A stretch of DNA of 64,000 nucleotides from an uncultured Chloroflexia bacterium. GTDB lineage: Bacteria; Chloroflexota; Limnocylindria; Limnocylindrales; CSP1-4. The stretch is taken from positions 1,899-65,898 of the forward strand of contig CAVXVP010000032.1 in NCBI GenBank assembly GCA_963765245.1, read 5' to 3'. Positions 1 to 64,000 of the stretch are shown piece by piece. The position numbers were made by a program, and so were the translations under genes. The notes under the pieces are model-generated. The model made no database searches. It saw only the letters and a list, made by a program, of their open reading frames with translations, and was not told the origin of the DNA. How positions within the stretch are numbered: position 1 is the stretch's first letter; each line of letters opens with the position of its first letter.

Positions 1-1
1 C

Positions 2-763
2 ACGGCCCCGACGGTCGCCATCGTCAAGCACACCGACCCGGTCGGGCTCGCCTCGCACGACGAGCTGGTCGAGGCCTACCGGCACGCCCTCGAGACCGAC
101 CCGGTCGCGGCCTTCGGCGGGATCGTCGGGGTCAACCGCGAGCTCGACGGGGCGACCGCCCGGGAGATCGCGGCGAACTCGTACGAGGCGGTCGTGGCGC
201 CCGGGTTCAGCCAGTCCGCGATCGGCATCCTGCGCGGCAAGCCCGGCCTCGAGCTGCTCGCGATCCCGCCCGACCCGACCGACGGCATGCGCGACTACGG
301 CATCGCCAGCCTCGACTTCAAGCGCGTCGCCGGCGGCCTGCTGGTCGAGAGCCAGGACGAGCTCGGGCTCGATCGCGGCCGGCTCCAGGTCGTCACCCAG
401 CGCCGGCCGACGCTCGAGGAGCTGACCGACATGCTGTTCGCGTGGCGGGCGGTCCGTCATGTGCGCTCGAACGCGATCGTCCTCGCGCGCAACGGCGCGA
501 CCGTCGGGATCGGCGCGGGCCAGGCCAGCCGCCAGGTCTCGGTCGAGATCGCGGTCCGCCGGGCGGGCGATCGGGCCAAGCTCGCGGTCCTCGCCTCGGA
601 CGCCTACTTCCCGTTCCCCGACGGCATCCAGGCCGCGGCCGGGGCCGGGATCACCGCGATCATCCAGCCGGGTGGCTCGATCCGCGACGAGATGGCGATC
701 GAGGTCGCCGACCGGCATCACATGGCCATGGTCTTCACGGGCCGTCGGCATTTCCGACACTGA
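2..763 (+). CDS. purH: bifunctional AICAR transformylase / IMP cyclohydrolase PurH, C-terminal part (5' end outside window)
   Basis: The frame is open from the window edge. The translation ([11 protein letters not shown]...[10 protein letters not shown]...[29 protein letters not shown]...AYFPFPDGI...[10 protein letters not shown]...[11 protein letters not shown]) matches the PurH C-terminal region. The stop TGA at 761-763 overlaps the next ATG. Confidence 0.9.
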
Positions 764-1801
764 TGGACGGCATCGAGCCGGTGGGCGGCATCCCGGTGAT
801 GGCCCCGCCCGATCCGATGGAGCAGCTCCTCGCGCTCGAGATGATCCGGGTGACCGAGGCCGCGGCCATCGAATCGGCGCGGTTCATGGGTCGCGGCGAC
901 AAGGACGGCGCGGACGCCGCCGCGACCGAGGCGATGCGCCGGACGATGGACGAGATCGACTTCGCCGGCCGGATCGTCATCGGCGAGGGCGAGCGCGACG
1001 AGGCCCCGATGCTCTACATCGGGGAGCGGGTCGGGCGGACCGGCGCGGACCGCGACGACGTCCCGCGGGTCGATATCGCGGTGGACCCGCTCGAGGGCAC
1101 CAACCTCGTCGCCCACGGGCAGCCGGGGGCGATCACCGTCCTTGCGGCGTCCGAGGCGGGCGGCCTGACCCACGCCCCCGACACGTACATGGAGAAGCTG
1201 TGCGTCGGCCCGGTCGCGGCCGGCCACGTCGACATCCGGGCGACGCCGACCGAGAACCTCGAGAGCATCGCGCGGGCGCTCGGCCGCAAGGTGGCGGACA
1301 TCACGGTGGTCATCCTCGAACGGCCGCGCCACGACGCGCTGATCGCCGAGGTCAAGAAGGCCGGCGCCCGGATCAAGCTCATCGGCGACGGCGACCTGTC
1401 GGCCGCGATCTCGTGCGCTGTCTCGGGCACCGGCGTCCACGCGGTGATGGGCACCGGCGGCGCGCCGGAGGGCGTCATCACCGCGGCGGCACTGCGCTGT
1501 CTCGGTGGCGAGATCCAGGCGCGCTTCCGCTATCGCAGCGACGACGAACGCGAGCGTGGCACGCGGATGGGCCATGGTGACGAGGAGCGCGTCTACCGGA
1601 CCGAGGACCTCGCGCCCGGCGAGAACCTCGTCTTCGCCGCCACCGGGCGTGACCACCGGCGACCTGCTGCAGGGCGTCCGCTTCTTCGGTGGCGGGGCGC
1701 GGACCCATTCGCTGGTGATGGCCTACGGGGCCAAGCAGGTCCGCTTCGTCGACACCGTCCACATGTTCGACCGCGACAGCCCGCCACGGGTCAGGCTCTA
1801 G
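763..1801 (+). CDS. glpX: class II fructose-1,6-bisphosphatase GlpX (frame broken once near 1645)
   Basis: ATG 763 overlaps the purH stop (ATGA). [37 protein letters not shown]...[13 protein letters not shown]...[12 protein letters not shown]...[23 protein letters not shown] is GlpX-like. The C-terminus ([22 protein letters not shown]...) continues in the next frame after an extra G in the run at 1645-1647. Stop is at 1799-1801. Confidence 0.85.
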
Positions 1802-1809
1802 GGTCGTCC

Positions 1810-2808
1810 GTGCGCTACGGCTACAAGGCATCGGCCGAGCAGTTCCCGCCACGCCGCCTGCTCGACCTGGCGGTCGCCGCCGAAAAGGCCGGCTTCGACT
1901 CGGTCTGGACCAGCGACCACTTCCAGCCGTGGCGGCACACCGACGGTCACGCGCCCAACGCGCTCGTCTGGCTCGGTGCCGCGACACAGGCGACCGAGCG
2001 GGTCACGCTCGGCACCAGCGTCCTGACGCCGTCGTTCCGCTACAACCCGGCGGTCGTCGCCCAGGCCTTCGCGACGCTCGGCTGCCTGGCGCCCGGCCGG
2101 GTCATCCTCGGCGTCGGCACCGGGGAGTCGATGAACGAGATCCCGGTCGGCGTCGACTGGCCGGAGCAGAGCGAGCGGTTCGCGCGGCTCAAGGAGTCGG
2201 TGACGCTCATCCAGCAGCTGTTCCGCGAGGACTTCGTCACGTTCGAGGGCGAGTACTACCGGACCCACAACGCGACGATCTACGACAAGCCCGACGAGCC
2301 CGTGCCGATCTACATCGCGGCGTCGGGGCCGGCCGCGGCGCGGCTCGCCGGGCGGATCGGCGGATGGGTTCATCTGCACCTCGGGCAAGGGCGCGGAGCT
2401 GTACACGGAGACGCTCCTGCCCGGCGGTCGACGAGGGCGCGGCCAAGGCCGGCCGCGACGCGATCGACGCTCGACCGGATGATCGAGATGAAGGTCAGCT
2501 TCGACACCGACCGGGCCCGGGCGATGGAGGACACCAAGGTCTGGTCGGCGCTCGCGCTGTCGGGCGAGCAGAAGGTGGGCGTCGACGACCCGCGCGAGAT
2601 GGAACGGCTGGCCAAGACCGTCGAGGACGTCGCCCACCGACGCTGGCTGGTGTCGTCCGACCCGGACGAGCACGTCGAGCAGATCGCGACCTACGTCGGC
2701 TACGGCTTCGACCACCTCGTCTTCCACTTCCCGGGCGACGACCAGGAAGCGGCGATCGCCCGCTACGGCGAGCTGATCCTGCCGCGGCTACGAGCCCGCT
2801 TCGGCTGA
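1810..2808 (+). CDS. fgd: F420-dependent glucose-6-phosphate dehydrogenase (luciferase-like monooxygenase family); three compensating +1 insertions
   Basis: GTG start at 1810. [10 protein letters not shown]...[13 protein letters not shown]...[27 protein letters not shown]...[12 protein letters not shown]...[12 protein letters not shown]...MIEMKVSFD...[13 protein letters not shown]...HLVFHFPG is collinear with mycobacterial Fgd1 as I remember it. The segment [35 protein letters not shown] is only readable by hopping frames at about 2362, 2424 and 2470. Confidence 0.85.
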
Positions 2809-4055
2809 CGCGGCGAGCGTCTCGCGCAGGATCGCCACGAACCGCTCGATCTCGTCGACGGTGGTGTAGAGCGGGATCGGGGCGACGCGGATGAGGTCGG
2901 GGGCTCGGTAGTCGGCCACGACGCCGCGGGCGGCGAGCCGGGCGAGGAGCGCCTCGGCATCGTCGTGGCGAAGCGAGAGCTGGGCGCCGCGGGCGGCCGG
3001 GTCGCGCGGGGTGATGATCTCGATCGGGACGTCCGCCAGGCACGCCTCGAGGTGGCCGGTCAGCGCGATCGGACCGCGCACGGATCGCCGGCATCCCGAC
3101 CTCGTCGAAGATGGCGAGCGAGGCCGCGACCGGCGCGAGCGCGAGGATCGACGTCGTCGAGGTCGCCCAGCCGGCCGCGCCCTCGGCCGGCACGAACGGC
3201 CCCTCGGGGTCGAAGCGCACGTCCGGATCGAGTCCCCACCAGCCGCCGAGACGCGGGATCGACGCGGTCGCGCGCGTGGCGCTCGTGGACGAAGATCGAG
3301 CCCACCGAGCCCGGGCCGCCGTTCAGGTACTTGTAGGTGCACCAGGCGGCGAAGTCGACGTCCCAGTCGTGGAGCGACAGCTCGATGTTGCCGGCGGCGT
3401 GCGCCAGGTCCCAGCCGACGACCGCGCCCGCGTCGTGGCCGGCGGCGGTGAGCCGCTCGATCTCGAGCGCCTGCCCGGTCGCGAAGTTGACGCCGCTCAG
3501 GAAGACGAGGGCGAGGTCGTCCGCGTGCACGGCGATGGCCGTCTCGAGGTCCTCGGTCCGGACGAGGTGCTCACCCTCGCGCGGGCCGATGACGACGAGG
3601 TCCGTCGCCGGGTCCAGCCCGCGCTGCGCGAGGTGGCTCGTCAGGGCGTGCCGGTCGGACGGGAAGAGCGGCCCGTCGGCGAGGATCCGCCGGCGCCGGC
3701 CGTCGGGCCGGAAGAACGAGGCGAGCAGCAGATGGATGTTGACGGTCAGGCTGTTGAGCAGCGCGACCTCGATCGGGCGCGCCCCGACGATCCGTGCCAT
3801 CGACTCGCGCAGCGACGTGTCGAGCGTGAACCACGGACGCGCCGGGTCGAACCAGGCGTCGACGCCGAGGCGCGCCCAGGCGTCGAGTTCGGTCGCGATC
3901 GCCGCGGCCGCGGTCCGCGGCTGCAGCCCGAGCGACTGCCCCGCCAGGTAGATCGCGGGCGAGCCGTCGGGCGCGGTCGGGATGTGGAACCGGTCACGCC
4001 ATGCCGGCGTCAGCGCTTCGGCCGCGTCGCGTGCCGGCGCGTCGTCCTCGGTCAT
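2788..4055 (-). CDS. kynU: kynureninase (PLP-dependent), frame broken about twice (near 3260 and 3068)
   Basis: ATG (cat at 4053-4055). [13 protein letters not shown]...[15 protein letters not shown]...[20 protein letters not shown]...[11 protein letters not shown]...[15 protein letters not shown]...[48 protein letters not shown], then [21 protein letters not shown]...[16 protein letters not shown] and [11 protein letters not shown]...[15 protein letters not shown] lie in two other frames. Its 3' end overlaps fgd convergently by 21 bp. Confidence 0.8.
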
Positions 4056-4107
4056 GGGCCGGTCTCCGCTGTCGGGCGATCTCGCGAACGGAGGGTAGCA
4101 TTCGACG

Positions 4108-5118
4108 ATGCGTGGACCTCGATCCAGGCGGCCTGCCGCCCTCGCAGCGACCGTTCTCTGACCGCCGTCCTGCTTGCGCGGATGCGGCGGCCGCCATCCG
4201 CCTCGGGCGACCGCGCCACCGGCGACGGCGCCGGCAGCGCACACCGAGCGCCGCGACCACGGCCGAGTCGCACCGTCGCCGCCGACGCTCGCCCCGACCC
4301 CGGTCCCGTCCGACGGCTCCGACCGCCGGCCAGGAGCGCACCGACGCCTTCGGCATCGCGCAGGTCTGGGTCCCGGCCGGGACGTTCACGATGGGCACCG
4401 ACGCCAAGGCGATCGCGGCCCTCGAGGCGCAGTCACCGCCGACTGGGTCTCGCCCGAGTTCCCGAGCGAGCAACCGGCCCACGAGGTGACGCTCACGAAG
4501 GGCTATTGGATCGACAAGGACGAGGTCACGAACGCGGCCTTCGCGGCGTTCGTCGACGCCGGCGGCTACACGAACCAGGCGCTCTGGTCGGCGGACGGCT
4601 GGTCGTGGCTCGGCGGCAAGAAAGCGTCGAGCCTGCCGCTCCACTGCCACGGCGACGTCGCGGAGCAGCCGCGGATGTGCCTGACCTGGTACGAGGCGGA
4701 GGCGTACGCCGCCTGGCGCGGCGGCCGGCTGCCGACCGAGGCCGAATGGGAGTACGCCGCGCGCGGCCCGAAGTCCACGGTCTATCCGTGGGGCGACACG
4801 TTCGATCGCGAGAAGGCGAATGTCCTCAACAGCGTCGCTCCGAAGCCGGTCGGGAGCTATCCGACCGGCGCGAGCTGGGTCGGCGCCCTCGACATGGCCG
4901 GCAACGCGATGGAGTGGGTCGCCGACTGGCTCGCGGTCGACTACTACGCGACGAGCCCGAAGACCGATCCGACCGGCCCGGCGACCGGCACGATCAAGGT
5001 CGAGAAGGGCGGCTGGTGGGGGAGCAACGAGTTCGTGGCGCGCTCGGCCTACCGCCACTACGAGGATCCGCCGACCTACGGCGACAAGCACATCGGCTTC
5101 CGGGTCGCCTCGCAGTGA
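4108..5118 (+). CDS. formylglycine-generating-enzyme (SUMF1/FGE-sulfatase) family protein, probably secreted or lipoprotein; N-terminal third frame-scrambled
   Basis: The C-terminal 230 aa are intact: EFPSEQPAHEVTLTKGYWIDKDEVTNAAF...CLTWYEAEAYAAWRGGRLPTEAEWEYAARG...YPWGD...GNAMEWVADW...VEKGGWWGS...ARSAYRHYEDP...IGFRVA. GIAQVWVPAGTFTMGTD lies in another frame, with a shift near 4440. The candidate start ATG 4108 is preceded by GGAGGG and encodes MRGPRSRRPAALAATVL (signal-like). The exact path through 4108-4440 is unresolved. Confidence 0.6.
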
Positions 5119-5829
5119 GCCGGCCGACGATCGTCGCGATGGGTGGCGGCGGGTTCTCGATGGAACCGGACAACCCGCTGCTCGACGATCACGTCCTCGA
5201 CCTGGCCCGCGCCGAGCGCGGCCGGGAACGGCCGCGCGTCTGCTTCCTCGCGACGGCGAGCGGCGACTCGCCCGCCTACATCGCGTCGTTCTACGCGGCC
5301 TTCGCTCGCCGCGCCGAGGCGAGCCATCTCGCGCTGTTCATCCGGACCGTCGACGACGTCGAGTCGTTCCTGCTCGACCAGGACGTCGTCTACGTCGGCG
5401 GCGGCAACACCGAGAACATGCTCGCGATCTGGCGCGTCCACGGCGTCGATCGGGCCCTCGGTCGGGCCTGGGAGTCGGGCGTCGTGCTGACCGGGCTCTC
5501 GGCCGGGTCGCTGTGCTGGTTCGAGACCGGGTCGACCGATTCGTTCGGCGGGCTGGCGCCGCTGTCGCGCGGTCTCGGGTTCCTGGCCGGCAGCCATTCG
5601 CCGCACTACGACGGCGAGGCGACCCGACGCCCGCACTACCACCGGCTGGTCGCCGACGGGCACGCTGCCGGCCGGATATGCCGCCGACGACGGCGCCGCG
5701 CTCGTCTTCGACGGCACCGAGCTGGCCGAGGTCGTCGCGTCGCGACCGGACGCGCGCGGGTATCGCGTCGAGCGCGGACCGGCCGGCACGGCCGTCGAGA
5801 CCGAGCTACCGACCCGCTACCTCGGCTGA
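5115..5829 (+). CDS. peptidase E-like S51 family protein (frame broken once near 5657)
   Basis: GTG 5115 overlaps the preceding stop (GTGA). IVAMGGGGFS...RVCFLATASGDS...DVVYVGGGNTENMLAIWRVHGVD...VLTGLSAGSLCWFE (GxSAG nucleophile elbow)...GSHSPHYDGE. The tail GTLPAGYAADDGAALVFDGTELAEVV...TRYLG is read after an extra G in gacGGGcacg. Stop is at 5827-5829. Confidence 0.7.
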
Positions 5830-6460
5830 GGCTCCTCGGACCGCGACGGGCGCCACCGGCGACGCCTCGGATCCCACTCCCCGATCGGCGCGGACCGCGT
5901 CGGGACCCTCCTCCCGCTCCCGCCGGCGGCGCGCCGTTTCGACCGTCTCTCCCCAGCCGGGCGGCACGAGTCGCGGGACGAGGTCGGCCAGCGGGGCGAG
6001 CACGAACAGGCGCGATCGCGCCGCTGGATGCGGGACCTCGAGGATCTTGGCGGCCTTCGCCGGGTCCGACTCCGCATCGATCGATCGCGCCGCCGCTGGG
6101 CGCTCGATGTTGACGCGAGCCCGCCCGAAGACGAGCAGGTCGAGATCGAGCTCGCGCGGGCCCCAGCGCTCGCGCGTCCGGCGACCGAACTCGCGCTCGA
6201 GCGCCTTGAGCGCGGACAGGAGGGCGATCGAGCCGCCGTTCCGGGTCCGGCAGGGCGGGGACGTCGAGCGCGACCACGGCATTGCGGAACTCGGGCTGGT
6301 CGGTGACGCCGACCGGCTCCGTCGCGTAGAGGCGCGAGACGCCACGGAGTCGCGTGCCCGGGAGCGCGGCGAGCGCCCGGACCGCCTCGGTCAGGGTCGC
6401 CTCGGCGTCGCCGAGGTTCGCCCCGAGGCCGACGTACGCGCGGACCGTTCGCTCGGACAC
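5806..6460 (-). CDS. folK: 2-amino-4-hydroxy-6-hydroxymethyldihydropteridine pyrophosphokinase FolK (frame broken once near 6240)
   Basis: GTG start (cac at 6458-6460). RAYVGLGANLGDAEATLTEAVRALAALPGTRLRGVSRLYATEPVGVTDQPEFRNAVVALDV is followed in another frame by IALLSALKALEREFGRRTRERWGPRELDLDLLVFG...LEVPHPAARSRLFVLAPLADL, the typical HPPK pattern. The extent of the C-terminal tail is uncertain. Confidence 0.75.
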
Positions 6461-6520
6461 GTCGCCAGTATCGGGCCGCCCGCGACCGGCCGGGGCGGTA
6501 GGCCCCGCTAGACTCGACCG

Positions 6521-7611
6521 ATGCCGCCGGTCGCCGTTCGAATCCTCCATCCAGAGCCGGATCCGGCGGTCCGGCCCGCTCACGCGCTGGGTCGCGGATG
6601 CCCGGGCGACGCTCGCCGAGCACCACCGTCGTGGGTTCGTCGCCGCCGGCGCCGACGACGTGGCGATCGTCGGCGGCCGCCCCGGACGACCGGCCCTTCG
6701 GTGACCGCCTGCGTGAGCTCGTCGCGGACGTCGGGGAGGGCGGGCTGGTCGTCCTCGGTTCCGGGTCGATCCCGTTGGCCACGGCGAGCGACCGGAAGGC
6801 GTTCGTCGCGGTGGCCGCCGGGGAGGCGCGCCGCGCGCTCGCCAACAACCGCTACTCGGCGGACGTGGTGGCGATCGCGCGGGCCGAGACCCTGCCCGCG
6901 ATCCCGGACCTGCCGGGCGACAACGCCCTGCCGCGCTGGCTCGACGAGGTCGCCGGCTACCAGGTCGACGACCTGCGCCGCCGCTGGCGGCTCGCGATCG
7001 ACATCGACGGACCGCTCGACCTCGTCCTCGTCGGCGCCGGCGAGGGAAGCGACCCAGCCGACCTCTCGTTGCTCGCATCGCGGATGGACGCGCTCCGTGC
7101 CGTCGCCGCCGACCCGCGCGCCGAGCTGCTGGTGGCCGGGCGGACCTCGTCGGGAACGCTGGCCTGGCTCGAGCGGCACACGGCGGCACGCACGCGGGCG
7201 TGGGTCGAGGAGCGCGGTCTTCGCGCGGCATCGCGCGTGGCGCAGGGCGAGGTGACCGCCGCGCGGCGCCCCGACCGACCGCCCGGATCGATCCTCGGCC
7301 TCCTCCTCGACCGCGACGGCCCGGGGTCGCTTGGCGACCATCTCGCCCGTTTCGCCGACGCGGCGATCGTCGACACCCGGGTCCTGCTCGCCCATCGGGT
7401 CGGGGCCGAGGAGGCCGGCTGGCCCGCAACGGAGGACCGTTTCGCATCGGACCTGCTGCTCGCCGAGCGCATCGCCGATCCGTGGCTGCGCGAGCTGACG
7501 GCGTCGGCCGCGGCGGCCCCGATCCCCGTCCTGCTCGGTGGCCACACGCTCGTCGGACCGGGCGTGCGACTGGTCGTCGGCGGGACGCCGGGGCGCGCGC
7601 CATGGACGTGA
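6521..7611 (+). CDS. conserved hypothetical protein (function unknown; about two frame breaks in the first 170 nt)
   Basis: A 337-aa ORF at 6598-7611 has protein-like composition (GLVVLGSGSIPLATASDRKAFVAVAAGE...DIDGPLDLVLVGAG...IPVLLGGHTLVGPGVRL). A plausible N-terminus (LTRWVADARATLAEHHRRGFVAAGADDVAIVGG) lies in another frame. ATG 6521 is a guess. I recognise no family. Confidence 0.4.
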
Positions 7612-8808
7612 CGCCGGGCATCCGGCGCGATCCCGTCCCGGACCTCGATGCGGTCGGGCAGGACGACGGTCTCGTGGCGCGCATCCACGAGACGATCGCC
7701 CGCGACGGGCCGATCACGTTCGCCCGGTTCATGGACCTCGCCCTGTACGACCCCGACGGCGGCTACTACCGGGCCGAGGCGGCGCGTCCCGGTCGCGACG
7801 GCGACTTCCTGACCGCCCCGGAGGCGCACCCGATCTTCGGCGCCGCGCTGTCGCGGGCCGTCGCGGACGCGTGGGACCGGCTCGGCCGGCCGGAGCCGTT
7901 CGTGCTGCGCGAGTACGGCGCCGGGACCGGGACGCTCGGCGCTCGCCATCCTCGACGGCCTGCACGCGGAGCGGCCGGACCTCGCGGCCCGCGATCCGCT
8001 ACGAACCGATCGAGGTCGAGCCGCGCCGGCTCGAGGCGATCGCCGCGCGGCTGGAGGCGGCCGGTCACGGCGCTCGCCTGGCGCATGCCGCGCGTCGACC
8101 GGAGCGCCCGGTCGACGGGGTTCGTCCTCGCCAACGAGGTCCTCGACGCGCTTCCCGACGCACCGCGTCGTCGCACGCGGGCCGGCGCCCTGCGCGAGGT
8201 CCTCGTCGGATCGCGCGACGGCGCGTTCGTCGACGTCGAGGCCGACCCGATCCACGCCGGCGCTTGCGCGCCGTCTCGCCGACGAGGGCGTCACGCTCGC
8301 CGACGGCCAGCGCGCGGAGATCTGCCTCGCGGTCGACGGCTGGATCGCCGCCGCCGCGGCCGGTCTCGCGCCGCGGCGTCCTGCTGCTCATCGACTACGG
8401 CTACCCCGCGGCCGAGCTCTACGACCCGGTCCGGCGTCGCGACGGCACGCTCCGCGCCTACCTCCGCCACCGCGTCCACGACGACCCGTACATCCACGTC
8501 GGACGCCAGGACCTGACCGCCCACGTCGACGTCACCGCCGTCGAGCGGGCCGCGGCGGCCGCCGGCCTCGAGCCACCTCGGGACCACGACCCAGGCCGAG
8601 TTCCTCGTCGGCCTCGGCACCGAGGACCTCCTGCGCGCCATCCAGGCCGATCCCGGCGACGACGATGGAGGACTACCTCGCGGTCCGCTCGGCCCTCGTC
8701 CGGCTGCTCGACCCGGCCGCGATGGGCCGCTTCCGGGTCATGGCCTTCGGGCGCGACTGGCCGGACGGTCCGCCGCTCGCCGGTCTCGGGTATCGCCTCG
8801 CTCGATAG
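7602..8808 (+). CDS. MidA/NDUFAF7-type SAM-dependent methyltransferase (DUF185); at least 5 frame breaks
   Basis: ATG 7602 overlaps the upstream stop. ITFARFMDLALYDPDGGYYR...GDFLTAPEAHPIFGAALSRAVADAWDRLGRPEPFVLREYGAGTGTL, then IRYEPIEVEPRRLEAIAARLEAAG, FVLANEVLDALP, LADEGVTLADGQRAEICLAVDGWI, GVLLLIDYGYPAAELYDPVRRRDGTLRAYLRHRVHDDPYIHVGRQDLTAHVDVTAV, TQAEFLVGLG and MEDYLAVRSALVRLLDPAAMGRFRVMAFGRDW are scattered over all three forward frames in the right order. Stop TAG is at 8806-8808. Confidence 0.7.
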
Positions 8809-8822
8809 CCTCCCGCCTCGGA

Positions 8823-11209
8823 TCAGGGTTCGATCTGGATCGAGTCCACGATCTGCCGGAGCTCCGTCTTGACAGTCTCGGAGGCCCTCTGGGGCGAGAA
8901 GGCATCGATCACCAGGGGAGCGCCATCGACGTCGAGGATCCACACCCGATCGACCTCGTTGCGGGCGCTTGGCGAGCTCGCCGGCCATCCGTCGCACCCT
9001 CCCCAGCCACAGTCGATCTCGGCGGCCGTCCTAGTGAACTCGAGGTACTTCCCGCGATAGCCATCGAGCGTGACGTCCGTGTTCTACCGACATGTCGATC
9101 GGCGGCAGACCCGCGAGGAACGCGACGAGATCGTCGACGGTTGCGCGCCCGTCGACAGAACGCGCCCGCTTGGCGCAGTACTCCGTGTCGAGGTTGTCGA
9201 CCATCACGATCCTGATGCCGGCTTCCCCTTCGTCCCGGGTCAGGCCGCCGACGTCGTAGAACCGACGCTCTCTCACGACTGTCCAGCCCTGCGCGACGGT
9301 CATCGAGAGACGCAATGGGAACGGATCGTCGAGGACGTAGGTGCCGTCCAGCAGCGCCCAGGCGCGGCGACGTCGCCGCCCTCCGGCGCGTCAGGCTTGG
9401 CGACGTCGCCGCCCTGCCCCCGTCAGGCCTGGCGACGTCGCCGCCCTGCCCCGCGTCGGGCGTGGCGATGAGCCACCCGGCATCGGGGGCATAGTCGGTC
9501 GCCACGACCCGACCATTCACGATCACGGACGCCCACGTATAGAAGGGCACGTCCACCTTGACGCCCCGGGTCTTCGTTCCCCCAGTCGTATCGAACTCGT
9601 GGCCGAACCTGAAGCGGGCACCGTCACGGCCGGTGCTAAAACCCTCTCGGTCGCCATATCCCGGATAGCCGCTGTTGAAGCCGGTGGCCATGTACATGGC
9701 AAAGTCCTTTTCCACCGCCCACTCGGTTCGACCAGTGTCGAGATCCGTGCGCCACTCCCGGTGGTGGGACGACTCATCGCCGGCCTCGCGTGGCAGGTTG
9801 TCGATCCCGTAGCGCCAGTCGGGGACGCCGTCGCGATCATCGTCGACGACCACGCCGTAGGCGATCCATGCCTCCGACGGCTCCACGTCCGGCGGCCGGT
9901 TCGAGACGAGGTCGAGGAACACATCGTAGGTGTCGACCGTCACGTCGCGGATGTCGATGCAGGGGAGGACGTCGGATCCGGTGTCGCCCGATGGATCGAC
10001 GTAGGTGGGCAGGCATCGGCAAGACGCTCGCCGCCTCCAGCCGGCTCGGGGCGGACCGGCGCGGGCCAGTCCTCCTTCAGACTCTCCCGGGTCCAGGCCA
10101 GTGGGACCGGTCGGCTGGCTCGGGTCTCCCGGCGGAACCGGGCACGTCGCTCGTGTTTGGACGCTCGGTGGGCATCGGAGTGGGCGCGGGCTCGGGGGGC
10201 GGCGTGGCCTCCGCTTCCGGAGTCGGACAGTTCCGAGATGCCGGGCGCGACCGCTCGTTCGGAAGATCCCGCGTGCAGATGTACGCGCTGTACTCGTCCT
10301 CCGACATGCGGGCGACGCCCTCCGGCGGTTCGAACAGCGCCGCCGGCTGCTCGCCGAATGCGATCTCGGTGACCTCGGTCGGACTCGACCCGGGATGGGT
10401 TGACCGCGTCATCGACCGCAGGCCCCTGGGTGCGCAGGATCAGCCGGGTCTCGATGTCGATCCAGAGGTCGCCGACACACGCGACATGGTGCGTGGGGCG
10501 CCCCGCGACGTATTCGACGACCGACGTATCGCCAGCCCGCTGCCGCGGTACCGTTGCCGACCTCACTCGAGTCGCGCTCCATCTCGCAGCCCGGCCCCGT
10601 TTCGCCGGCATTGAGGACGGTGCGGATGAACACCCGCGGGTCGTCTCCGATGGCCTCGTGCCCTTGTTCGACCCAGACCGCCTCGGACTCGACGGTCACC
10701 ATCCCGCTGATGCGGTGGTTGGCGCTGAGGATCGTGTAGCTGGAGGGCTCCGTCGCATCGGCGGACGCGAACCGATCGAATCGGACCGCGCCCGACCGAT
10801 CGACGTAGATGCGGCCCTTGGCCGAGTCGCTGTCGTGCCACGTGAGGGCGACGGGCGGCAGCTGGGGCAGCCGCTCGTGGCTCGAGAGGACGAACGCCGG
10901 GAGGTCGGCCGGCGGCTCCAGGCTCAATTCGTGGAAGGGGTCCCGCTGGAGGAGGCGCAACGCCCCGACCGCCGCGGCACTCGCGAACGCCAGCGCGACC
11001 AGGAGCGCCGCGGCGATGAGCAGGCTCCGTCGGCGGGCGACCGGGTCGGCATCGCTCAGGGCACCGAGGAACGAGGGGAACGCCCGCAGCTGGGCGGTGG
11101 TCTCGGCCGCGTCGAGGACACGCTCGCGCAGGCCGCCGGCGGCCGCTCCGGCAGGTGGGCACGCAGCGCCTGGGAGATCTGGGCGTCGGTCAACGGGTCG
11201 GGCGTTCAT
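8823..11209 (-). CDS. anti-sigma-factor-like single-pass membrane protein with a large extracytoplasmic region (may be two genes); many frame breaks
   Basis: ATG 11209 overlaps the sigma-factor stop (ATGA). The order is an N-terminal anti-sigma-like peptide, then TM LLIAAALLVALAFASAAAVGAL, then a LolA/RseB-like stretch (RIYVDRSGAVRFDRF...SYTILSANHRISGMVTVESEAVWVEQ...VEYVAGRPTHHVACVGDLWIDIETRLILRTQGP...VTEIAFGEQPAALFEPPEG). A Pro/Thr linker follows, then DIRDVTVDTYDVFLDLVSNRPP...DDDRDGVPDWRYGIDN...FYTWASVIVNGRVVATDYAP, then GGDVA-PDA repeats. The C-terminal domain ...DGYRGKYLEFTRTAAEIDCGWGGCDGWP...VWILDVDGAPLVIDAF...IVDSIQIEP ends at the stop 8823-8825. The pieces are spread over three frames. 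Confidence 0.45.
9360..9465. repeat. three tandem ~33-bp coding repeats, each containing the 12-bp palindrome GGCGACGTCGCC
   Basis: GGCGACGTCGCCGCCCT occurs at 9366, 9399 and 9431, with spacings of 33 and 32 nt. On the minus strand this encodes a repeated ...PDAxxGGDVA... peptide. The 32-nt spacing breaks the frame. Confidence 0.8.
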
Positions 11210-11801
11210 GCCTCGGCCTCCATCGCCTTCTCGAGCGCTGCCGCGGGCAGCATGCAGCCGCGACTTGGCCGTTCCGACCGGGATCCCGAGCGACCGTGCG
11301 ATCTCGGCGACCGGCCGCTCCTCGACGTGGTGGAGGACGAGGATCATCCGGTCCTTCGGCCGCAGGCGGTCGAAGGCGCGCCCGATCGCGTCGTTGTCGA
11401 CGAACTCGTCCATCGCGGTCCGGGCGCGGAGGTCCTGCGGCGGTTCTGGTTGCGGAGTGTCGTCATCCGGGATAGGTCGGCGCGACCGACACCTCGCGGA
11501 GCCGGCCACGGTGGCGACGCGCCATCAACGCGGCGTTCGCGACGATGCGGTTGAGCCAGCCGTCGAAGGCCGCGGGATCGCGAAGGCGGGGAAGCTGCGC
11601 CACGCCGACGACGAGCGCGTCCTGCGTCGCGTCGGCCGCGTCGGCATCGTTGGACAGGATCGACCAGGCGAGACGGTAGCAGCGATCGATCCGGGTATCG
11701 ACGAGCACCTCGAACGCCGCTGCGTCGCCGGTCCGGGCACGCCGAACGAGCGCGTCGTCGGCCGACGTCGCCGAACTCGCCGCTGTCGTCAGCGCATCCA
11801 C
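11206..11801 (-). CDS. ECF-type RNA polymerase sigma-70 family factor (two frame breaks, near 11470 and 11250)
   Basis: Region 2: ALVRRARTGDAAAFEVLVDTRIDRCYRLAWSILSNDADAADATQDALV...LRDPAAFDGWLNRIVANAALMARR. Region 4 is in another frame: AFDRLRPKDRMILVLHHVEERPVAEIARSLGIPVGTAKSRLHAAR. The tail ALEKAMEAEA-stop is in a third frame. The GTG 11801 start is tentative. Confidence 0.7.
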
Positions 11802-12089
11802 GTCACCCTCGGATCGCCGATCGTCCCATTCAAGCCGGGGAGGTAGCCCCTCGGCAAGTCTGTCGGTTATCCAGATGCCGCGGCGAGGGCATTGGTTCGA
11901 TTCCTCCGCGTGCGCCGCCAATAGGGCGATGTACCTATTGCCGCACGGACCCGCCCCACGCCACGATTCACCACGGTCGGGCACGACCTGACGGGGAGCG
12001 GCACGCGAACCTGCACGCGCGCTCGGCGCGGGCCGCTCCCCGACACTCCTCCGGACGGAGCCTCCGTCCGCCGCCCGCCCCGTTCCCAC

Positions 12090-12098
12090 TGCTAGAAT
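12090..12098 (+). promoter_or_regulatory. candidate extended -10 promoter element (TGCTAGAAT) upstream of nuoA
   Basis: TGnTAGAAT lies about 104 nt upstream of the nuoA TTG start, in an otherwise very GC-rich intergenic region. No convincing -35 element is present. Confidence 0.3.
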
Positions 12099-12201
12099 GC
12101 CCACAGGGCCAGACGCCCGTTCCGGGTGCGTCTGCGCGCTCAACGGAGGATCCTCGGGCAAGCGGCGCCGGCCCGTGGCGCGTCGCTCGAAGGGAGTTCG
12201 A

Positions 12202-12558
12202 TTGACCGGCATCTGGTACGTCGTGGGGTTCGCCTTCGCCGGCGTGTCGTTCGTGTTCCTGACGATCGGCGCCGCGTGGCTGGTCTCGCACCGGAACCGC
12301 GGTGACGAGCACAAGGGCCTGCCCTACGAATCGGGGATCGACACGTTCGGCGACACCCACGGCCGGTTCGGACTGTCGTTCTACGTGTACGCCCTGCTGT
12401 TCGTCGCGTTCGACATCGAGGTGGTGTTCATCTACCTCTGGGCGATCGCCTTCGACAGCCTGCTGCTCGGCGGCCTGGTCAGCATGTTGATCTTCGTCGC
12501 GATCCTGCTCCTCGGCCTTGCCTACGCCTGGCGGAAGGGGGCCCTGACATGGCGGTGA
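12202..12558 (+). CDS. nuoA: NADH-quinone oxidoreductase subunit A
   Basis: TTG 12202 is preceded by GAAGGGAG. The 118-aa product has three TM segments and the motif [42 protein letters not shown]. Confidence 0.85.
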
Positions 12559-13286
12559 AGTCCACCACACGAGAGCCCGGCAAGGGCGGCGGCCGCGCGA
12601 CGACCTCGAGCATCCTGCCCGCCGTGACGGATGAGTCGACCGACCTGATCGTCCCGATCGTCGTCCCGAACATGCTCTGGAACGCGGCGGATCCGGAGGC
12701 CTACGACGGCGGCCGACCGACCGACATCGACCACCTCCGCGAGTTCGAGAACAGCGAGCTGATGCGCCGCGACGATGCGCGCTGGGGTGGCGTCCTCGAG
12801 GTCATCCCGACCCGCGCCGACTACGTCCTCGACCTGATCCGGATGAACAGCCTGTGGCCGCTCCTGTCCGGCCTCGCCTGCTGCGCCATCGAGATGATGT
12901 CAGCGGCGACATCGAAGAACGACATGGACCGCTTCGGCATGTTCCCGTTCCGCGCCAGCCCGCGCCAGGCCGACGTGCTCATCGTCGCCGGCACGCTGAC
13001 GACCAAGATGGCCGGCCCGCTGGTCCGCCTCTGGGAGCAGATGCCCGAGCCCAAGTGGTGCGTCGCGATGGGCGACTGCACCTGCTCGGGCGGCCGCTAC
13101 AAGCGCAGCTACTCGACGGTCGAGGGGATCGACCGGGTCATGCCGGTCGACGTCTACGTGCCCGGCTGCCCGCCCCGCCCCGAGGGCCTCATCTACGGGA
13201 TGATGAAGCTCCAGCAGCTGATCAAGGACCGGCGCGGCCACTGGCCCGAGCGGGCGATCGGCCCGACCGTGCCCGAGGACGTCTAG
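12549..13286 (+). CDS. nuoB: NADH-quinone oxidoreductase subunit B (with an N-terminal extension of roughly 90 aa)
   Basis: [17 protein letters not shown]...[31 protein letters not shown]...[15 protein letters not shown]...[13 protein letters not shown]. Intact ORF. Confidence 0.9.
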
Positions 13287-13288
13287 GC

Positions 13289-13837
13289 GTGGATCGCCAT
13301 TTCAAGGCGCGCCTCGAGGCCCGCTTCGCCGCGCAGCTGACCGGCCCGATCCGGCAGCGCCACGACGAGACCGAGATGCGGATCGCGCCCGGCGACGTGG
13401 TCCCGGTCATCACCGCGCTCCACGACGAGCCCGATCTCAACTTCCAGTTCCTGAGCGACCTTGCCGGCGTCGACACGGGCGTGGTCATGCAGGTCGTCTA
13501 CCACCTCTGGAGCGAGACGACACCGGACTGGCTGCGGGTCACCGCCGACGGCCTGTCACGCGACGACCCGCGCGTCCCCTCGGTCACCTTCCTGTGGAAG
13601 GGCGCGGAGTGGATGGAGCGCGAGGCCTACGACATGTTCGGGATCACCTTCGAGGGCAACCGCGACCTGCGCCGCATCTACATGCCGCCCGACTACCAGT
13701 CCTTCCCGCTGCGCAAGGACTTCTACCTGGCCGACGATGCCGCCCGCTCGCCCGGTGGCGGCGTCCGGCCGATGGAACGCACCGCATCCCCGACCAACGC
13801 CCCGGCGACGGCGCTCGTGCGCCGGTCGCCGGACTGA
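13289..13837 (+). CDS. nuoC: NADH-quinone oxidoreductase subunit C
   Basis: GTG start at 13289. LHDEPDLNFQFLSDLAGVD...VVYHLWS...TFLWKGAEWMEREAYDMFGITFEGNRDLRRIYMPPDYQSFPLRKDF. Confidence 0.8.
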   Translation: MDRHFKARLEARFAAQLTGPIRQRHDETEMRIAPGDVVPVITALHDEPDLNFQFLSDLAGVDTGVVMQVVYHLWSETTPDWLRVTADGLSRDDPRVPSVTFLWKGAEWMEREAYDMFGITFEGNRDLRRIYMPPDYQSFPLRKDFYLADDAARSPGGGVRPMERTASPTNAPATALVRRSPD

Positions 13838-13930
13838 CCGGAGCAACCGCTCGATGCCTGTCATCCCGCCCACCAGTCCACCGACGATCCCCGGGTCACG
13901 CTCGATCGCGAGCTGGGCGTCTTCGAGCCC

Positions 13931-15073
13931 GTGCCCGCGTACCCGCCGCGGACCGAGCGCGAGGCCGAGTTCTACACGCTCGGCGACGGCGAGATGTTCG
14001 TCAACATGGGGCCGCAGCACCCCTCGACCCACGGCGTCCTGCGGGTCGTCCTCAAGCTCGACGGCGAGAAGGTCGTCGACCTCGACCCGGTGCTCGGCTA
14101 TCTCCATCGCGGCGTCGAGAAGCTGTGCGAGAACGCCGACTACCACCAGGCGATCTGCTACACCGACCCGCTGGAGTACGTCAGCTCGCTGTTCAACGAG
14201 TGGGCGCCGGTGCTCGCCTTCGAGAAGCTGCTGGACGTCGAGGTGCCGCGGCGCGCCGAGTACATCCGGGTCCTCTCGTTGGAGCTGAACCGGGTCTCCA
14301 GCCACGCCCTCTTCATCGGCTGGATGGCGCTCGACCTGGGCGGCCTGACGCCGATCCTGTGGTCGTTCATCGAGCGTGACGAGATCGTCGACATGCTCGC
14401 GGCGCTGACCGGCCAGCGGATGCTCTTCAACTACTTCCGGATCGGTGGCGTCAACGGCGACCTGAACCACGAGTTCATGAGCCGCCTGGGCGACTGGATG
14501 TCGAAGGCGACCGAGCAGATCGAGTCGGGCAACGCCCTCCTCAACGAGAACGAGATCTTCGTCCGGCGGATGCGCGGCCTGGGGACGATCGACACCGCGA
14601 CCGCCCTGCGGATGGTGATGACCGGCCCGAACCTGCGCGCGACCGGCGTGCCGTTCGACATCCGCCGGGCGCATCCGTACAGCGTCTTCCCCGAGCTCGA
14701 GTTCGACATCCCGACCCGGACCGAGGGCGACTGCCTCGCCCGCTACCTGCTGCGCATCGACGAGATCAAGCAGAGCCTGCGGATCATCGACCAGTGCCTC
14801 CACAAGATGCCCGACGGTCCGGTGCTGGCCAAGCTGCCGCGGCTGCTGCGACCGCGCCCGGGCCGGGCCTACGCCGCGGTCGAGGGCCCGCGCGGCCAGT
14901 ACTCGATCTACGCCATCAGCGACGGCACCGACCAGCCGTTCCGGATGCGGATCCACGACCCGTCGTTCATCCACCTCCAGTCGGTCGGCCTGCTGATGCC
15001 GGGCCACCTGATCGCCGACACGATGGCGATCATGGCCAGCCTCGACCCGATCATGGGCGGCGTCGACAAGTGA
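13931..15073 (+). CDS. nuoD: NADH-quinone oxidoreductase subunit D
   Basis: Intact 380-aa ORF. MFVNMGPQHPSTHGVLRVVLKLDGE...LGYLHRGVEKL...RIGGV...EGPRGQYSIYAISDG...PFRMRIHDPSF. The start (GTG 13931) could be further upstream. Confidence 0.9.
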   Translation: MPAYPPRTEREAEFYTLGDGEMFVNMGPQHPSTHGVLRVVLKLDGEKVVDLDPVLGYLHRGVEKLCENADYHQAICYTDPLEYVSSLFNEWAPVLAFEKLLDVEVPRRAEYIRVLSLELNRVSSHALFIGWMALDLGGLTPILWSFIERDEIVDMLAALTGQRMLFNYFRIGGVNGDLNHEFMSRLGDWMSKATEQIESGNALLNENEIFVRRMRGLGTIDTATALRMVMTGPNLRATGVPFDIRRAHPYSVFPELEFDIPTRTEGDCLARYLLRIDEIKQSLRIIDQCLHKMPDGPVLAKLPRLLRPRPGRAYAAVEGPRGQYSIYAISDGTDQPFRMRIHDPSFIHLQSVGLLMPGHLIADTMAIMASLDPIMGGVDK

Positions 15074-16420
15074 CCGTCGTCGGGAAGAGCTGGAACCGGC
15101 TGACCCTCCCTGGGAAGGTCATCTTCACGGTCGTGCCGCTGCTGGTCGTGGTGACGGTCGTGGCCGTCGCGGCGATCGTGCTGCTCGGTCCGGCGATCGT
15201 CGACATCCTCGCCGCGAACCTGCCGATCCTGCGGTTCGTGATCGCGGTCACGGTCGTGCTCCTGATGACCGTCCCGACCGCCTTCCTGATCATCTACATG
15301 GAGATGAAGATCATCGCCCTGATGAACCTGCGGATCGGGCCCGACCGGGTCGGTCCGTGCGGCTCGCTGCAGTCGGTCGTCCACGGCCTCAAGGTCCTCA
15401 TGAAGGAGGACTTCACCCCGACCGGCGCCGACCCGATCGTCTTCACCTGGGCGCCGGTCGTACCTACCTGGCCAGCGTCATGACCCTGCTGGTCATCCCG
15501 TTCGCGCCCGGGCATCTTCGGCCAGGACCTCAACATCGGGCTGCTCTACTTCTTCGCGATCGGCGGCCTGTCGGTCGTCGGGCTGCTGATGGCCGGCTGG
15601 TCGAGCTACAACAAGTACTCGCTCCTCGGCGGCCTGCGCGCCGCGGCCCAGGTCATCAGCTACGAGATCCCGCTGACGCTGTCGGTCGTCGGGCTGATCC
15701 TGCTGGCCGGGCACGATGAGCCTCAACCAGATCGTGCTCAACCAGAGCGGCTGGTTCACCAACTGGTACGTCTTCCGGCAGCCGCTGGCGGTCCTGATCT
15801 TCTTCATCGCCGCGACGGCCGAGGCGAACCGGACGCCGTTCGACCTGACCGAGGCCGACTCGGAGATCGTCGCCGGCTTCGCGACCGAGTACTCCGGGAT
15901 GCGCTTCGGGTTCTTCTTCTTCGCCGAGTACGTCAACGTGTTCATCATCTCGGCGCTGACGGTGACGCTCTTCTTCGGCGGCTGGAACGCGCCGTTCCCG
16001 TGGCCGTGGCCGGTCGACATCGCCTTCAACCCGGGCAGCCTCGGCATCGGGATGCTGCTCGGCGTGGCGATCATCCCGGTCGTCCTGACGCTCCTCTTCG
16101 CGGCGCCGATCTGGCTGGCGAGCTCGCGGATCAAGGGCTGGCAGGCGCTCATCGGCGGCTTCGTCCTCGCCAACCTGTTCATCGTCGCGGTCGTCGGCGC
16201 GTGGGCCTACATCGGGCTCGACTGGGTCGCCGGGCTGCTCTGGTTCCTGCTCAAGACGTACACGTTCGTGTTCATCTTCGTGTGGATGCGCGGCACGCTG
16301 CCCCGCGTGCGCATCGACCAGCTGATGGACTTCGCCTGGAAGTGGATGCTGCCCGCGTCGCTGCTCAACCTGTTCCTGACCGCCGCCGCCATCGTCGTCG
16401 TCAAGACCGTGAGGCCCTGA
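15070..16420 (+). CDS. nuoH: NADH-quinone oxidoreductase subunit H (three frame breaks near 15462, 15510, 15710)
   Basis: GTG 15070 overlaps the nuoD stop. [26 protein letters not shown]...[16 protein letters not shown]..., then [17 protein letters not shown], then [31 protein letters not shown], then [46 protein letters not shown]...[25 protein letters not shown]. Two of the breaks are an extra G in a ccGGGc context. Confidence 0.85.
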
Positions 16421-17101
16421 TGAGCCTCGTCCCGGGCCTGGGCATCGTCAAGGGGATGGGGCTGACCCTCCGCCGCTTCTTCGAGCCCAAGGTCACCATC
16501 AAGTACCCGGAGGAGAAGCGCCCCGCTCCCGCACAAGTTCCGCGGCCGGCTCCAGCTGCTCTACGACGAGTGGGGCACGATCAAGTGCGAGACCTGCTTC
16601 CAGTGCGCCCAGGCCTGCCCGATCGAGTGCATCGACATGGGCGGCATCGACACGCGCGGCCGCTACCACGTCCACTGGGGCGCGCCCGAGACGTACGGCG
16701 AGCGCCGCGAGGAATCGGCGCTGCGGCGGTCCGGCCGTCCGGTCCCGGACCCCGCGTACGTGCCGTTCGCCGCGGTCGACCTGCGCGAGCTCGACAGGAT
16801 CCTCGACGACTTCGACCACGACCCGGCGGAGATGCTGCCGATCCTCGAGGCGACCCAGACCGCCTATGGCTACCTGCCGGTCGCGGCCCTCAAGCGGATC
16901 AGCCAGCGGACCGGCGCCTGGTACGCGTCGATCTATGGCACGGCCACGTTCTACAGCCACCTCCGGTTCGAGCCGCCCGCCTTGCGCGAGCAGGCCGCCG
17001 CCGTCGACAGCCATCGGCCGCCCGAGGCGACCTACCTGACCGCCCTCGACGCATCGCTGGCGGGCGCGCGCAAGCCGGCCCGCAGGCAGGCGCAGGCGTG
17101 A
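16420..17101 (+). CDS. NuoI-like N-terminal half (one CxxCxxCxxxCP motif) fused to a cysteine-free NuoE-like helical domain (one frame break near 16520)
   Basis: ATG 16420 overlaps the nuoH stop. [61 protein letters not shown] is NuoI-like. It then continues as [53 protein letters not shown], which is NuoE N-domain-like. No second ferredoxin motif is present and the last 154 aa contain no Cys at all. Confidence 0.6.
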
Positions 17102-17105
17102 CCCG

Positions 17106-18431
17106 ATGGTGAACCGCCTCAAGACACCCAAGGGCTGGCCGGCGATCCTGCTCGAGCGGGCCGGCGCCGCGGATCCGACCGACCTCGACGCGGCGGTGCG
17201 GGCCGGCGCGTTCGACGGCCTGCGACGCGTCGTCCGCAACTACGGGGCGACCGCGACGATCGCCACGATCGCGTCGTCCGGGTTGCGCGGCCGGGGCGGT
17301 GCCGGCTTCCCGGCCGCGGCCAAGTGGCGGCTGGCGGCCGGAACGCAGGCGCCGCGCCGCTACGTCGTGGTCAACGGCTACGGCGCGGACCCGGCGACCC
17401 GCACGGACGAATTCCTCCTCGAGAGCGACCCGTTCGCTGTCATCGAGGGCGCGGCGATCGCCGCGTTCGCCATCGGCGCGGGCGAGGTCATCATCGCGGT
17501 CCGCTCGGATGCCACGACCGCGATCGCGCGCCTCGGGTCGGCCATCGGCTCCGCCACCGAGGCGGGCTTCATCGGCTTCGACATCCTCGGCTCGGCGATG
17601 GACATCACGGTCACGGTCCGGCCGGTCCAGGGCGCCTACATGCTCGGCGAGGAGACCGTCCTGCTCAAGGCCCTCGCGGGCAAGCGCGGCCAGCCCGAGC
17701 AGCGGCCGCCGCACCCGGCCGAGAGCGGCCTGGACGGCATGCCGACCCTCGTCCACAACGTCCAGACCCTCGCCGCCGTCCCGTGGATCATCCGCAACGG
17801 CGCCGCGGCCTTCGCCCAGATCGGCAGCCCGGACAGCCCGGGCACGATCCTGGTCCAGGTCCGGACGCCCTCCGGCGACGGCATCGCGGAGGTCCCGCTC
17901 GGGACGCCGCTGCGCGAGGTCATCGGGCTTGGCGGGCGATTGCCTGCCAGCCGCTCGATCAAGGCCGTCCTGGTCGGCGGCCCGTCCGGTGGCCTGTTGC
18001 CGCCCGAGATGCTCGACACGCCGTACGACTTCGACGCGTTGCGTGCCGCGGGCGCGCACATCGGCTCGGGCTCGGTGGTCGTCGCCGACGATCGCGCCTG
18101 CGTCGTCGATCTCGCGCGGCTGCTGACCCGGTTCTGCGCCGGCGAGGCATGCGGCAAGACGATCCCGTGCCGGATCGGGACGCGCCGGCTGGTCGAGATC
18201 GCCGATCGCGTCGTCGAGGGCCGGCCAAGACCGACAGACATGACGCTGCTCGAGGACCTGTCGGCCGATATCGTGGCGTCCGCCCTGTGCGACCACGAGC
18301 GGCTGACGACCCTCCCGCTGTCCAGCGGGATGCGATACTTCCGGTCCGAGCTGGACGAGCACATCCTGCACAGTGCCTGCCCTGCCGGTGTCTGCCATCC
18401 GATCGCGGTGGCGGCCGGTGCGACCCGATAA
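17106..18431 (+). CDS. nuoF: NuoF-like NADH dehydrogenase flavoprotein subunit (divergent)
   Basis: Intact 441-aa [72 protein letters not shown], and a cluster region [12 protein letters not shown]...ALCDHE. Confidence 0.8.
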
Positions 18432-18439
18432 GGCGACCC

Positions 18440-21052
18440 ATGGCTGACCTGATCACGCGCCCCGACAGCCGCCTCGCGACCGAGCGGGAGGCACCTGCCG
18501 AATCGCTGCCCGAGCGCCTCATCGAGACGCAGTCGCCGCAGCGGCCGCAGGTCTCGCCGCGCATCCGGATCGAGGTCGACGGGCGGGTCGTCGAGGGCTT
18601 CGAGGGCCAGACGATCCTCGAGGTCTGCCGCGACAACGGGATCGAGATCCCGACCCTCTGCTACGAGCCGAAGCTCCCCGGCTTCGGGGCGTGCCGGATG
18701 TGCGTCGTCGAGGTCGAGGGCGAGGAGCACCCGCCGATCTCCTGCTCGCGCACGTGCGAGCCGGAGATGAAGGTCCAGACCCAGACCGAGGAGCTGCGCC
18801 GGCTGCGCCGGACGAACCTCGAGCTGATCTTCTCCGACCACAACGCCTACTGCCTGCCGCCGTGCCAGAACAAGTGCCCCAGCCACATCGACATCCCGGG
18901 CTTCCTCAAGGCCAACGCGGAGACGGACTGGCGCGAGAGCACGCGCATCTTCAAGCGCACGATCCCGTTCCCCAGCGTGCTCGGGCGGGTCTGCCCGGCG
19001 CCGTGCGAGGAGCACTGCCGGCGCGACGAGGTCGACGAGGCGATCGCCATCCGCGACAGCCACCGCTACGCCGGCGACCAGGTCCTCAAGGCGATGCTCG
19101 ACGAGGGCGAGGACCCGCCGATCCCGTTCGAGCGCCAGGCGCCGTCCGGCCGGCGCGCCGCGGTCATCGGCTCCGGGCCGGCCGGGATGGCCGCCGCGTT
19201 CTACCTGCTCCTCGCGGGTCACGACGTGACCGTCTTCGAGCGCGACCCGTCGCCCGGCGGCATGCTCCGCTACGGGATCCCGCAGTACCGCCTGCCCAAG
19301 GTCGAGGTCCTCGAAGCCGAATACGAGTCGATCACCCGGCTCGGCGGCAAGATCGTCTGCAACGCCGGTCTCGGCGTCGACTTCACGCTCGACGACCTGA
19401 CCTACCAGGGCTTCGATTCGGTCGTCGTCGCGATCGGCTGCTACGACACCAACAAGCTCGGCATCCCGGGCGAGGACGCCGCCGAGGTCCTCGACGGCCT
19501 CGAGTACCTGCGCACGGCGACGCTCGGCCTGCCGTACCCCGGTCACGCCGGCAAGCGGGTCGTGGTCATCGGCGGCGGCTTCACCTCGATGGACTGCTCG
19601 CGGACGTCGATCCGCCAGGGCGCCAAGGAAGTGACGCTCGTCTATCGCCGCGACATGAAGGACATGCCGGCCGCGAACGAGGTCCACGAGGCGATCGAGG
19701 AAGGCGTCACCGCGATCTTCCAGGCCGGACCGGTCCGGGTCGTCACCGACAAGAAGGGCAACGTCACCGGCGTCGAGTTCATCCGGATGGCGCCGGGCGC
19801 ACCGGACGCGTCGGGCAGGCGCCGCCCGGAACCGGCGCCCGGCACGGAATTCACGATCCCCTGCGACCGCGTGCTGCTGGCCATCGGCCAGGGCCCGGAC
19901 CTGACCTGGATCGGACCGGGGTCGGACGGGGTCGAGGCGACCAAGCAGAACCGGCTCAAGGCCGACGCCGTGACGTTCGAGACCGGCCGACCCGGCGTGT
20001 TCGGGACGGGCGACGTGCGGATCGGCGCGGCGACCGTGGTCGCGGCCGTCGCCGAGGGACGCCGCGCGGCCTACGCGGTCGATGCCTTCCTCAAGGGCAT
20101 GGACCTGACCGCGATCCGGACCCGCCAGACGCTGGCCGAGCCGCAGCCCGAGTTCCTGTCGATCGTGCCGTTCACCAGCGAGGCCAAGACGCCGCGCTAC
20201 CGGATGACCGCCCTCCACGCCGAGCAGCGCAACGACTCGTACATCGAGTACGAGCTGCCCTACACGCGCGAGGACGCCGTCGCCGAATCGACGCGCTGCC
20301 TGCAGTGCACCTGCGAGGCGATCGGCTTCTGCGACCTGCGCCGGCTCGGCATCGAGTACGGCACGACGCTGCCCACGCTCGAGCCGGAGAACCACCAGGG
20401 CGCCGGCTTCCGGAGCGTGACCGAGAACCGCTTCACCGGCGTCAACCACGACTACATCCGGGACGACTCGCACGCCTTCATCCTGCGCGAGCCGTCGCGC
20501 TGCATCGACTGCGGCCGGTGCGCCAACGTCTGCGCCGAGGTGGTCGGCGCCGCCTGCTACGACTTCATGCGGATCGGCTTCGATACGCTGGTCACGACAC
20601 CGTTGGACATGAGCCTCAACGACACGCCGTGCGTGTCGTGCGGACGCTGCGCCGAGACGTGTCCGACCGGGGCCCTGATGCCCAAGCCGCGCGTCCTCCA
20701 GAAGTACGAGGTCGACGAGAGCCGCTGCATCCTGTGCGGGATCTGCGTCGATGCCTGCCCCTACGACGCCCTGCGCGACGGCGCGGACATCGAGCTGTCG
20801 CACACGAGCCGCGACGAGCCGATGATCGACCTGATGGCGATCGCGGCGATCGACCGCGAGACCGAGGTGACCTACATCCGCCGCGAGCGCGACTGGGCGA
20901 CCCGCGCCGCGGCCGACGGACGGCTGATCGACACGTCGCGGATGCTGCCGATGCTGCCGCCGACCGTCACCGGCATCCCAGACAACGGACACGCGCACGG
21001 CAACGGCCATGGCCACGGCGGGACGGCCGTCGTCCCGACACACCACGAGTAG
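18440..21052 (+). CDS. 870-aa iron-sulfur flavoprotein in the NuoG position: NuoG-type 2Fe-2S N-domain + GltD-like FAD/NAD(P)H oxidoreductase + ferredoxin-type 4Fe-4S motifs + NuoI-like C-terminal half
   Basis: Intact ORF, ATG 18440. It reads in order:
- [51 protein letters not shown]...ISCSRTC
- [19 protein letters not shown]...[12 protein letters not shown]
- [47 protein letters not shown]
- [16 protein letters not shown]
- [23 protein letters not shown]
- [12 protein letters not shown]...[16 protein letters not shown]
- [24 protein letters not shown]
- a His-rich tail [12 protein letters not shown]. Confidence 0.75.
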
Positions 21053-21061
21053 GCCGACGAC

Positions 21062-21655
21062 GTGATGCGTCGCCTGATCCCGATCCTCCTGGCCGTGACG
21101 TTGCTGGGCATCGTCACCGGCATCGCCGTGATCATGCTGCTGTTCCTCGGCCAGGACTGGGGCGATGCCCTGTTCTGGCTGTTCGCGGCGGTGATGATCG
21201 GTTCGGCGTTCCTGGTCGTGACGATGCGCGACATCATCCGCTGCGGGCTGGCGATGATCGTCTGCTTCGGGTCGCTGGCCGGGATCTACGCGATCATCGG
21301 GGCGCCGCTGCTGGCCGCCGCGCAGGTCATCGTCTACATCGGGGCGATCAGCGTCCTGATCCTGTTCGCGATCATGCTGACCCAGACCAAGGACGCTCCG
21401 AGCCGGCTGGTCTTCCAGACGCAGGCGGTCCCCGCGGCGATCGCCTCGATCGTCATCGCGGTGGTCCTCGCCCTGGCGATCGGCGCGACCGATTGGGGCG
21501 AGGCGGCCAAGCGCGTGCGGCTGACCGCCGAGGCGATGTCGAGCGTGCTGTTCAACAGCTTCGTGCTGCCGTTCGAGATCGTCAGCGTGCTGCTGCTCGC
21601 GGCCGTCATCGGTGGCGTCTACCTCGCCAAGCGCGAACCGGGCGGGCCGTCGTGA
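21062..21655 (+). CDS. nuoJ: NADH-quinone oxidoreductase subunit J
   Basis: Intact 197-aa polytopic [25 protein letters not shown]...[22 protein letters not shown]. The start is GTG 21062 or ATG 21065. Confidence 0.85.
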
Positions 21656-21990
21656 GCGACTCGCTCGACGCCTACCTGGTCCTGTCCGGGCTTCTCTTCG
21701 CGATCGGCACGTTCGGGTTCCTCGCCCGGCGCAACGCGATCAGCATGCTGATGTCGATCGAGCTGATGCTCAACGGGGTCAACCTCGCGATCGTCGCGTT
21801 CGGGTCGTTCGGGACCGCTGCGGCCGCGGCCGCCGACCGGGCAGCGTCCGTGGCGGAGGGCTCGGTCATCGCACTGATGGTCATGGCCGTCGCGGCCGCC
21901 GAGGCGACGGTCGGGCTGGCCATCGTCATCGCCATCTACCGCAACAAGAAGACACCGCTGGTCGACGAATACGACGCTATGCGCCAATGA
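21652..21990 (+). CDS. nuoK: NADH-quinone oxidoreductase subunit K
   Basis: GTG 21652 overlaps the nuoJ stop. [42 protein letters not shown]...[21 protein letters not shown]. Confidence 0.85.
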
Positions 21991-22141
21991 GCGTCATGGA
22001 ACCGCCTTGCGCGCCGTCGGGACGAGCCGAGGGCAAGGCGCACCCGAGCATGCGAGCGAGCGCACCTCAAGGTGCGTGAGCGAACACGCGCAGGGTGCAA
22101 CGCGGCCATCGGCCGTCCGACGGCGCGCCTGATGACCGCCA

Positions 22142-24116
22142 ATGAACCCTGAGGCGCTGATCCCGGCGCTCGTGGTATTGCCGATGCTGGGGTTCCTGGT
22201 GACGGCGGTCGTCGGGCGCCGGCTCGGGAAGCAGGCGCACTGGGTGCCGGTGATCGCGATCTTCGCGGTCTGGGTCGCCGCGATGATGCTCGTCGTCAAC
22301 GTGCTGAGCGGCGCCGCGCCGCTGCTGCCGGGCTCCGAGGACTCGCACGGCTACGTCGTCGACTGGTTCACCTGGATCCCGGCCGACAACTTCGTGGTCA
22401 ACGTCGGCTTCGTCGTCGACGCGCTGACGGCAAGCCTGCTGATCGTGGTGACGACGATCGGCCTGCTCGTCCACGTCTACTCGATCGGCTACATGAGCCA
22501 CGACCCGGGGTACTGGCGCTTCTTCGCCTACCTCAACCTGTTCATGTTCTCGATGCTGCTGCTGGTCCTCGCCGGCAACTTCCTGGTCGTGTTCGTGGCA
22601 TGGGAGCTGGTCGGCCTGTGCAGCTATCTGCTGATCGGCTTCTGGTACCGCAAGCGCTCGGCGGCCCTCGCGGCCAAGAAGGCGTTCATCGTCAACCGGG
22701 TCGGCGACGTCGGTTTCATCCTCGGGATCATGCTGATCTTCGTCAGCCTCGGCACGCTCGACATCCGCGAGGTCATCGCGCGGATCGGCGAGCTCGATGC
22801 CGACGACGATCACGCTCATCGCCCTGCTGGTCTTCGCCGGCGCGATGGGCAAGAGCGCCCAGTTCCCGCTGCACGTCTGGCTCCCCGACGCCATGGAAGG
22901 CCCGACACCGGTCTCCGCCCTCATCCACGCCGCGACGATGGTCAACGCCGGCGTCTACCTCGTCGCCCGGACCAATCCGATCTTCGCCTACGCACCGTCG
23001 GCGCTCGTGGTGGTCGCCGCGATCGGCATCTTCACGGCCATCCTCGCCGCGTCGATCGCCATGACCCAGACCGACATCAAGCGCGTCCTCGCCTATTCGA
23101 CCCTCAGCCAGCTCGGCTACATGTTCGCCGCGCTCGGCGTCGGGGCGTGGACCGCGGCGATCTTCCACCTGATGACTCACGGCTTCTTCAAGGGCCTGCT
23201 CTTCCTCGGTTCGGGCTCGGTCATCCACTCGGTCCACGAGGAACAGGACATGCGCCGGATGGGCGGCCTGGCGGAGAAGATCCCGATCACCTACGTGACG
23301 ATGCTCATCGGCTCGCTGGCCATCGCCGGGATCCCGCCGCTCGCCGGCTTCTTCTCGAAGGACGAGATCCTGGGCAAATCGCTCAAGCTCGGGTTCGCCT
23401 GGGTCTGGCTGATCGGCTTCATCGTGGCCGGCCTGACCGCGTTCTACATGTTCCGGTTGATGGGCCTGACGTTCTGGGGCTCGTTCCGCGGTCCGCGCGA
23501 GATCTGGGACAAGATCCACGAGTCGCCGCCGATCATGACCATCCCGCTGATCCTGCTGGCGATCCCGTCCGTCTTCCTCGGGATGTACCTCGGCCTGCCG
23601 CTCGGAGACAGCCGGATCACCCACTGGCTCGAACCGATCTTCGCCGAAGGCGAGGCCGTCCTCCATGGCGGGGCCGCGGAGCCCGCCTACCAGCTGTTCG
23701 GCATCGATGGCGTGCTGATCATCGCCAGCGTCACGATCGCCACGATCGGGATGATCCTCGCCTGGCGGCTCTTCGGCGTCCAGCTCGGTCCCATCCGCAT
23801 GCCGTCCCGACCGGAGCGCGTCCGCGAGCTGACGGCGCGTGCGCCGTTCCTTTATCGCGCCTCGCTCAACAAGTGGTGGTTCGACGACCTGTACCACCTG
23901 CTGTTCATGGTCATCGGCGGGCGGATCGCGGCGGCCATCTGGTGGTTCGACCGTGAGGTCATCGATGGCACCGTCAATGCCATCGGGACCGGGACCATCG
24001 ACGCCGGCCGCGGGCTGCGCCAGGTCCAGACCGGTCGGGTCCAGAACTACGCCCTGGGCATCGCCATCGGCCTGATCGTGATGGCCGGGTCGTACCTGCT
24101 GCTTGCGGGCCGCTGA
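22142..24116 (+). CDS. nuoL: NADH-quinone oxidoreductase subunit L (one frame break near 22795)
   Basis: ATG start at 22142. [42 protein letters not shown], then in another frame [43 protein letters not shown]...[16 protein letters not shown]...[18 protein letters not shown]. Confidence 0.85.
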
Positions 24117-24118
24117 CG

Positions 24119-25767
24119 ATGACAGTCGACAGCATCCCGCTCCTGACGATCATCATCTTCCTGCCCCTCCTCGGCGCGCTGGCGGTCGCCATCGCGCCGG
24201 CCACGGCGGCACGACCGCTCGCGCTCGGGTTCGCACTCGCGACGTGGGTCGTCTCGCTCTTCATGCTCATCGGCTACCTGCCGCGGCCCGGCTTCCAGTT
24301 CGTCGAGACGGTCGACTGGATCCCGATCTTCGGCATCCAGTACAAGCTCGGCGCCGACGGGCTGGCGGTCGCCCTGGTGGTCCTGACCACGACCCTGTCG
24401 TGGATCTCGATCCTTGCCAGCTTCAAGCCGATCCAGACGCGGATCAAGGAATACATGATCTCGTTCCTCATCCTCGAGGTCGGCCTGATCGGCGTCTTTC
24501 TCGCGCTCGACACGTTCCTGTTCTACATCTTCTGGGAGATCGTCCTCGTCCCGATGTACCTCATCATCGGGATCTGGGGTGGCGCGAACCGGATCTACGC
24601 CACGATCAAGTTCGTCCTGTACACGCTCGTCGGGTCGCTGCTCATGCTCGTGGCGATCCTGGCGACCGCCTACGCGTACGCGGCTGGCCACGACGGCTCG
24701 TGGGTCGGTGCCTTCGACTTCGAGGTCCTGCGCGCGTATGCCGGGACCGGTGGGTTCGCCGACGGCCTACAGCTCCTCGCCTTCGTGGCGTTCTTCCTGG
24801 CGTTCGCCATCAAGGTCCCGATGTTCCCGTTCCACACCTGGTTGCCCGACGCGCACACGGAGGCACCGACGGCGGGCTCGGTGATGCTGGCGGCGATCAT
24901 GCTCAAGCTCGGCGCCTACGGGTTCATCCGGTTCGCGGTCCCGCTCTATCCGATCGGCGGCCGAGACCTTCGCGCCGGTGATCATCGTGCTGTCGCTGAT
25001 CGCGATCATCTACGGCGCGATCGTGGCCCTCGTCCAGCCCGACCTGAAGCGGCTCGTCGCCTACTCCTCGGTCAGCCACATGGGCTTCGTGACGCTCGGC
25101 ATCTTCGTGTTCACGGAGCAGGGCCTCCAGGGCGCGATCCTGCAGATGATCAACCACGGTCTGATCACTGGCGCGCTCTTCCTGCTGTGTCGGCATCATC
25201 TATGAACGGACTCACGACCGGACCATCGCCAAGATGGGCGGGCTGGCGGCGCGGACCCCGGTCTGGGCCGCGCTCTTCGGCTTCTTCGTCTTCGCCTCGG
25301 CAGGTCTGCCGGGGCTGTCCGGGTTCGTCGGCGAGTTCCTGGTGCTGCTCGGGACGTTCCAGGCAAACCCGTACGCGGCCGCGGTCGCCACGTTCGTGAT
25401 GATCCTGGCCGCCGGCTACCTGCTGTACATGTACGGGCGGGTCGTGTTCGGCGAGGTCTCCGACTTCCTGGCCGGACTCGGGGACCACCTGACCGATATG
25501 ACCCCGGTCGAGATCCTGACCCTGGCACCGCTCGGCGCGCTGGTCGTCATCTTCGGCCTTCAGCCTGGCCTGCTGCTCGACCTCGTCAACGGAACGGTCA
25601 GCGAGACCCTCCGCTCGGTCCAGCCGTCGGCACCGATCGCCATCCCGACCACGATCGTGGTCGGCCTCCTGGCGATCCTGGCCGTGCTCGTCCTGGCTCG
25701 CATCGCCTACGTGCTGATCCGGCAGAGCCGCGGCTCGCTCGAACCCGAGACCGGGGTCGCCCATTGA
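24119..25767 (+). CDS. nuoM: NADH-quinone oxidoreductase subunit M (two frame breaks near 24955 and 25187)
   Basis: ATG start at 24119. [21 protein letters not shown]...[45 protein letters not shown], then [28 protein letters not shown]...[14 protein letters not shown], then [19 protein letters not shown]...[14 protein letters not shown] in the other frames. Confidence 0.85.
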
Positions 25768-27257
25768 GCTGGCAGGACTTCGTCACGATCAGCCCGCTGG
25801 TGGCGGGCATCCTGACAGCGGCCGCGATCCTCGTCGTCGACCTGGTCCGCCCGGGACGGGCGGCGGTCGCAGTCGGCGTCTCGCTCACCGGCCTCGTGAT
25901 CACGGCCATCCTGGCGATGATCGTGGGGGCGGGGGCCACGCCGGTCACGGCGTTCGGGGGCGCGTACAAGGTCGATGACCTGACCACCTTCCTCGATCTG
26001 TTGTTCGTGGCGGCCATCGCACTGACCATCGCCTTCGGTCCCGACTACCTGATCCCGCGCGGCCTGCCGGTCGCCGAGTTCGCCGCGATCCTCGTCTTCG
26101 CGATGACCGGCGCGATGCTGATCTCGGCATCGGGCGACCTGTTGATGCTGTTCCTCGGGCTCGAGCTGATGGTCCTGCCCGGCTACCTGCTGGCCGCCTT
26201 TCACAAGTCCGACGCCTATTCCACCGAAGGCGCGATCAAGTACTTCCTGCTGGGCTCGTTCAGTTCGGCGATCTTCCTCTTCGGCATCGCCTTCATCTGG
26301 GGCCTGACCGGCACGACGAAGCTCGACGCGATCAACGAGACCCTGGCCGCGATCGTGGCCGGCACCGCACCGCTGTCACCTGGATTGGCGATGGGCCTCG
26401 CGTTCCTGACCACCGGCGTGGCGTTCAAGATCGCGGCGGTGCCGTTCCACTACTGGACGCCGGACGCGTACCAGGGCTCGCCGACGCCGATCACCGGCTA
26501 TCTCTCGGTCGTGCCGAAGGTCGGTGCCTTCGCGCTGATCCTGCGACTGTTCGTCGAGGGTCTCGGGCCGCTGGCCGACTGGTGGATGCCGGTGATGATC
26601 GTGCTGGCGACCGCGACGATGACCCTCGGCAACCTGGTGGCGCTGACCCAGGACAACGTCAAGCGGATGCTCGCCTACAGCTCGATCGCGCACACCGGCT
26701 ACATGCTGGTGGGCCTGGCAGCGTGGGCGGGCGACCCGCAGGACCGGCTGGACGGCATCGATGCCCTGCTGTTCTACGCGGTCGCCTACGCCTTCATGAA
26801 CCTGGGTGCCTTCGCCGTCATCGCCGCGCTCCAGAAACGCTCCGGGGTCACCTCCAGCCTCGGGACGTTCGCGGGCTTGGGCCGTCGCGAGCCGCTGCTG
26901 GGCATCCTGATGACGCTCTTCCTGCTGTCGCTGATCGGCATCCCGCCGACGGCCGGCTTCTTTGCCAAGGCGAACATCATCCTGGCCGCGGTCGAGGCGG
27001 GCGGGCCGCTGACGATCCTGGCAGTCATCACGGTGCTCAACGCCGCGGTCGCCGCGTTCTACTACCTGCGGGTCGTCGTCTACATGTTCATGCGCGAGCC
27101 GGCGAGCGACGCCCCGGCGCTCCGCCACGGCGCGCTGATGTGGGCGGGGCTGGCGGCCGCGTCCGCACTGACGATCCTGCTGGGCCTGTTCCCGACCGGG
27201 CTGCTCGATGCGGCCGGGCGGGCCGCCGAAGCGCTCGTCCCGGCTCTCCCCAACTAG
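25764..27257 (+). CDS. nuoN: NADH-quinone oxidoreductase subunit N
   Basis: Intact 497-aa ORF. TTG 25764 overlaps the nuoM stop. GLELMVLPGYLLAAF...KYFLLGSFSSAIFLFG...AFKIAAVPFHYWTPDAYQGSPTPITGYLSVVPK...KRMLAYSSIAHTGYMLVG. Confidence 0.9.
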   Translation: MSWQDFVTISPLVAGILTAAAILVVDLVRPGRAAVAVGVSLTGLVITAILAMIVGAGATPVTAFGGAYKVDDLTTFLDLLFVAAIALTIAFGPDYLIPRGLPVAEFAAILVFAMTGAMLISASGDLLMLFLGLELMVLPGYLLAAFHKSDAYSTEGAIKYFLLGSFSSAIFLFGIAFIWGLTGTTKLDAINETLAAIVAGTAPLSPGLAMGLAFLTTGVAFKIAAVPFHYWTPDAYQGSPTPITGYLSVVPKVGAFALILRLFVEGLGPLADWWMPVMIVLATATMTLGNLVALTQDNVKRMLAYSSIAHTGYMLVGLAAWAGDPQDRLDGIDALLFYAVAYAFMNLGAFAVIAALQKRSGVTSSLGTFAGLGRREPLLGILMTLFLLSLIGIPPTAGFFAKANIILAAVEAGGPLTILAVITVLNAAVAAFYYLRVVVYMFMREPASDAPALRHGALMWAGLAAASALTILLGLFPTGLLDAAGRAAEALVPALPN

Positions 27258-27974
27258 GCGCAGTTCACCGGCTTCGGATGTCGGGTTGGCCTCGTCGTGC
27301 GGGGCGGCCTCCTGCGACAGCGGCTCGGCGATGAGCTGGAGCTTGGGCTGGGTGCCCCGACCCTCGGACGTCTGGAGCCAGAGCTGCTCGTTGTCGGCCA
27401 CGATGGCCGGGCCGACCGCGGTGTCATACGGGACATGACGCTTCACCTTGTTGACGACGTACAGGAAGCGCTGGTTGTCGTTGGTCCAGACCTCGACGAT
27501 CATCCCGAGCATCTTCTTGCCGTTCGACACTTTGGACGCATCAAGGATCGGCAGGAACATGCCCGTCCTGGCATGGGCGTAGATGTACGTGGCGCGGCCC
27601 TGGCCCGGCTGGCCGAGCCGGTCGTCGGTGAGATACATGGCGACGTTGCAGGCTGGGTACCCCGCGGACCCGGAGATGACCGGGAGGTCGATCTTGAGCG
27701 CCGCGATGCGCACCCGCGTCGCGACCCGCCCCGGCGGGAACGACGCGATCGGCGGCGGTGGCCCGCCCGAACCGAGCGGCGGCAGCGTGATCAACGGGCT
27801 GGGGGTCGCCGAGACCGCCGCGTCGGGGCTGGCCGTTGCCGCCGGCGTGGTGACCGGATCGGCGGAGGCGGTGGTCGTGAGCGACAGCACGCCGGCCGCC
27901 AGGAAGGTGACGCCGAGCGCAGTCAGAAGTGCTGGAGCGATTCGCGTGCGGATCCGATCCGCGAGGTGGCGCAT
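27254..27974 (-). CDS. sortase-like (class E/F-like) membrane-anchored protein with Ser at the expected catalytic Cys position; 3' end uncertain
   Basis: ATG 27974. TM segment IAPALLTALGVTFLAAGVLSL, a Pro/Thr/Ala linker, then RVRIAALKIDLPVISG...ATYIYAHARTGMFLPIL...GMIVEVWTNDNQRFLYVVNKVKRHV...EQLWLQTSEG...KLQLIAEPL. As sequenced, the frame runs on antisense into nuoN. A 1-nt shift gives ...KPVNCA-stop at 27254. Confidence 0.5.
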
Positions 27975-28044
27975 GGGACCGGCATGGTAGCAGCGGTCCT
28001 TTCGAGGCGCCGTGGACCGCTCGTACTGGTACCCTCCGCGCGAC

Positions 28045-28278
28045 ATGAAAGCACGCCTGTCGATCGTCGCCGGCCTGATCGTCGGAGTCGCCGTCGCAGG
28101 GATGTTGCTCGGGGGACTCCTCGCGCTCGCCCCTGAACCGCCCGCGCTCGCCACGCCGACCCAACCGCTCGCGATCGAAACGCCGAGTCCATCGCCCAAG
28201 GCGTCGATCCCGCCGAGCGCTTCGCCCAGCCCGTCGGCCGGCAAGTCGATCCTGCCCGGAGTCGACGTCACAACTTGA
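28045..28278 (+). CDS. small membrane-anchored Pro/Ser-rich protein (hypothetical)
   Basis: ATG 28045. MKARLSIVAGLIVGVAVAGMLLGGLLALAP is followed by a P/S/A-rich tail. The stop overlaps the next gene's TTG. Weak coding evidence. Confidence 0.35.
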   Translation: MKARLSIVAGLIVGVAVAGMLLGGLLALAPEPPALATPTQPLAIETPSPSPKASIPPSASPSPSAGKSILPGVDVTT

Positions 28279-29180
28279 CCGGGGACGGCCCGGCGAGAAC
28301 GACGCAGCCGATGCTCCAGGGCAGCGCCGCGATCCGGGCGATCGGGCGGCTGGGAGCGGACCCGGGGCGGCTGCTCGTCGTGTGCGATTTCGACGGCACC
28401 CTGGCCGAGGGCTCGCGCGACCCCGGTGCGGCGGCGATCGTCCCGCTCGCTCGCCGCGCATTGCGCCGGTTGGCTGGCGTCGCGGCGGCACGGCCCGACC
28501 GCGCGTCGGTGGCGATCCTGACCGGTCGGACGGCGGCCGACGTGGCCGCCCGTGTCCGCGTCGGCGGCATCCTCTATCTCGGCGACCACGGTCTCCAGGC
28601 GGGCTCGTTCCCGCGCGGCGGCGACCCGGCCCGGATCGAGACCACGTTCCGTGCCGGCCACGAATCCTCGCTGGCACCGGCCGAGGTGCTCGCCACGCGC
28701 GTGCCGGAGGTCCTCGGCAACCCGGCCTGGTTGTTCGTCGAACGCAAGGGCCCGTCCGTCGCCTTCCACGTCCGCCAGGCCGAGGACCGAGTCGCTGCCC
28801 GGGCCGCGGTGGAGGCGGCCATCGCCGAGGTCGACAGCGGGTCGCCGCAGCACGACCTCGCGCACTACCGCGGTCGTCTGGTGGTGGACCTCCGGCCACG
28901 TGACGCGGGCGGCAAACGCGAGGCATTCGAGGCGCTGTTGGCCGAGCTCCGGCCGGCGATCGTCGTGGCCTTCGGCGACGACAGCAGCGACGCCGACGCG
29001 TTCGCGGTGCTACAAGCCGCACGGGCCGCCGGCACCCTTGATGGCCTGGCCGTGGCCGTGACCGGGCCGCACGGGATGCCAGACGATGTTCGCGCTGCCG
29101 CTGACGCACTCCTCGAGAAACCGCGGGACGTCGCGCGGGCACTGTCAGCCCTGGCACGCACCCTCGAGCACGAGGGCTGA
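28275..29180 (+). CDS. otsB: HAD-IIB phosphatase, trehalose-6-phosphate phosphatase-like
   Basis: Intact ORF. LLVVCDFDGTLAE (motif I), ILTGRTAADV, VERKGPSVAFHVR, VVDLRP...KREA, VVAFGDDSSDADAF (motif IV). The start is TTG 28275 or ATG 28311. Substrate assignment is tentative. Confidence 0.6.
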   Translation: MTGDGPARTTQPMLQGSAAIRAIGRLGADPGRLLVVCDFDGTLAEGSRDPGAAAIVPLARRALRRLAGVAAARPDRASVAILTGRTAADVAARVRVGGILYLGDHGLQAGSFPRGGDPARIETTFRAGHESSLAPAEVLATRVPEVLGNPAWLFVERKGPSVAFHVRQAEDRVAARAAVEAAIAEVDSGSPQHDLAHYRGRLVVDLRPRDAGGKREAFEALLAELRPAIVVAFGDDSSDADAFAVLQAARAAGTLDGLAVAVTGPHGMPDDVRAAADALLEKPRDVARALSALARTLEHEG

Positions 29181-29186
29181 GGACGG

Positions 29187-30263
29187 TCAGATCCAGTCGA
29201 TCTTGCGCAGCACGAGCGCGGCGGCTCCAGCCGCGGCAAGGATGAGCCCGACGATAGCCCAGAACCCGATGGCCTGGCCACCACCGACCACGTTGGTGGC
29301 CTCACTCATGCCGAAGATCCCCGCGACCGCCCCGATCCCGGCGAGGATGACCGTCACCCCCGTCAGCCGTTTCACGATGATCGACAGGTTGTTGTTCACC
29401 TGGGTCAGGTAGACGTCGAGCGTCGAGGCCGCGAGCTCGCGATAGTTATCGAACTCGTCCGTGAGCCGGATGACATGGTCGTAGATGTCGCGGAAATAGA
29501 TGATTTCATCGGGGTCGATCAGCTTCTCGTCGCGGTTCGTCAGCTGGTTGAAGACCTCACGCACAGGGCTGATGGCGCGGCGGACCTGGATCAGCTCGCG
29601 CTTGAGCTTGAACAGCTGCTCGACCGTGTCCGGGGTCGCCTTGCGGATGACCTGGTCCTGGATGTCGTCGATGGCGTCGCCGATCTGATCGGCGAACGGG
29701 AAGTAGCCGTCGACCAGGTCGTCGGCGATGGCCCACAGCAGGTGGTCCGGACCGTGCGCCAGGATCGGGGCGATACCGCCGACAAGGTGATGCCCCTCGC
29801 GGGGCTCCCAGTCGGAGTTGTGGACGGTCAGCAGGAACCCGGGACCGAGCACCGCATCGAGCTCCGACGCCACGACGGCATCGCCGTAACCCAGGTGGAA
29901 AAGCACGATGTGGACGACGCCGTCCGTCGTCTCGATCTTGGCACGCTGGTTGCCCTCCAGGACATCCTCGATCACGAGCGGGTGAAGGCCGAGGGCGTGC
30001 CCGACCTGCAGGGCCTGGTCAGGAGTAGGCGCGACGAGGTCGACCCACACGGCCGCCTCGGGGCGCCGGACCATCTCTGCCAGTCCGCTCAACGCCTCCT
30101 GTCCATGGGACTCGCGGACATCGTCGCCATCGCGCTCCACGATCCGGATGACCCCCGGATGGCCGGCTGGTCCGGTCGCGCCCTGGCGTTGGACCCGCGC
30201 GGCCAGCGGGAAGCCCGGGTCATCGTCAGAGAGCGAGTCCGGGTTCGGTGGGGTCGAGGCCAT
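29187..30263 (-). CDS. corA: CorA-family divalent-cation transporter (GMS instead of the GMN signature)
   Basis: ATG 30263, 358 aa, intact. LGLHPLVIEDVLEGNQRAKIE...YFPFADQIGDAIDDIQDQV...FKLKRELIQVRRAISPVREV...NNNLSIIVKRLTGVTVILAGIGAVAGIFGMSE, plus two C-terminal TM segments. Confidence 0.8.
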   Translation of the reverse strand: MASTPPNPDSLSDDDPGFPLAARVQRQGATGPAGHPGVIRIVERDGDDVRESHGQEALSGLAEMVRRPEAAVWVDLVAPTPDQALQVGHALGLHPLVIEDVLEGNQRAKIETTDGVVHIVLFHLGYGDAVVASELDAVLGPGFLLTVHNSDWEPREGHHLVGGIAPILAHGPDHLLWAIADDLVDGYFPFADQIGDAIDDIQDQVIRKATPDTVEQLFKLKRELIQVRRAISPVREVFNQLTNRDEKLIDPDEIIYFRDIYDHVIRLTDEFDNYRELAASTLDVYLTQVNNNLSIIVKRLTGVTVILAGIGAVAGIFGMSEATNVVGGGQAIGFWAIVGLILAAAGAAALVLRKIDWI

Positions 30264-31920
30264 CGGCGTCGGGTCCTTCGGCGGCGGTCCTCTCGGTCGC
30301 GCCGCTCGCGGCCGATGCGCCGTCCAGCATACGCGCCCGCCTCCTGCGCGGGCCGCCCAGTGCGAGGGCCGGTGGGATCGCCACGGCGGTGACCCCTGCC
30401 GCGACGACGAACAGGCCGACCATGATCGATGCCGCCTCGCGCGACGCCCATTCCTCCAGCGCGCCGACGACGAACGGATCACGCAACGGGCGATCGCGCA
30501 GGGACTCGGGGATGAAGCTCTTGTAGGCGTCGGGCGTCGCGTAGACCTCGGTATAGAGCCGGTCGATGGTCGTCGAGCCGTACGCCGTCAGAATGGCCAG
30601 GCCGACCGCCATGCCGAGCATCCGTGCCACCGTGACGACCGCCGACGCGGTCCCGAACGCACGCCGCCCCGCCGCCTCGACCGCAGCGGTGGAGCGCGGG
30701 GTCACGGTGAGCCCGAAGCCGAACCCGTAGATCGCGAGGCTGATCGCCACCGTGTCCAGGCTCACCGCCGACGTCCAGCGCGACATGAGCACCAACCCGA
30801 CGATGCTGAGCCCGATCCCGACCAACGCAACCAGCGCGAGCGGAACGACGCGGACGACGAAGCCCGAGGCCAGTGCGCCGACCGCGGTGGCCAGCGCGAG
30901 GGCCCCGAGTGCCAGCCGCTGGTCGTCCGGGCCGCCGTAGAGGACCCGGTCGACGAACACCGCCCCGCCGATGATCGCGGTCGCGAACGCGTAGCCTGTC
31001 AGCAGCGAGACGAGCGCGGCCGAGCTGAACGGCACGCTCCGGAACAGTCGCGGGTCGAGGAATGGGTCGGGCACCCGCAGGCCGCGCACGACGGCCACCG
31101 CGGTCGCGATCGCGGTGACCCCGAGCAGCACTGCCGTCACGACAGCTGGCGGGACACTCGTCCCGGCGATCTCGGTCGAGCCGAGCAAGGTCAGGCCGAT
31201 CAGGCCGGCGAGCAAGGCCACGCCGAACAGGGCCGCCCCGACGATGTCGACCCGCCCCGGCCGTCGTGGCGTCTCCCATCCCGTCGAGGCCGCCAGGGCC
31301 AGGACGATGGCGATGATCCCGATGGGGATGTTGATGTAGAAGATCCAGCGCCAGGCCGGGTCCAGGATCGCCGCGGCCGTGCCGGTCAACCCGGCCGCGG
31401 CAAGGGCTCCGGCGGGGTGGACCGATGACAGGATCGCCGCCCCGACGACAGGCCCCGCGGCCATCCCCAGGAAGGTCAGTGCACCGACCACGCCGAGCGC
31501 ACGCGGCCGCGCCGACCCGCCGAACAGGTGCGCGGCGGCCGCCGTCCCGACGGGGACCAGCACGCCGCCTCCGACGGCCTGGACCAGGCGCGCGGCGATG
31601 AGCTGGTCGAGCGTTTGAGAGGCGCCGGCAAGCGTCGAGCCCACGGTGAAGACCGCGATGGCGCCGATGAACAGACGGCGAGCGCCCCACAGGTCGGCCA
31701 GCCGGCCGGCGATCGGCATGGTCAGGATGTAGACCAGCAGGTAGCCGTTGATGATCCAGCTTGCCTTGCGCAGATCGGCCCACGCGGAGCCGCCTGCGGG
31801 ATCGGCCAGGTCGGCCAGGATCGACGGGAGGGCGACTGCGGTGATCAGCAGCTCCATCCCGGCCAGGAAGACCCCTGCCCCGATGACGGCGAGAAGCACG
31901 TACGCCGATCGGCGGTCCAT
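30226..31920 (-). CDS. MFS transporter, DHA2 (EmrB/QacA-like, ~14 TMS) family
   Basis: ATG 31920, 564 aa, intact. GMELLITAVALPSI...WIINGYLLVYILTMPIAGRLADLWGARRLF...RLVQAVGGGVLVP...WRWIFYINIPIG. Its 3' end overlaps the corA start by 38 bp. Confidence 0.8.
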   Translation of the reverse strand: MDRRSAYVLLAVIGAGVFLAGMELLITAVALPSILADLADPAGGSAWADLRKASWIINGYLLVYILTMPIAGRLADLWGARRLFIGAIAVFTVGSTLAGASQTLDQLIAARLVQAVGGGVLVPVGTAAAAHLFGGSARPRALGVVGALTFLGMAAGPVVGAAILSSVHPAGALAAAGLTGTAAAILDPAWRWIFYINIPIGIIAIVLALAASTGWETPRRPGRVDIVGAALFGVALLAGLIGLTLLGSTEIAGTSVPPAVVTAVLLGVTAIATAVAVVRGLRVPDPFLDPRLFRSVPFSSAALVSLLTGYAFATAIIGGAVFVDRVLYGGPDDQRLALGALALATAVGALASGFVVRVVPLALVALVGIGLSIVGLVLMSRWTSAVSLDTVAISLAIYGFGFGLTVTPRSTAAVEAAGRRAFGTASAVVTVARMLGMAVGLAILTAYGSTTIDRLYTEVYATPDAYKSFIPESLRDRPLRDPFVVGALEEWASREAASIMVGLFVVAAGVTAVAIPPALALGGPRRRRARMLDGASAASGATERTAAEGPDADGLDPTEPGLAL

Positions 31921-31961
31921 CCGGGGGAGTGTATCGAGGTCCGCCGAGGGCAGCGGTCGGC

Positions 31962-32716
31962 TCAGGCTCCGGTGAGCGTGCCCAGCGCGATCAGCAGGAG
32001 TACCAGGCCTGAGACGGAGACCGCGCGACTCGCGTGTCGACCGCTCACCTCGTAGACCATCAGGGCGGTCAGGGCCGCCATCCACGCCGGGTTCGCGAAG
32101 CCCTCGGCGAACATGAGGAGCATCAGCGCCCACGAAGCACCCAGGCAGTCGAGCCCGTGGCGTAGCCCGAGGCGCGCGTATGCGCCCGAGTCCGGTGTCG
32201 TGAGCGGCATCCTCGCCATCGGGTGACGACAGGCCGCCAGGCTGCGTCGCTTGGCCGGCGCGAACTGCATCGCGCCGGCAAGCGCCAGGACGCCGGCCGA
32301 GATGAGCCACGGTCGATCGGCCAGCCACGGCGTCGCGTCGACGACGTGGTGGAGGAGATCGTCGCCGACGAAGGCGAGGAGACCGAACGCCGACCAGACG
32401 GCCGCGAAGGCCCCGAGGAACCCGGCGCGCTCGGTGGCACGGCGAAGCGACCGGCGACGGTTCGTGTGGCCACCTCGACCGCCTCGATCGCGAGGAGGCT
32501 CGCGGGCACCATCATCGCGGCGACCATCACGATCCAGCCGAGGAGGAACAGCACGGTCGCGACCGGGAGCGGTGGCCCGCCCTCGATCAGCGCGTGGTGG
32601 TGGAGGCTGCCCGCCACGCCGGTCAGGTCAGCAGCGAGGACCACCGCCCACGCCGCCGTCACGATCGCCGGGGCCATGACCGAGCGTCTTCCCGGGAAGA
32701 CTCGGAGTGCGGTCAT
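31962..32716 (-). CDS. DUF2182-family predicted metal-binding integral membrane protein (one frame break near 32450)
   Basis: LHHHALIEGGP...LLGWIVMVAAMMVPASLLAIEAV, then in another frame FLGAFAAVWSAFGLLAFVGDDLLHHVVDATPWLADRPWLISAGVLALAGAMQFAPAKRRSLAACRHP...GLDCLGASWALMLLMFAEG...ALMVYE. Confidence 0.55.
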
Positions 32717-32725
32717 GGTCGCGAT

Positions 32726-33296
32726 CTAGACGTAGTCGAGGCTGCAGCCGAACGGTCGGGTCGTCGCGACCCGGACATCCCGCCCGGCCAGGAGGTCGTC
32801 GATGGCGTCGCGGAGGTCGTTGTGCGTGACGTTGGCCTCGATCCGCGAGTCGTCGAAGCGCCCCTGGTAGCGGATCCGCCTGTCGCGGTCGAGGACGAAG
32901 ACGTGGAAGGTGCAGGTCGCGCCATAGGCGGCCGCGACGCGCTGGTCGTGATCGACCAGGTACGGGAACGTGTAGCCGTCGGCCGCCGCCCGCTCGACCA
33001 TCCGCGCCTGGTCCTCGTCGGGGTACAGGTGCGGGTCGTTGGAGTTGATGGCGACCAGCCGGACGCCGCGTGGTCCGAAGTCCCGTTGCAGCGCGTTCAT
33101 CCGCGGGCCGTACGCCTTGGCCGTCGGACACCGGTTCGACGAGAAGATCAGGACGACCAGCTCGTCTGCGGCGAAGTCCGAGAAGCCGAGGCGTCGGCCA
33201 TCGGTCGCCGAGCAGACCCCTCGAACGCCGGGCCGGGGCGCCGATCGGGAGAGGCGCCGGACGAGCCGGCGCCTCCGACAGCTCGAGCGGGGTCAT
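32726..33296 (-). CDS. thioredoxin-fold (AhpC/TSA-redoxin-like) protein (one frame break near 33222)
   Basis: ATG 33296 overlaps the upstream stop (ATGA). APAFEG...FSDFAADELVVLIFSSNRCPTAKAY is recovered after a missing C in a C-run, then the intact MNALQRDFGPRGVRLVAINSNDPHLYPDEDQARMVERAAADGYTFPYLVDHDQRVAAAYGATCTFHVFVLDRDRRIRYQGRFDD...FGCSL. Confidence 0.65.
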
Positions 33297-33850
33297 GCCA
33301 CGGCCATCGCCGCGAACCGCTCCGGGAACTGCGCGACGATCCCGTCGTGGAGCGCGTCGGCGAGGACCATGATCTCGGTGAAGATGTCGTCGAACGCCTT
33401 CACGTCGGCCGCCCAGTCGCCGGTGATCCGCGCGACGGTTTCGTCCTTGGTGAGCTTGAGGTGCAGGGCCAGGAGGTCGAGGACGTCGGCCTTCGGCCAG
33501 TTGGGATTGGCGCCGGACAGGAACGTCGCGATCTCCTCGATGTTCGCCGTCCAGCGTGCGTCGTGCGTCGCGAAGGCGGCGTCGTCGCCGGACTTGGCGG
33601 CGGCGACGAGGTCGACGGCGATGAGGATGTGCTCCTTGAGCAGCTCGGTCAGACGGGCACCTGCGGCGTCGCCGTAGTAGCCGGCGATCGCGGCACCGAT
33701 GTCCTCCTGGTTCTTGAGCAGTCGACCGGCCGCCGCGTCGGCGTCGGGCGTCCCGGCGACGGCGGCGACGATGTACTCGCGGGTCCAGATCACGTGATCC
33801 GACCAGAGCTTGCGGAGTGCGAGTCGTACGGGTTCTCGGGAAGTCGCCAT
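33293..33850 (-). CDS. conserved hypothetical protein (predicted all-helical)
   Basis: Intact ORF. ATG 33850 is preceded by GAGGTGG with a 5-nt spacer. KLWSDHVIWTREYIVAAV...RLLKNQEDIGAAIAGYYGDAAG..LTELLKEHILIAVDLV...WTANIEEIATFLSGANPNW. I recognise no family. Confidence 0.6.
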   Translation of the reverse strand: MATSREPVRLALRKLWSDHVIWTREYIVAAVAGTPDADAAAGRLLKNQEDIGAAIAGYYGDAAGARLTELLKEHILIAVDLVAAAKSGDDAAFATHDARWTANIEEIATFLSGANPNWPKADVLDLLALHLKLTKDETVARITGDWAADVKAFDDIFTEIMVLADALHDGIVAQFPERFAAMAVA

Positions 33851-33879
33851 GTGAACCACCTCGTGTCGTGGCCGTCGCG

Positions 33880-33965
33880 GCCGTTCTAATGTGAACGCGC
33901 GCTAGCGTTACACTGCGCACTCGGCCGCTGTCAAGTCTTTTCATAACGAGTCTTGCTGTTACACT
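33880..33965. promoter_or_regulatory. divergent intergenic control region with an inverted repeat GTGAACGC-n6-GCGTTACAC and a second GTTACAC copy
   Basis: taatGTGAACGCgcgctaGCGTTACACtgcgc...ttgctGTTACACtcgg lies between the helical-protein operon (-) and the HTH regulator gene (+). This is the lowest-GC stretch of the area. Confidence 0.4.
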
Positions 33966-33971
33966 CGGGCC

Positions 33972-34694
33972 ATGACCGACGCGCTCTCCGACGGCGACCC
34001 GATCCAGGTCGCGGCCGTGCTCGCCGAGCCGACTCGGCGCGGCCTGTACGACTTCGTCGTCGCCCGGCACGAGCCGGTCGGGCGCGACGAGGCCGCGGCG
34101 GCCGCTCGGGATCAGCCGCGAGCTCGCGGCGTTCCACCTCGATCGGCTGGTCGGATGCCGGCCTGCTTCGGACCGAGTACCGGCGCCTGACCGGGCGGAC
34201 CGGACCCGGGCGCCGGGCGACCGGCCAAGCTCTACCGGCGCGCCGACCGGCGATGTCGAGTTCTCGCTGCCGCCAGCGCCACTACGAGCGGGCGGCCGAG
34301 CTGATGGCGACCGCGCTCGATCGGCTCGGCGCGGCGACCGGCCTCGAGGCGGTCACGCGCGATCGCCCGGGAGCGCGGGCAGGGCGCTGGGCGCGGACGC
34401 CGTCGAGCGACGCCGGAGATGCGACGCCGGAGCAGCGCGGTTCGCTCGGGCGGTTGCTCGACCTGCTGCGCGGTGCCGGCTACGAGCCCGAGATCGAGCC
34501 CGGCGGGCGACCTGTGCCTCCGCAATTGCCCGTACGACGCCCTCGTCCAGGAGCACCGCGACCTGACCTGCGGCATGAACCTCGCCTGGGCCGAGGGCGT
34601 CGTCGACGGTCTCGGCGCCTCAGACGTGGCCGTGGAGCTCGACCCCGAGCCGGGCCGCTGCTGCGTCATCTTCCACCCGCGCCGGCCGAGGTAA
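33972..34694 (+). CDS. winged-helix (ArsR-like N-terminus) transcriptional regulator with a Cys-containing C-terminal domain; at least 6 frame breaks
   Basis: ATG start at 33972. IQVAAVLAEPTRRGLYDFVVARHEPVGRDEAAAAA / GISRELAAFHLDRLV / DAGLLRTEYRRLTGRTGPG / AGRPAKLYRRADR / HYERAAELMATALDRLGAA / LLDLLRGAGYEPE / DLCLRNCPYDALVQEHRDLTCGMNLAWAEGVVDGLG occur in order but in alternating frames. Stop is at 34692-34694. Confidence 0.5.
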
Positions 34695-34721
34695 GGCCGA
34701 GCCACGGCGTCCTAGCCGAAC

Positions 34722-35810
34722 CTACGGCTGGTAGAGCACCGCCGGGTGTGAACCCCGACCCCACCGCGGCCCGATCCGCCACCACCGACGATGAGGACGC
34801 GGCCGTCGTTCAGCAGCGTCGCGGTGTGGCCGTCGCGTGGCGCGCCCATCGAGCCGGTCGAGCTGAACTTCCCGGTCGCCGGGTCGTACATCTCCGTCGA
34901 GGAGAGGACCCGGCCAGTTCTGGCCGTCGCTCCAGTAGCCGCCGGCGATCGAGGACGCGGCCGTCGGGCAGCAGCGTCGCGGTGTGCTGCTGTCGACCTT
35001 CGCCCATCGAACCGGCCGAGCTGAACGTGCCGGATCGCGGGTCGTACAGTCTCGGCGCGTCGTGTAGACCGAGTCCTTGGGCGAGCGGCCGCCGAGGATG
35101 AGCACCCGGCCATCCTGGAGCAGGGTCGCGGTCTGGAGCCAGCGGCCGAACTTCATCGAGCCGGTCCGGCTCCATTGGCCGGTCGCCGGGTCGTAGAGGT
35201 CGGCGGTCTTGCTGGCTGGCGCTGCTCTCGCCGCCGTTGCCGACGACGAGGACGCGGCCGTCCTGGAGCAGGGTCGCCGTGTGGCCGCGTCGGGAGGTGC
35301 TCATCGAGCCGGTCTTGCTGAACGTGCCCGTGGCCGGGTCGTAGATCTCGGCGGTCGTCAGGAAGCTGGCCGCGTCGACTCGACCAGTCGGTACGAGGCG
35401 AGGGTGATCCCGTGCCCGCGCTCGGGCTCGGCGCCGTATGCCGCCGGCGATGAGGACGCGACCGTCGGCCAGCAGCGTCGCCGTGTGGACTCTGCGAGGC
35501 GTGCCGCATCGAGCCGGTCGGGCTGAAGCGTGCCCGGTCGCCGGGTCGTACAGCTCGGCCGACGCCCAGATCCCGTCCTGGCCGGCCGGCCGCACAGTTG
35601 TAGCCGCCGGCGAACAGGACGCGGCCGTCGCGGAGCAGCGTCGCGGTCTGCCCGCCGCGGACGACGGTCATGTCGAGCCGGTCGGGCTGAACGTGCCGGT
35701 CGCCGGGTCGTACAGCTCGGCGGCCGTGCTGCAGCCTCGCCGTGACGAGCACGCGTCCATCGGCCAGCGGCGTGGCGGTGTCGCCGAGTGGCCGTGCCAT
35801 CCGGCGGCGG
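34722..35810 (-). repeat. six degenerate ~150-200-bp tandem coding repeats (Kelch-type blades)
   Basis: The plus-strand core GCCGGGTCGTA(C/G)A(G/T)(C/G)TC recurs near 34880, 35040, 35190, 35340, 35545 and 35705. Confidence 0.7.
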
Positions 35811-37193
35811 CCGTCGAGCCGGTCCAGCGCGAAGCCGGGCGCGAGGTCCGGGGTCGGCGTCGGGGCCGGGGTCGGCGCGCGGCGGTCCGACCGCGATCGC
35901 CGGTCGCCGGCGTCCATGGCGGTGGCACGAGCGCCGCGCCACCGATCGGCTGCCAGCCGGACCGTCGTCGACTCGAACCGTCGGCGGCCACGCCGATCTC
36001 GGCGGCCGAGATGAGGAGGGCCGGCTCGGCTGCCGTCGGCGTCCATCGTCCACCAGCCCGCGCGCGGCCGGCCGCCGGCCGCCGACCAGCGAACAGGATC
36101 CGCCCATCCGCCGTCCACGTCGCGGACGACCGACGACCCCATCCGTGGTCAGGCGACGCACATCGGTCCCGTCGGGCCGGATCGTGTAGATGTCCTGCTG
36201 CTCGCCCGTCGCTCGACACGAACAGCGATCCGCGTGCCGTCGGGGGACCATTCGGGGTACTGCGGCGGCGAGCGTCGTCGGGCTGATCTGGTGCAGGTCC
36301 TGGCCGTCCGCATCGACCAGCCAGATCGCGTCAGCATCGGTGCGGTCGGGACCGCCGTCGTCCTTCTCGCCGGCACCGGAAGAAGACGATCTGCGGTCCC
36401 GTCCGGGGACCAGCCGGGAGCGGCACTCGGCGTCGGCCGCGTCGAGCGCAGTTCGCGACCCGACCGCTCTCGAGGTCCATCGTCGCGATCGTCGCGAGTC
36501 GGTATCGCGGACGGGTCCTCGGCACTCGCGAACGAAGACGAGTCTCGCGCCGTCGCTGGAGAAGGCCACCTGGGAATCGCCCACGCAGGGAGCGACGCAG
36601 CCGGTGTCCACGGTGCGGGGCGCCGCCGCCGCTCGCGATCGGTCAGGTAGAGTCGCCTTCCTCGAAGTACAGGAGGCGCGTCCCGTCGGGCGACCAGACC
36701 GGCGCGGCCTGGTTGGTGCACCCCATCGGGGAGGAGTTCGTGAGCGCCCGTGCCCGTCCGTTCCGACGACGCCAGAGTGCGGGAGCTCGTGCACGGCGCG
36801 TCGCCGCCGGAAGACAGGTGCGCCCTTGTCGACGGGCCGGATGAACGCGATCGACGTCGCCCGGTCGGATGTTCGCGGTCGGCGCCGGCGTCGCGGGCGT
36901 TCGGCGGCGATCCGGTCGGGACCGACGACGGCGACGTTCGGGGCGGCGTCACCGACCGGCCGCGGACGGATGAGCCCGGAACCGGCGACCAGGACGCCCG
37001 CCGACCATCAGGACCGCGGCAACGGCGAGCAAGGTGAAGCCCGCGGCGTCGCGCCGCGTGCGCGGAGCGGTACCGGCGTCGTCGCCGGGATCGTGGCGAG
37101 GACCTCGCGCAGGTCGGCCGGCGCCGACTCGGTCTCGGCGACCTCGGCCGCGTACCAGGCGCGCAGCCGCTGTTCGAGCTCTCGGTCGGTCAT
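34722..37193 (-). CDS. anti-sigma-like membrane protein with PD40 (TolB-like) repeats followed by six Kelch-type repeats (may be two genes); heavily frame-broken
   Basis: ATG 37193 overlaps the sigma stop (ATGA). [20 protein letters not shown]..., then [18 protein letters not shown]40-like units follow ([78 protein letters not shown]). Then six units of the form [39 protein letters not shown] are scattered across all three reverse frames. Confidence 0.45.
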
Positions 37194-37710
37194 CGGACGG
37201 TCCCCTTGGTGTCGGCCGCGTCGATCGCGTCGTGCAGCCGCTTGAGTGCGTAGTGGAGACGGGACTGGACCGTCCCTCGCGGGACTCCCGAGCCGCCTCG
37301 CGATCTCGTCGACCGGTCAGGTCGCGGTAGTAGCGCAGCGCCACGACGACCTGGTGGTCGGGCGAGAGCGCCGCGATGGCGGCACCGATGACGTCGCGGT
37401 CCTCCGCGCGGCCGGCGTGATCGCCGGTCGCGAGCGCGACCTCGACGGAGATGTCGGTCGCCAGGCGGCGTGTCGAACGCAGCCGGTTGCGACAGGTGTT
37501 GACGAGGATCCGGTCGAACCACGGCTCGAAGCGCGACTGATCGCGCAGCGTCTCCCACTTGCGCCACGCCTGGACGAAGGCGTCATGGGTCGCGTCCTGC
37601 GCCTCGGCCGGGTCGCGCAGGATGGCCCGCGCAAGGCGGTACGCCTTGTCGAGGTGCTCGTCGGCCAGCCGGACGAAGGCCGCGTCGCGGAGTCGCGTGT
37701 CGCGGGACAC
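37190..37710 (-). CDS. ECF-type RNA polymerase sigma-70 family factor (one frame break near 37320)
   Basis: FVRLADEHLDKAYRLARAILRDPAEAQDATHDAFVQAWRKWETLRDQSRFEPWFDRILVNTCRNRLR...AIAALSPDHQVVVALRYYRDLT, then in another frame GTVQSRLHYALKRLHDAID. The GTG 37710 start is tentative. Confidence 0.7.
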
Positions 37711-37811
37711 GCTGCCTGGGCGCGTCCTGCGCGTTCTGCCAACTCGATGACCTCGGACGATCGGTTCACGATGACATGACACGCGGGCCGGGCCGAAACC
37801 TTCAATCGGGC

Positions 37812-37875
37812 TTGACATCCGACGCTCGACACTCGTAGCATCAACGGCGATTGATATAAACCGTGGTTGATGTGC
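37812..37875 (+). promoter_or_regulatory. sigma-70-like promoter (TTGACA-18-TAGCAT) with overlapping inverted repeats upstream of arsR-pgsA-ino1
   Basis: TTGACA at 37812-37817, an 18-nt spacer, TAGCAT at 37836-37841. CATCAAC (37839-37845) and GTTGATG (37866-37872) form a 7-bp inverted repeat, and ATTGAT lies between them. The region is locally AT-rich. Confidence 0.45.
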
Positions 37876-37912
37876 CACGACGCACCACCCCAGAACCCGG
37901 AGTCAGCACGCC

Positions 37913-38248
37913 TTGTCCCCCTCGCCCGCCCGGGTCCGCGGCACGATCGCCGCGGCCGTCGCCCAGCCCGAGGAGCTGCGCCAGCTGCGTGCCTTCCACA
38001 AGGTCATGGCCGACGTGAACCGCCTGCGCATCGTCCGTCGCCTGGCCGAGAGCGAGGCGACCGTCGCGCAGCTCATCGCCCACGTCGGGCTGTCGCAGCC
38101 GCTCGTGTCGTGGCATCTCGGTCGCCTCCGCGCCGCCGGTGTCGTCGAGACGCGGCGCCAGGGCCGCGAGACGGTCTGCCGCCTGCGCGAGGAGGCGTTC
38201 AGCGAGTTCGCCGCCCGTGAGCGCGCGATCCTGGGCGTGGCGGGCTGA
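37913..38248 (+). CDS. ArsR/SmtB-family transcriptional regulator
   Basis: Intact 111-aa ORF (TTG start). FHKVMADVNRLRIVRRLAESEATVAQLIAHVGLSQPLVSWHLGRLRAAGVVETRRQGRETVCRL. Confidence 0.8.
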   Translation: MSPSPARVRGTIAAAVAQPEELRQLRAFHKVMADVNRLRIVRRLAESEATVAQLIAHVGLSQPLVSWHLGRLRAAGVVETRRQGRETVCRLREEAFSEFAARERAILGVAG

Positions 38249-38251
38249 CCG

Positions 38252-38924
38252 ATGACCATCTCGAACGAATCCCGCGGCGCGCATCAAGAAGATCTTCGAG
38301 CCGATCGCGCTCGCCATGGGCCGGATCGGCCTGACACCGAATGGGCTGACGCTGATCGGGTTCGCGATCACCGCCGTCGGGGCGGTCCTGACCGGCGCGC
38401 AGGCGTGGGTCATCGGCGGCATCGTCGTCTTCGTCGGCGGCGTCTTCGACATGTTCGACGGCACGCTGGCGCGCGCGACCGGCAAGGCCAGCAAGTTCGG
38501 CGCGTTCATGGACTCGACCTTCGACAAGCTCGGCGAGATCCTCGTCTTCATCGGCTGTATCGCCGCGCTGGCGAACTCGAACGTCGGGACGGTGCCGATC
38601 CTGGTGGCCGCCGGCGCCATGGGCGCATCGATCATGGTCAGCTACACCCGGGCGAAGTCCGACGCCCTCGGCTATTCCTCCGGGATGGGCCTGGCCGCGG
38701 TCGGCATCATGCCCCGCGAGATCCGCCTCGTGATCATCTCGCTCGGGATCGTCCTCACCGGGACGAGCATCGGCATCTCGGCCCTCGAGTTCGCCCTCGG
38801 CATCATCCTCGTTGGTGCGGTCATCACCGTCATCCAGCGGATCCTCCACGTCCAAAGCCAGGCCAAGTCGGCCGACAACCCCCCGGTCACCACGACCACC
38901 AACGAGACACGGAGTAGGACGTGA
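38252..38924 (+). CDS. pgsA: CDP-alcohol phosphatidyltransferase, phosphatidylinositol-phosphate synthase-like (one frame break near 38278)
   Basis: ATG 38252 (MTISNESR), then [28 protein letters not shown]... in the next frame. The signature [30 protein letters not shown] matches D-G-x2-A-R-x8-G-x3-D-x3-D. The gene is adjacent to ino1. Confidence 0.8.
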
Positions 38925-40168
38925 GCACCAACGGCAAGAACGGCAAGGGCGCCAGCAACGGCGTCACGCCGAGCAACACGTGGGCGGGTGCCGCCCGGCG
39001 CAAGGACGGCAAGATCCGGGTCGCCATCGTCGGCGTCGGCAACTGCGCGAGCAGCCTCGTCCAGGGCCGCTACTACTACGAGAACGCCAAGAAGGACGAC
39101 TTCGTCCCGGGCCTGATGCACGTCGACCTCGGCGGCTATCACGTCAAGGACATCGAGTTCGTCGCCGCCTTCGACATCGACAAGAACAAGGTCGGCAAGG
39201 ACCTGTCCGAGGCGATCTACACGAAGCCGAACAACACCTACGTCTTCCAGAAGGTCGAGCCGATCGGCGTGACCGTCGAGCGCGGGATGACCCACGACGG
39301 CCTCGGCAAGTACCTCAGCCAGATCATCGAGAAGGCGCCCGGCCCGACCGCCGACATCGTCGGCATCCTCAAGGAGCGCGAAGTCGACGTGATGGTCTCC
39401 TACCTCCCGGTCGGGAGCGAAGAGGCGACCAAGTGGTACGTCGAGCAGGCGCTGCGCGCCGGCGTCGCCTTCGTCAACGCCATCCCGGTCTTCATCGGTC
39501 GCGAGCCGTACTGGCAGCGCCGCTTCGCCGAGGCCGGCCTGCCGGTCATCGGTGACGACATCAAGAGCCAGGTCGGCGCGACGATCAGCCACCGCGTGCT
39601 GACCCGCCTGTTCATGGATCGTGGCGTCCGCCTCGATCGGACCTACCAGCTCAACTTCGGTGGCAACACCGACTTCCTGAACATGCTCGAGCGCGAGCGC
39701 CTCGAGTCCAAGAAGATCAGCAAGACCAACGCCGTGACGTCCATGCTCGACTACGAGATGGACCCCGACGACGTCCACGTCGGCCCGAGCGACCACGTGC
39801 CGTGGCTGCTCGACCGCAAGTGGTGCTACATCCGGATGGAGGGCACGACCTTCGGTGACGTGCCGCTCAACGCCGAGCTCAAGCTCGAGGTCTGGGACAG
39901 CCCCAACAGCGCGGGCGTCATCACCGACGCCATCCGCTGCCTGAAGCTCGGCCTGGACCGTGGCCTGAAGGGCACGCTCGTCGCGCCGTCGAGCTACTTC
40001 ATGAAGAGCCCGCCCCACCAGATCCACGACGACATCGCGTTCAACCGCGTCGAGGCGTTCATCCGCGGTGAGGACAACGAGACGCTCGTCGGCACCGAGG
40101 CGCCGGTGAAGAAGACCGTCAAGCGGATGGCCGGGACGAAGGCCAAGGTAGCCACCGCCGCCAGGTGA
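38921..40168 (+). CDS. ino1: myo-inositol-1-phosphate synthase
   Basis: Intact 415-aa ORF (GTG 38921 overlaps the pgsA stop). [18 protein letters not shown]...[34 protein letters not shown]...[17 protein letters not shown]...[15 protein letters not shown]...SKKISKT...[14 protein letters not shown]. Confidence 0.9.
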
Positions 40169-41226
40169 CCGACGGCGAACGACGCCTCGAGGCGCCCAAC
40201 CGGCGCGGAGGGGCGAGCCCCAGGATCGTGGAGCGGGCGGCCGTCGTCGGCTACCGCTCCGCCTCGTGGCTGCTCCGGACGTTGCCCGCCGCCCCGACGA
40301 GCGCGGTGCTCGGCCTGGGCGCCCAGGGGTCGTACCTGCTCTGGCCCAAGAAGCGCGACTGGTCGAACCAGAACTTCGGGCACGTCCTGGGTCTCCCGCC
40401 CGACGACCCGCGGGTCCGCCGGCTGGCGTTACGCGCCTATCGCGAGTACGGGCGTTACCTCGTCGAGCTGATGCGCGTCCCGTTCCTGCCACCCGATGAG
40501 GTCGCCGCCCTCGTCGAGCCGCTCGACCCGGTCGAGATCCAGCGCATCCGCGATGGGTCGCCCGTCGGCGGCCTTATCATCACGGCGGCCCACGTCGGCA
40601 ACAACGACCTCGTCGGGGCGTCGATCGCCGGGCTGGGTCTGCCGCTCAACGTGGTCGCCGACAATTCTGCGTTCCCCGAGCTGTTCGACTACCTCCGCGC
40701 GCAACGCGAGCAGTGGCACGCCACGCTCATCCCGTGGCGCAACCTGCGGGCGATCTTCGGCGTGCTTCGCCGGCGCGAGCTGCTCGGCCTCCTGGTCGAC
40801 TGGGGCTACCGCAGCGACGGCATCCCGGTGAAGCTGTTCGATGCCTGGACGACGTTGCCGGCCGGGCCGGCCACGCTGGCCGCCAAGACGTCGTCGCGGA
40901 TCGTGCCGGCGATCACGACCCGCCAGAAGGACGGCCGCGTTCGCGTCGTCCTGGCCGAGCCGATCTCGGTCGCCTCGTCCGACCCGGCCGATCTCCAGCG
41001 CGCGACCCAGGCCATCGCCGACGCGGTCGCCGAGTCCATCCGGCCTGCACCCGAGCAGTGGTACAGCTTCAAGCCGATCTGGCCGGCGACGGAGGCCGAG
41101 GGGGCCGACCTCGAACGCCGCGCACTCGCGATGCAGGCCGGGCGACCCGACCCCGGACCCTCCCGCGATCTGCCCCGCGACGAGGCCGACCAGGTCGAGG
41201 CGGACCGGGTCGGGGCAACGCCATGA
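40165..41226 (+). CDS. LpxL/HtrB-family lipid acyltransferase (PIM acyltransferase-like), copy 1
   Basis: Intact 353-aa ORF (GTG 40165 overlaps the ino1 stop). FGHVLGL...[13 protein letters not shown]...[14 protein letters not shown] (HX4D)...LLGLLVDWG...[18 protein letters not shown]. The position after pgsA/ino1 parallels the mycobacterial pgsA1-acyltransferase-pimA arrangement. Confidence 0.75.
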
Positions 41227-42207
41227 CGATCCGTGGCCGCCTGATGCTGACCGCCTCGTGGCTGGCCTGCCGCCTACCGGAGGGCCCGCTCTACGGGCTC
41301 GCCGAGCTGATCGGCGAGCTCTGGTACCGGCTGACGCCCGGTCGCGCCGCGCAGGCTCGTCGCAACCTCCGACGGGTCGTGCAAGCCCTCGCCGAGTCCG
41401 GACGCGGGAGCACTTCCGTCCGGGCCGCCGCCAGCGACCCCCGAGCGCTGGAGACGGCTCGTCCGCTCGGCGTATCGCCACGCCGCTCGCTACTACGTCG
41501 AGGTCGCGCGCAACCCGAGCGTCACGCCGGCCTTCGTCGATGAGCGCCTGGCGCTCGACACGCCCGAGCTGATCGCCGAGGCCGTCGTGCCGGGCAAGGC
41601 GGTGCTGTTCGTCGGGCTCCATTTCGGCTCGGTGGAGATGGCCGTGATCTTCCTCGCGTTCCGGGTCGGCGAGACGGTGACGCCGATGGAGACGATCGAG
41701 GACGCCGGCCTGCAGGCCTACTTCGAGCGCACGCGGGGCGTGGCGGGGATCCGTCTCGTCGGCCTGCGCGAGGCTCGCCGCGAGCTGACGCACGCGCTCC
41801 GCAACGGCATCCCGGTCGGGCTCGTCGGGGACCGCGACCTGACCGGCGGCGGGACCCTCGTCCCGCTCTTCGGAGCACCTGCCCTCATGCCGATGGGGCC
41901 GGCGATGCTCGCCGTCGAGACAGGCGTGCCAACGTACGGGATGACCGTCCGGCGCGCGGCGGAGGAGGGGCACTTTCGCGGCAAGATCATCCCGATCGAC
42001 GTCCCCGCAGAGGGGACGCGCCGCGAACGGGTGACGACCACGATGACCCGCCTGGCCGCCGCGTTCGAGGACCTCATCGCCGACGCCCCCGACCAGTGGT
42101 GGGCGGTCTTCTTCCCGATCTGGCCGGATCTCGAGGCTGAGGCGGGCGGCCGCCGCGACGGCCGCGGCGGCCTCCGACGACAGCCCGGGCGCCCGAGGGG
42201 CCGCCGC
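41223..42207 (+). CDS. LpxL/HtrB-family lipid acyltransferase, copy 2 (one frame break near 41454; as sequenced it reads in frame into the PHP gene)
   Basis: ATG 41223 overlaps the upstream stop. LPEGPLYGLAELIGELWYRLTPGRAAQARRNLRRV, then RSAYRHAARYYVEVAR...GKAVLFVGLHFGSVEMAV (HX4E)...VGLVGDRDLTGGG...FGAPALMPMGPAMLAVETGVPTY...DQWWAVFFPIW. An alternative frame ends in an Ala-rich tail whose TGA overlaps ATG 42208. Confidence 0.65.
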
Positions 42208-43038
42208 ATGACCGACGCCACGCCCCGCCTCGGTCGTGCGGACCTGCACATCCACACGCTCGCCAGCGATGGCACGGCCGGCATCGCCGCGATCCTCGAC
42301 CACGTCGAGGTACGGACCGACCTCGACGTCATCGCCATCACCGATCACGAACGGATCGATGCGGCGGTCGCGGCCCAGGCGATCGCCCGCGATCGCGGCC
42401 TGCGCGCCGAGGTCGTCGTCGGCGAAGAGGTGACCACCCTCGGCGGCCACCTGCTGGGGCTCTACCTCGACCGCCCGATCCGGCCCTACCGCTCGCTCCG
42501 GACATCGATCCTGGCCGTGCATGAGGCCGGCGGTCTGGCCATCCCGGCCCATCCCCTGGTCCCATACCCGCTGTGTGCCCAGGGCTGGGTGCTGCGCCGC
42601 CTCCTCGACGACCCTGACCCGGCCGCCCGGCCCGACGGTCTCGAGACGTTCAATCCGACCAGCCTCGGCAAGCCGTGGCATCGTCGCGTCGTCCGCTTCG
42701 CCGACGACAACGGGATGGCCCACGTCGGCAACAGCGACGCCCACGCTCTCGAGGCGATCGGGACCGGCTGGACGACCTTCCCCGGCCGCACCGCCGCGGA
42801 GCTCCGACAGGCGATCGAGACCGGAACGACCGAGCACGGTGGCACCTTCCACGAGACGGCCGGTCAGCTCGGGACGTTCGGCAATCAGCTGCGCAAGCGC
42901 GGCCGCGACGCGCGCGACGAGGTCGCCGGCCGCGTCCGGCGCGACGGAACCGGGCGCGACCACGGCTATCCGGGCGGCCGCCTCCGACCACCTCGCTACG
43001 AATCCGAACCTGAGCCCGGGAGCCCGGAGCGCCGATGA
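42208..43038 (+). CDS. PHP-domain metal-dependent phosphoesterase
   Basis: ATG start at 42208. RADLHIHTLASDGT...DVIAITDHERID...VVVGEEVTT..GHLLGLY...GGLAIPAHP...LETFNP...AHVGNSDAHALEAIG, the typical PHP His/Asp motifs. The stop overlaps the pimA ATG (ATGA). Confidence 0.75.
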   Translation: MTDATPRLGRADLHIHTLASDGTAGIAAILDHVEVRTDLDVIAITDHERIDAAVAAQAIARDRGLRAEVVVGEEVTTLGGHLLGLYLDRPIRPYRSLRTSILAVHEAGGLAIPAHPLVPYPLCAQGWVLRRLLDDPDPAARPDGLETFNPTSLGKPWHRRVVRFADDNGMAHVGNSDAHALEAIGTGWTTFPGRTAAELRQAIETGTTEHGGTFHETAGQLGTFGNQLRKRGRDARDEVAGRVRRDGTGRDHGYPGGRLRPPRYESEPEPGSPERR

Positions 43039-44303
43039 AGATCGGCCTGGTCTGCCCGTACATCTACCCCGAGCGCGGTGGCGTCGCCCAGCACGTCCAG
43101 CACCTCTACGAGAACCTGCGGCTGCGCGGTCACGACGTCCGCATCATCACCGCCAGCCACGGTCCTCAGCGCGCATCCGAGGGCGACATCCTGCGGATCG
43201 GGGTCGGCTTCAGCGTCCCGCTCAACGGGTCCATCGGCACGCTGACGTTCTCGCCGCGCTACGTCAGCCAGGTGCGCGAGCTGCTCGATCGCGAGCGCTT
43301 CGACGTCCTCCACCTCCACGAGCCCTTCGTCCCGCTGCTGTCGCTCTTCCTCCTGCGCGAGTCGCGCAGCGTCAACATCGCGACCTTCCACGCCTACGCG
43401 GGTTTCTCGCCGTCATACGAGGTCGGCAGCCGGGTCATGAAGGACCACGCGGCACGGCTCCACGGCCGGATCGCGGTGAGCGCGGCGGCTCGCCATTTCA
43501 TCGACCGCTTCTTCCCGGGCGACTACAAGATCATCCCCAACGGCGTCGACATCCCGCGCTTCGCCGGCGCCGTCCCGCTGGCACGCTGGCAGGACGGCAC
43601 ACCCAACGTCCTGTTCGTCGGTCGTCACGAACCGCGCAAGGGCCTGCTCGACCTGCTCAAGGCCCATCGCATCCTGCGCCGGACCGGGTACGAGGACCGG
43701 CTCCTGGTCGTCGGTTCGGGGCCGCAGGAGCGCGAGGCGCGCCGCTACGTCGCGACCCGCGGCCTCCAGGCGGTCGAATTCCTCGGTCGTGTGAGCGACC
43801 GCGAGAAGGCACAGCTCTTCCGCACGGCCGACGTCTTCGCGTCGCCGGCGACCGGTGGCGAATCCTTCGGGATCGTCCTGCTCGAGGCGATGGCCGCCGG
43901 CGCCCCGATCGTGGCCTCCGACATCCATGGCTACAAGGGCGTCGTCCGACGGGGGCGCGAGGGCCTCCTCGTCCCGCCGCACGAGCCCAAGGAACTGGCC
44001 ACCGCGATCGCCAGGCTGCTCGACGACCCGCTGCTGCGGGTCGAGATGAGCGCCGCGGGCCGTGCGCGAGCCGAGCAGTTCAGCTGGCCACGGGTGACCG
44101 CCAAGGTCGACGACTACTACGGCTTCGTCATCCGCCGGCTGGCCGCGACCGGCCAGCTGCCCGAGGATTTCCGGTCGCCGGTGCCTCAGGCCCCGTCGGT
44201 CCGGGCGAGGCTCTCAGTGTCCCCGGACGACCCCGACGCTCCGGGCGCACCGGGCGCCGCCAGCCTTTCGGCCATGGTCAGCCGCCACGCCCAGGTCGAA
44301 TAG
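43035..44303 (+). CDS. pimA: GT4 glycosyltransferase, phosphatidylinositol alpha-mannosyltransferase PimA-like
   Basis: Intact 422-aa ORF. MKIGLVCPYIYPERGGVAQHV...FDVLHLHEP...NGVD...LFVGRHEPRKGL...ADVFASPATGGESFGIVLLEAMAAGAPIVASD (EX7E region). It lies in the operon with pgsA, ino1 and the acyltransferases. The C-terminal ~40 aa may be read-through. Confidence 0.8.
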   Translation: MKIGLVCPYIYPERGGVAQHVQHLYENLRLRGHDVRIITASHGPQRASEGDILRIGVGFSVPLNGSIGTLTFSPRYVSQVRELLDRERFDVLHLHEPFVPLLSLFLLRESRSVNIATFHAYAGFSPSYEVGSRVMKDHAARLHGRIAVSAAARHFIDRFFPGDYKIIPNGVDIPRFAGAVPLARWQDGTPNVLFVGRHEPRKGLLDLLKAHRILRRTGYEDRLLVVGSGPQEREARRYVATRGLQAVEFLGRVSDREKAQLFRTADVFASPATGGESFGIVLLEAMAAGAPIVASDIHGYKGVVRRGREGLLVPPHEPKELATAIARLLDDPLLRVEMSAAGRARAEQFSWPRVTAKVDDYYGFVIRRLAATGQLPEDFRSPVPQAPSVRARLSVSPDDPDAPGAPGAASLSAMVSRHAQVE

Positions 44304-47300
44304 GCGACCACCAGACAGGTCACGGTCAGGGCTACCACCAGGACCGCCAGGGTCGGCGTGAAGAGCGGCGTGTTCACGTTCCGGGTAACGGTGCTGACCG
44401 GGAACTGGAAGGCGTACAGGTAGGTCGGCAGGATGCCCTGATACGCGGCCACGACGGCCGCCGGGAGCGGCAGCGCGCTGATGTTCGGGTACAGGATCAC
44501 GAACCACGCGACGACCGCCACCCCGAACCCGACGACGAACCGTCTCGCATCGCGTGAGGCCATGACCTGGAGCGCCAGGTAGCCGAGCGGGATGCCAACG
44601 ACCAGGGCGATCGGCTCGACCGGGACGTTGGTCAGGGTCAGGATCGCGGTGTCGGGCAGGAGCGAGACCACGGCCAACGCGACCGCGACCCCGAGCCCGG
44701 TCCAGAACAGCGATCGGTAAGCGGCGGCCATCTGGTCCCGCCCGACCTCGCGACCGTCCGTCGACTCGAACGCAAGGAAGCGCCGGATGATGAAGAAGAG
44801 GCCGATCCCGATCACGATCGCCAGTGCCAGCGTGCGCACGGTCAGCACGAACTCCGGGATGACCGCCGGGCAGGCCTGCGACCCCGGGTTGACGCGCTCG
44901 ACGCCGACGACGGCGCACAGAGGCCGGTCGAGCAGCCACATCGCCGCCGGGGCAACGATCGCGACCGCGGCGGCGACCCGGGCGAGTGCCCAGGTGTGGC
45001 GCGACGCGCCATGCCACAGCTCCGCGAAGAAATAGGCGAGCGACATCACCACGAACGGCAGCGCCGTGTAGTAGTGGTACTGGAACGCGGCGCGGTCGAT
45101 TCGCGCCCACGGGATCCACTGCGCGGCAAACCCGACGGCGATCAGCGTCAGCGCCAGGCTCCGGCGCCGGAACGCCATCCACGAGACGAACGCCAGCGCC
45201 GGGATCCCGAGCCACCAGATGACGAGGCTGCCCGCGTCGTAGAGCGCGGCGGAGGTGCCTGCGGCGAGCCCCTCCTGGTAGAACCAGACCGGCTTGAGGT
45301 TCATCGGCCACGCCCACCACGGGGAGGACGCCGGGTGGGCCGCCGTCAGTCCGTTGTGATAGCCATACATCTGCCCGGTCAGGTCGAGCAGCGTCTGGCC
45401 GGTGTGACCAGGCGGCCAGCCCGGGACGAGCTGGTGGTTCTCGACCATCGCCCACGGGATATAGGTCAGGATGTAGACGCCGACCGGGAGTGCGATCAGG
45501 CAGACGAGCGCCCAGACGACCGGGATGCCAAGCGCCCAGCCGAGCCTGAGCCAGCCGTCAGGAGGCGTGCCCGGCGGGTCGAGCAGCAGGATAGGGTCGT
45601 CGGGATCCGGCGGGCCGGCCAGCGGGCCGAACCCGTAGCGTCCACCCAACCAGAACAGGCCGAAGACGACCAGCGACCCGAACCCCAGGGCGATCGCGAG
45701 CAGCAACGGCGTCGCCGAGAGCGAGCCCAGGGCGACCACGCTTGAAAGACGGCCGGTCGCGAGGGCGCCGAAGAAGACCAGGCCGCCCAGCGCCGCCGGG
45801 GCGATCACCGCGAACCGCATCTCCTCGTCGGTCCACGCGATCGGATGGAGGACCGCGACGACCACGGCGAGCAGCGTCAGGGCGACCATGATGAACAGGA
45901 ACGTCAGGTTGCCGAACCCCGGATCGCCGCCGGGCGTCGCCGCCGGCACGCTGATCGCGATGTAGCCGAGGACCCCGGTGATGCCGATGAGCCCGAGGAT
46001 CGCGAGCACGCGTCCGAGCGCGCTGCGCACCAGGAGCAGCAGCAGCAGAGCACCGATGGCGTAGGCGGCCACCCACTTGCTGGCAAGGGCAAGACCGAGC
46101 AGCACGCCCATCATCGGCATCGCCAGCCAGAACGCGGCCCTGCCCTTCCACCAGCCCGTCCAGACGGCCGCGAAGACCGTGTACGCCGCGACGATGAACA
46201 AGCCGACGTAGACGTCGTTCATGCCGATCCGCGACTGGACGAAGAACATCCCGTCGGCGATCACGAACAGGCCGACGAGCGCGGCCACGAGGCGGCGCCG
46301 GAACAGGATCCGCGTCAGCAGGTAGATGAGGGCCGCGGTCAGGGCGCCTGCGATGACGCCGGGCAGCCGCCAGGCGAAGGCGTGCGACCCGGCGTCGATC
46401 GACGCCATGGTCCCGGCCTTGTCGAAGACCATGATCTGCTGCCTGTCGGACGCGGGGTAGTCGGGATTGAAGTCGGAGCCCCAGGCGCTCGCCGTGAACC
46501 CGTCGGGCAGGCGGGCGTCGGCGAAGACTGCGTTGCCGTGCGGCTCGACGACGTAGACCGTCCACGGTCCGGCGGCGGAGGTCACGCCCGGCGCAAGACC
46601 GAGGATGTGGACCATCTGGCTGGCCGCGTCATAGGCGATCCAGGTGCCGGGCGCCGGCAGTGGCTGGAGACCGAGGCCCCACTGCGCGCCCTGGTCGGTC
46701 GGGCCGTTCTTGGCCGGGTCGCCACCGACGGCGATGACGTCGTAGCTCGGCTTCTCCGCACCGCCGGACGTCGCAAACAGCTTCGGGATATCGAGTCCGG
46801 TCACCATGGCCAGGCCGTGCGCCCCGCCGTCGAGCGCGATGGTCGACAGGCGCGCGGCGCCGTCGGGGACGATGAACTCGACTCCGACGTCGGCCGCGAC
46901 CGCGATCCGTGGCAGCGTATCGACGGCGACGCCGGTCAGCGTGCCGTCGGCGATCGCGGCGTCGAGGTCGGTCCGCGCCTTGCCACTGCCAGCCTGGCCG
47001 AGGACGACGGTCGTGCCGGGCGCGACGCCTGTCATCCGCGCCTCGTAGTCCGACGCATCGGTCCCCAGGATGCGGGCGACGCTCTTGGCAAGGGCCGCCA
47101 CATCCGTCCCGGTGTCGACGACGGCGGTCAGGGCCGGCCCGGTCCCGCCCGGCGCAAGGTCTGCGATGCCCGGCAGATCGATCGTGCCCAGGACGGTCGC
47201 CCCGTCCAGGCTGATGGTCGTGAGCTGGTCGGACGATGCGGCCGCGAGCGTGGTCCCGTCGGTCATGACCAGCAGGTGGTCGACCGGGTGGTCCACGGTC

Positions 47301-49837
47301 AGCAGGTCAGCAGGGACGGGGGCTGCTCCCGCGTCGCCGCCGGCCGCATCGATCAGGTCGAGCCCGAGCGTGGCGATCCGTCCGTCGCCGTAGCCGATGA
47401 CGAGCTGGTTGCCGGTCTCGTCGATCGCGAGGGCAGTGGCGCCTTCGGCCTGCACGGTCGAGACCAGGTCGCGGGTCACGAGGTCGTAGGTCCGGATCTC
47501 GGTCCCGGTGGCGATATGCAGTCGCTCGCCGGCGGCTCCGCCCGGAGCGGTCTCGTCCAGGCGGCGCGGCTCGACGGCGGCGGCCACGACCGGGACCCCG
47601 AGATCGCTCGTGGCATTCACCTTGTCGTTCCCGAACGCCACCAAGCCACCAGCCATCAGGTACTTCGCAACGTGCGGATGGGTCCATTCGTAGATGTCGT
47701 GCGAGATGCCGTAGCGCCAGGCCTGGAGGAACTCGGTGGCGGTCCGCGCGTGATAGACCTCGTCGAAGTGCATCTGGTATGGCTCCGCCAGCCGGAACGT
47801 GCGGAGCAGCATCGTCCCGAGGATCAGCAGCACGACCAGGAACAGGTCGAGACGGTCGAGCCGTCCGCCACCCTCGTGGCGGAGCGTGGCGCTGCGGTCC
47901 GGGCGGACCGGAAGCTCGTTGAAGCGCGACTTGAGCCAGCCACGGATGCCGACCTCGTCGAGCGTGGGGCGCGGCGTCCAGGACGCCATGGGCACGACAG
48001 CGGCCGCGCTGGAGGCGAGGGCGGGATTCACGGCGGGTGGAAGCGGTGTTGTTGCCGCGACCACGGTCGATGTGGCAGTTGCGGCGGCGGTCGGCCGGCC
48101 GACGACACCCACCGAACCCGCCGAACCCTCCGAACCCGCCGCTCCCGCCAGCGCGCCGACCATGACTCGCGCGCCCGGCCCGCCACGCTGGTCCACGAGA
48201 GGCTCTTCCTCCCCGTCGACCTCCCACTCCTCGGCGTCCGCCAGATCCCGTTCCGCGGCCAGCTCCTCGGTCAGCCGTGCCAGCGCGCTCGGCCGGATTT
48301 GCGCCAGCGCCCACAGGAAGATGGCGCCGTTGGCGACGGCGAGGAACGTCACGCCCCATTCGCCGCGGATCGTCGGCCCGATCCCCAGCCAATCGCTGAT
48401 CCCGGGGTTGTTGTAGAACGGGTTGGTCAGGGCCGCGTACATGTTGAGGAAGACCGTTACCGTCAGGGCGACGTAGGCGAGTCGCCACCGCCAGGCGATC
48501 GCGGCCAGGATGATCGCCAGCGCGAATGCCGGGTACGCATAGCGCTCGTGGACGCGCGTCGGGACCACGTAGAAGGCGATCGCCAGCACCGCCAGGCCGA
48601 CCAGGATCGTGAGCCGATCGGGGCGACGAGCGGCGATCAGCGAGACGACCAGGGTCACGGCCAGCATCAGCGCGCCACCGATGAGGACCGGCGGGATGCC
48701 CGCGATCGAGGCGACGCCTGACCCGCAGCCTTCGATGATCGTCCACGGTCCGTCACAGACCCACAGCCCTGAATTGGCGAGCGTGTAACCGGTGTCGCCG
48801 GCGACCAGGGCCCACGGGTTGAACGCGTTGACGGTCAGGTACGGGTAGCCCGAGGCGGTGGCGAAGATCTGCGTCAGGAGGCCAGACGAGAAGTACGGCG
48901 CGGTCGACTTGAACTCGAGGACCGACAGACCGAAGGGGTAGCACAGGAGGATCGTCGTCGCCAGGGCGATCAGGCCGGTCGTGAGGATGCGGATCGGATG
49001 GTCGGTGCGCCGCTCCCAGGCGCGCACGCGGGCGAGCCAGCCGTCATCCGGCGAACCCGCCCCCAGGTCGGCCGCGTCAGGGACGTCGTCCGTCTTCTCG
49101 ACCGGCCAGAGCGCCCGCCGGATCGTGACCAGCGCCAGGATCGGGATGAGGATCCCGAGCTGAGGCTTGATCAGCGCGGCTACCACGGCGTAGATGGCCG
49201 ATCGCTCCGGGTGGTCGCGCCACAGCTCGCGCAGCCCCAGCAGGAGGAAGACGACGCCGACCGAGTCGACCTGGCCCCAGACCACGCTGTCGAACCAGCT
49301 GATCGGGTTGACGACCGCGACGAACGCCGCGGCCAAGGCGACGTTTCGCCGGCCACCGAGCTCGAGGACCATCGACCAGACGAGCCAGCCGATGGCCAGG
49401 TCGGCGAGGATCGCGGGCACCTTGATAAGCGCGACACCGACCCCACCGAGGGCCTGTCCGACGAGCCCCAACACCCACAGCACGTACAGGTAGCCGGGCG
49501 TGTAGTCGTGGAAGAAGTCGCGCTGGTAGAAGCCGTTCAGACCCTGGCTGGCGAGGTTCGCCGCCCAGGCGCGGAAGGCGCCGAGATCCACCCCGAAACC
49601 AGATCCGGGAAGGAGGTATGCGATGATGAGTCGGAGGGCAAGACCGAGCGCGAGGACCACGAGGACCGCGCCGACGGCTCCCTGCGTCCCGGTCACCCGC
49701 GACGGCGCTCGTGTGCCTCGCTCGGTCCCGCGGGCCGCGGGGCCAGTCACCGGGAACGGCTCCTGCACGAGCGTGGAAGGTGGACCGGAGCGTAGCACAG
49801 GGTCGCCGGGCGGACCCCGGGGCACTCCCCAGGACAA
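44186..49837 (-). CDS. 1883-aa polytopic membrane protein: N-terminal GT-C glycosyltransferase module fused to a PMT/GT39-like module carrying a ~400-aa soluble insertion
   Basis: A single uninterrupted ORF. Module 1: FGVDLGAFRAWAANLASQGLNGFYQRDFFHDYTPGYLYVLW...IKVPAILADLAIGWLVW. An Ala/Ser/Thr/Pro linker follows. Module 2: HFDEVYHARTATEFL...YEWTHPHVAKYL, then a soluble insertion, then WRLPGVIAGALTAALIYLLTRILF...FFVQSRIGMNDVY, ...SPWWAWPMNLKPVWFYQEG...IWWLGIPALAFV...AAQWIPWARIDRAAFQYHYYTALPF. The true start is probably downstream of 49837. Confidence 0.75.
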   Translation of the reverse strand: MSWGVPRGPPGDPVLRSGPPSTLVQEPFPVTGPAARGTERGTRAPSRVTGTQGAVGAVLVVLALGLALRLIIAYLLPGSGFGVDLGAFRAWAANLASQGLNGFYQRDFFHDYTPGYLYVLWVLGLVGQALGGVGVALIKVPAILADLAIGWLVWSMVLELGGRRNVALAAAFVAVVNPISWFDSVVWGQVDSVGVVFLLLGLRELWRDHPERSAIYAVVAALIKPQLGILIPILALVTIRRALWPVEKTDDVPDAADLGAGSPDDGWLARVRAWERRTDHPIRILTTGLIALATTILLCYPFGLSVLEFKSTAPYFSSGLLTQIFATASGYPYLTVNAFNPWALVAGDTGYTLANSGLWVCDGPWTIIEGCGSGVASIAGIPPVLIGGALMLAVTLVVSLIAARRPDRLTILVGLAVLAIAFYVVPTRVHERYAYPAFALAIILAAIAWRWRLAYVALTVTVFLNMYAALTNPFYNNPGISDWLGIGPTIRGEWGVTFLAVANGAIFLWALAQIRPSALARLTEELAAERDLADAEEWEVDGEEEPLVDQRGGPGARVMVGALAGAAGSEGSAGSVGVVGRPTAAATATSTVVAATTPLPPAVNPALASSAAAVVPMASWTPRPTLDEVGIRGWLKSRFNELPVRPDRSATLRHEGGGRLDRLDLFLVVLLILGTMLLRTFRLAEPYQMHFDEVYHARTATEFLQAWRYGISHDIYEWTHPHVAKYLMAGGLVAFGNDKVNATSDLGVPVVAAAVEPRRLDETAPGGAAGERLHIATGTEIRTYDLVTRDLVSTVQAEGATALAIDETGNQLVIGYGDGRIATLGLDLIDAAGGDAGAAPVPADLLTVDHPVDHLLVMTDGTTLAAASSDQLTTISLDGATVLGTIDLPGIADLAPGGTGPALTAVVDTGTDVAALAKSVARILGTDASDYEARMTGVAPGTTVVLGQAGSGKARTDLDAAIADGTLTGVAVDTLPRIAVAADVGVEFIVPDGAARLSTIALDGGAHGLAMVTGLDIPKLFATSGGAEKPSYDVIAVGGDPAKNGPTDQGAQWGLGLQPLPAPGTWIAYDAASQMVHILGLAPGVTSAAGPWTVYVVEPHGNAVFADARLPDGFTASAWGSDFNPDYPASDRQQIMVFDKAGTMASIDAGSHAFAWRLPGVIAGALTAALIYLLTRILFRRRLVAALVGLFVIADGMFFVQSRIGMNDVYVGLFIVAAYTVFAAVWTGWWKGRAAFWLAMPMMGVLLGLALASKWVAAYAIGALLLLLLVRSALGRVLAILGLIGITGVLGYIAISVPAATPGGDPGFGNLTFLFIMVALTLLAVVVAVLHPIAWTDEEMRFAVIAPAALGGLVFFGALATGRLSSVVALGSLSATPLLLAIALGFGSLVVFGLFWLGGRYGFGPLAGPPDPDDPILLLDPPGTPPDGWLRLGWALGIPVVWALVCLIALPVGVYILTYIPWAMVENHQLVPGWPPGHTGQTLLDLTGQMYGYHNGLTAAHPASSPWWAWPMNLKPVWFYQEGLAAGTSAALYDAGSLVIWWLGIPALAFVSWMAFRRRSLALTLIAVGFAAQWIPWARIDRAAFQYHYYTALPFVVMSLAYFFAELWHGASRHTWALARVAAAVAIVAPAAMWLLDRPLCAVVGVERVNPGSQACPAVIPEFVLTVRTLALAIVIGIGLFFIIRRFLAFESTDGREVGRDQMAAAYRSLFWTGLGVAVALAVVSLLPDTAILTLTNVPVEPIALVVGIPLGYLALQVMASRDARRFVVGFGVAVVAWFVILYPNISALPLPAAVVAAYQGILPTYLYAFQFPVSTVTRNVNTPLFTPTLAVLVVALTVTCLVVAYSTWAWRLTMAERLAAPGAPGASGSSGDTESLARTDGA

Positions 49838-49881
49838 ACGGACAACCCGATGGACGACCCGGCCCCCGGATCTCGCGCGGG

Positions 49882-51274
49882 GTGACGATCGCCGTCGGGC
49901 TCCTGCTCGCCCTCGTGGCCATGGCGGTCTACAGCGTCACCTACGTCGATCGTTACTACGACCACTTTGTCTGGCAGGCCGCGGCCTTCCTCGAGGGTCA
50001 CGCCGCTATCCGCTACCCGGTCGAGGCGGCCGGCGGGCTGCTGGGGAATGCGCGCTTCCAGGACGTCCTGCCGATCGCCACCACCGACGGTGTCGCCAGG
50101 GCACTCCTGCCGTTTCCTCCGCTCCCGGCGCTCGTGCTGCTGCCGTTCGTCGCCATCTGGGGCCTCGCGGTCAACGACCAGGCCATCTTCATCGTCCTCG
50201 CCGGGGTCGACGTGGCACTCTGCTGGTGGGCGATCGGGCGGTTGCCGGTCAGCGTCGTCGTCCGCCTCGCGACGACGATCTTCTTCGCCTTCGGGACGGT
50301 CTTCTGGTTCACGGCCCAGACCACGACCACCTGGTACCAGGCGCACATCGTCGCGGTCGGGCTGACCTTCTTGTCGATCGGCATCGTGCTCGGGGCCGAT
50401 CCCGATGCGGCCGAGGATGAAGCGGATGGCCCCGACGACGATCCCCTGGACGAAGCGCCCGTCGCCAATGAGGGCGCCCGGTTCCGCCTCGAGCCGCGTC
50501 AATGGCTTGCGGGCCTGCTGTTCGGCCTCGCGGCCACGGCGCGCCTGACGGTCGCCTTCGGGGCTCCGTTCTACGCCTTCGTCGGACCCGGCGATGTGCG
50601 CAGGCGCGTCCTCTCGGCCGGTCTCGGTGCGGCGATCCCGATCGGGATCCTGGTGCTCTACAACGTCGTGACGACCGGGCAGGTCCTTCCACCCGGCGTA
50701 CGACCACCTCTACCGGCTCGAGAGCGTCGGCTACCCGACCCTCGGCTATCACCCCGACTGGGCCGCCGAGGACCCACGGTACGTGCCACAGAACCTCGGG
50801 ATCGCCCTGTTCGGGACGCCGGTCATCGCCCCGTCGGTGCTGCCCGAGAGCACCTCCCCCAGCCCGACCCCGGTCTGCGTCGACCCGACCAAGGGACGCG
50901 GCCTGTTCTCTCTCGCGTGCCCCCTGGCGGTCCCGCGCGACACCGGCATGAGCGTCATCCTGACGAGCCCGGCGTACCTCCTGGCGATCCCCGTCCTGCG
51001 TCGCTACGGGCGCAGCCGGCTCGTGACCGGGGCAGTCCTGGCGGTCGGCTTCATCGCCTTCGTCAACCTCATGCACTTCTCGCAGGGCTGGGTCCAGTTC
51101 GGATACCGCTTCAGCAACGACGCCGCGCCGTTCGCCCTCATCCTCGTCGCACTCGGGTTCGAACGGCTGTCGACCCGCTACCGCTGGGGCATGCTCGGGG
51201 CGATGAGCCTCGTCGTCGTGTCGCTTGCCATCAACCTGTGGGGCGTCATGTGGAGTCGGTTGCTCGGATGGTGA
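49882..51274 (+). CDS. GT-C family membrane glycosyltransferase (ArnT/PMT_2-like) (one frame break near 50685)
   Basis: GTG 49882 is tentative; an out-of-frame ATG lies at 49851. YYDHFVWQAAAFLEGHAAIRYPV...ARFQDVLPI...ALLPFPPLPALVLLPFVAIWG...TIFFAFGTVFWF, then FHPAYDHLYRLESVGYPTLGYHPDWAAEDPRYVPQNLGIALFG...GWVQFGYRFSNDAAPFALILVALG in the next frame. Confidence 0.6.
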
Positions 51275-52851
51275 GACGACAGCGCCTGGCCGCCTCGCTG
51301 CTGGTCGGGCTGATCGCCCTCGTGGCCGCCTCGTTCACCCTGCTGCCCGGTGTCGCGTTCTGGGACACCGGCGAGCTGCAATCCGTCGCGCCGCTGATGG
51401 GCACGGCCCACCCCACCGGGTTCCCGACCTACGTGCTGATCGGCTGGCTGGCGTCGGTCGTCCTCCAACCGCTGGGCCAACCGGCGTTCGTGATGAACTT
51501 CTTCTCGGCCATCTGCGTCGCCGTGGCGGCGGCGGTCACGGTCGACCTGGTCCGCCGCCTGACCGGTCGGCTGGTCCTCGGCATCGCCGCTGGCATCGGC
51601 CTCGCGCTGATGCCGACCGCCTGGGCGATGGCCACCCACGCCGAGACGCACACGCTCCACCTCGCCTTCGTGGCGATCCTCCTGTGGCTGCTCGTCGCTT
51701 GGGACGAGCGCGTGCGCGAGCGGGACGACGACGACCACGGCGACCGTTTCCTCATCGCCGCCGCCGCGATCTTCGGGCTCGCCCTCGGCAACCACTCGCT
51801 GACGACCCTGCTGGTCGTCCCGGTCGCGCTCTACGTCATCGCGGTCGACCCGACGATCTGGCGCCGTCCCCGGCTGGTCCTCTCGTGTGTCGGAGTGCTG
51901 GCGCTCACGGTCCTCCTCGTCTACCTCGAGCTGCCTCTTCGCGCCGGGCCGTTGCGTGCCCCGCTCGTCTACGGCACGCCCGAGACCTGGGAGGGGTTCA
52001 AGTACATCGTCCTGGCCGAACAGTTCCGGGACAGCGTGATCGACCCGTTCGGCGATCTGCCGCGCAAGTTCGGCGACCTGGTGACGCGGACCTCGACCCA
52101 GTTCGGGATCCTCGCTCCGCTCATCCCGATCGCGTTCATCGCGACCGCGGTGCGGCGGCCGCGCTACGCGCTCCTGACCGGCACGGCCGTGGCGATCACC
52201 TGCTTCTTCGCATCGTCGTACGTCAATGCCGACATCAGCCGCTACTACCTCGGGCCGGCACTGATGGCCTGGACGTGGCTGGCGATCCTGGCTGCGGCCG
52301 TCGTCGACCTCCTGGCGGGACTGGCCGGCGAGGACGTCGAGATGAGCGCCACCGACGACACCGACGCGCCCTTCGCCTGGACCCCCGCCGTCATGATCGC
52401 GGCGATCCTCGCCGTCGCGCTCGTCGTCCCGACGCTGCTCGACGTTCCGGGGCGCTACCGCTCGGTCGACGCCAGCCGCCAGCTCGAGGCCGCGACCTGG
52501 ACGGACCACGCCCTCGAGGCGATGGAGCCGAATGCCGCGATCGTCAGCTGGTGGAGCTTCTCGACCCCGCTGTGGTACGCCCAGAAGGTCCAGGGCCGCC
52601 GTCCGGACATCGAGATCATCGACGACCGGACCCGCCTCGACCAGAACCTCGGTTCGCTGTCCGACGTCATCGATGCCAACCTCGGGAAGCGCCCGGTCTA
52701 CGTCATCCGGGTCGACCCGAACGAGGTCCGCATGCTGGCCGGTCGCTACGACCTCGACTATATCGATGGTGGTAACGCGCAGTCGCTGACACGGGTGATC
52801 GGGCTCAAGGGCGCGTCGGCCCCGGCGGTCTCCTCGGCCTTGGCGGACTAG
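51268..52851 (+). CDS. DUF2723-family (TMEM260-like) membrane glycosyltransferase
   Basis: Intact 527-aa ORF. ATG 51268 overlaps the upstream stop. LPGVAFWDTGELQSVAPLMGTAHPTGFPTYVLIGWL...MNFFSAICVAVAA...GLALGNHSLT...PLVYGTPETWEGFKYIVLAEQF, plus a soluble C-terminal domain. Confidence 0.7.
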   Translation: MVRRQRLAASLLVGLIALVAASFTLLPGVAFWDTGELQSVAPLMGTAHPTGFPTYVLIGWLASVVLQPLGQPAFVMNFFSAICVAVAAAVTVDLVRRLTGRLVLGIAAGIGLALMPTAWAMATHAETHTLHLAFVAILLWLLVAWDERVRERDDDDHGDRFLIAAAAIFGLALGNHSLTTLLVVPVALYVIAVDPTIWRRPRLVLSCVGVLALTVLLVYLELPLRAGPLRAPLVYGTPETWEGFKYIVLAEQFRDSVIDPFGDLPRKFGDLVTRTSTQFGILAPLIPIAFIATAVRRPRYALLTGTAVAITCFFASSYVNADISRYYLGPALMAWTWLAILAAAVVDLLAGLAGEDVEMSATDDTDAPFAWTPAVMIAAILAVALVVPTLLDVPGRYRSVDASRQLEAATWTDHALEAMEPNAAIVSWWSFSTPLWYAQKVQGRRPDIEIIDDRTRLDQNLGSLSDVIDANLGKRPVYVIRVDPNEVRMLAGRYDLDYIDGGNAQSLTRVIGLKGASAPAVSSALAD

Positions 52852-53402
52852 CTCGAGCGGCTTTCGCCTTCGGCGTCGACGTCGAGCGAGTTCACGAAGT
52901 CGCGGAACACGTCCAGGCGCGGGTCCACCACCTGTTCGCCGGTCTGCTCGAGCGTCGAGCCCTCCTCCCCTTCCTCGTCGACGATGCCCGCATCGCCACC
53001 GAGCGCGGCCTGCTCGAGGACCGCGTCGGCGGCGAAGATCGGCACCTCCGAGCGAACCGCCAGAGCCAGCGCGTCCGACGGGCGGGCGTCCACTTCCACC
53101 GTCCGTCCGTCGCGCTGGAGGAGGATGCGAGCGTGGAACGTCTCGTCGGCAAGCTCGCTGATGACGACCCGATCGATGCGGGCGCCGAGCTCCTCGAGCG
53201 TCGTCGCGAACAGGTCGTGGGTCAGCGGTCGTTCCGGGGTCAGTCCCTGGAGCTTCATCGCGATCGCGCTCGCCTCCCACGGCCCGATCCAGATGGGCAG
53301 GTAGCGGTCGCGAGCCTTCTCCTTGAGGATGACCACGTGGCGGCTGGAGAGCATGTGGACCCGGACGCTCTCGACGACCATCTCGACCAGCCCGTCGTCC
53401 AT
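52848..53402 (-). CDS. bifunctional nuclease family protein (DUF151/BFN)
   Basis: ATG 53402, 184 aa, intact. LVEMVVESVRVHMLSSRHVVILKEKARDRYLPIWIGPWEASAIAMKLQGLTPERPLTHDLF...VVISELADETFHARILL...VDARPSDALALAVR, with an acidic tail. Confidence 0.8.
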   Translation of the reverse strand: MDDGLVEMVVESVRVHMLSSRHVVILKEKARDRYLPIWIGPWEASAIAMKLQGLTPERPLTHDLFATTLEELGARIDRVVISELADETFHARILLQRDGRTVEVDARPSDALALAVRSEVPIFAADAVLEQAALGGDAGIVDEEGEEGSTLEQTGEQVVDPRLDVFRDFVNSLDVDAEGESRSS

Positions 53403-53409
53403 CGCCGGA

Positions 53410-54132
53410 TTATCCCACGGCCCGCGGGTCCGCCGACCGGCCCATCCGTCCGCCGATGGTGATCGCGACCTTGGCCAGCAGAGCCCCGACCACGAACCCG
53501 CCGATGTGGGCGAAGAACGCGACGCCGCCACCGGTCTGGACCATGCCCAGCGACGTCAGACCATCGAGCAGCTGGAGCACGAACCAGAAGCCGAGCACGA
53601 TGATCGCCGGGACATCGATCAGCTGGTAGAAGAAGCCGAGGAAGACCAGCGACGTCACCCGGGCTCGCGGGAAGAGCACGAAATAGGCCCCGAGCGTCGC
53701 CGCGATCGCTCCGGACGCGCCGATCGTCGGGACCGTCGACGTCGGGTCGATGGCGACCTGCGAGAGGCCAGCAAGCGCCCCGCCGAGCAGGTAGAAGCCG
53801 AGGAACCCGAGCCGGCCGAAGCGATCCTCGACGTTGTTGCCGAAGATCCACAGGTAGAGCATGTTGAACAGGATGTGCGCCCAGCCACCGTGCAGGAACT
53901 GGCTGGTCACGAGCGTCGCGGTCTGCTGCGACAGGTAGTCGCCGCGCGCCCACGCCGCGGTCAGGTCGGCCGGGACGACTCCCCACTCGGTGATGAACGC
54001 GTCGAGCGCGCTCTGGCCGCCGCTGGCCGACAACCCCAGCTCCCAGGCGAACACCACGAAGCAGGCGATGATGATGCCGAGCGTGACCACCGGGGTCCGC
54101 CGGGTCGGATTGGCGTCCCGCAGCGGGATCAT
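53410..54132 (-). CDS. rhomboid-family intramembrane serine protease
   Basis: ATG 54132, 240 aa, intact. SQFLHGGWAHILFNMLYLWIFGNNVEDRFG...GASGAIAATLGAY...FFAHIGGFVVGALL (Ser and His motifs in TM segments). Confidence 0.85.
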   Translation of the reverse strand: MIPLRDANPTRRTPVVTLGIIIACFVVFAWELGLSASGGQSALDAFITEWGVVPADLTAAWARGDYLSQQTATLVTSQFLHGGWAHILFNMLYLWIFGNNVEDRFGRLGFLGFYLLGGALAGLSQVAIDPTSTVPTIGASGAIAATLGAYFVLFPRARVTSLVFLGFFYQLIDVPAIIVLGFWFVLQLLDGLTSLGMVQTGGGVAFFAHIGGFVVGALLAKVAITIGGRMGRSADPRAVG

Positions 54133-54151
54133 GGGTCCCCTCGGGTCGGGG

Positions 54152-56408
54152 CTACTTGCTCGGCGCCGGTGTCGCGGTGACCTCGCCGGAGGCGCCCGCT
54201 GACGGACTGGGGACGACCACCGGCCCGACATCGGGCACTGCCACGAGGATCGCCTGGTGCACGCCGTCGCGCGACATCCAGACCAGCGTGGAGGGCTCCG
54301 GGTCGACGCCGGGGATGATGTACATCGCGCGCATGTCGTCCCAGTCCGGGGCGTTGCCGGCGAGGCGGTATTGGGCGATGTACTTGCCGTCCACCTTGGT
54401 CAGCGCGATGACCCGCCGGTTCGGCTTGTCGAGGGCGAAGATCTGGCCTTCCCGCCGAGCCGGACCCGCCGCGATGATCGAGTAGGCCGGCGCGGAACGG
54501 AGCAGGCTGTCCTTCGGCGCCTTGGCCGTCCAGCCCTCGTTCTTGCCACCGACGAAGCGGACCAGCGCGCCGGCGTCGGCCGCGAACAGGTCGCCGTCCA
54601 CGAACGTCGAGGTCATCGCCGAGACGTCACGCGCGGTCGCCAGCCAGCTGCGTCGCCTTGGCCGGGAAGCCGCTGCCGTCGGCGGCCGGCGAGTAGGCCC
54701 GGATCTGCTGCTCGGACGGATCGACGATGTACAGGTTGTAGAGGCCGCGCGTCCCGGGCCGCAGGAAGGTGTTGATGCCCATGATGTCGTCGCCGAGCGA
54801 GGCGGACCCAAGGAGCGTGACCTTGGTCAGCGTGCCCTTGCCGGCATCGTTGGACGGACGCCAGCGCCACAGGACGTTCTTGGAATCGAGGATGAGCAGG
54901 TCCTGGCCGCCGACGCCCAGGTAGCGCGGATTGGCGACCGTCCCGCTCTTGTTCTTCGTGCCCTGCTTCACCACGAGCGTGGCTTCCTTGTTCTTGAGGC
55001 CGATCCGGTAGACGGCCTTGGTGGCGCGGTCGATGACGTACGGATTGCCGTCGGGGCCCTGGACCATCGCGCCCAGGTCGAACGGCGCGGCGCCTTCGGC
55101 CGGCTTGAACGTGTACAGGTTGGTGGAGGCGACCGGCACCACGCCGTACAGGCGGTCAAGGCCGGCATCGACCTGCCTCTGCAGCGGCGCGACAACGGCG
55201 GTGCTGACATTGGCCTTTGCCGCGAGGTCGAGCTGGTCGTGGGCGTCGGTCAGCAGCTCGAGCGCCTTGTCGGGCTCGTCGGTCACCAGGTCGATCCCGG
55301 ATCCGCTGACCTTGGCCAGGTCGGCCCGCGCCTGGTCGAGGGCCTTCTGGCCGGCGTTGATCGACGAGATCGCTCCCTGCGTCGAGTTGCCCCCGAAGGC
55401 GTAGACGCCAAGCCCCAGCCCGCCGACCACCACGACAAGGGCAAGGACAGCGACCGCCGCCCGACGCTGGGTCTCGCGTCGGGACGACAGCGGCGTCACC
55501 CGGCGCAAGGCCTGCTTGCGCCGTGGCATCAGGTCCTGGACCCGGGCGAACCCTCGCTCGATGGCGCTGCCGGCCGCGGTCTTGGCGTTCCCTGCCGCAG
55601 CACTGACGGCCACCCCGGCTGCCTGGACGTTGTCCGCGAGAGGGATCGGTGAGCGGTCGGGCGCACCGGCCAGCGGCTCGGCCGGTCGGACCGGCACGAG
55701 CGTGCGTGCCCGGCTCGTCGACGAGACCTCGGTCGCCTCGAAGGCGATCGCGCCGTCGCTGCCTGAACCGTCGGCCGCCACGAACCGGTGGTGGAGGTGC
55801 TCCATGGCGGACTGGGGGTGGAGCGTCAGCATCGCGTCCTTGAGCTCGTCCGCCCCGAGCTTGGCGATGACGTTGGGCGAGACGAGGATGAGCGAGTCGC
55901 CGACCGAGATCTCGCCACGCCAGACGTCCGGCTCCAGATCACCCGAGGGCAGCCCGCGTTCGCGGTGCGGGTCCGGCAGCGTCGAGAGCCGGGCCTGGCG
56001 GATCAGGTAAGCCTCGGCCGGCCCGACCGTCGCGACGTACATCTCGCTGCCGCGGACGACGGCCACGCCGATCCCGATCGGGCCGTTCCCGTCGGTCGAC
56101 TTCAGGTTGAGCCGGTCGGCCTGGTGCGCCAGCCGCTTGTTGGCCGTCGCGATCGCCTTCTGAAGGCAGACCCGGATCCCAGCCGACTCGTCGTAGTAGT
56201 ACTCGTTGCGGATCGTCTCGGCCGCCAGGCGGGTCGCCTCGAGCGCGTGGCGCGACGAGATCCGCGAGGTCACCAGCAGGTAGAGGTGACCCTTGGACCG
56301 CGCGACGGAACCGACGCTCGGTTCGACGACGACGAGCGTGTCGGGCGAGTCGGCGAGTCGATCATGCTCGGCGACGACGCCGAGCTTCATGTGGAGTCGT
56401 ACGGCCAT
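54152..56408 (-). CDS. membrane protein with an N-terminal PP2C-like domain, one TM segment and a large extracytoplasmic domain (one frame break near 54648)
   Basis: ATG start at 56408. GHLYLLVTSR...AAETIRNEYYYDES...IGIGVAVVRGSEMYVATVGPAEAYLIR...VGDSLILVSPNV...SDGAIAFEA. Then TM AAVAVLALVVVVGGLGLGVYAF, then ~430 aa including YVIDRATKAVYRI and LLILDSKNVLWRW. The C-terminal 160 aa (...FALDKPNRRVIALTKVDGKYIAQY...) lie in another frame. Confidence 0.6.
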
Positions 56409-56540
56409 CCGGGCCTCTTCGTGTTCGGGCAGGCCCCACGATCTCGGGGGTCGTGGGTGACGGGCGGACGAGGTCTGATCGGGCTTGGCGTGGCTTCGGC
56501 CGCGGTCGGCGCCTCTGAGGTGGCTGGCAGGTGAGCGGGA

Positions 56541-56873
56541 TTATACGCGGGGACCCCCGCGACGGACGTGGACCCGCAATTCACGCGCGCCGACGCCACC
56601 CGGCGATGCCGCGAACGCGCTCAAGAGCTCTCCGCTGCGCAGGCGGAGCTCCTGCGCGACGATCGGTGCGTCGGCTTCGACGTCGAGCGTGAACCCCTCG
56701 AGCCGGGTCACCCGGCAGGCGCCTGCGGCGGCCGGCACACGCTCGGCGACGAGCGCCTCGAAGGTCGCCATCGCCCGCGACAGGCGGAGCTCGTCCTCCA
56801 GTCCCAGGCCGCGCGCGGCGTCCGGGATGAGGTCGCCGATCCGCACCATCGGCCGCTTCCGCTGGCCGCTCAT
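56541..56873 (-). CDS. DUF721-family protein (DciA-like), downstream of recF
   Basis: Intact 110-aa ORF. ATG overlaps the recF stop (ATGA). IGDLIPDAARGLGLEDELRLSRAMATFEALV...LEGFTLDVEADAPIVAQELRLRSGELLSAF. The position after recF matches the actinobacterial DUF721 gene. Confidence 0.65.
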   Translation of the reverse strand: MSGQRKRPMVRIGDLIPDAARGLGLEDELRLSRAMATFEALVAERVPAAAGACRVTRLEGFTLDVEADAPIVAQELRLRSGELLSAFAASPGGVGARELRVHVRRGGPRV

Positions 56874-58027
56874 CGGGACGCGTCGCTGGCTAGCCCGACC
56901 GGCCCGCCGACCAGGCGCGCGCCATCGGGCTCGGCGCGGACCTCCCAGGAGGTGGCGATCGCCAGCAGCTCGGGATCGAGGTCGTCGAGGGTCGTGGTCG
57001 TCACGAACGCCTGGGGCAACGCCGCGATGCGCCGTACGAGGTGCGAGCGGCGCTCGGGATCAAGCTCCGAGAAGACGTCGTCGAGCAGGAGCAACGGCGG
57101 CCGCCCGTCGAGCGCGGTGACGACGTCGAGCTCAGCGAGCTTCAGGGCGAGGATGGCGGTCCGTTGCTGGCCACGTGATGCGAACGAGGCGAGGTCCCGG
57201 CCATCGAGCTCGAAGACCAGGTCGTCACGGTGCGGCCCGATGAGCGTCGAGCCGTTCCAGACCTCCTTGTCGGCCGTCTCGACCAGGCGCCGGGCGAGCG
57301 CGTCCCGCGGCGACTCCCCGGGGAGTGGCGGCGCATTGGTCTCGTAGCGGAGCGTCAGACGAGCGGCGGCAGCCTCCTCCGGGGCGATCTCGGCATGGGC
57401 CGCTGCCAGCGGCCCGGAGAGCACGTCGAGCATCCGCCGGCGCTCGGCGACGATCGACGCCCCGGCGTCGAGGAACGCCCCGTCCCAGAAGCGCAGCTCG
57501 TCGCGTGACGCGCCCTCCTCGCGGATCGCGCGCAGCAGGCTGTTCCGCTGCTGGAGCGTCCGGCCGTACGTCGTGAACGCGTCCGCGTAGGCCGGGGAGC
57601 TGGTCGAGGCCAGCTGGTCGAGCACCGCCCGCCGCAGCGACGGCGAGCCGGCGATGAGCAGCATCTCCTCGGGTGCGAAGAGGACGATCCGTAGCAGGCC
57701 GGCCAGTCCGGTCGCGCGACGGCCGAGCCCGTTGACCCTGATCCGCTTGCGGCCGGCCGTGCCGGTCGCCCCGCCCCGAACGATCGCCACCTCGATGGTG
57801 TCGTGCCCGACCAAGCCTTCGACGCGAGCCAGGTCGGTCCCCCAGCGGATGATCTCGCCATCGGTCGTCGTCCGGTGCGAACGGCCCCAGGCGAGCAGCA
57901 CCATCGCCTCGAGCAGGCTGGTCTTGCCGGCCGCGTTGGGGCCCCACACGAGATGCGGGCCGGGACCGAACGTCGCCTCGAGCGACGCGTAGCCTCGGAG
58001 GTCGAGCAGGCTGATGCTATCGAGCAC
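56870..58027 (-). CDS. recF: DNA replication and repair protein RecF
   Basis: Intact 385-aa ORF (GTG start). LVWGPNAAGKTSLLEAM (Walker A)...RVNG...QRNSLL...GPHRDDLVFELDGRDLASFASRGQQRTAILALKLAE...PLLLLDDVFSELD. Confidence 0.9.
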   Translation of the reverse strand: MLDSISLLDLRGYASLEATFGPGPHLVWGPNAAGKTSLLEAMVLLAWGRSHRTTTDGEIIRWGTDLARVEGLVGHDTIEVAIVRGGATGTAGRKRIRVNGLGRRATGLAGLLRIVLFAPEEMLLIAGSPSLRRAVLDQLASTSSPAYADAFTTYGRTLQQRNSLLRAIREEGASRDELRFWDGAFLDAGASIVAERRRMLDVLSGPLAAAHAEIAPEEAAAARLTLRYETNAPPLPGESPRDALARRLVETADKEVWNGSTLIGPHRDDLVFELDGRDLASFASRGQQRTAILALKLAELDVVTALDGRPPLLLLDDVFSELDPERRSHLVRRIAALPQAFVTTTTLDDLDPELLAIATSWEVRAEPDGARLVGGPVGLASDASR

Positions 58028-58051
58028 TGAGCGACCCCATCGGCCCGAGGA

Positions 58052-59170
58052 TCAGGAGGTGGTCCGGACCGGCATCACCACGTGGATGTACTGGTCGTCG
58101 CCGATCGGCTTGAAGACGCCGGGCGACAGCGGGCCGTTGAGTTCGAGGGCGAACTGGTCGGCATCGACGTTGGTGAGGACGTCGGCCAGGTAGCGGGCAT
58201 TGAACGCGATGGTCGTCCCGTCGCCCTCGACCGCGGCCTCGACCTGGCCGACGAGGTCGCCGACCTCGGCGTTGGCGCTGACGGTGATCCCGGGCTCGCC
58301 GTCGGACGAGACCTGGAGCTTGACGATGTTGGCCGACTCATGGGCGATGAGCGCTGCCGGCCGGACCGCGCGCAGGAGCTCCTCGCGATCGAGGATCGCC
58401 CGCGTCGTGTGGGTCTGGGGCACGACCTGCTGGTAGTTCGGGAACTGGCCGTCGATCAGGCGGCTGACCAGGTCGATGCCATCGAGGTGGAACAGGATCT
58501 GGTTGCGCCCGCCGGCCAGGACGACCTCGACCGGGTCGTCGACGTCGGACAGGATCCGCGCCAGCTCGTTGAGCGCCCGGGCCGGGATCACGACGCTCGT
58601 CTCCGGGACGGCGTCGAGGATCGGGATGGTCTTCACCGCGATCCGGTAGTTGTCGGCCGCGGCGAGCGTCAGCTTGTCGCCCTCGAAGCGGGCGAGCACG
58701 CCGGTCAGGATCGGCCGGGCCTCGTCGCTGGCGGCCGCGAAGGCGGTCTCGGCCAGGGCCTGGCGGAGGACGTTCTGGGCGATCCGCGTGGTCGGCCGCT
58801 CGCCGGCCGCACCGATCGCCGGGAACTCGTCGGCATCGATGCCCTTGATGTGGGTCTCGAACCGGCCGCAGCGCAGGTCGAGCGTGTCGCTGGCGCCGAG
58901 CGCGAGGTCGACCCGGTCGCCGGTCGGCAGCGAGTTGACCAGGTCGGTCAGGAGCTTGGCCGGGACCGTCGTCGCGCCGTCGTTCTCGATCTTGCCCGGG
59001 ACCCAGTAGACGATCCCGATCTCGAGGTTGGTGGCGGTCAGCTTGAGCCCGGCGTCCTCGGTCTTGAGCAGGACGTTGGCCAGGACCGGGAGCGTGCTCC
59101 GGTTCGAGACGGCGCGACTGACGACCGACAGGCCGCGCGCCAGGTTCTCCTGCATGACAGAGAGTTTCAC
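58052..59170 (-). CDS. dnaN: DNA polymerase III beta subunit (sliding clamp)
   Basis: Intact 372-aa ORF (GTG 59170). LPVLANVLLKTEDAGLKLTATNLEIGI...RFEGDKLTLAAADNYRIA...LIDGQFPNYQQVVP...IAFNARYLADVL...PGVFKP...YIHVVMPVR. Confidence 0.9.
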   Translation of the reverse strand: MKLSVMQENLARGLSVVSRAVSNRSTLPVLANVLLKTEDAGLKLTATNLEIGIVYWVPGKIENDGATTVPAKLLTDLVNSLPTGDRVDLALGASDTLDLRCGRFETHIKGIDADEFPAIGAAGERPTTRIAQNVLRQALAETAFAAASDEARPILTGVLARFEGDKLTLAAADNYRIAVKTIPILDAVPETSVVIPARALNELARILSDVDDPVEVVLAGGRNQILFHLDGIDLVSRLIDGQFPNYQQVVPQTHTTRAILDREELLRAVRPAALIAHESANIVKLQVSSDGEPGITVSANAEVGDLVGQVEAAVEGDGTTIAFNARYLADVLTNVDADQFALELNGPLSPGVFKPIGDDQYIHVVMPVRTTS

Positions 59171-59651
59171 GTTGGGCTCACTCCAGTTCGTGGCTTCGGG
59201 CCGCGGGTCCGCGGGGTCGGGTCGCCGGCGGTCGGGCTGCCGTGGGTTCGGTCGGCCCTCGGGGATCGTGCCGGGTCGGTAGTAGTGGGTATCTTCTCTC
59301 TATCTTCTCATCCCGTCATCACCGTAGTAATGGTGTGGACTCGGTGGAGGGACGCGCTCGCCCGTGAGTGATCTCGCGGTGGACGACCGGTCGGCCCCGG
59401 TGGACGGGATCGACTCGGACCGGGGTCTCGGCGGAGGACGAAAGGTGGACGGCCCGGCGCCCGTCCACGAGACGCTCCAGATGCCGTCCTGCTGTCCACC
59501 ACGGCCTGCCCGGAAACGCCGCCAAACAGGGCCAGATGTCCACAGGTGACCATGGTTTTCCACCAATTCCGTGCCGTTATCCACCGTGGACGGCCGGAAA
59601 GGTGCCGATCGGGACCCTGTGGCGACCCGGCGCGCGACGGCGCGGCGAGGG
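59171..59651. other. probable chromosomal replication origin (oriC) in the dnaA-dnaN intergenic region
   Basis: At least 10 DnaA-box-like motifs built on GTCCAC/GTGGAC or TCCAC fall within 59333-59591. They include TGTCCACA (59537-59544), TTATCCACC (59577-59585), TGTCCACC (59493-59500), TTTTCCACC (~59556-59564), GTGTGGAC (59333-59340) and GTGGAC at 59379, 59400, 59445 and 59586. The flanking lower-GC stretch 59285-59330 carries a direct repeat ATCTTCTC x2. Confidence 0.7.
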
Positions 59652-61070
59652 TCAGTCGGCGTAGATCAGCTCCCGGACCGCGGCGATCTCGCGTCGCAGC
59701 TCGTCGTTGACGGCGACCTCGCGGGTGATCTTGTCGCAGGCGTGCAGGACCGTCGAGTGGTCGCGGCCGCCGAGCTCGGCGCCGATCCGCAGGAGCGAGA
59801 CGTCCGTCTCCTCGCGCATCAGGAACATCGCGATCTGGCGCGGGACGACGATCGCCTTGTCGCGCTTCTGGCCGGCCAGCACGTCCATCGGGACGCTGTA
59901 GTACTCCGAGACGACCTTGGCGATGCGCTCCGGGGTGACCTGGCGCTTCTTGGGGTTGTAGAGGACGTTCGAGAGGACGGCCTGGGCGAGCTCGATGCCG
60001 ATCGGCATGGCGCCCATGCTCGCGTAGGCGACGATCCGGTTGAGCGCGCCCTCGAGCTCGCGGATGTTGCTGACGACCTTGCGCGCGATGAACTCGATGA
60101 CGTCCGAGGTCACCGGGACCGCACCCTCCTCGGCCTTGGCGCGCAGGATCGCGATGCGCGTCTCGAGGTCCGGCGCGGTCAGGTCCGCGATGAGGCCCCA
60201 CTCGAACCGGCTGCGCAGCCGTTCCTCGAGGGTGAGGATCGCCTTGGGCGGCCGGTCGGACGACAGGACGATCTGCTTGCCGTCCTCGTGGATCGCGTTG
60301 AACGTGTGGAAGAACTCTTCCTGGGTCCGTTCCTTGTCGGCGATGAACTGGATGTCGTCGATGAGGAGCAGGTCGATCCGCCGGTAGCGGGCGCGGAACT
60401 CGTCGATCTTGCCCTGCTGGATCGAGGCGATGAACTCGTTGGTGAACTTCTCGCTGGTCGCGTAGACGACGCGCTTGCGCGGGAACTTGGCGATCACCTG
60501 GTTGCCGATGGCGTGCATCAGGTGGGTCTTGCCGAGGCCCACGCCGCCGTACAGGAAGAGCGGGTTGTAGGCGTGGCCCGGCCGTTCCGCGACCGACAGG
60601 CTCGCCGCGTGGGCCAGCCGGTTGGCCGAGCCGACGATGAAGTTGGCGAAGGTGTAGCGCGGGTTGAGGTAGGTCGTTCCGCCCTCGCCACCGACCCGCG
60701 TCGGCTCGACCCGCACCTGCTGGCGAGGAGCCGGCCCGTTCCTGGACCCGTCCGCGGCGGCCTCGGCGCCGTTCACGGCCGCCGCACCGACCGCTGCCGG
60801 CTGGGCCTCGCCGGGGTTCTCCGGCGTGGCGCCGATGACGAATTCGACCTGGACGCTGTAGCCCACGATGCGGGCGAGGGTCTGGCTGATCAGCGAGCGA
60901 TAGCGCGACTCGAGCCAGTCCTTGGCGAAGCCGTTCGGGACGGCGATCCGGAAGCGCTGCTCATCGACATCCACCAGCTGGGTATCGCGCAGCCACGTCT
61001 CGAAATTGGCCGGGGAGAGCGAGACCTGAAGCTCTCCCAGAGCCGCCCGCCAGACTTGTTTTGCGTCCAT
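59652..61070 (-). CDS. dnaA: chromosomal replication initiator protein DnaA
   Basis: ATG 61070, 472 aa, intact. WRAALGELQVSLSPANFETWL...NPRYTFANFIVGSANRLAHAA...YNPLFLYGGVGLGKTHLMHAIGN...IDLLLIDDIQF...TQEEFFHTFN...IVLSSDRPP...SNIRELEGALNR...PRQIAMFLMRE...IGAELGGRDHSTVLHA. Confidence 0.95.
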   Translation of the reverse strand: MDAKQVWRAALGELQVSLSPANFETWLRDTQLVDVDEQRFRIAVPNGFAKDWLESRYRSLISQTLARIVGYSVQVEFVIGATPENPGEAQPAAVGAAAVNGAEAAADGSRNGPAPRQQVRVEPTRVGGEGGTTYLNPRYTFANFIVGSANRLAHAASLSVAERPGHAYNPLFLYGGVGLGKTHLMHAIGNQVIAKFPRKRVVYATSEKFTNEFIASIQQGKIDEFRARYRRIDLLLIDDIQFIADKERTQEEFFHTFNAIHEDGKQIVLSSDRPPKAILTLEERLRSRFEWGLIADLTAPDLETRIAILRAKAEEGAVPVTSDVIEFIARKVVSNIRELEGALNRIVAYASMGAMPIGIELAQAVLSNVLYNPKKRQVTPERIAKVVSEYYSVPMDVLAGQKRDKAIVVPRQIAMFLMREETDVSLLRIGAELGGRDHSTVLHACDKITREVAVNDELRREIAAVRELIYAD

Positions 61071-61432
61071 TCGTCGATGGGATCCTGCGGTGTGGGATGA
61101 CGGTTGATGGGTAGCGTTCTCTACGGTCGCTGAACGGGGCCTGGGGTCTCGCGCGCTCGGACAGGCTGTTTGCTTTGGCACCGGTCGATGACTTCCCGAG
61201 GATCCTGTCGGGACTCCGGGTGGTATCCCTTGTACGTCTCCGGCGCCGAGGGCCCGGAGAGGATAGCACCGCCCGGACGGGCGCCGCAAGGCGATTTTGC
61301 GATACCCCCGGGGAGTATCGGTGCGTGGCCGGTCCGACGTCGCTGCCGGTCCAGCCCGGCCGCCGCCTGGAAGCGCGAGCTGCTCCTCGGCGCGATCCCG
61401 CGCGCGAGGCTATAGACCGACCCGGGTCACGT

Positions 61433-61462
61433 TTGACACCCTTCTCGAACGCGGCCTATCAT
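61433..61462 (+). promoter_or_regulatory. candidate sigma-70-like promoter for rpmH-rnpA-yidD-yidC (TTGACA-18-TATCAT)
   Basis: TTGACA at 61433-61438, an 18-nt spacer, TATCAT at 61457-61462, about 115 nt upstream of the rpmH ATG. Confidence 0.4.
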
Positions 61463-61576
61463 CCGCCGGACGACGACGCGCCGTGCGCTTTCGGGCGCCA
61501 GGCGCGTTTGCGTGCCTTCAGGGGGTAGTGACAGACCGTCCCCGAGGCCGGATGGAGAGGATCCCGGACAGTCCCG

Positions 61577-61714
61577 ATGACCAAACAGACCTTTCAGCCG
61601 AAGAAGCGCCACCGCGCCAAGGAACACGGCTTTCGCGCACGGATGAAGTCGGCCGGTGGCCGTCGCATCCTGGCGGCCCGCCGAGCCCGCGGCCGAAAGC
61701 GGCTGACAGCCTGA
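61577..61714 (+). CDS. rpmH: 50S ribosomal protein L34
   Basis: A 45-codon ORF too short for the ORF track: [45 protein letters not shown]. Confidence 0.9.
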
Positions 61715-61746
61715 CCATCGGGCGCGGCTCCAACACGCCGCGGCTC

Positions 61747-62082
61747 GTGATGCTCTCCCGACCGCAGGACTTCGCGGCGTTCCAAGGCGGCGGGACCACC
61801 AGGTCCCACCCGCTCCTCATCGCCCGGTTCCGGCGGACCGATCTCGAGACGACCCGCTTCGGGCTGTCGACCGGCCGAGCGCTCGGCGGGGCGGTGGTTC
61901 GGAACCGTGTCCGTCGCCGGCTCCGCGAGGCGCTCAGGATGATGTCGCCGTCATTCCAGCCAGGCTGGGACGTCCTCATCATCGCCAAGCCGGCGATCGT
62001 CGAAGCCGATCAAGACACGCTGGTCGGGGCTCTGCGCCGAACACTCATCAAGGGCGGCGCACTCGGAGGTTCCACGGGTTGA
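61747..62082 (+). CDS. rnpA: ribonuclease P protein component
   Basis: [25 protein letters not shown]...[29 protein letters not shown]...[10 protein letters not shown]. The start is uncertain: GTG 61747, ATG 61750, or a non-canonical start nearer the rpmH stop. Confidence 0.75.
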
Positions 62083-62285
62083 AGCGCATCGGGATCGGGT
62101 TCATCAAGCTCTATCGGATCGTCTTTGCCTGGATGCCGTCGAGCTGCCGCTACGAACCGACCTGCTCCCGCTACACCGAGCAGGCGATCGAGCGATACGG
62201 ACTCCTCAAAGGAAGCTGGATGGGCGCTCGACGCATCGCTCGCTGTCATCCCTGGGGCGGGAGCGGTTATGACCCGGTTCGCTAG
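62079..62285 (+). CDS. yidD: membrane protein insertion efficiency factor YidD
   Basis: TTG 62079 overlaps the rnpA stop. [60 protein letters not shown]. Confidence 0.85.
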
Positions 62286-63495
62286 CGAGGCCCGCAACAC
62301 AGTGACGATCCGCCGCCCCAGCTGGCACCAGATCGGCGCGATCGCGCTCCTGCTGCTGGTCGTCCTGGTCGTGGTCGCGTGCGCGGCCCCGGTCGAGCCC
62401 GGCGCATCGGGCGTGTCGGGCGCACCGCACGTCTCGCCGACGCCGCAGCCGCCCCTCCAGCCGGCGCAGCCCGGCGCCGACCCGATCAGCCTCCTGGCCT
62501 GGCTGTTCACGCCGATCTTCCAGGTCATGTTCATCATCATGGTCGCGGTCTACGTGTTCCTGGAGGACCTCGGCGTCCCAGGTGCGATCGGCTGGGCCAT
62601 CGTCGCCCTGACCCTCGTCGTCCGGTCACTGGTCATCCCGCTCTACCGGCGCCAGCTCACGTCGCAGCGCCGGATGCAGATGCTCCAGCCGGAGATCAAG
62701 GAGATCCAGCGGCGCTACAAGGGCGACTCCATGAAGGCGCGCGTCGCCCAACAGGAGCTGATGAAGGAGCGGGGCATCAGCCCGCTTGCCGGCTGCCTGC
62801 CGCTCCTGCTCCAGATGCCGCTGCTGTTCATCATGTATTCGGTCATCCAGCACGGGCTGACCAACCAGGACCCGACGGCGATGCTGTCGATCTTCGGCAA
62901 CCCGATCCTCCACCTGTCGTGCACCAACGTGGTCAACGGCGTCGTCGACGCCACCCGGCCGTGCATCGACACGATCATCCCGATCTTCGGCGGGATCGAC
63001 GTCAGCAAGCCATCGACGTTCGTGGACATCGCCATCCCGGGCACGCAGATCGTCCTTGGCCTGAGCATCCTGGCCATCATCTCGGCCGGCCTCCAGCTGG
63101 TCCAGTCGCGGATGATGCTGCCGACGACCCGGCCCGAGGACGACGACCCCAACACCAAGATCCAGCGTCAGACGATGCTGCTGCTGCCGCTCATCTCGGT
63201 CGCATACGGCGGCTTCCTGCCGGCCGGCCTGTTCATCTACTGGATCACCGCCACGATCTTCTCGATCATCCAGCAGTACCTCATCGTGGGCTGGGGCGGG
63301 ATGTTCCCATTGTTCGGCCGGACACCGGCATTCGCGACGGGCCACGCCCCGCGCTTCCCGGTGTCGATGCCACCACCACCAGATCCAGAGAAGCGTGCGG
63401 CCATCCTGACCGACGCCGACAAGAAGACCACGGCCAGTTCGACGATCCGCCCCGTGAAGAAGGGTCGCCAAGGCCGACGAGGGAGACGACGCTGA
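62269..63495 (+). CDS. yidC: membrane protein insertase YidC
   Basis: ATG 62269, intact. [46 protein letters not shown]...[30 protein letters not shown]...[35 protein letters not shown], with a basic C-terminal tail. Confidence 0.85.
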
Positions 63496-63496
63496 C

Positions 63497-64000
63497 ATGA
63501 GCGAGTACCGCGAGTTCACCGGCAAGTCCGTCGAGGAGGCACTCAAGCTCGCCCGCGAGGCGTTCGGTGCCGACCTGAACGACCTGGACTTCGAGATCCT
63601 GACCCCCGGCAGCCGTGGCGTCCTCGGGATGGGCGCCGAGCCCGCACGGATCGTCGCCGCACCGCGCACCGCGCTCGGTGGCGCCGCACCCAAGCGCGAG
63701 GCCGCTGCCGCCGTCCCGCTCCCGCCCGCGCCACCGCGCGAGGAACGTCCCCGCGACGACCGCCCGCCGCGCCGTGACGACCGGCCCCGCGACGATCGAC
63801 CCCAGGGTGACCGGCCGCCACAGGCGAACCGGCCTCCGCAGGGTGACCGCCCGCCGCGCCGCGACGACCGGCCCCGAGACGACCGACCGCGTGGCGACCG
63901 CCCGCCGCGTCGCGACGACCGACCTCGGCGAGACGATCGCCCGGCGCCGACGCGCGGCGGATCGGCCGACCTGTCCGCCTCCGAGGCCGCCGAGGTCGCG
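63497..64000 (+). CDS. jag: Jag/KhpB-like protein, N-terminal part (3' end outside window)
   Basis: ATG 63497 lies 1 nt after the yidC stop. MSEYREFTGKSVEEALKLAREAFGADLNDLDFEILTPGSRGVLGMGAEPARIV is the Jag N-domain, followed by an R/D/P-rich repeat region. The frame is open to the window edge. Confidence 0.7.
   Translation, partial: MSEYREFTGKSVEEALKLAREAFGADLNDLDFEILTPGSRGVLGMGAEPARIVAAPRTALGGAAPKREAAAAVPLPPAPPREERPRDDRPPRRDDRPRDDRPQGDRPPQANRPPQGDRPPRRDDRPRDDRPRGDRPPRRDDRPRRDDRPAPTRGGSADLSASEAAEVA
63715..63950 (+). repeat. degenerate tandem coding repeat (RDDRPPR/GDRPP units) inside jag
   Basis: Units such as cgcgacgaccg(c/g)ccgcc / ggtgaccg(g/c)ccgcc recur about every 21-30 nt and translate to PRDDRPPRRDDRPRDDRPQGDRPPQANRPPQGDRPPRRDDRPRDDRPRGDRPPRRDDRPRRDDRP. 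Confidence 0.7.

Follow-up and report, generated by a model that had tools for sequence, protein, structure and literature searches.

Gene content of the locus

Thirteen genes lie on the + strand at positions 12202-27257 of the window (the whole 64 000-nucleotide stretch of DNA analysed here), in the order nuoA-B-C-D-H-[I-N::E']-F-G'-J-K-L-M-N. This order had been predicted from the sequence and was borne out by Pfam and by tblastn with the proteins of relatives. The host is a soil Chloroflexota bacterium (Limnocylindria). The features are as follows:

12202..12558, + strand: nuoA; TTG start; Pfam Oxidored_q4, E 1e-31; 79% identity to NuoA of related locus L001
12549..13286, + strand: nuoB; Pfam Oxidored_q6; N2-cluster cysteines (CC...C...GCPP) in the translation
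13289..13837, + strand: nuoC; GTG start; Pfam Complex1_30kDa, E 4e-38
13854..15073, + strand: nuoD; Pfam Complex1_49kDa, E 6e-85; C/D junction aligned with seven relatives
15070..16420, + strand: nuoH; three-frame translation and DNA alignment with loci L009, L021, L012 and L005
16420..17101, + strand: I-N::E' fusion gene; Pfam, PDB search and NCBIfam
17106..18431, + strand: F, NuoF-sized homologue of the Bfu B subunit; Pfam, PDB match and motif census
18440..21052, + strand: G' (870 aa); Pfam, PDB matches 9bov_A and 8oh5_C
20696..20959 (about), + strand: NuoI C-terminal half at the end of G'; PDB alignment, NuoI profile and tblastn
21062..21655, + strand: nuoJ; Pfam Oxidored_q3
21652..21990, + strand: nuoK (112 aa); Pfam Oxidored_q2
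21991..22141, no strand: palindromic repeat element in the nuoK/nuoL spacer, 151 bp; hairpin prediction and BLAST
22142..24116, + strand: nuoL; three-frame translation, tblastn and DNA alignment
24119..25767, + strand: nuoM; three-frame translation, tblastn and DNA alignment
25764..27257, + strand: nuoN; TTG start; Pfam Proton_antipo_M, E 1e-70

The tight coupling that had been claimed is present at each junction: D/H overlaps by GTGA (15070-15073), H/I by TGATG with 1 nt shared at 16420, J/K by GTGA (21652-21655) and M/N by TTGA (25764-25767), while L and M are separated by a 2-nt spacer. The membrane-arm and Q-module subunits (NuoA, B, C, D, H, J, K, L, M and N) are ordinary; NuoK has a 7-aa Ala-rich insertion relative to its relatives (tblastn alignment length 112 for a query of 105 aa).

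Interrupted reading frames

In the window as given, eight 1-nt indels interrupt nuoD, H, I, L and M, and the reading frames are not intact. Alignment with seven relatives places a deletion near 13867 in nuoD, which puts the ATG at 13854 out of frame. nuoH has lost a base at 15461, has gained one each at 15510 and 15709 and contains an in-frame stop at 15481, and single insertions are found in the nuoI N-terminal half (16525), in nuoL (22800) and twice in nuoM (24954 and 25187). Short-read data, in the form of Illumina DNA or RNA contigs from closely related strains rather than from the window's own genome, cover six sites (15461, 15510, 15709, ~16516, 22800 and 24954), and the indel is absent at five of them. 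The nuoH indels and the extra base at 24953/4 in nuoM are missing from short-read contigs, and the extra base at 22800 in nuoL from RNA-run contigs. The flanking genes for HPPK, Peptidase_S51 and an NDUFAF7-like protein are also frameshifted. Because the short reads lack the indel at five of six covered sites and neighbouring genes are broken too, the eight indels are probably long-read assembly errors.

If the frameshifts were real, the operon would be a decaying cluster of pseudogenes, as the five broken genes and the nuoH stop suggest when taken at face value. We consider this very unlikely: the short-read contigs without the indels are near-identical to the window, the frameshift rate is similar in the unrelated flanking genes, and GC3 stays at 0.92-1.00 across the broken genes. 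The genes are intact in most relatives; where they are broken, the genome is nearly always an 'MFD' MAG with contig_N names. Such MAGs are broken in different genes, whereas MAGs with short-read-assembler contig names are intact.

The cassette proteins

E' (about 16769-16975) is the N-terminal helical region of a NuoE/NfnC-like subunit. Residues 117-185 of I-N::E' match residues 19-87 of 9bov_C, making NfnC the closest relative in the PDB search, and E' lacks the NuoE [2Fe-2S] domain. F consists of an FMN domain and an N3-type cluster region and is closest to NfnB/HydB/StnB; its best PDB match, 9bov_B (residues 104-526), scores 355 bits, M. smegmatis NuoF 268 bits. The N- and C-terminal cluster domains of BfuB are absent from F. 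G' carries a [2Fe-2S] domain (18563-18790), a GltD-like 2x[4Fe-4S]/FAD/NAD(P)H domain (18854-20062), a CxxCxC..C motif and a two-motif ferredoxin domain (20483-20680), followed by the C-terminal half of NuoI. It matches residues 4-699 of 9bov_A at E 8e-159 and 8oh5_C at E 3e-138, its cysteines are invariant in both phyla, and its FAD and NADPH-type motifs (GSGPAG; GGGFTSMD...YRR) align with Csac NfnA. By these alignments G' corresponds to NfnA/StnC up to about residue 700, and the NuoI C-terminal half then stands in place of the FdhF-like domain.

Judged by sequence, E', F and G' are closest to the Bfu-type transhydrogenases NfnABC and StnABC, not to NuoEFG. Structures are available for NfnABC of C. 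saccharolyticus (PDB 9BOV/9BP5; PMC11829005) and of an archaeon (9N5U; PMC12018979) and for StnABC of S. ovata (8OH5/8OH9; PMC10482914). In the Thermoleophilia homologues both the NuoE-like [2Fe-2S] domain and BfuB are complete; the window's cassette is a reduced version of the Bfu core that they retain in full.

NuoE-, NuoF- and NuoG-type Pfam domains do occur in the cassette proteins, as they would in a canonical 14-gene nuo operon in which nuoEFG had moved from the nuoD/nuoH interval to a position after nuoH. Such a rearrangement is extremely unlikely, given that a GltD-like FAD domain is part of G', whose end-to-end alignment is with NfnA/StnC rather than NuoG, that Bfu B subunits outscore every NuoF against F, that NuoI is split and fused on both sides, and that BfuB and BfuC are complete in architecture in the Thermoleophilia homologues.

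A split NuoI

The Bfu-like cassette is flanked by two pieces of NuoI. The N-terminal half extends to about 16678 and contains one CxxCxxCxxxCP motif; in the PDB search, residues 9-83 of I-N::E' match NuoI/TYKY/Nqo9 up to the first motif. The C-terminal half, on G', contains the second CxxCxxCxxxCP motif and a NuoI-specific tail and aligns with residues 152-200 of TYKY and residues 93-147 of NuoI in 8qby_I (E about 1e-11). I/E' alone matches the NuoI profile TIGR01971 over positions 1-63 only, while the concatenated halves match it colinearly over 1-116 of 121 (106 bits). In canonical operons (e.g. L239), tblastn places both query pieces on adjacent parts of a single nuoI gene; BLAST also aligns the first motif of intact NuoI with motif b of G' (C731...). 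CxxCxxCxxxC motifs number four in the window, an even count, with one in I/E' and the other three in G'; none of them varies in either phylum. AF2 models had a pLDDT of 34 (joined NuoI halves) and of 37 (G').

We infer that NuoI is reconstituted from two chains. In the two-cluster ferredoxin fold, each [4Fe-4S] cluster draws ligands from both motifs, and therefore the I/E' and G' polypeptides must join to build N6a and N6b. Clusters built in this way would staple the flavoprotein module onto NuoB/D/H.

Alternatively, the products might form two independent enzymes, with the genes of a soluble Nfn-like transhydrogenase simply nested in the operon of an 11-subunit complex I-like enzyme. Soluble-type C-B-A clusters without nuo genes do exist (L153-L158), but we regard this arrangement as highly improbable here. 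An intact nuoI is missing from the operon, both halves of NuoI are covalently joined to proteins of the cassette, and each of these fusions carries an unpaired half-ferredoxin motif that requires a partner. Deleted, too, is the FdhF-like domain, by which StnC mediates tetramer assembly of the soluble enzyme (PMC10482914), and the arrangement is fixed in three lineages.

Distribution and origin of the arrangement

Gene order is colinear in 82/82 loci of the closest Limnocylindria group (subgroup 1), in 76/76 loci of a second Limnocylindria subgroup and in 66 of the 70 loci from Thermoleophilia (Actinomycetota), a recurrence across three lineages that places it far beyond chance. The comparison of related genomes that had been proposed therefore identifies the order as the lineage norm, in combination with NuoE, NuoG and NuoI sequences that are not ordinary. 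A relative of G' is encoded at no fewer than 560 loci of species-representative genomes, and the arrangement is common to hundreds of uncultured species, apparently undescribed so far. Contigs from soil metatranscriptomes, at least 92% alike, cover the operon from nuoA to nuoN, the junctions I/E'-F, G'-J and L-M included; they are evidence that the operon is in use, although RNA-run contigs may include carried-over DNA.

It is likely that the locus encodes a lineage-typical Limnocylindria complex I whose input module came from a Bfu-type transhydrogenase operon inserted inside nuoI. The original prediction of an input cassette inserted into a nuoABCDHIJKLMN-type operon is supported by the joined profile match, in which the flanking pieces are two halves of one NuoI, by the closer kinship of the cassette proteins to soluble NfnABC/StnABC than to NuoEFG, and by the C-B-A gene order shared with the soluble relatives. 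We refine it in two respects: the insertion point is inside nuoI, and the donor is a Bfu-type Nfn/Stn operon, not nuoEFG. The nuoABCDHIJKLMN order does return when the nuoI halves are joined, but deleting 16.6-21.0 kb, as had been envisaged, leaves no intact nuoI because its 3' half is fused to the end of G'.

Long ago, a Bfu-type operon (nfnC-B-A / stnA-B-C) probably inserted in the nuoI loop between the two cluster-binding motifs, which would have created two in-frame translational fusions: the NuoI N-terminal half with an NfnC-like helical domain, and an NfnA-like protein with the NuoI C-terminal half. The recipient may have had 11 genes, as opposed to 14 with later loss of nuoEFG. The suggested comparison of cassette and flanks showed uniform GC3 (0.92-1.00) across the locus; with the sharing of the arrangement by two Limnocylindria subgroups and Thermoleophilia, this indicates an ancient insertion.

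Proposed electron path

In StnC, FAD feeds the cluster chain and the FdhF-like domain bears an off-pathway C1/C2 branch (PMC10482914). In the window's complex, NAD(P)H would reduce FAD in the GltD-like domain of G', and electrons would pass along the G' Fe-S chain to the reconstituted NuoI clusters, to N2 in NuoB and to quinone, with proton pumping. F could be a second entry or exit for NAD(H), with its FMN loops kept, its site remodelled and three cysteines for its cluster.

A motif census of F (74 + 56 + 59 homologues) bears on this role. The window's F has Thr at the second N3 cysteine and NGYGADPA in place of NADEGDPG. This cysteine is lost and the acidic NADEGDPG altered in 74/74 subgroup-1 and 59/59 subgroup-2 proteins, making NADH oxidation at F uncertain. 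F in Limnocylindria might then be a scaffold or Fe-S relay, and the enzyme would take electrons only through the GltD-like FAD and act as an NADPH:quinone oxidoreductase that pumps protons, a variant that we consider possible if doubtful. In its favour are the Thr, Ser or Ala at the second N3 position in all 74 + 59 proteins, the replaced NADEGDPG and the changes of Y222 to Ala and F294 to His, the better conservation of G' than of F (87% versus 68% identity between the window and L001) and the presence of all FAD/NADPH motifs in G'. However, F keeps Gly-rich loop 1, F/Y159, K164, E274 and, in part, loop 3, which are among the residues reported to contact NADH in Csac NfnB (PMC11829005). The substituted residues are themselves invariant, pointing to purifying selection on a working site, and F is present in every genome examined.

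The NfnC [2Fe-2S] cluster C1 and the BfuB accessory domains are held to be needed for electron bifurcation (PMC9304861, PMC11829005). With the C1 domain and the N- and C-terminal domains of BfuB lost, the bifurcating core is absent by that account, and the window's complex should therefore be non-bifurcating.

Comparison with known systems

With canonical 14-subunit complex I (NuoA-N / Nqo1-14), the locus shares eleven core subunits (A, B, C, D, H, I, J, K, L, M and N), the NuoB N2 cysteines, three antiporter-like subunits, an FMN-type subunit and a [2Fe-2S]/[4Fe-4S] chain to NuoI. It differs in lacking nuoEFG at nuoD/nuoH, the N1a domain and the NuoG molybdopterin-like domain, in adding a FAD/NAD(P)H (GltD-like) domain with two clusters, and in having an N3 site of three cysteines and a NuoI of two polypeptides fused to the input module. 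The order left after cassette removal and nuoI joining, A-B-C-D-H-I-J-K-L-M-N, is that of the 11-subunit complex I-like enzymes (NDH-1 and Fpo-type relatives; PMC3144371, PMC4758237); the window's dedicated flavoprotein module, however, is operon-encoded and covalently tied to NuoI, in contrast to a separately docked partner such as ferredoxin or FpoF.

Bfu-type transhydrogenases share the three genes in C-B-A order, with G' resembling some 700 residues of NfnA/StnC (the [2Fe-2S] domain, the GltD-like FAD/NADPH domain and the Fe-S chain), F resembling NfnB/StnB and E' the N-terminal part of NfnC/StnA; unlike theirs, the window's module would be membrane-bound through the NuoI fusions. A mid-operon Bfu-type module that replaces NuoEFG in a proton-pumping complex is also a feature of the predicted Nuo-Bfu and Mbh-Bfu (Schut et al. 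2022, PMC9304861). Nuo-Bfu is described as a 14-subunit A-N complex with BfuABC replacing NuoEFG, from Deferribacteres, Proteobacteria, Planctomycetes and Nitrospirae (PMC9304861). A GltD/NfnA-type A subunit of Nuo-Bfu, a split NuoI, Actinobacteria and Thermoleophilia all go unmentioned in that paper, and its BfuB survey demanded a ferredoxin domain that the window's F lacks. In the mbx-like operons of Thermotoga and proteobacteria, a GltD-related flavoprotein substitutes for NuoI (Degli Esposti 2015, PMC4758237). A GltD-type NAD(P)(H) flavoprotein at the NuoI position of a complex I-related membrane module is thus common to both, but theirs replaces NuoI in an Mbx/Mrp-like enzyme, whereas the window keeps NuoI as two halves, alongside a complete Nuo membrane arm and a further, NuoF-like subunit.

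The nuoK/nuoL spacer

The gap between nuoK and nuoL had been called unusual. Its length is exactly as stated, 151 bp (21991-22141), but it is not unusual for the lineage, in which the two genes may overlap by 4 nt or lie up to 241 nt apart. Rfam gave no match for the spacer element, which has a predicted hairpin of -87.4 kcal/mol. Eleven of the 74 other loci measured have a K/L spacer of 145-241 nt that aligns with this hairpin, and BLAST finds copies of the repeat, on both strands, at a second place (about locus position 6420-6680) in 14 relatives. The spacer is an inserted mobile palindromic repeat.

Gene content and reading frames of the nuo operon

At approximately 70% G + C, ORF lists for the window are uninformative by themselves, and the thirteen plus-strand genes at 12202-27257 were delimited with a GC3 frame plot and three-frame translations. 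Pfam identified NuoA, B, C, D, J, K and N, and tblastn with proteins of relatives as queries identified NuoH, L and M. NuoI is present in the window only as two halves, which jointly match TIGR01971; by Pfam and tblastn, all eleven core complex I subunits (A, B, C, D, H, I, J, K, L, M and N) are co-encoded. The NuoB translation reads 'LACCAIEM', 'GDCTCSGG' and 'VPGCPP', and that of NuoD reads 'GPQHPSTHGVLR' and 'LGYLHRGVEK'; we take these to be the ligands of cluster N2 and conserved N-terminal motifs of NuoD, respectively. The predicted overlaps of start and stop codons, and the 151-bp spacer between nuoK and nuoL, proved exact at each junction. NuoK (21652-21990) has 112 aa compared with 105 aa in relatives, the extra length being a 7-residue Ala-rich insertion between the two helices that bear conserved glutamates. 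The three genes of the input module (the 'cassette') lie between nuoH and nuoJ.

Input-module genes between nuoH and nuoJ, with Pfam assignments
I/E', 226 aa: weak single 4Fe-4S motif, then the start of the 2Fe-2S_thioredx profile
F, 441 aa: NuoF-like
G', 870 aa: Fer2_4, Fer4_20, Pyr_redox_2 (GltD-like) and a C-terminal Fer4

The frame plot and three-frame translation also revealed shifts of the coding frame within nuoH, nuoI, nuoL and nuoM, which the original prediction did not mention. Alignment with the four closest relatives placed seven 1-base indels at 15461, 15510, 15709, 16525, 22800, 24954 and 25187, and an eighth lies near 13867, directly 3' of the nuoD ATG. Illumina contigs from soil and rhizosphere (at least 92% alike) show the opposite state at 15461, 15507/15510, 15709, 16515-16517 and 24953/4, as do metatranscriptome contigs at 15461 and 22799/22800; the contigs compared come from related strains, so a small chance of a real frameshift private to the window genome is left. 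Frameshifts are found window-wide, with three flanking genes each spread over 2-4 frames relative to two relatives (L001 and L002).

Flanking genes with broken frames
5133-5826: Peptidase_S51
5890-6457, minus strand: HPPK
7614-8814: Methyltransf_28/NDUFAF7-like

This pattern suggests that the window was assembled from long reads with modest accuracy. Broken genes occur in a minority of relatives; almost all of these are 'MFD...' MAGs whose contigs are named contig_N, and the genes affected differ among them, whereas the operon genes are intact in MAGs whose contig names are typical of short-read assemblers. Errors of long-read assembly, rather than pseudogenisation, are thus the most likely origin of the indels. 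Contigs from soil metatranscriptome runs span the entire operon and its junctions, although carried-over DNA is a possible source of these. Promoter-like sites (1 versus 0.9 expected from shuffled controls) and terminator-like sites (6 versus 3.4) showed no clear excess, and Rfam gave no match at E <= 0.1 across 8.5-28.5 kb.

An Nfn-like cassette splits NuoI

Residues 9-83 of I/E' match the N-terminal half of NuoI/TYKY/Nqo9 through the first CxxCxxCxxxCP motif, while residues 117-185 match NuoE-like subunits in their N-terminal helical part, most closely NfnC of the Caldicellulosiruptor (Csac) NfnABC structure (PDB 9BOV). This E' part spans just positions 2-63 of the 145-position 2Fe-2S_thioredx (NuoE) profile. 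The second half of NuoI/TYKY (e.g. TYKY 152-200 of 222) is matched by the last approximately 120 residues of G'. When joined, the two halves match TIGR01971 NuoI as a single stretch (profile 1-116 of 121, 106 bits against a cut-off of 113); I/E' by itself reaches profile positions 1-63 only. Conversely, intact NuoI as a query matches the window at 16444-16651 and 20630-20830. In canonical operons among the weak matches (Microlunatus, Krumholzibacteriia) both query pieces match nuoI, and in one such locus (L239) they match neighbouring, slightly overlapping parts of a single nuoI gene.

Of the four ferredoxin-type cysteine motifs encoded in the window, I/E' carries one and G' three; none of them varies across the two phyla with this arrangement. 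Two of the three in G' are counterparts of the NfnA/StnC two-cluster domain, which leaves one orphan motif each in I/E' and G'. BLAST alternatively pairs the first NuoI motif with motif b of G'; as the motif count is even, I/E' must share clusters with G' under either pairing. AlphaFold2 gave a pLDDT of 34 for the joined NuoI halves (single sequence) and 36.7 for G' with 34 close homologues, values too low to be informative. We regard the split-NuoI architecture as well supported. The cassette had been predicted to sit within a nuoABCDHIJKLMN operon: its three genes do lie between the nuoI halves, but the 11-gene order is recovered just conceptually, and the window does not hold an 11-subunit operon free of flavoprotein input genes.

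The source of the cassette is indicated by G', of which residues 42-773 match residues 4-699 of 9BOV NfnA (E 8e-159), with further matches to StnC of StnABC (8OH5; E 3e-138) and archaeal NfnA (9N5U); taken together, the 9BOV and 8OH5 matches cover residues 42-775 of G'. The cysteines of G' that match the Nfn/Stn A subunit are invariant among homologues. The alignment to 9BOV chain A ends at approximately residue 700 of 1178, and the NuoI C-terminal half comes next instead. F likewise scores higher with NfnB (355 bits), HydB (349) and StnB (344) than with mycobacterial NuoF (268) or Thermus Nqo1 (243), and soluble-type clusters without nuo genes share the C-B-A order. One insertion could account for both fusions: a segment that starts close to the 5' end of nfnC and stops immediately ahead of the FdhF-like domain of nfnA would have landed in the inter-motif loop of nuoI. 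The FdhF-like domain of StnC bears an off-pathway cluster branch, C1/C2, termed an evolutionary remnant by its authors (PMC10482914). The NuoI C-terminal half would take the place of the domain bearing this branch, with NuoI clusters leading to N2 and quinone. The composition of the cassette, which was to be compared with its flanks, carries no sign of recent transfer, GC3 being 0.92-1.00 in every gene; its higher total GC stems from codon positions 1 and 2 (soluble versus membrane proteins).

Distribution of the gene order

Database searches with G' yielded approximately 8000 matches, the best 120 of which are 84-93% identical and belong to Chloroflexota/Candidatus Limnocylindrales MAGs; relatives of G' are encoded at no fewer than 560 loci of species-representative genomes. 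All 82 loci fetched from the window's subgroup (the closest Limnocylindria group) are colinear with A-B-C-D-H-IE-F-G'-J-K-L-M-N, 59 of them covering the complete order. When 1.8 billion representative proteins were searched with I/E' by a profile-free method, more distant fusion proteins emerged, and through these two further groups of loci. A second Limnocylindria subgroup is colinear in 76/76 loci, as are 66 of 70 loci from Thermoleophilia (Actinomycetota), whose proteins are 30-52% identical to those of the window's lineage. This comparison of synteny establishes that the unusual gene order is real and the norm of the lineage.

Subgroup 2 operons carry an additional SDR/NmrA-like gene 5' of nuoJ, which is absent from the window. 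In one example (L162, 14793-16172; also L177 and L207) it lies between G' and nuoJ and encodes a 460-aa protein with an NAD(P)H-binding SDR/NmrA/epimerase domain, similar to NDUFA9, the 39-kDa accessory subunit of complex I in mitochondria. Many of the Thermoleophilia MAGs with the split-nuoI operon (L083-L152; for example L084, 10001-12681) are 'MFD' genomes, and others come from peat (palsa, bog) and anaerobic membrane bioreactor (AnMBR) samples.

Reduction of the Bfu core

The core of the Bfu family pairs BfuB, which has extra cluster/Zn domains at both termini, with BfuC, which holds the [2Fe-2S] cluster C1, to give an FMN-B1-C1 flavobicluster (PMC9304861; PMC11829005). This conserved BfuBC core was found in the Thermoleophilia homologues and not in the window. 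The Thermoleophilia operons encode a complete NuoE-like [2Fe-2S] domain and a BfuB of 641 aa, whose N-terminal domain is thioredoxin-like and whose C-terminal domain carries two clusters, and keep all canonical FMN, NADH and N3 motifs. Limnocylindria subgroup 2 combines a short F with an I/E' protein of 265-284 aa, in which a full-length thioredoxin-like domain scores much below its Thermoleophilia counterpart and, in one protein (P0174), lacks the second cysteine pair. E' of the window's subgroup no longer has any of its cluster domain, and F of the window matches only residues 104-526 of 9BOV chain B, with no Fer4 or thioredoxin-like domains.

The second cysteine of cluster N3 is replaced by Thr, Ser or Ala in all 133 Limnocylindria F proteins examined, and by Thr or Ser in all 74 F homologues of the window's subgroup. 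There the NADEGDPG motif has become an invariant NGYGADPA (NlMgADP-type in subgroup 2), while the Gly-rich loop and the equivalents of F/Y159, K164 and E274 are kept, residues that touch NADH in Csac NfnB (PMC11829005). Purifying selection thus acts on F, whose site is remodelled. A canonical N-module, comprising NuoE with N1a, a four-cysteine N3 in NuoF and the molybdopterin-like domain of NuoG, was not found in the window: G' lacks the molybdopterin-like domain and is NfnA-like, and the NCBIfam NuoF and NuoG scores of the window proteins fall under the curated cut-offs.

Since a BfuBC core with C1 and B1 around the FMN is required (Schut et al. 2022; Li et al. 2025), the window enzyme is predicted to be non-bifurcating and should operate without bifurcation. 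The Thermoleophilia enzyme might bifurcate, and the split-nuoI operon with its complete BfuB/BfuC-type core makes it a candidate for a complex I that bifurcates or confurcates, which has hitherto just been predicted for 'Nuo-Bfu'. The living lineages offer a graded series from a full Bfu core through degenerate domains to loss.

Comparison with known systems

G' has the features of an Nfn-Bfu/Stn A subunit, namely an N-terminal [2Fe-2S] cluster domain, a GltD-like FAD/NADPH domain with two [4Fe-4S] clusters and a NuoG/HydA-type cluster chain. Nfn-Bfu and Stn are, however, soluble enzymes with an FdhF-like C-terminal domain (tetramer core, C1/C2), and neither property was found in the window. 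Membrane-bound 'Nuo-Bfu' and 'Mbh-Bfu' complexes were predicted by Schut et al. (2022), the former as a 14-subunit A-N assembly from other phyla with BfuABC instead of NuoEFG (PMC9304861). The window departs from this arrangement: its cassette lies 3' of nuoH, inside nuoI, and its A subunit is of NfnA/GltD type. The text of PMC9304861 says nothing of a GltD-type A subunit within a Nuo complex, or of Actinobacteria or Thermoleophilia. Degli Esposti (2015) described mbx-like operons with a GltD-like protein in place of NuoI (PMC4758237). A full-text search of open-access papers and bioRxiv preprints found no account in which NuoI is split or in which complex I has a module derived from Nfn/Stn.

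One source's automatic annotation labels the Thermoleophilia I/E fusion just 'NADH-quinone oxidoreductase subunit E', and relatives of G' are labelled 'FAD-dependent oxidoreductase' or 'formate dehydrogenase major subunit'. With such labels NuoI may seem missing, and complex I may be mis-scored when metabolism is reconstructed from these MAGs.

A possible mechanism

Complex I is a textbook example of modular evolution, and one nuoI insertion with two fusions would let the gene structure itself show that a flavoprotein input module was recruited a second time and independently. The parts list, the fusions and the conserved cofactor ligands are the observed basis from which we infer substrate and mechanism. 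The two NuoI halves would assemble into the N6a/N6b fold, tethering E', F and G' to the Q-module. FAD in the GltD-like domain would be reduced by NAD(P)H (the GGGxxxxD...YRR motif of G' is shared with the NADPH-using Csac NfnA), and electrons would pass from the G' clusters via NuoI to N2 and quinone, with F acting as a second NAD(H) site or a mere relay.

Tentatively, and with considerable doubt on our part, splitting NuoI could have made a soluble transhydrogenase of the Bfu type serve as complex I's input arm, a branched Fe-S junction linking NADPH/FAD, NAD(H)/FMN and quinone sites. If this branched-junction reading is true, Thermoleophilia would possess a proton-pumping complex I in which confurcation or bifurcation couples NADPH, NAD(H), ferredoxin and quinone, and the reduced core in the abundant soil class Limnocylindria would give a proton-pumping, NADPH-linked (or NADPH/NADH) complex I with built-in transhydrogenase capacity. 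Some very widespread uncultured soil bacteria may feed NADPH besides NADH to a proton-pumping respiratory chain. The interest lies chiefly in complex I evolution and the energy metabolism of these abundant organisms.

The nuoK-nuoL spacer

The 151-bp spacer (21991-22141) is predicted to fold as one long hairpin (-87.4 kcal/mol). Among other loci measured, nuoK and nuoL overlap by 4 nt in 31, and a spacer of 145-241 nt aligning with that of the window is present in 11. BLAST matched the palindromic element on both strands, and located a second site in 14 relatives at about locus position 6420-6680, taken to be the nuoD/nuoH junction. The element had no Rfam match. These findings mark it as a mobile palindromic (REP/MITE-like) repeat rather than something particular to the operon, in which the gap had been described as unusual. 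Copies of approximately 130-150 nt in both orientations were seen in L009 (6486-6615 and 13564-13662), L016, L004, L012, L061 and other loci, with a single copy in the 64-kb window.

Flanking regions

The NDUFAF7-like methyltransferase gene (PF02636, a complex I assembly factor family) at 7614-8814 lies 5' of the nuo operon, likewise in relatives. It is separated from nuoA by approximately 3.4 kb of extra DNA (8815-12201), compared with approximately 200-350 nt in L001/L002, and within this DNA an ORF on the minus strand (10409-11524) encodes a sigma-70 region 4 domain. Downstream synteny at 27282-30119 is unlike that of L001, with sortase-like (minus), trehalose-phosphate phosphatase (plus) and CorA (minus) genes, the phosphatase gene being inverted relative to L001. 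The AhpC/redoxin gene of L001/L002 had no match within the window.

A second nuo cluster considered at 38-44 kb, from a 417-aa ORF, was rejected, as the Pfam matches there (CDP-alcohol phosphatidyltransferase, inositol-1-phosphate synthase, acyltransferases and a GT4 glycosyltransferase) include no nuo genes. In the region 37871-44303 an ArsR-type regulator gene comes first, and after it lie genes for CDP-alcohol phosphatidyltransferase, myo-inositol-1-phosphate synthase, two homologues of lipid A-type acyltransferases, of which one has a PHP-associated domain, and the GT4 glycosyltransferase; the region looks like a cluster for phosphatidylinositol-(mannoside)-type lipid synthesis. On the minus strand at 44186-49936, a single uninterrupted ORF of approximately 1900 aa has coding-type GC3 (0.90).

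Follow-up and report, generated by a model that had tools for sequence, protein, structure and literature searches.

Directly downstream of nuoH in the 64-kb window (the whole stretch of DNA that was analysed), a fusion gene encodes what is very probably one half, the first, of a NuoI that is split in nature and reassembled with a second half carried on an 870-residue protein; NuoI is the complex I subunit with clusters N6a and N6b. Read from the sequence, a three-gene flavoprotein cassette sits in the loop between the two cysteine motifs of NuoI, with in-frame fusions at either end, giving the gene order nuoH, NuoI-N::NuoE', NuoF, flavoprotein::NuoI-C, nuoJ. Among the core subunits of complex I, NuoI is one of the best conserved; we know of no report of a split form. 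Coordinates of the operon and its parts are collected in Table 1.

Table 1. Features of the split-nuoI operon, numbered from the first letter of the window
Feature	Position	Strand	Basis
nuoA, nuoB, nuoC, nuoD (membrane anchor, Q-module)	12097..15073	+	tblastn with proteins of locus L001, 90-97% identity; Pfam on L001
nuoH, frame change near 15711	15073..16420	+	tblastn with L001 NuoH
NuoI-N::linker::NuoE-NTD fusion, 226 aa after deletion of one C	16420..17101	+	frame correction, profile HMMs, homologue search
NuoI N-terminal half, residues 1-75	16420..16645	+	TIGR01971, TYKY 7ar7_I, Cys invariance
CCCC run, one surplus C breaking the frame	16518..16521	+	frames, closest relative, like breaks elsewhere in the window
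Linker, near-invariant, residues 76-117	16646..16771	+	conservation in 78 sequences, AF2
NuoE/NfnC N-terminal helical domain, Cys-free, residues 118-186	16772..16978	+	PF01257, phmmer, AF2, Foldseek
NuoF/BfuB-like flavoprotein core, 441 aa	17106..18431	+	Pfam Complex1_51K and NADH_4Fe-4S, 9bov_B, alignment of relatives
NfnA/StnA-like protein, 870 aa	18440..21052	+	9bov_A, 8oh5_C, Pfam, NCBIfam
NuoI C-terminal half (870-aa protein, residues ~748-805), motif C763-x2-C766-x2-C769-x3-C773-P	20681..20854	+	TIGR01971, TYKY 7ar7_I
nuoJ, nuoK, nuoL, nuoM (membrane arm), then another antiporter-like gene, probably nuoN	21062..25764	+	tblastn with L001 proteins; L001 gene table

As assembled, the fusion gene is spread over frames with no single continuous ORF. 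The frame that opens at its ATG, which shares one base with the nuoH stop codon, soon turns into Arg/Pro-rich nonsense, and the +1 frame carries the remainder to a TGA at 17099-17101. Removal of one C from the CCCC run yields a 226-residue ORF. The closest database relative, P0001, is likewise 226 residues long and 95% identical to the corrected product; at the correction site it reads YPEERAPLPHKF, and the corrected window reads YPEEKRPLPHKF. A preliminary description of this DNA had placed an extra C near 16520 and had recognized a NuoI N-terminus with a single motif after nuoH. Both observations hold in the corrected ORF, apart from a minor misreading of one stretch as RP-PHKF, for which the corrected translation gives RPLPHKF. 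Because similar frame changes, often at short G/C runs, disturb at least six further genes in the window, unrelated upstream ones included, the surplus C is probably an assembly indel and not a biological feature.

Three parts make up the corrected protein: NuoI's N-terminal half, a linker, and the N-terminal helical domain of NuoE/NfnC alone. Residues 12-75 match positions 1-63 of the 121 positions of the NuoI profile HMM TIGR01971 (E 1e-15), and phmmer aligns the NuoI part to residues 23-87 of 7ar7_I, a TYKY subunit from a plant. The features preserved are the N-terminal helix, the YPEE region, and the motif C56-x2-C59-x2-C62-x3-C66-P, to which an extra cysteine, C70, is added; the NuoI-specific N-terminal region is thereby found in the place expected of NuoI, between nuoH and nuoJ. 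The remainder had been said to resemble the N-terminal helical domain of NuoE, and residues 125-186 do match positions 2-63 of the 145 in PF01257, at 39.8 bits (gathering cutoff 24.8). By phmmer this domain, which in NuoE, HoxE and BfuC docks on NuoF, matches 9bov_C residues 20-88 and StnC (8oh5_A) residues 14-85; its AF2 model has pLDDT 80-96, with the N-terminal domains of NfnC, StnC, HydC and NuoE as top Foldseek matches. In the same AF2 monomer pLDDT is below 50 over the NuoI half and also over residues 63-114, which take in most of the linker, and the model is uninformative for these parts. Across 78 Limnocylindria sequences the linker is more conserved than the NuoE-like domain.

PF01257 positions 64-145, the thioredoxin-like domain with the four [2Fe-2S] cysteines (N1a/C1), are missing from the fusion. 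Its cysteines number five, at 56, 59, 62, 66 and 70, all invariant in 78 of 78 relatives, none of which has a cysteine beyond residue 70. The last 156 residues are therefore cysteine-free; the earlier figure of 154 corresponds to the uncorrected ORF at 16637-17101, 154 residues long and likewise without cysteine. Cys70 is invariant within the clade and missing both from canonical NuoI and from distant relatives.

The second half lies near the C-terminus of the 870-residue protein, where residues ~753-801 match positions 72-116 of TIGR01971 and residues 99-147 of 7ar7_I; the match to TYKY runs well beyond the cysteine motif. Searched in isolation, this piece ranks NuoI families at the top, with polyferredoxins also among its strong matches. 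The two pieces tile the NuoI model, at positions 1-63 and 72-116, with no overlap, and when joined in silico they give a single continuous match to positions 1-116. Against the curated TIGR01971 membership cutoff of 113.05 bits, the fusion scores 57.3 bits and the C-terminal piece 41.5-56.7, all below the cutoff, and the rejoined sequence, at 110.6, falls 2.4 bits short of it. Profile searches of both pieces had been proposed in the preliminary description, as had the NuoI-like character of the 870-residue protein's C-terminus, and the complementary matches support its reading.

No single polypeptide carries both CxxCxxCxxxCP motifs: C56-C66 is in the fusion and C763-C773 in the 870-residue protein. 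A six-frame scan of all 64 kb found four CxxCxxCxxxC motifs, one in the fusion (16586) and three in the 870-residue protein (20501, 20630 and 20726). The first two of the three align to a ferredoxin domain of the HydA/NfnA type, which leaves the third unpaired, the sole such motif, as had been claimed. The motifs pair evenly only if that of the fusion is matched with this third one. Since phmmer alignments to NfnA and StnA spanned motifs 2 and 3, these were also considered as a ferredoxin domain of their own; on inspection the pairing was rejected, because motif 3 faces an unrelated CxxCxxxC (A5) with almost no matching residues and the HydA-like pairing is that of motif 1 with motif 2.

By its domain content the inserted cassette is a trimmed NADPH/NADH module of the Nfn/Stn type (Bfu family), with homologues of bfuC, bfuB and bfuA in that order, and the solved structures nearest to it are NfnABC (9bov) and StnABC (8oh5). 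The 870-residue protein aligns to 9bov_A with an E-value of 8e-159 (residues 42-773 against 4-699 of 1178) and to StnA 8oh5_C with 3e-138. Its Pfam domains are Fer2_4, Fer4_20, Pyr_redox_2 and Fer4_Nqo3. It thus has the make-up of NfnA, a NuoG-type N-terminal [2Fe-2S] domain carrying a GltD/NfnL FAD-NADPH insertion and a ferredoxin domain, together with three [4Fe-4S] motifs in all, every cysteine motif being invariant in 59 relatives. The C-terminal Fdh/NuoG-like (molybdopterin-fold) domain of NfnA, with A5, is absent, and the NuoI C-terminal half stands in its place. Homology to NfnA/StnA stops at about residue 699-701 of ~1175, just before that half, and where A5 has its CxxCxxxC this protein has the NuoI-type CxxCxxCxxxCP. 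NuoI-C appears to start exactly where the Fdh-like domain starts.

The 441-residue protein aligns to residues 104-526 of the 584-residue 9bov_B (NfnB). Alignments with relatives show that two domains of bifurcating BfuB are missing from it, the N-terminal [2Fe-2S]/Zn domain and the C-terminal 2x[4Fe-4S] domain. The cassette accordingly has neither a BfuB with both extra cluster domains nor a BfuC with C1. The N3 and FMN-site motifs of the 441-residue protein are atypical: its N3 motif departs from ESCGKCxPCR, and it has NGYGADPA for NADEGDPG and HNVQT for NNVET. Given these departures, binding of FMN and NADH by this NuoF-like protein is uncertain.

The cassette is embedded in a complex I operon in which genes A, B, C, D, H, J, K, L, M and N were found together by tblastn and Pfam, in the window and in the related locus L001, whose operon is intact and free of frameshifts on a 2.2-Mb MAG contig. 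NuoB keeps the cysteine motifs of cluster N2. The L001 NuoH, 449 residues long, matches the window in two tblastn HSPs that lie in different frames and jointly cover residues 2-449; further frame changes occur in nuoL (~22800-22880) and nuoM (~24953 and ~25185). The gene with the NuoI C-terminal half ends 10 nucleotides before nuoJ. Rfam and tRNA scans of the window gave no matches.

A homologue search with the fusion returned 2945 proteins, the best 120 of which are 217-244 residues long, 77-95% identical, and aligned over 91-100% of the query. A scan with a three-sequence alignment found relatives in at least 515 species-representative genomes, the best 80 matches being mostly from Candidatus Limnocylindria MAGs, with other Chloroflexota MAGs included, a breadth that lends the arrangement ecological weight. 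All relatives come from MAGs or metagenome contigs. The host lineage belongs to soil and freshwater Chloroflexota. The preliminary description had suggested searching relatives for the same split, and the same gene order was found in all 86 loci examined; in 78 of the 86 the fusion is one uninterrupted, stop-free match, and matched segments are stop-free at 75-97% amino-acid identity.

More distant relatives have NuoI split at the same model position (~69-71) around differing cassettes, for a total of three architectures. In Thermoleophilia the split is accompanied by a full NuoE with its cysteines and a BfuB with both accessory cluster domains, a cassette that appears, at the domain level, to be of the complete bifurcating type; these loci adjoin AFOR and POR genes. 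Other distant relatives have a full NuoE, a NuoF-GltD fusion and a HoxU-like protein. The NuoE thioredoxin-like domain is kept with its cysteines in P0219, P0225 and L084, and is kept in P0158 with two of the four cysteine ligands gone. Because relatives hold a full NuoE with its ligands, the cysteine-free NuoE stub is a derived loss. The series from full Bfu (Thermoleophilia) through P0158 to loss of the domain (Limnocylindria) forms a natural record of the trimming of a bifurcating module. A common split point with different cassettes fits insertion into an ancestral nuoI, and this proposal, made already in the preliminary description, agrees also with the tiling of the NuoI model and the collinearity of the loci.

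In the mechanism we propose, the two halves would co-fold on NuoH, NuoB and NuoD as a normal 2x[4Fe-4S] ferredoxin (N6a/N6b), each cluster held by three cysteines of one chain and a fourth of the partner chain. Two covalent tethers would then hold the input module, replacing the usual NuoG-NuoI interface. In soluble NfnABC, the N-terminal domain of NfnC lies in a cleft against NfnA's Fdh-like domain (PMC11829005); with NuoI-C at the start of that domain and the NfnC-type domain docked there, both tethers would leave from one region. The electron path of NfnABC has a 'dead-end' A2-A4 branch, with B1-FMN-C1 as the proposed bifurcation site (PMC11829005), and by analogy this branch may here become the outlet to N6a, N6b, N2 and quinone. 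The GltD-type FAD would take up electrons from NADPH, and the NuoF-type flavin probably from NADH. We give an even chance to this specific path and these substrates. Because the C1 cluster of NfnC and the accessory cluster domains of BfuB are lost, the Limnocylindria enzyme most likely pumps protons as an NAD(P)H:quinone oxidoreductase and does not bifurcate.

Frame breaks in nuoH, the fusion gene, nuoL and nuoM might instead mark a decaying pseudogene cluster, in which nuoI was broken by rearrangement and frameshift while a working nuoI sits at another site in the genome. The same kind of break, however, strikes unrelated genes upstream, often at short G/C runs, as is typical of assembly indels, and the homologues argue strongly in the other direction: the best 120 are nearly all full-length, the matched segments are free of stops, most loci have an uninterrupted fusion in a fixed gene order, and every cysteine is invariant. 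We reject the pseudogene reading on these grounds and consider decay extremely improbable. Alternatively, the pieces may stay apart, the N-terminal half binding one cluster alone, perhaps with the help of Cys70, and the third motif of the 870-residue protein being a polyferredoxin-like extension of an NfnA-type chain. The restriction of Cys70 to this clade, where it never varies, would suit such a role, as would the polyferredoxin matches of the C-terminal region. The sequences flanking both motifs, however, are specific to NuoI rather than generic to ferredoxins, NuoI families lead the matches of the C-terminal piece, and coverage of the NuoI model is complementary; the number of motifs is odd in the 870-residue protein and one in the fusion, and relatives that lack Cys70 retain the identical split. 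The Q-module of complex I, moreover, requires a NuoI-type subunit between the input module and N2. Separate pieces are, in our judgment, quite unlikely.

A further alternative accepts that the halves reassemble and differs as to function: the enzyme might run for the most part in reverse, or act as a coupled transhydrogenase, with proton-motive force or quinol driving reduction of NADP+ or NAD+. Nfn/Stn transhydrogenases, the ancestors of the cassette, bind NADPH (FAD) and NAD(H) (FMN) at separate sites (PMC11829005), and the Thermoleophilia relatives, with the C1-bearing NuoE domain and both accessory BfuB domains retained, are encoded beside AFOR and POR genes. The Limnocylindria form, however, has neither C1 nor the accessory BfuB cluster domains, and we regard a mainly reverse role as unlikely, though less so than separation of the pieces.

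Returning to the reassembled, split NuoI, we advance with some reserve a broader proposal, which we hold to be slightly less likely than not: that these operons encode an undescribed class of complex I, with an Nfn/Stn transhydrogenase module in a split NuoI. In such an enzyme the dead-end branch would feed N6a/N6b, and NADPH (at FAD) and NADH (at FMN) would together drive proton-pumping quinone reduction; in reverse, proton-motive force would reduce NADP+; and the C1-bearing Thermoleophilia version would be a single bifurcating machine, bound to the membrane, that links ferredoxin, NAD(H), NADP(H) and quinone. A 2x[4Fe-4S] ferredoxin made of two chains, each joined to the input module, would, if true, be a new means of attachment to the complex I chassis. 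The arrangement bears on the recruitment of N-modules in complex I evolution, and it suggests a direct respiratory outlet for NADPH, or a source of NADPH driven by proton-motive force. In existing annotation the pieces go by the names 'ferredoxin', 'hypothetical protein' or 'NAD(P)H-dependent oxidoreductase subunit E', and under these labels metabolic reconstructions probably score such genomes as lacking NuoI, NuoE and NuoG.

The arrangement of a split nuoI around an Nfn-type cassette is apparently undescribed. In the searchable literature neither a split NuoI nor an nuoI with an Nfn cassette within it was found to be described, and targeted reading of Schut et al. 2022, Degli Esposti 2015, the Nitrospina genome paper and COGcollator 2.0 likewise turned up neither. 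With canonical NuoI/Nqo9/TYKY (NDUFS8) the two halves share the N-terminal helix, the YPxE region, both CxxCxxCxxxCP motifs with their NuoI flanks, and the position between nuoH and nuoJ; they differ in being two polypeptides encoded ~4 kb apart, each half fused to an input-module subunit, with the break in the inter-motif hairpin. NfnABC and StnABC, bifurcating transhydrogenases of the Bfu family (9bov, 9n5u, 8oh5), share the NfnA [2Fe-2S], GltD/NfnL FAD and ferredoxin domains and the NfnB core, and the NuoE-like stub is 45% identical to the N-terminal domain of NfnC. The system described here is without the Fdh-like domain (A5), the N- and C-terminal cluster domains of NfnB, and the [2Fe-2S] domain of NfnC (C1), and its genes form part of an operon for a membrane complex I, whereas NfnABC is a soluble enzyme. 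The predicted 'Nuo-Bfu' complex I of Geobacter, Planctomycetes and Nitrospirae, as described by Schut et al. 2022 (PMC9304861), has 14 subunits (A-N) with BfuABC replacing NuoEFG, and is alike in having a Bfu-type NADH module rather than canonical NuoEFG, whose genes lie midway along the nuo operon. The text of that paper, however, does not use the term 'NuoI' and describes no GltD/NADPH domain for the complex, and the module here is of the Nfn (NADPH-FAD) type and lies inside nuoI. In the Mbx-like operons of Degli Esposti 2015 (PMC4758237), a GltD-related NAD(P)H flavoprotein replaces NuoI and occupies its position; here, in contrast, both halves of NuoI are retained, flanking a cassette of three genes, one of them for a NuoF homologue.

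On its forward strand, the window (70.5% G+C) carries an operon of nuoA-B-C-D-H, three unusual genes, nuoJ-K-L-M and one more antiporter-like gene, probably nuoN. The first unusual gene begins with an ATG at 16420 that shares one base with the stop codon of nuoH, and its frame encodes a NuoI N-terminus as far as ...YPEEKRP; the sensible continuation lies in the +1 frame and ends with a stop at 17099-17101. With the CCCC run at 16518-16521 shortened by one C, the gene encodes a 226-aa protein. The preliminary description had proposed just this, a NuoI N-terminus directly after nuoH with one extra C near 16520, and the closest database protein (P0001) agrees: because it too has 226 aa, with 95% identity, and its junction reads YPEERAPLPHKF, the length and register of the correction are confirmed. 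Upstream of the operon, two genes syntenic with an intact relative lie about 3.3 kb from nuoA (12097). No tRNA genes, and no matches to Rfam families at the gathering threshold, were found across window positions 1-64000.

Features of the split-NuoI region and of related loci
Feature	Position	Remark
383-aa protein, no Pfam family	within 6530-8800	syntenic with L001, a relative's intact locus
Methyltransf_28-family protein	within 6530-8800	syntenic with L001
Frame changes	~6560, ~6683, ~7280, ~7940, ~8570, ~8654, ~15711	against intact homologues
Frame changes	16518-16521, ~22800-22880, ~24953, ~25185	against intact homologues
NuoI, TIGR01971 positions 1-63 of 121	fusion residues 12-75	E 1e-15
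Plant TYKY subunit, 7ar7_I residues 23-87	fusion residues 9-73	sequence match
Cys70 (CPIEC)	16628-16630	four residues past ferredoxin motif
Linker, NuoI-N to NuoE-like domain	16646-16771	very low prediction confidence
StnC, 8oh5_A residues 14-85	fusion residues 115-186	
NfnC, 9bov_C residues 20-88	fusion residues 118-186	
PF01257 positions 2-63 of 145	fusion residues 125-186	39.8 bits, cutoff 24.8
NuoF-like protein, NADEGDPG to NGYGADPA	17373-17393	
NuoF-like protein, NNVET to HNVQT	17754-17768	
NuoF-like protein, N3 motif	18132-18173	non-canonical, second Cys replaced by Thr
870-aa protein, His/Gly-rich C-terminal tail	20987-21022	sequence poorly conserved among relatives
L084 (Thermoleophilia MAG), L085		nuoABCDH, NuoI-N::full NuoE, BfuB, NfnA-like::NuoI-C, nuoJKLM
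L083 (49% G+C contig), cassette		full NuoE, 1048-aa fusion, 265-aa HoxU-like protein

The frameshift might be taken as the mark of a decaying locus, and frame changes relative to intact homologues do occur in at least seven genes of the window, two of them non-nuo genes upstream. With the proteins of an intact relative as tblastn queries, changes of frame were seen in two unrelated upstream genes, nuoH, the fusion gene, nuoL and nuoM (twice). The matched segments show 75-97% amino-acid identity without interrupting stop codons, and several of the breaks are located at short G/C runs. Among relatives, a homologue search with the fusion returned 2945 proteins, the best 120 of which are 217-244 aa long and 77-95% identical over 91-100% of the query. 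With each species represented by one genome, a scan detected a relative in at least 515 genomes; among the best 80 of these, Candidatus Limnocylindria/Limnocylindrales and "uncultured Chloroflexia" MAGs predominate, many being long contigs of one single project. The split is found in relatives as well, with identical gene order in 86/86 fetched loci and the fusion as one uninterrupted match in 78. Decay is rejected, given high identity without stops, intact relatives and fixed gene order. The window-wide pattern looks like long-read assembly indel error, and the fusion-gene frameshift, judged by sequence comparison, is an artefact in a gene that is not decaying. The split-NuoI feature is real, conserved and widespread.

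Profile HMMs matched both parts of the fusion, the NuoI half and the N-terminal part of PF01257. Modelled with AF2 on an alignment of 65 sequences, the NuoE-like helical domain has pLDDT 80-96, and Foldseek matches it to the N-terminal domains of NfnC, StnC, HydC and NuoE; against NfnC, identity is 45%, with a TM-score of 0.85 to the 67-residue N-terminal domain resolved in 9bov_C. Exactly five Cys, all invariant, occur in 78 relatives: the four of the single motif (C56, C59, C62, C66) and C70. None of the 78 has a Cys downstream of C70; the NuoE [2Fe-2S] domain is therefore truly absent, as the preliminary description had read from a NuoE-like helical domain without cluster ligands. Distant relatives and canonical NuoI have Ala or Val at the position of Cys70, which is invariant in 78/78 Limnocylindria sequences. 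The linker is near-invariant, exceeding even the folded NuoE-like domain in conservation; with its very low prediction confidence, this suggests that it may act in docking, not as a passive tether.

The missing half of NuoI lies in the 870-aa protein encoded at 18440-21052. Its last ~120 residues correspond to positions 72-116 of the NuoI model (E 9e-11) and to residues 99-147 of TYKY, so that the two halves tile one solved NuoI chain without overlap. When the two are joined in silico, one match spans positions 1-116 of 121, and its 110.6 bits are about double either piece alone and slightly under the 113.05 cutoff. In all six frames of the window, CxxCxxCxxxC occurs only four times, once in the fusion and three times in the 870-aa protein. 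By alignment to NfnA and StnA, the first two of these three (C688-C698, C731-C741) form a HydA/NuoG-type ferredoxin domain; NfnA/StnA homology stops just before the third (C763-C773), opposite which NfnA starts an Fdh-like domain with a CxxCxxxC motif. Because motifs 1 and 2 pair and homology ends before motif 3, the last is the unpaired partner, placed at this C-terminus by the preliminary description, which had also noted the lack of a second motif in the fusion gene. In a 2x[4Fe-4S] ferredoxin, each cluster is held by three Cys of one motif and the fourth of the other; since neither NuoI half alone forms a normal cluster pair, the two would have to co-fold. The His/Gly-rich tail of the 870-aa protein might bind a metal.

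Residues 42-773 of the 870-aa protein align to residues 4-699 of 1178 in NfnA of Caldicellulosiruptor (9bov_A; E 8e-159), with further alignments to StnA (8oh5_C) and archaeal NfnA (9n5u_A). For the 441-aa protein, the best alignments are to the NfnB, HydB and StnB cores (residues 104-526 of 584); it has neither the N-terminal [2Fe-2S] domain nor the C-terminal 2x[4Fe-4S] domain of these proteins. The cassette therefore belongs to the Bfu lineage and is of a trimmed Nfn/Stn type. The N3 motif of the NuoF-like 441-aa protein has Thr in place of its second Cys, with an additional conserved Cys five residues upstream. Of 46 Limnocylindria relatives, 45-46 share this Cys pattern, and NGYGADPA and HNVQT are also well conserved among them; in Thermoleophilia relatives, N3 and flavin-site motifs are canonical. 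Because of these clade-conserved deviations, NuoF-like activity is uncertain.

In distant fusions (25-41% identity), the partner of the NuoI N-half is a full NuoE that still has its Cys ligands. In L084 and L085, BfuB (636-643 aa) has a canonical ESCGKCVPCR motif along with the two accessory cluster domains, the NfnA-like protein ends in NuoI positions 69-114/115, and an antiporter-like gene follows nuoM where the contig reaches that far. In L083, NuoF shares a single 1048-aa polypeptide (2076-5222) with a thioredoxin-like [2Fe-2S] domain and a GltD FAD domain, and the HoxU-like protein ends in NuoI positions 69-114. The three cassette architectures thus share one split point, the hairpin between the NuoI motifs; this and the tiling of the halves support the proposal of a NuoE'/NuoF/flavoprotein cassette inside an ancestral nuoI. 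Homologue P0158, which keeps the thioredoxin-like domain and lacks two of four Cys ligands, is by its sequence an intermediate form between full NuoE and Cys-free stub; from it and the full NuoE of distant relatives, the window's stub is a derived reduction. In the Thermoleophilia-type relatives, the split-NuoI operon adjoins aldehyde:ferredoxin oxidoreductase and tatAC (L084:1-5900, L085:1-5900) and, in L084 only, a pyruvate:ferredoxin oxidoreductase fragment and an acyl-CoA ligase-like gene. For the full Bfu version, these neighbors suggest an anaerobic setting linked to ferredoxin.

In NfnABC, the electron path is FAD-A7-A6-A3-A2-A1-[B1-FMN-C1]-B3-B4, with B1-FMN-C1 the proposed bifurcation site; A2-A4-A5 is a dead-end branch in the Fdh-like domain, and the NfnC N-terminal domain sits in the cleft between that domain and the NfnB Rossmann fold (PMC11829005). 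NuoI-C stands where NfnA has its Fdh-like domain, and NuoI-N is attached to an NfnC-type N-terminal domain. The two tethers would meet at a single site, and the former dead-end branch would continue through N6a, N6b and N2 to quinone. The Limnocylindria form lacks C1 and the accessory cluster domains of BfuB, so a non-bifurcating NAD(P)H:quinone oxidoreductase is expected; it would have a GltD-type FAD/NADPH entry plus, probably, a NuoF-type FMN/NADH entry.

Neither a split NuoI nor an Nfn cassette inside nuoI was found in the openly accessible, full-text-searchable literature. The nearest precedents there are the predicted "Nuo-Bfu" complexes, in which a BfuABC module replaces canonical NuoEFG and which are described in a paper whose text lacks the term "NuoI" (PMC9304861), and mbx-like operons, where a GltD-like flavoprotein replaces NuoI (PMC4758237). 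The split-NuoI system is a variant of complex I, not a separate kind of system.

Follow-up and report, generated by a model that had tools for sequence, protein, structure and literature searches.

The window, a stretch of 64,000 nucleotides from an uncultured soil Chloroflexia bacterium of the Limnocylindria, holds the Q-module and membrane-arm genes of complex I (A, B, C, D, H, J, K, L, M, and N) in one cluster. The gene order is nuoA-B-C-D-H-[I_N-E_N]-F-[NfnA-I_C]-J-K-L-M-N, where I_N and I_C denote the two halves of NuoI and E_N a NuoE/NfnC-like N-terminal domain (Table 1). In NuoB, the N2-cluster motifs (CCxxE, C, CPP) are normal, and the N terminus is extended by about 80 aa. A preliminary description of the sequence remarked that many genes of the assembly, unlike the ORF at 18440-21052, are not frame-intact, and frameshifts are indeed found in nuoH (one, near 15710), the I_N-E_N gene (near 16525-16535), nuoL, and nuoM. 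The frameshift examined, that of the I_N-E_N gene, sits in a run of C and thus fits a long-read assembly error. Seventy related genomes have an intact copy of this gene, and the intact orthologue at L001:8029-8703 encodes 225 aa.

Table 1. Genes of the nuo cluster and features of the 870-aa protein, in window coordinates (L001, a related locus)
Feature	Position	Strand	Evidence and remarks
nuoA	12202..12558	+	Pfam Oxidored_q4; tblastn to L001 nuoA, 80% identity
nuoB	12549..13286	+	Pfam Oxidored_q6; translation
nuoC	13289..13837	+	tblastn to L001 nuoC (Complex1_30kDa), 81% identity
nuoD	13931..15073 (5' limit approximate)	+	Pfam Complex1_49kDa, E 6e-85
nuoH	15070..16414	+	Pfam NADHdh on three ORF pieces; two tblastn segments, frames 1 and 2
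I_N-E_N gene	16420..17101	+	N-terminal NuoI half (one CxxCxxCxxxCP) fused to NuoE/NfnC-like N-terminal helical domain
NuoF-like gene	17106..18431	+	Pfam Complex1_51K and NADH_4Fe-4S; NfnB/BfuB core counterpart, FMN site and one [4Fe-4S]
NfnA-I_C gene (870-aa NfnA/StnC-type subunit)	18440..21052	+	ends before Fdh-like domain, then C-terminal NuoI half
[2Fe-2S] domain, aa 41-116	18560..18787	+	Pfam Fer2_4; aligned to 9bov_A
NfnL/GltD-like flavoprotein unit, aa 134-555	18839..20104	+	Pfam Fer4_20, Pyr_redox_2; aligned to 9bov_A, 8oh5_C
C-x2-C-x-C-x5-C motif, aa 620-631 (C620..C631)	20297..20332	+	aligned to 9bov_A; invariant 79/79
HydA/NuoG-type dicluster domain, aa 681-746	20480..20677	+	Pfam Fer4_Nqo3; NCBIfam FeFe-hydrogenase and HoxU matches; 9bov_A alignment
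I_C, second NuoI half, aa 750-830	20687..20929	+	NCBIfam NuoI TIGR01971 positions 71-115
Gly/His-rich tail, aa 848-870	20981..21049	+	translation; moderate conservation only, column identity about 0.6
nuoJ	21062..21655	+	Pfam Oxidored_q3
nuoK	21652..21990	+	tblastn to L001 nuoK (Oxidored_q2), 80% identity
nuoL	22142..24116	+	Pfam Proton_antipo_N/M on two ORF pieces; tblastn; one frameshift near 22795
nuoM	24119..25767	+	Pfam; three tblastn segments, different frames; two frameshifts
nuoN	25764..27257	+	Pfam Proton_antipo_M; tblastn

The ORF at 18440-21052 encodes 870 aa with no internal stop and contains every motif quoted in the preliminary description, whose domain order is borne out by Pfam: Fer2_4 at aa 41-116, Fer4_20 at aa 138-217, Pyr_redox_2 at aa 240-540, Fer4_Nqo3 at aa 681-746, and Fer4/Fer4_7 at aa 731-779. 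A molybdopterin-like domain had been noted as missing, and Pfam finds none (PF00384, PF04879, and PF01568 are all absent). The assignment to the NuoG slot stands in part: the ORF does lie between a NuoF-like gene and nuoJ, but nuoH is upstream of the input genes, which departs from the canonical E-F-G-H-I order. The upstream position of nuoH, on which the description was silent, is that of 11-subunit-type operons.

Residues 42-773 form one contiguous alignment with residues 4-699 of the Csac NfnA structure (9bov_A, E 8e-159), and the protein also matches Sporomusa 8oh5_C (E 3e-138) and archaeal NfnA 9n5u_A. NfnABC/StnABC enzymes (9bov, 8oh5, 9n5u) are the closest solved relatives of all three input genes. 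As in their large subunit, a [2Fe-2S] N-terminal domain (A1) precedes an integrated NfnL/GltD-like unit (FAD and NADPH-type folds, HxxxCxxxCxxxCP and CxxCxC..C motifs) and an A2/A4 dicluster domain, whose residues 681-746 align to 9bov_A. What was first read as a patchwork of NuoG N-terminal domain, GltD, and polyferredoxin is instead an orthodox NfnA/StnC-type BfuA subunit of known structure, cut before the Fdh-like domain. By these alignments, the 870-aa protein belongs to an NfnABC/StnABC-type (Bfu-family) module as its large subunit, and this module would now serve as the electron-input arm of complex I.

All Cys that correspond to the NfnA clusters are invariant in 79 species of the window's lineage. 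The [2Fe-2S] domain, counterpart of NfnA cluster A1 and of NuoG N1b, has four Cys ligands (C74, C85, C88, C102) that are invariant in 79/79. In the flavoprotein unit, the FAD (GSGPAG) and NADPH-type (GGGFTSMD...VYRR) motifs are likewise retained in all 79, which upholds the earlier claim of a GltD-like unit. The A6/A7 counterpart comprises H134-x3-C-x3-C-x3-CP plus C185-x3-C-x3-C193, with ligands assigned after the published structural work (PMC11829005). The Lys ligand of A7 in NfnA (Csac Lys170) is replaced here by His208, invariant in 79/79 species and His in 49/50 Thermoleophilia. Beyond the flavoprotein unit, the C620-C631 motif, by homology, would hold an A3-type cluster that takes the flavoprotein electrons; a CxxCxC..C-type motif has been reported for StnC (PMC7483475). 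This invariant C620-x2-C-x-C-x5-C631 motif did not figure in the preliminary description. In the dicluster domain, motifs C688..C698 (M1) and C731..C741 (M2) are the counterparts of NfnA A2 and A4, and all eight Cys are invariant.

The Fdh/NuoG-like domain with cluster A5 is absent from the 870-aa protein, which stops ∼100 aa past A4 and has no Pfam molybdopterin domain; the alignment to 9bov_A ends at residue 699 of 1178. Assignment as an ordinary NuoG was rejected, as only positions 1-98 of TIGR01973 match (89 bits versus a cutoff of 470). An AlphaFold2 model of the protein, built from a 41-sequence alignment, was discarded at a mean pLDDT of 32.9, a value attributable to aligned homologues that are all 85-92% identical.

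The two genes upstream point to the same enzyme family. The NuoF-like protein best matches residues 104-526 of the 584 in 9bov_B (E 7e-105), versus 1.5e-78 for the best true complex I NuoF. It is 429-456 aa long in the window's lineage and lacks the BfuB N-terminal thioredoxin-like and C-terminal 2x[4Fe-4S] domains (B2-B5). Across the 71 species used for motif conservation, its FMN/NADH site carries the invariant changes NADEGEPG to NGYGADP and PPFP to PPHP, and in its CxxCxxC motif the middle Cys is invariably replaced by Thr/Ser, with an extra Cys upstream. These altered motifs leave NADH use by this subunit uncertain. The I_N-E_N protein is composite: residues 9-83 match the NuoI N-terminal half, and residues 117-185 match, in the PDB search, only residues 19-87 of NfnC (9bov_C). 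Its 70 intact orthologues have exactly five invariant Cys and, in 70/70, none of the Cys of the NuoE/BfuC [2Fe-2S] cluster (C1). The NADH-type (NuoF-like) neighbor of the preliminary description and the NuoE-like protein are thus of Nfn/Bfu rather than complex I type.

NuoI is the complex I core subunit that carries clusters N6a and N6b. There is no separate nuoI or nuoG within the operon, but the content of NuoI is complete on two polypeptides: the N-terminal segment and first motif in the 225-aa protein, and the second motif with the region that follows it in the 870-aa protein. NCBIfam NuoI models match the N terminus of I_N-E_N, and I_N corresponds to NuoI residues of about 6-88, I_C to model positions 71-115. 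The I_C segment reads KYEVDESRC763[10 protein letters not shown]773PYDAL...IELS, with invariant Cys, and continues into a conserved lineage-specific extension. Joined in silico, I_N and I_C align contiguously to NuoI/TYKY at 74.6 bits (E 6.5e-20), versus 38.6 bits for the N-terminal half alone. Taken alone, I_C scores about equally against NuoI (2.9e-16) and the generic ferredoxin family FdxA_fam (7e-16), which counts against a NuoI assignment. Because M1 and M2 are accounted for as A2/A4, however, the third motif (M3, four Cys) is left to pair with the single motif of I_N. Pfam Fer4_7 instead pairs M2 with M3, as in an ordinary dicluster ferredoxin; this was rejected as the primary reading because the A2/A4 domain, defined in the NfnA structure, aligns with M1 and M2. 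Judging from these alignments, the C-terminal motif is the second half of NuoI, as the preliminary description had claimed.

The operon therefore reads as one of the 11-subunit type (nuoABCDH-I-JKLMN) with a three-gene Nfn cassette inside nuoI. By their alignments, the inserted parts are the NfnC N-terminal domain, the NfnB core, and NfnA minus the Fdh-like domain. Insertion between the two CxxCxxCxxxCP motifs of nuoI would place I_N ahead of the NfnC-like piece and I_C behind the NfnA-like protein.

Hundreds of species, from two phyla, share the arrangement. Among 80 Limnocylindria-type genomes, all loci of sufficient length have the order H-[I_N-E_N]-F-fusion-J-K, as does a 3.1-Mb contig. 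In Thermoleophilia (Actinomycetota), the same order recurs at 30-50% identity and is full in 47/76 loci, the remainder being mostly interrupted by contig ends. Homologues in both groups are always nuo-linked, which answers the earlier question of linkage in relatives. Among the best 150 representatives at 50% identity, the NuoI-half ending is found only in Limnocylindria fragments and in P0253 (Thermoleophilia); other matches of 810-850 aa were considered for the same architecture and proved to be NfnA/Fdh-type proteins truncated at ...DHCARL. The Thermoleophilia form is fuller. Its BfuC is complete, with four extra Cys for C1 that the Limnocylindria form lacks, and its BfuB (median 638 aa) has an N-terminal Cys domain and two C-terminal CxxCxxCxxxC motifs. 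The NADPH-type GxGxxD/YRR motif is degenerate in 11/50 Thermoleophilia proteins that retain the rest, so that site is evidently not indispensable to the complex.

In NfnABC, electrons follow the path FAD-A7-A6-A3-A2-A1-B1-FMN, with A2-A4-A5 as a dead-end branch (PMC11829005). Solved NfnABC structures, together with complex I, are the basis of the mechanism proposed here. The best explanation, and on balance a probable one, is that an NfnABC-type module serves as the input arm of complex I and is wired through the split NuoI to quinone. The two NuoI halves would meet across two polypeptides and form N6a/N6b. The branch from A2 to A4, which in soluble NfnABC ends in the pterin-less Fdh-like domain, would then continue through N6a/N6b and N2 of NuoB to quinone. 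Electrons from NADH would enter at the FMN of the NuoF-like subunit and pass B1 and A1 to A2; those from NADPH would enter at the FAD of the GltD-like unit and pass A7, A6, and A3, so that both routes converge at A2. Such an enzyme would most likely act as a proton-pumping NADH- and NADPH-quinone oxidoreductase, its two substrates linked by an internal wire that could also permit electron exchange between NADH and NADPH.

Several other explanations account for part of the evidence. The earlier suggestion of a bifurcation-like input has ancestry on its side, as the module descends from the bifurcating Bfu family (PMC11829005, PMC9304861). A genuine bifurcating or confurcating complex I, in which NADH, NADPH (and/or ferredoxin), and quinone are coupled by flavin-based bifurcation, would also be in keeping with the complete BfuC and the BfuB of about 638 aa in Thermoleophilia and with the confurcating "Nuo-Bfu" complex I predicted for other phyla (PMC9304861). 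The published accounts, however, give B1-FMN-C1 as the minimal bifurcation site and recognize non-bifurcating homologues by their missing B2-B5 (PMC9304861, PMC11829005). The NuoE-like piece of the window's lineage has lost its [2Fe-2S] Cys, and the short F subunit has neither the BfuB N-terminal nor the ferredoxin-type C-terminal domains. With C1 and the BfuB end domains lost, a ferredoxin site and flavin-based bifurcation are not expected, and bifurcation in this lineage is unlikely. Thermoleophilia relatives, which keep these parts, may still use ferredoxin. It is unlikely that the GltD-like unit is a structural relic and the complex an NADH:quinone oxidoreductase with an odd scaffold. Relic domains have precedent in the pterin-less domain of NuoG and in NfnA, and the degenerate motif in Thermoleophilia suits such a view. 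On the other hand, the FAD fold, NADPH-type fold, A6/A7 ligands, and A3 motif are invariant in 79/79 species, and column identity of 0.86-0.99 across the unit in these species speaks for a functional site.

It is very unlikely that the three genes encode a soluble Nfn-like transhydrogenase or NAD(P)H oxidoreductase that shares only its transcription with an 11-subunit complex I and whose ferredoxin-like ends are extra clusters rather than NuoI. This reading draws on the similar scores of I_C against generic dicluster models and on the Fer4_7 reading of M2 and M3 as one domain. It would leave the operon without any NuoI, and M1 and M2 already pair as A2/A4 in solved NfnA. Moreover, I_N has a NuoI-specific segment before its first motif (aa 9-50), the alignment of I_C extends into the NuoI-specific region past the second motif, and in both phyla the halves occupy exactly the place of nuoI, between nuoH and nuoJ. 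The frameshifts in several window genes might suggest that the ORF itself is an artefact or chimeric join of an error-rich long-read assembly, an explanation of negligible probability that the relatives already refute. The 870-aa protein has relatives in at least 560 species-level genomes and thousands of independently assembled proteins; the best 80 of these genomes carry it at full length with 84-96% identity, from both short-read and long-read assemblies, and operon order is unchanged throughout. The ORF is thus a real gene, as had been argued from its intact frame.

The complex has in common with canonical complex I (T. thermophilus 2fug/4hea) the NuoG-type [2Fe-2S] N-terminal domain, one dicluster-type domain of NuoG, an FMN subunit with one [4Fe-4S], the NuoI motifs, and downstream N2 in NuoB. 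It differs in having no molybdopterin-like domain and no N1a, in its second flavin unit, and in a NuoI that is spread over two polypeptides. The input arm would reach NuoI via the position of A4 rather than N5, given that the A3/N5 side is taken up by the flavoprotein unit. Compared with NfnABC, F is the counterpart of the NfnB core, and E_N that of the NfnC N-terminal domain. Half of NuoI stands where NfnA has the Fdh-like domain and A5, the [2Fe-2S] domain of NfnC (C1) and end domains of NfnB (B2-B5) are deleted in the window's lineage, the A7 ligand has changed from Lys to His, and the soluble tetramer would here be membrane-bound via complex I.

"Nuo-Bfu" (Schut et al. 2022, PMC9304861) is likewise a complex I with a Bfu-type NADH module whose input genes lie in the middle of a nuo cluster. 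It has been described for Deferribacteres, Proteobacteria, Planctomycetes, and Nitrospirae, with 14 predicted separate subunits (A-N) and a BfuABC input module (PMC9304861). It has the full BfuBC core that the window's lineage lacks, and its description mentions neither a GltD/NfnL unit, a split NuoI, nor an H-before-E order (PMC9304861). The 11-subunit complex I-like enzymes with other input modules, cyanobacterial NDH-1 and Fpo with FpoF among them (PMC3144371), share the backbone order nuoABCDH-I-JKLMN and the principle of a lineage-specific input module; the module described here differs from theirs in being covalently fused to both NuoI halves and derived from NfnABC. A non-exhaustive search of the literature turned up neither a nuo-linked NfnA-type subunit nor a split NuoI, which agrees with the initial impression that the arrangement was not a described form of complex I.

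Taken together, these comparisons allow a broader reading, which we hold tentatively and at somewhat less than even probability. An ancestral 11-subunit complex I may have recruited an NAD(P)H-oxidizing module a second, independent time, by splicing of a whole NfnABC bifurcating transhydrogenase into NuoI, with the dead-end A4 branch becoming the wire to quinone. Thermoleophilia would then possess a four-substrate proton-pumping machine (NADH, NADPH, ferredoxin, and quinone) and Limnocylindria a trimmed dual NADH/NADPH dehydrogenase, with N6a/N6b at a two-polypeptide interface and a docking geometry unlike that of every solved complex I.

Few energy-converting enzymes have been studied as closely as complex I, whose 14 core subunits and electron wire are regarded as all but invariant. 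In the operon described here, one of these subunits, NuoI, is divided in two, with each half joined to a foreign input module that has a second, predicted NADPH-type flavin. If the halves assemble as proposed, insertion into a cluster-binding subunit is one route by which complex I can evolve in modular fashion, and the A2-A4 branch, which structural work on NfnA regarded as a probable relic of evolution, would gain a physiological role. The complex would be a natural NADPH-linked proton pump that ties the anabolic NADPH pool directly to respiration. Both host lineages are abundant in soil and freshwater and almost uncultured; since hundreds of their species carry the operon, any effect on NADH/NADPH balance or respiratory yield would be ecologically widespread. 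The full Thermoleophilia and trimmed Limnocylindria forms also provide a natural pair for determining which parts of the Bfu core bifurcation needs.

The operon reads nuoA-B-C-D-H-[I_N-E_N]-F-[NfnA-I_C]-J-K-L-M-N, where I_N and I_C denote the N- and C-terminal halves of NuoI, E_N a NuoE/NfnC-like N-terminal helical domain, and NfnA-I_C the 870-aa protein. This order equals that of the 11-subunit type of complex I (ABCDHIJKLMN; PMC3144371), plus a three-gene cassette that splits nuoI between its two motifs. Among 80 species, every locus of sufficient length has the segment H-[I_N-E_N]-F-fusion-J-K. NuoB has a normal N2 site. Single-base frameshifts interrupt nuoH, I_N-E_N, nuoL and nuoM (the last twice) in the window, and one interrupts nuoD in L001, a contig of 3.13 Mb that also carries this operon. 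Because the I_N-E_N shift falls within a C homopolymer and long-read soil MAGs supply the closest relatives, assembly error is likely, and the frameshifted nuo genes look like homopolymer errors rather than pseudogenes.

The 870-aa protein is encoded by a stop-free reading frame, and its translation contains all motifs quoted in a preliminary description of the region. Pfam returns the domain order claimed there and no molybdopterin-type domain in this protein. The top NCBIfam model, PRK12814 ([2Fe-2S] plus GltD family), covers aa 42-700 at a score under the model cutoff, and NuoG models are matched over only their first ~98 positions. A search of 5.8 billion proteins gave at least 8000 candidates, the best 120 of which are 860-890 aa long (two are longer) and 84-93% identical to the 870-aa protein; those with names are ‘FAD-dependent oxidoreductase’ of Chloroflexota or Candidatus Limnocylindrales. 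Relatives are encoded on at least 560 stretches of GTDB contigs, taken as one genome per species. The best 80 all have the Limnocylindria-type form, which excludes a chimeric join and bears out the view that this is a real gene.

Features of the operon and of the 870-aa protein (window positions unless a protein, contig or locus is named)
Feature	Location	Source or remark
nuoB	12549-13286	
nuoH	15070-16414	
nuoH, second piece	15716-16420	
I_N-E_N	16420-17101	
I_N-E_N frameshift	about 16525-16535	
870-aa protein, NfnA-I_C	18440-21052 (+)	translation
Fer2_4	aa 41-116 of 870-aa protein	Pfam
Fer4_20	aa 138-217 of 870-aa protein	Pfam
Pyr_redox_2	aa 240-540 of 870-aa protein	Pfam
Fer4_Nqo3	aa 681-746 of 870-aa protein	Pfam, weak match
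Fer4/Fer4_7	aa 731-779 of 870-aa protein	Pfam
His208 codon	19061-19063	
Gly/His-rich tail	20981-21049	
nuoK-nuoL gap	21990-22142	
nuoL	22142-24116	
nuoM	24119-25767	
nuoD of L001	L001:5415-6686	
Split-NuoI operon, Thermoleophilia (loci L082-L157)	L083:6460-11681	example locus

Against PDB sequences, aa 42-773 align as a single stretch with residues 4-699 of the 1178-aa 9bov_A (E 8e-159), the NfnA of Caldicellulosiruptor saccharolyticus NfnABC; they also match StnC of Sporomusa ovata (8oh5_C; E 3e-138) and an archaeal NfnA (9n5u_A). In this type a GltD/NfnL-like FAD/NADPH unit is set into a NuoG/HydA-like N-terminal region, its integration leaving the signature motifs HxxxCxxxCxxxCP and CxxCxC..C (PMC7483475). 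Both motifs are found in the 870-aa protein (H134...C146P and C620...C631). Every Cys that corresponds to one in NfnA is conserved without exception in 79 species, and so are the FAD fold and the NADPH-type fold GGGFTSMD...YRR. As read from these alignments, the architecture up to cluster A4 is the already known NfnA/StnC type. Cryo-EM of NfnABC traces electrons along FAD-A7-A6-A3-A2-A1-B1-FMN, with a side branch, A2-A4-A5, that enters a pterin-less Fdh-like domain and is regarded by the authors as probably non-functional (PMC11829005). Whereas NfnA goes on into A5 and the Fdh-like domain, the 870-aa protein ends ~100 aa past A4, and the stretch [24 protein letters not shown]...IELS replaces the A5/Fdh-like region.

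The non-Cys ligand of A7 is Lys in the Caldicellulosiruptor and Sporomusa proteins but His208 here. His occupies this position in 79/79 Limnocylindria-type and 49/50 Thermoleophilia proteins and is a derived character that the complex-I-linked forms share. In published work on Sporomusa NfnA, changing the Lys to Arg or Cys lowered activity by about 50% and 100%, respectively; the His may retune the first cluster after the FAD.

The remainder of the protein is best understood together with the short gene after nuoH, which in L001 is intact and encodes 225 aa. In this product, residues 9-83 align with the first half of NuoI from E. coli, T. thermophilus, mycobacterial and mitochondrial structures and span the NuoI-specific segment ahead of the first motif plus one CxxCxxCxxxCP. 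For residues 117-185 the sole match is the helical domain at the N-terminus of NfnC (9bov_C residues 19-87). Intact orthologues (n=70) share exactly five invariant Cys, all of them within the NuoI portion, so the protein lacks the NuoE/NfnC [2Fe-2S] domain. The window copy is detectable on both sides of its frameshift. When I_N (aa 1-87) was joined in silico to the C-terminal piece of the 870-aa protein and compared with PDB chains, the product aligned with NuoI/TYKY chains in one stretch (9-138; E 6.5e-20; 74.6 bits, up from 38.6 bits with I_N by itself) that extends into the NuoI-specific region past the second motif. The 870-aa protein thus does end in a NuoI half, as had been proposed. Since two of its Cys motifs (M1 and M2) form the A2/A4 pair, the last four-Cys motif, M3, is partnerless but for the single I_N motif. 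The Cys count fits a putative assembly in which two clusters, N6a and N6b, form between two polypeptides.

The 441-aa NuoF-like protein, encoded at window positions 17106-18431, has its best matches among PDB sequences in NfnB (9bov_B residues 104-526 of 584; E 7e-105) and other BfuB subunits, every true NuoF chain scoring lower (best 1.5e-78). It has neither the BfuB N-terminal domain nor the ferredoxin-like C-terminal domain, and it keeps the [10 protein letters not shown] loop, Lys73, GEET and the GSGS loop. Invariant or near-invariant oddities are NGYGADP for NADEGEPG, PPHP for PPFP (His for the adenine-stacking Phe), and C344-x4-C349-x2-(T/S)-x2-C355...C395 for CxxCxxC...C, where Thr/Ser stands at the middle Cys and a further invariant Cys lies five residues upstream. 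The one Thermoleophilia F subunit read for comparison (L083) has canonical flavin/nucleotide and cluster motifs. The flavin/nucleotide site is under selection, though the sequence does not show which nucleotide it favours.

The next full-length relatives in a 50%-identity representative library are 36-46% identical and nearly all NfnA types of 1000-1270 aa. Among them, P0253 (816 aa) alone shares the NuoI-half ending. Its lineage, Thermoleophilia (Actinomycetota), is represented by at least 178 genomic stretches, and the operon order identical to that of Limnocylindria is complete in 47 of 76 loci, most others being cut by contig ends. In Thermoleophilia, I_N is fused to a complete NuoE/NfnC with four [2Fe-2S] Cys, and the F subunit (median 638 aa) carries a four-Cys domain at its N-terminus and, at its C-terminus, two CxxCxxCxxxC motifs; by domain content this module is a full BfuBC core. 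Of 50 large subunits, 39 have the NADPH-type motif (GxGxxD...YRR) and 11 have a degenerate version (for example, GDGFAATE...LLSASAP). The simplest reading is that the window lineage carries a trimmed module derived from a complete NfnABC that had been spliced into NuoI.

All three input genes are, by sequence comparison, homologous to NfnABC; cluster ligands and flavin motifs are complete and invariant, the NuoI halves complementary and the synteny strict. The NuoI domain would occupy the place of the NfnA Fdh-like lobe, an arrangement that also agrees with published work locating the NfnC N-domain between that lobe and NfnB. NADH at the FMN and NADPH at the FAD would both pass electrons to A2, and the A2-A4 branch would lead through N6a/N6b and N2 to quinone. 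The flavoprotein unit of soluble NfnA delivers its electrons to A3, a putative counterpart of N5, the cluster touching NuoI in canonical complex I; if this equivalence holds, the input arm would need a docking geometry unlike that of known complex I. The internal FMN-to-FAD wire might also allow transhydrogenation or be kinetically gated.

Bifurcation occurs at B1-FMN-C1, and homologues without B2-B5 are recognised as non-bifurcating (PMC9304861, PMC11829005). Because the window enzyme has neither C1 nor B2-B5, it is expected to be a non-bifurcating NADH/NADPH:quinone oxidoreductase. Of the two inputs suggested in the preliminary description, the alternative NAD(P)H input is retained as a predicted NADH/NADPH input, and the bifurcation-like one is disfavored by the missing clusters. 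The underlying observation holds, and its interpretation, partly supported, sharpens to an NfnABC-type input module.

Two systems come closest: soluble NfnABC/StnABC, and the ‘Nuo-Bfu’ that Schut et al. 2022 predicted and reported for other phyla, with 14 separate subunits and a full BfuBC core; the paper mentions no NfnL unit for Nuo-Bfu (PMC9304861). Within the limited coverage of the literature searched, no description was found of a split NuoI or of an NfnA-type subunit linked to nuo genes, in keeping with the suggestion that the arrangement is undescribed for complex I. Public annotations use the names ‘FAD-dependent oxidoreductase’, ‘formate dehydrogenase major subunit’, ‘ferredoxin’ and ‘NAD(P)H-dependent oxidoreductase subunit E’. 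The operon matters for bioenergetics and for understanding how modular redox enzymes evolve.

Other features were observed alongside. NuoB has an ~80-aa N-terminal extension ahead of its conserved core, and the second nuoH piece contains an ~80-aa insertion, because its 223 residues span only 142 Pfam model positions; NuoH of L001 is 449 aa long. Both additions may provide lineage-specific contacts for the unusual input arm. The nuoK-nuoL gap is ~150 nt, and most other nuo genes abut or overlap. Most Limnocylindria-type orthologues share the Gly/His-rich C-terminal tail of the 870-aa protein ([12 protein letters not shown]...HHE), but it is poorly conserved and is missing in Thermoleophilia; it may bind metal or be a flexible tail. 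Finally, the NfnA-like library proteins P0250, P0270, P0274, P0314, P0349 and P0360 (812-853 aa) all end in ...NN(I/V)DHCARL. Formate-dehydrogenase-type enzymes have selenocysteine (TGA) at about this position, and these are probably gene calls truncated at the Sec codon, in which case they would be NfnL-Fdh fusions whose Fdh domain is truly catalytic.
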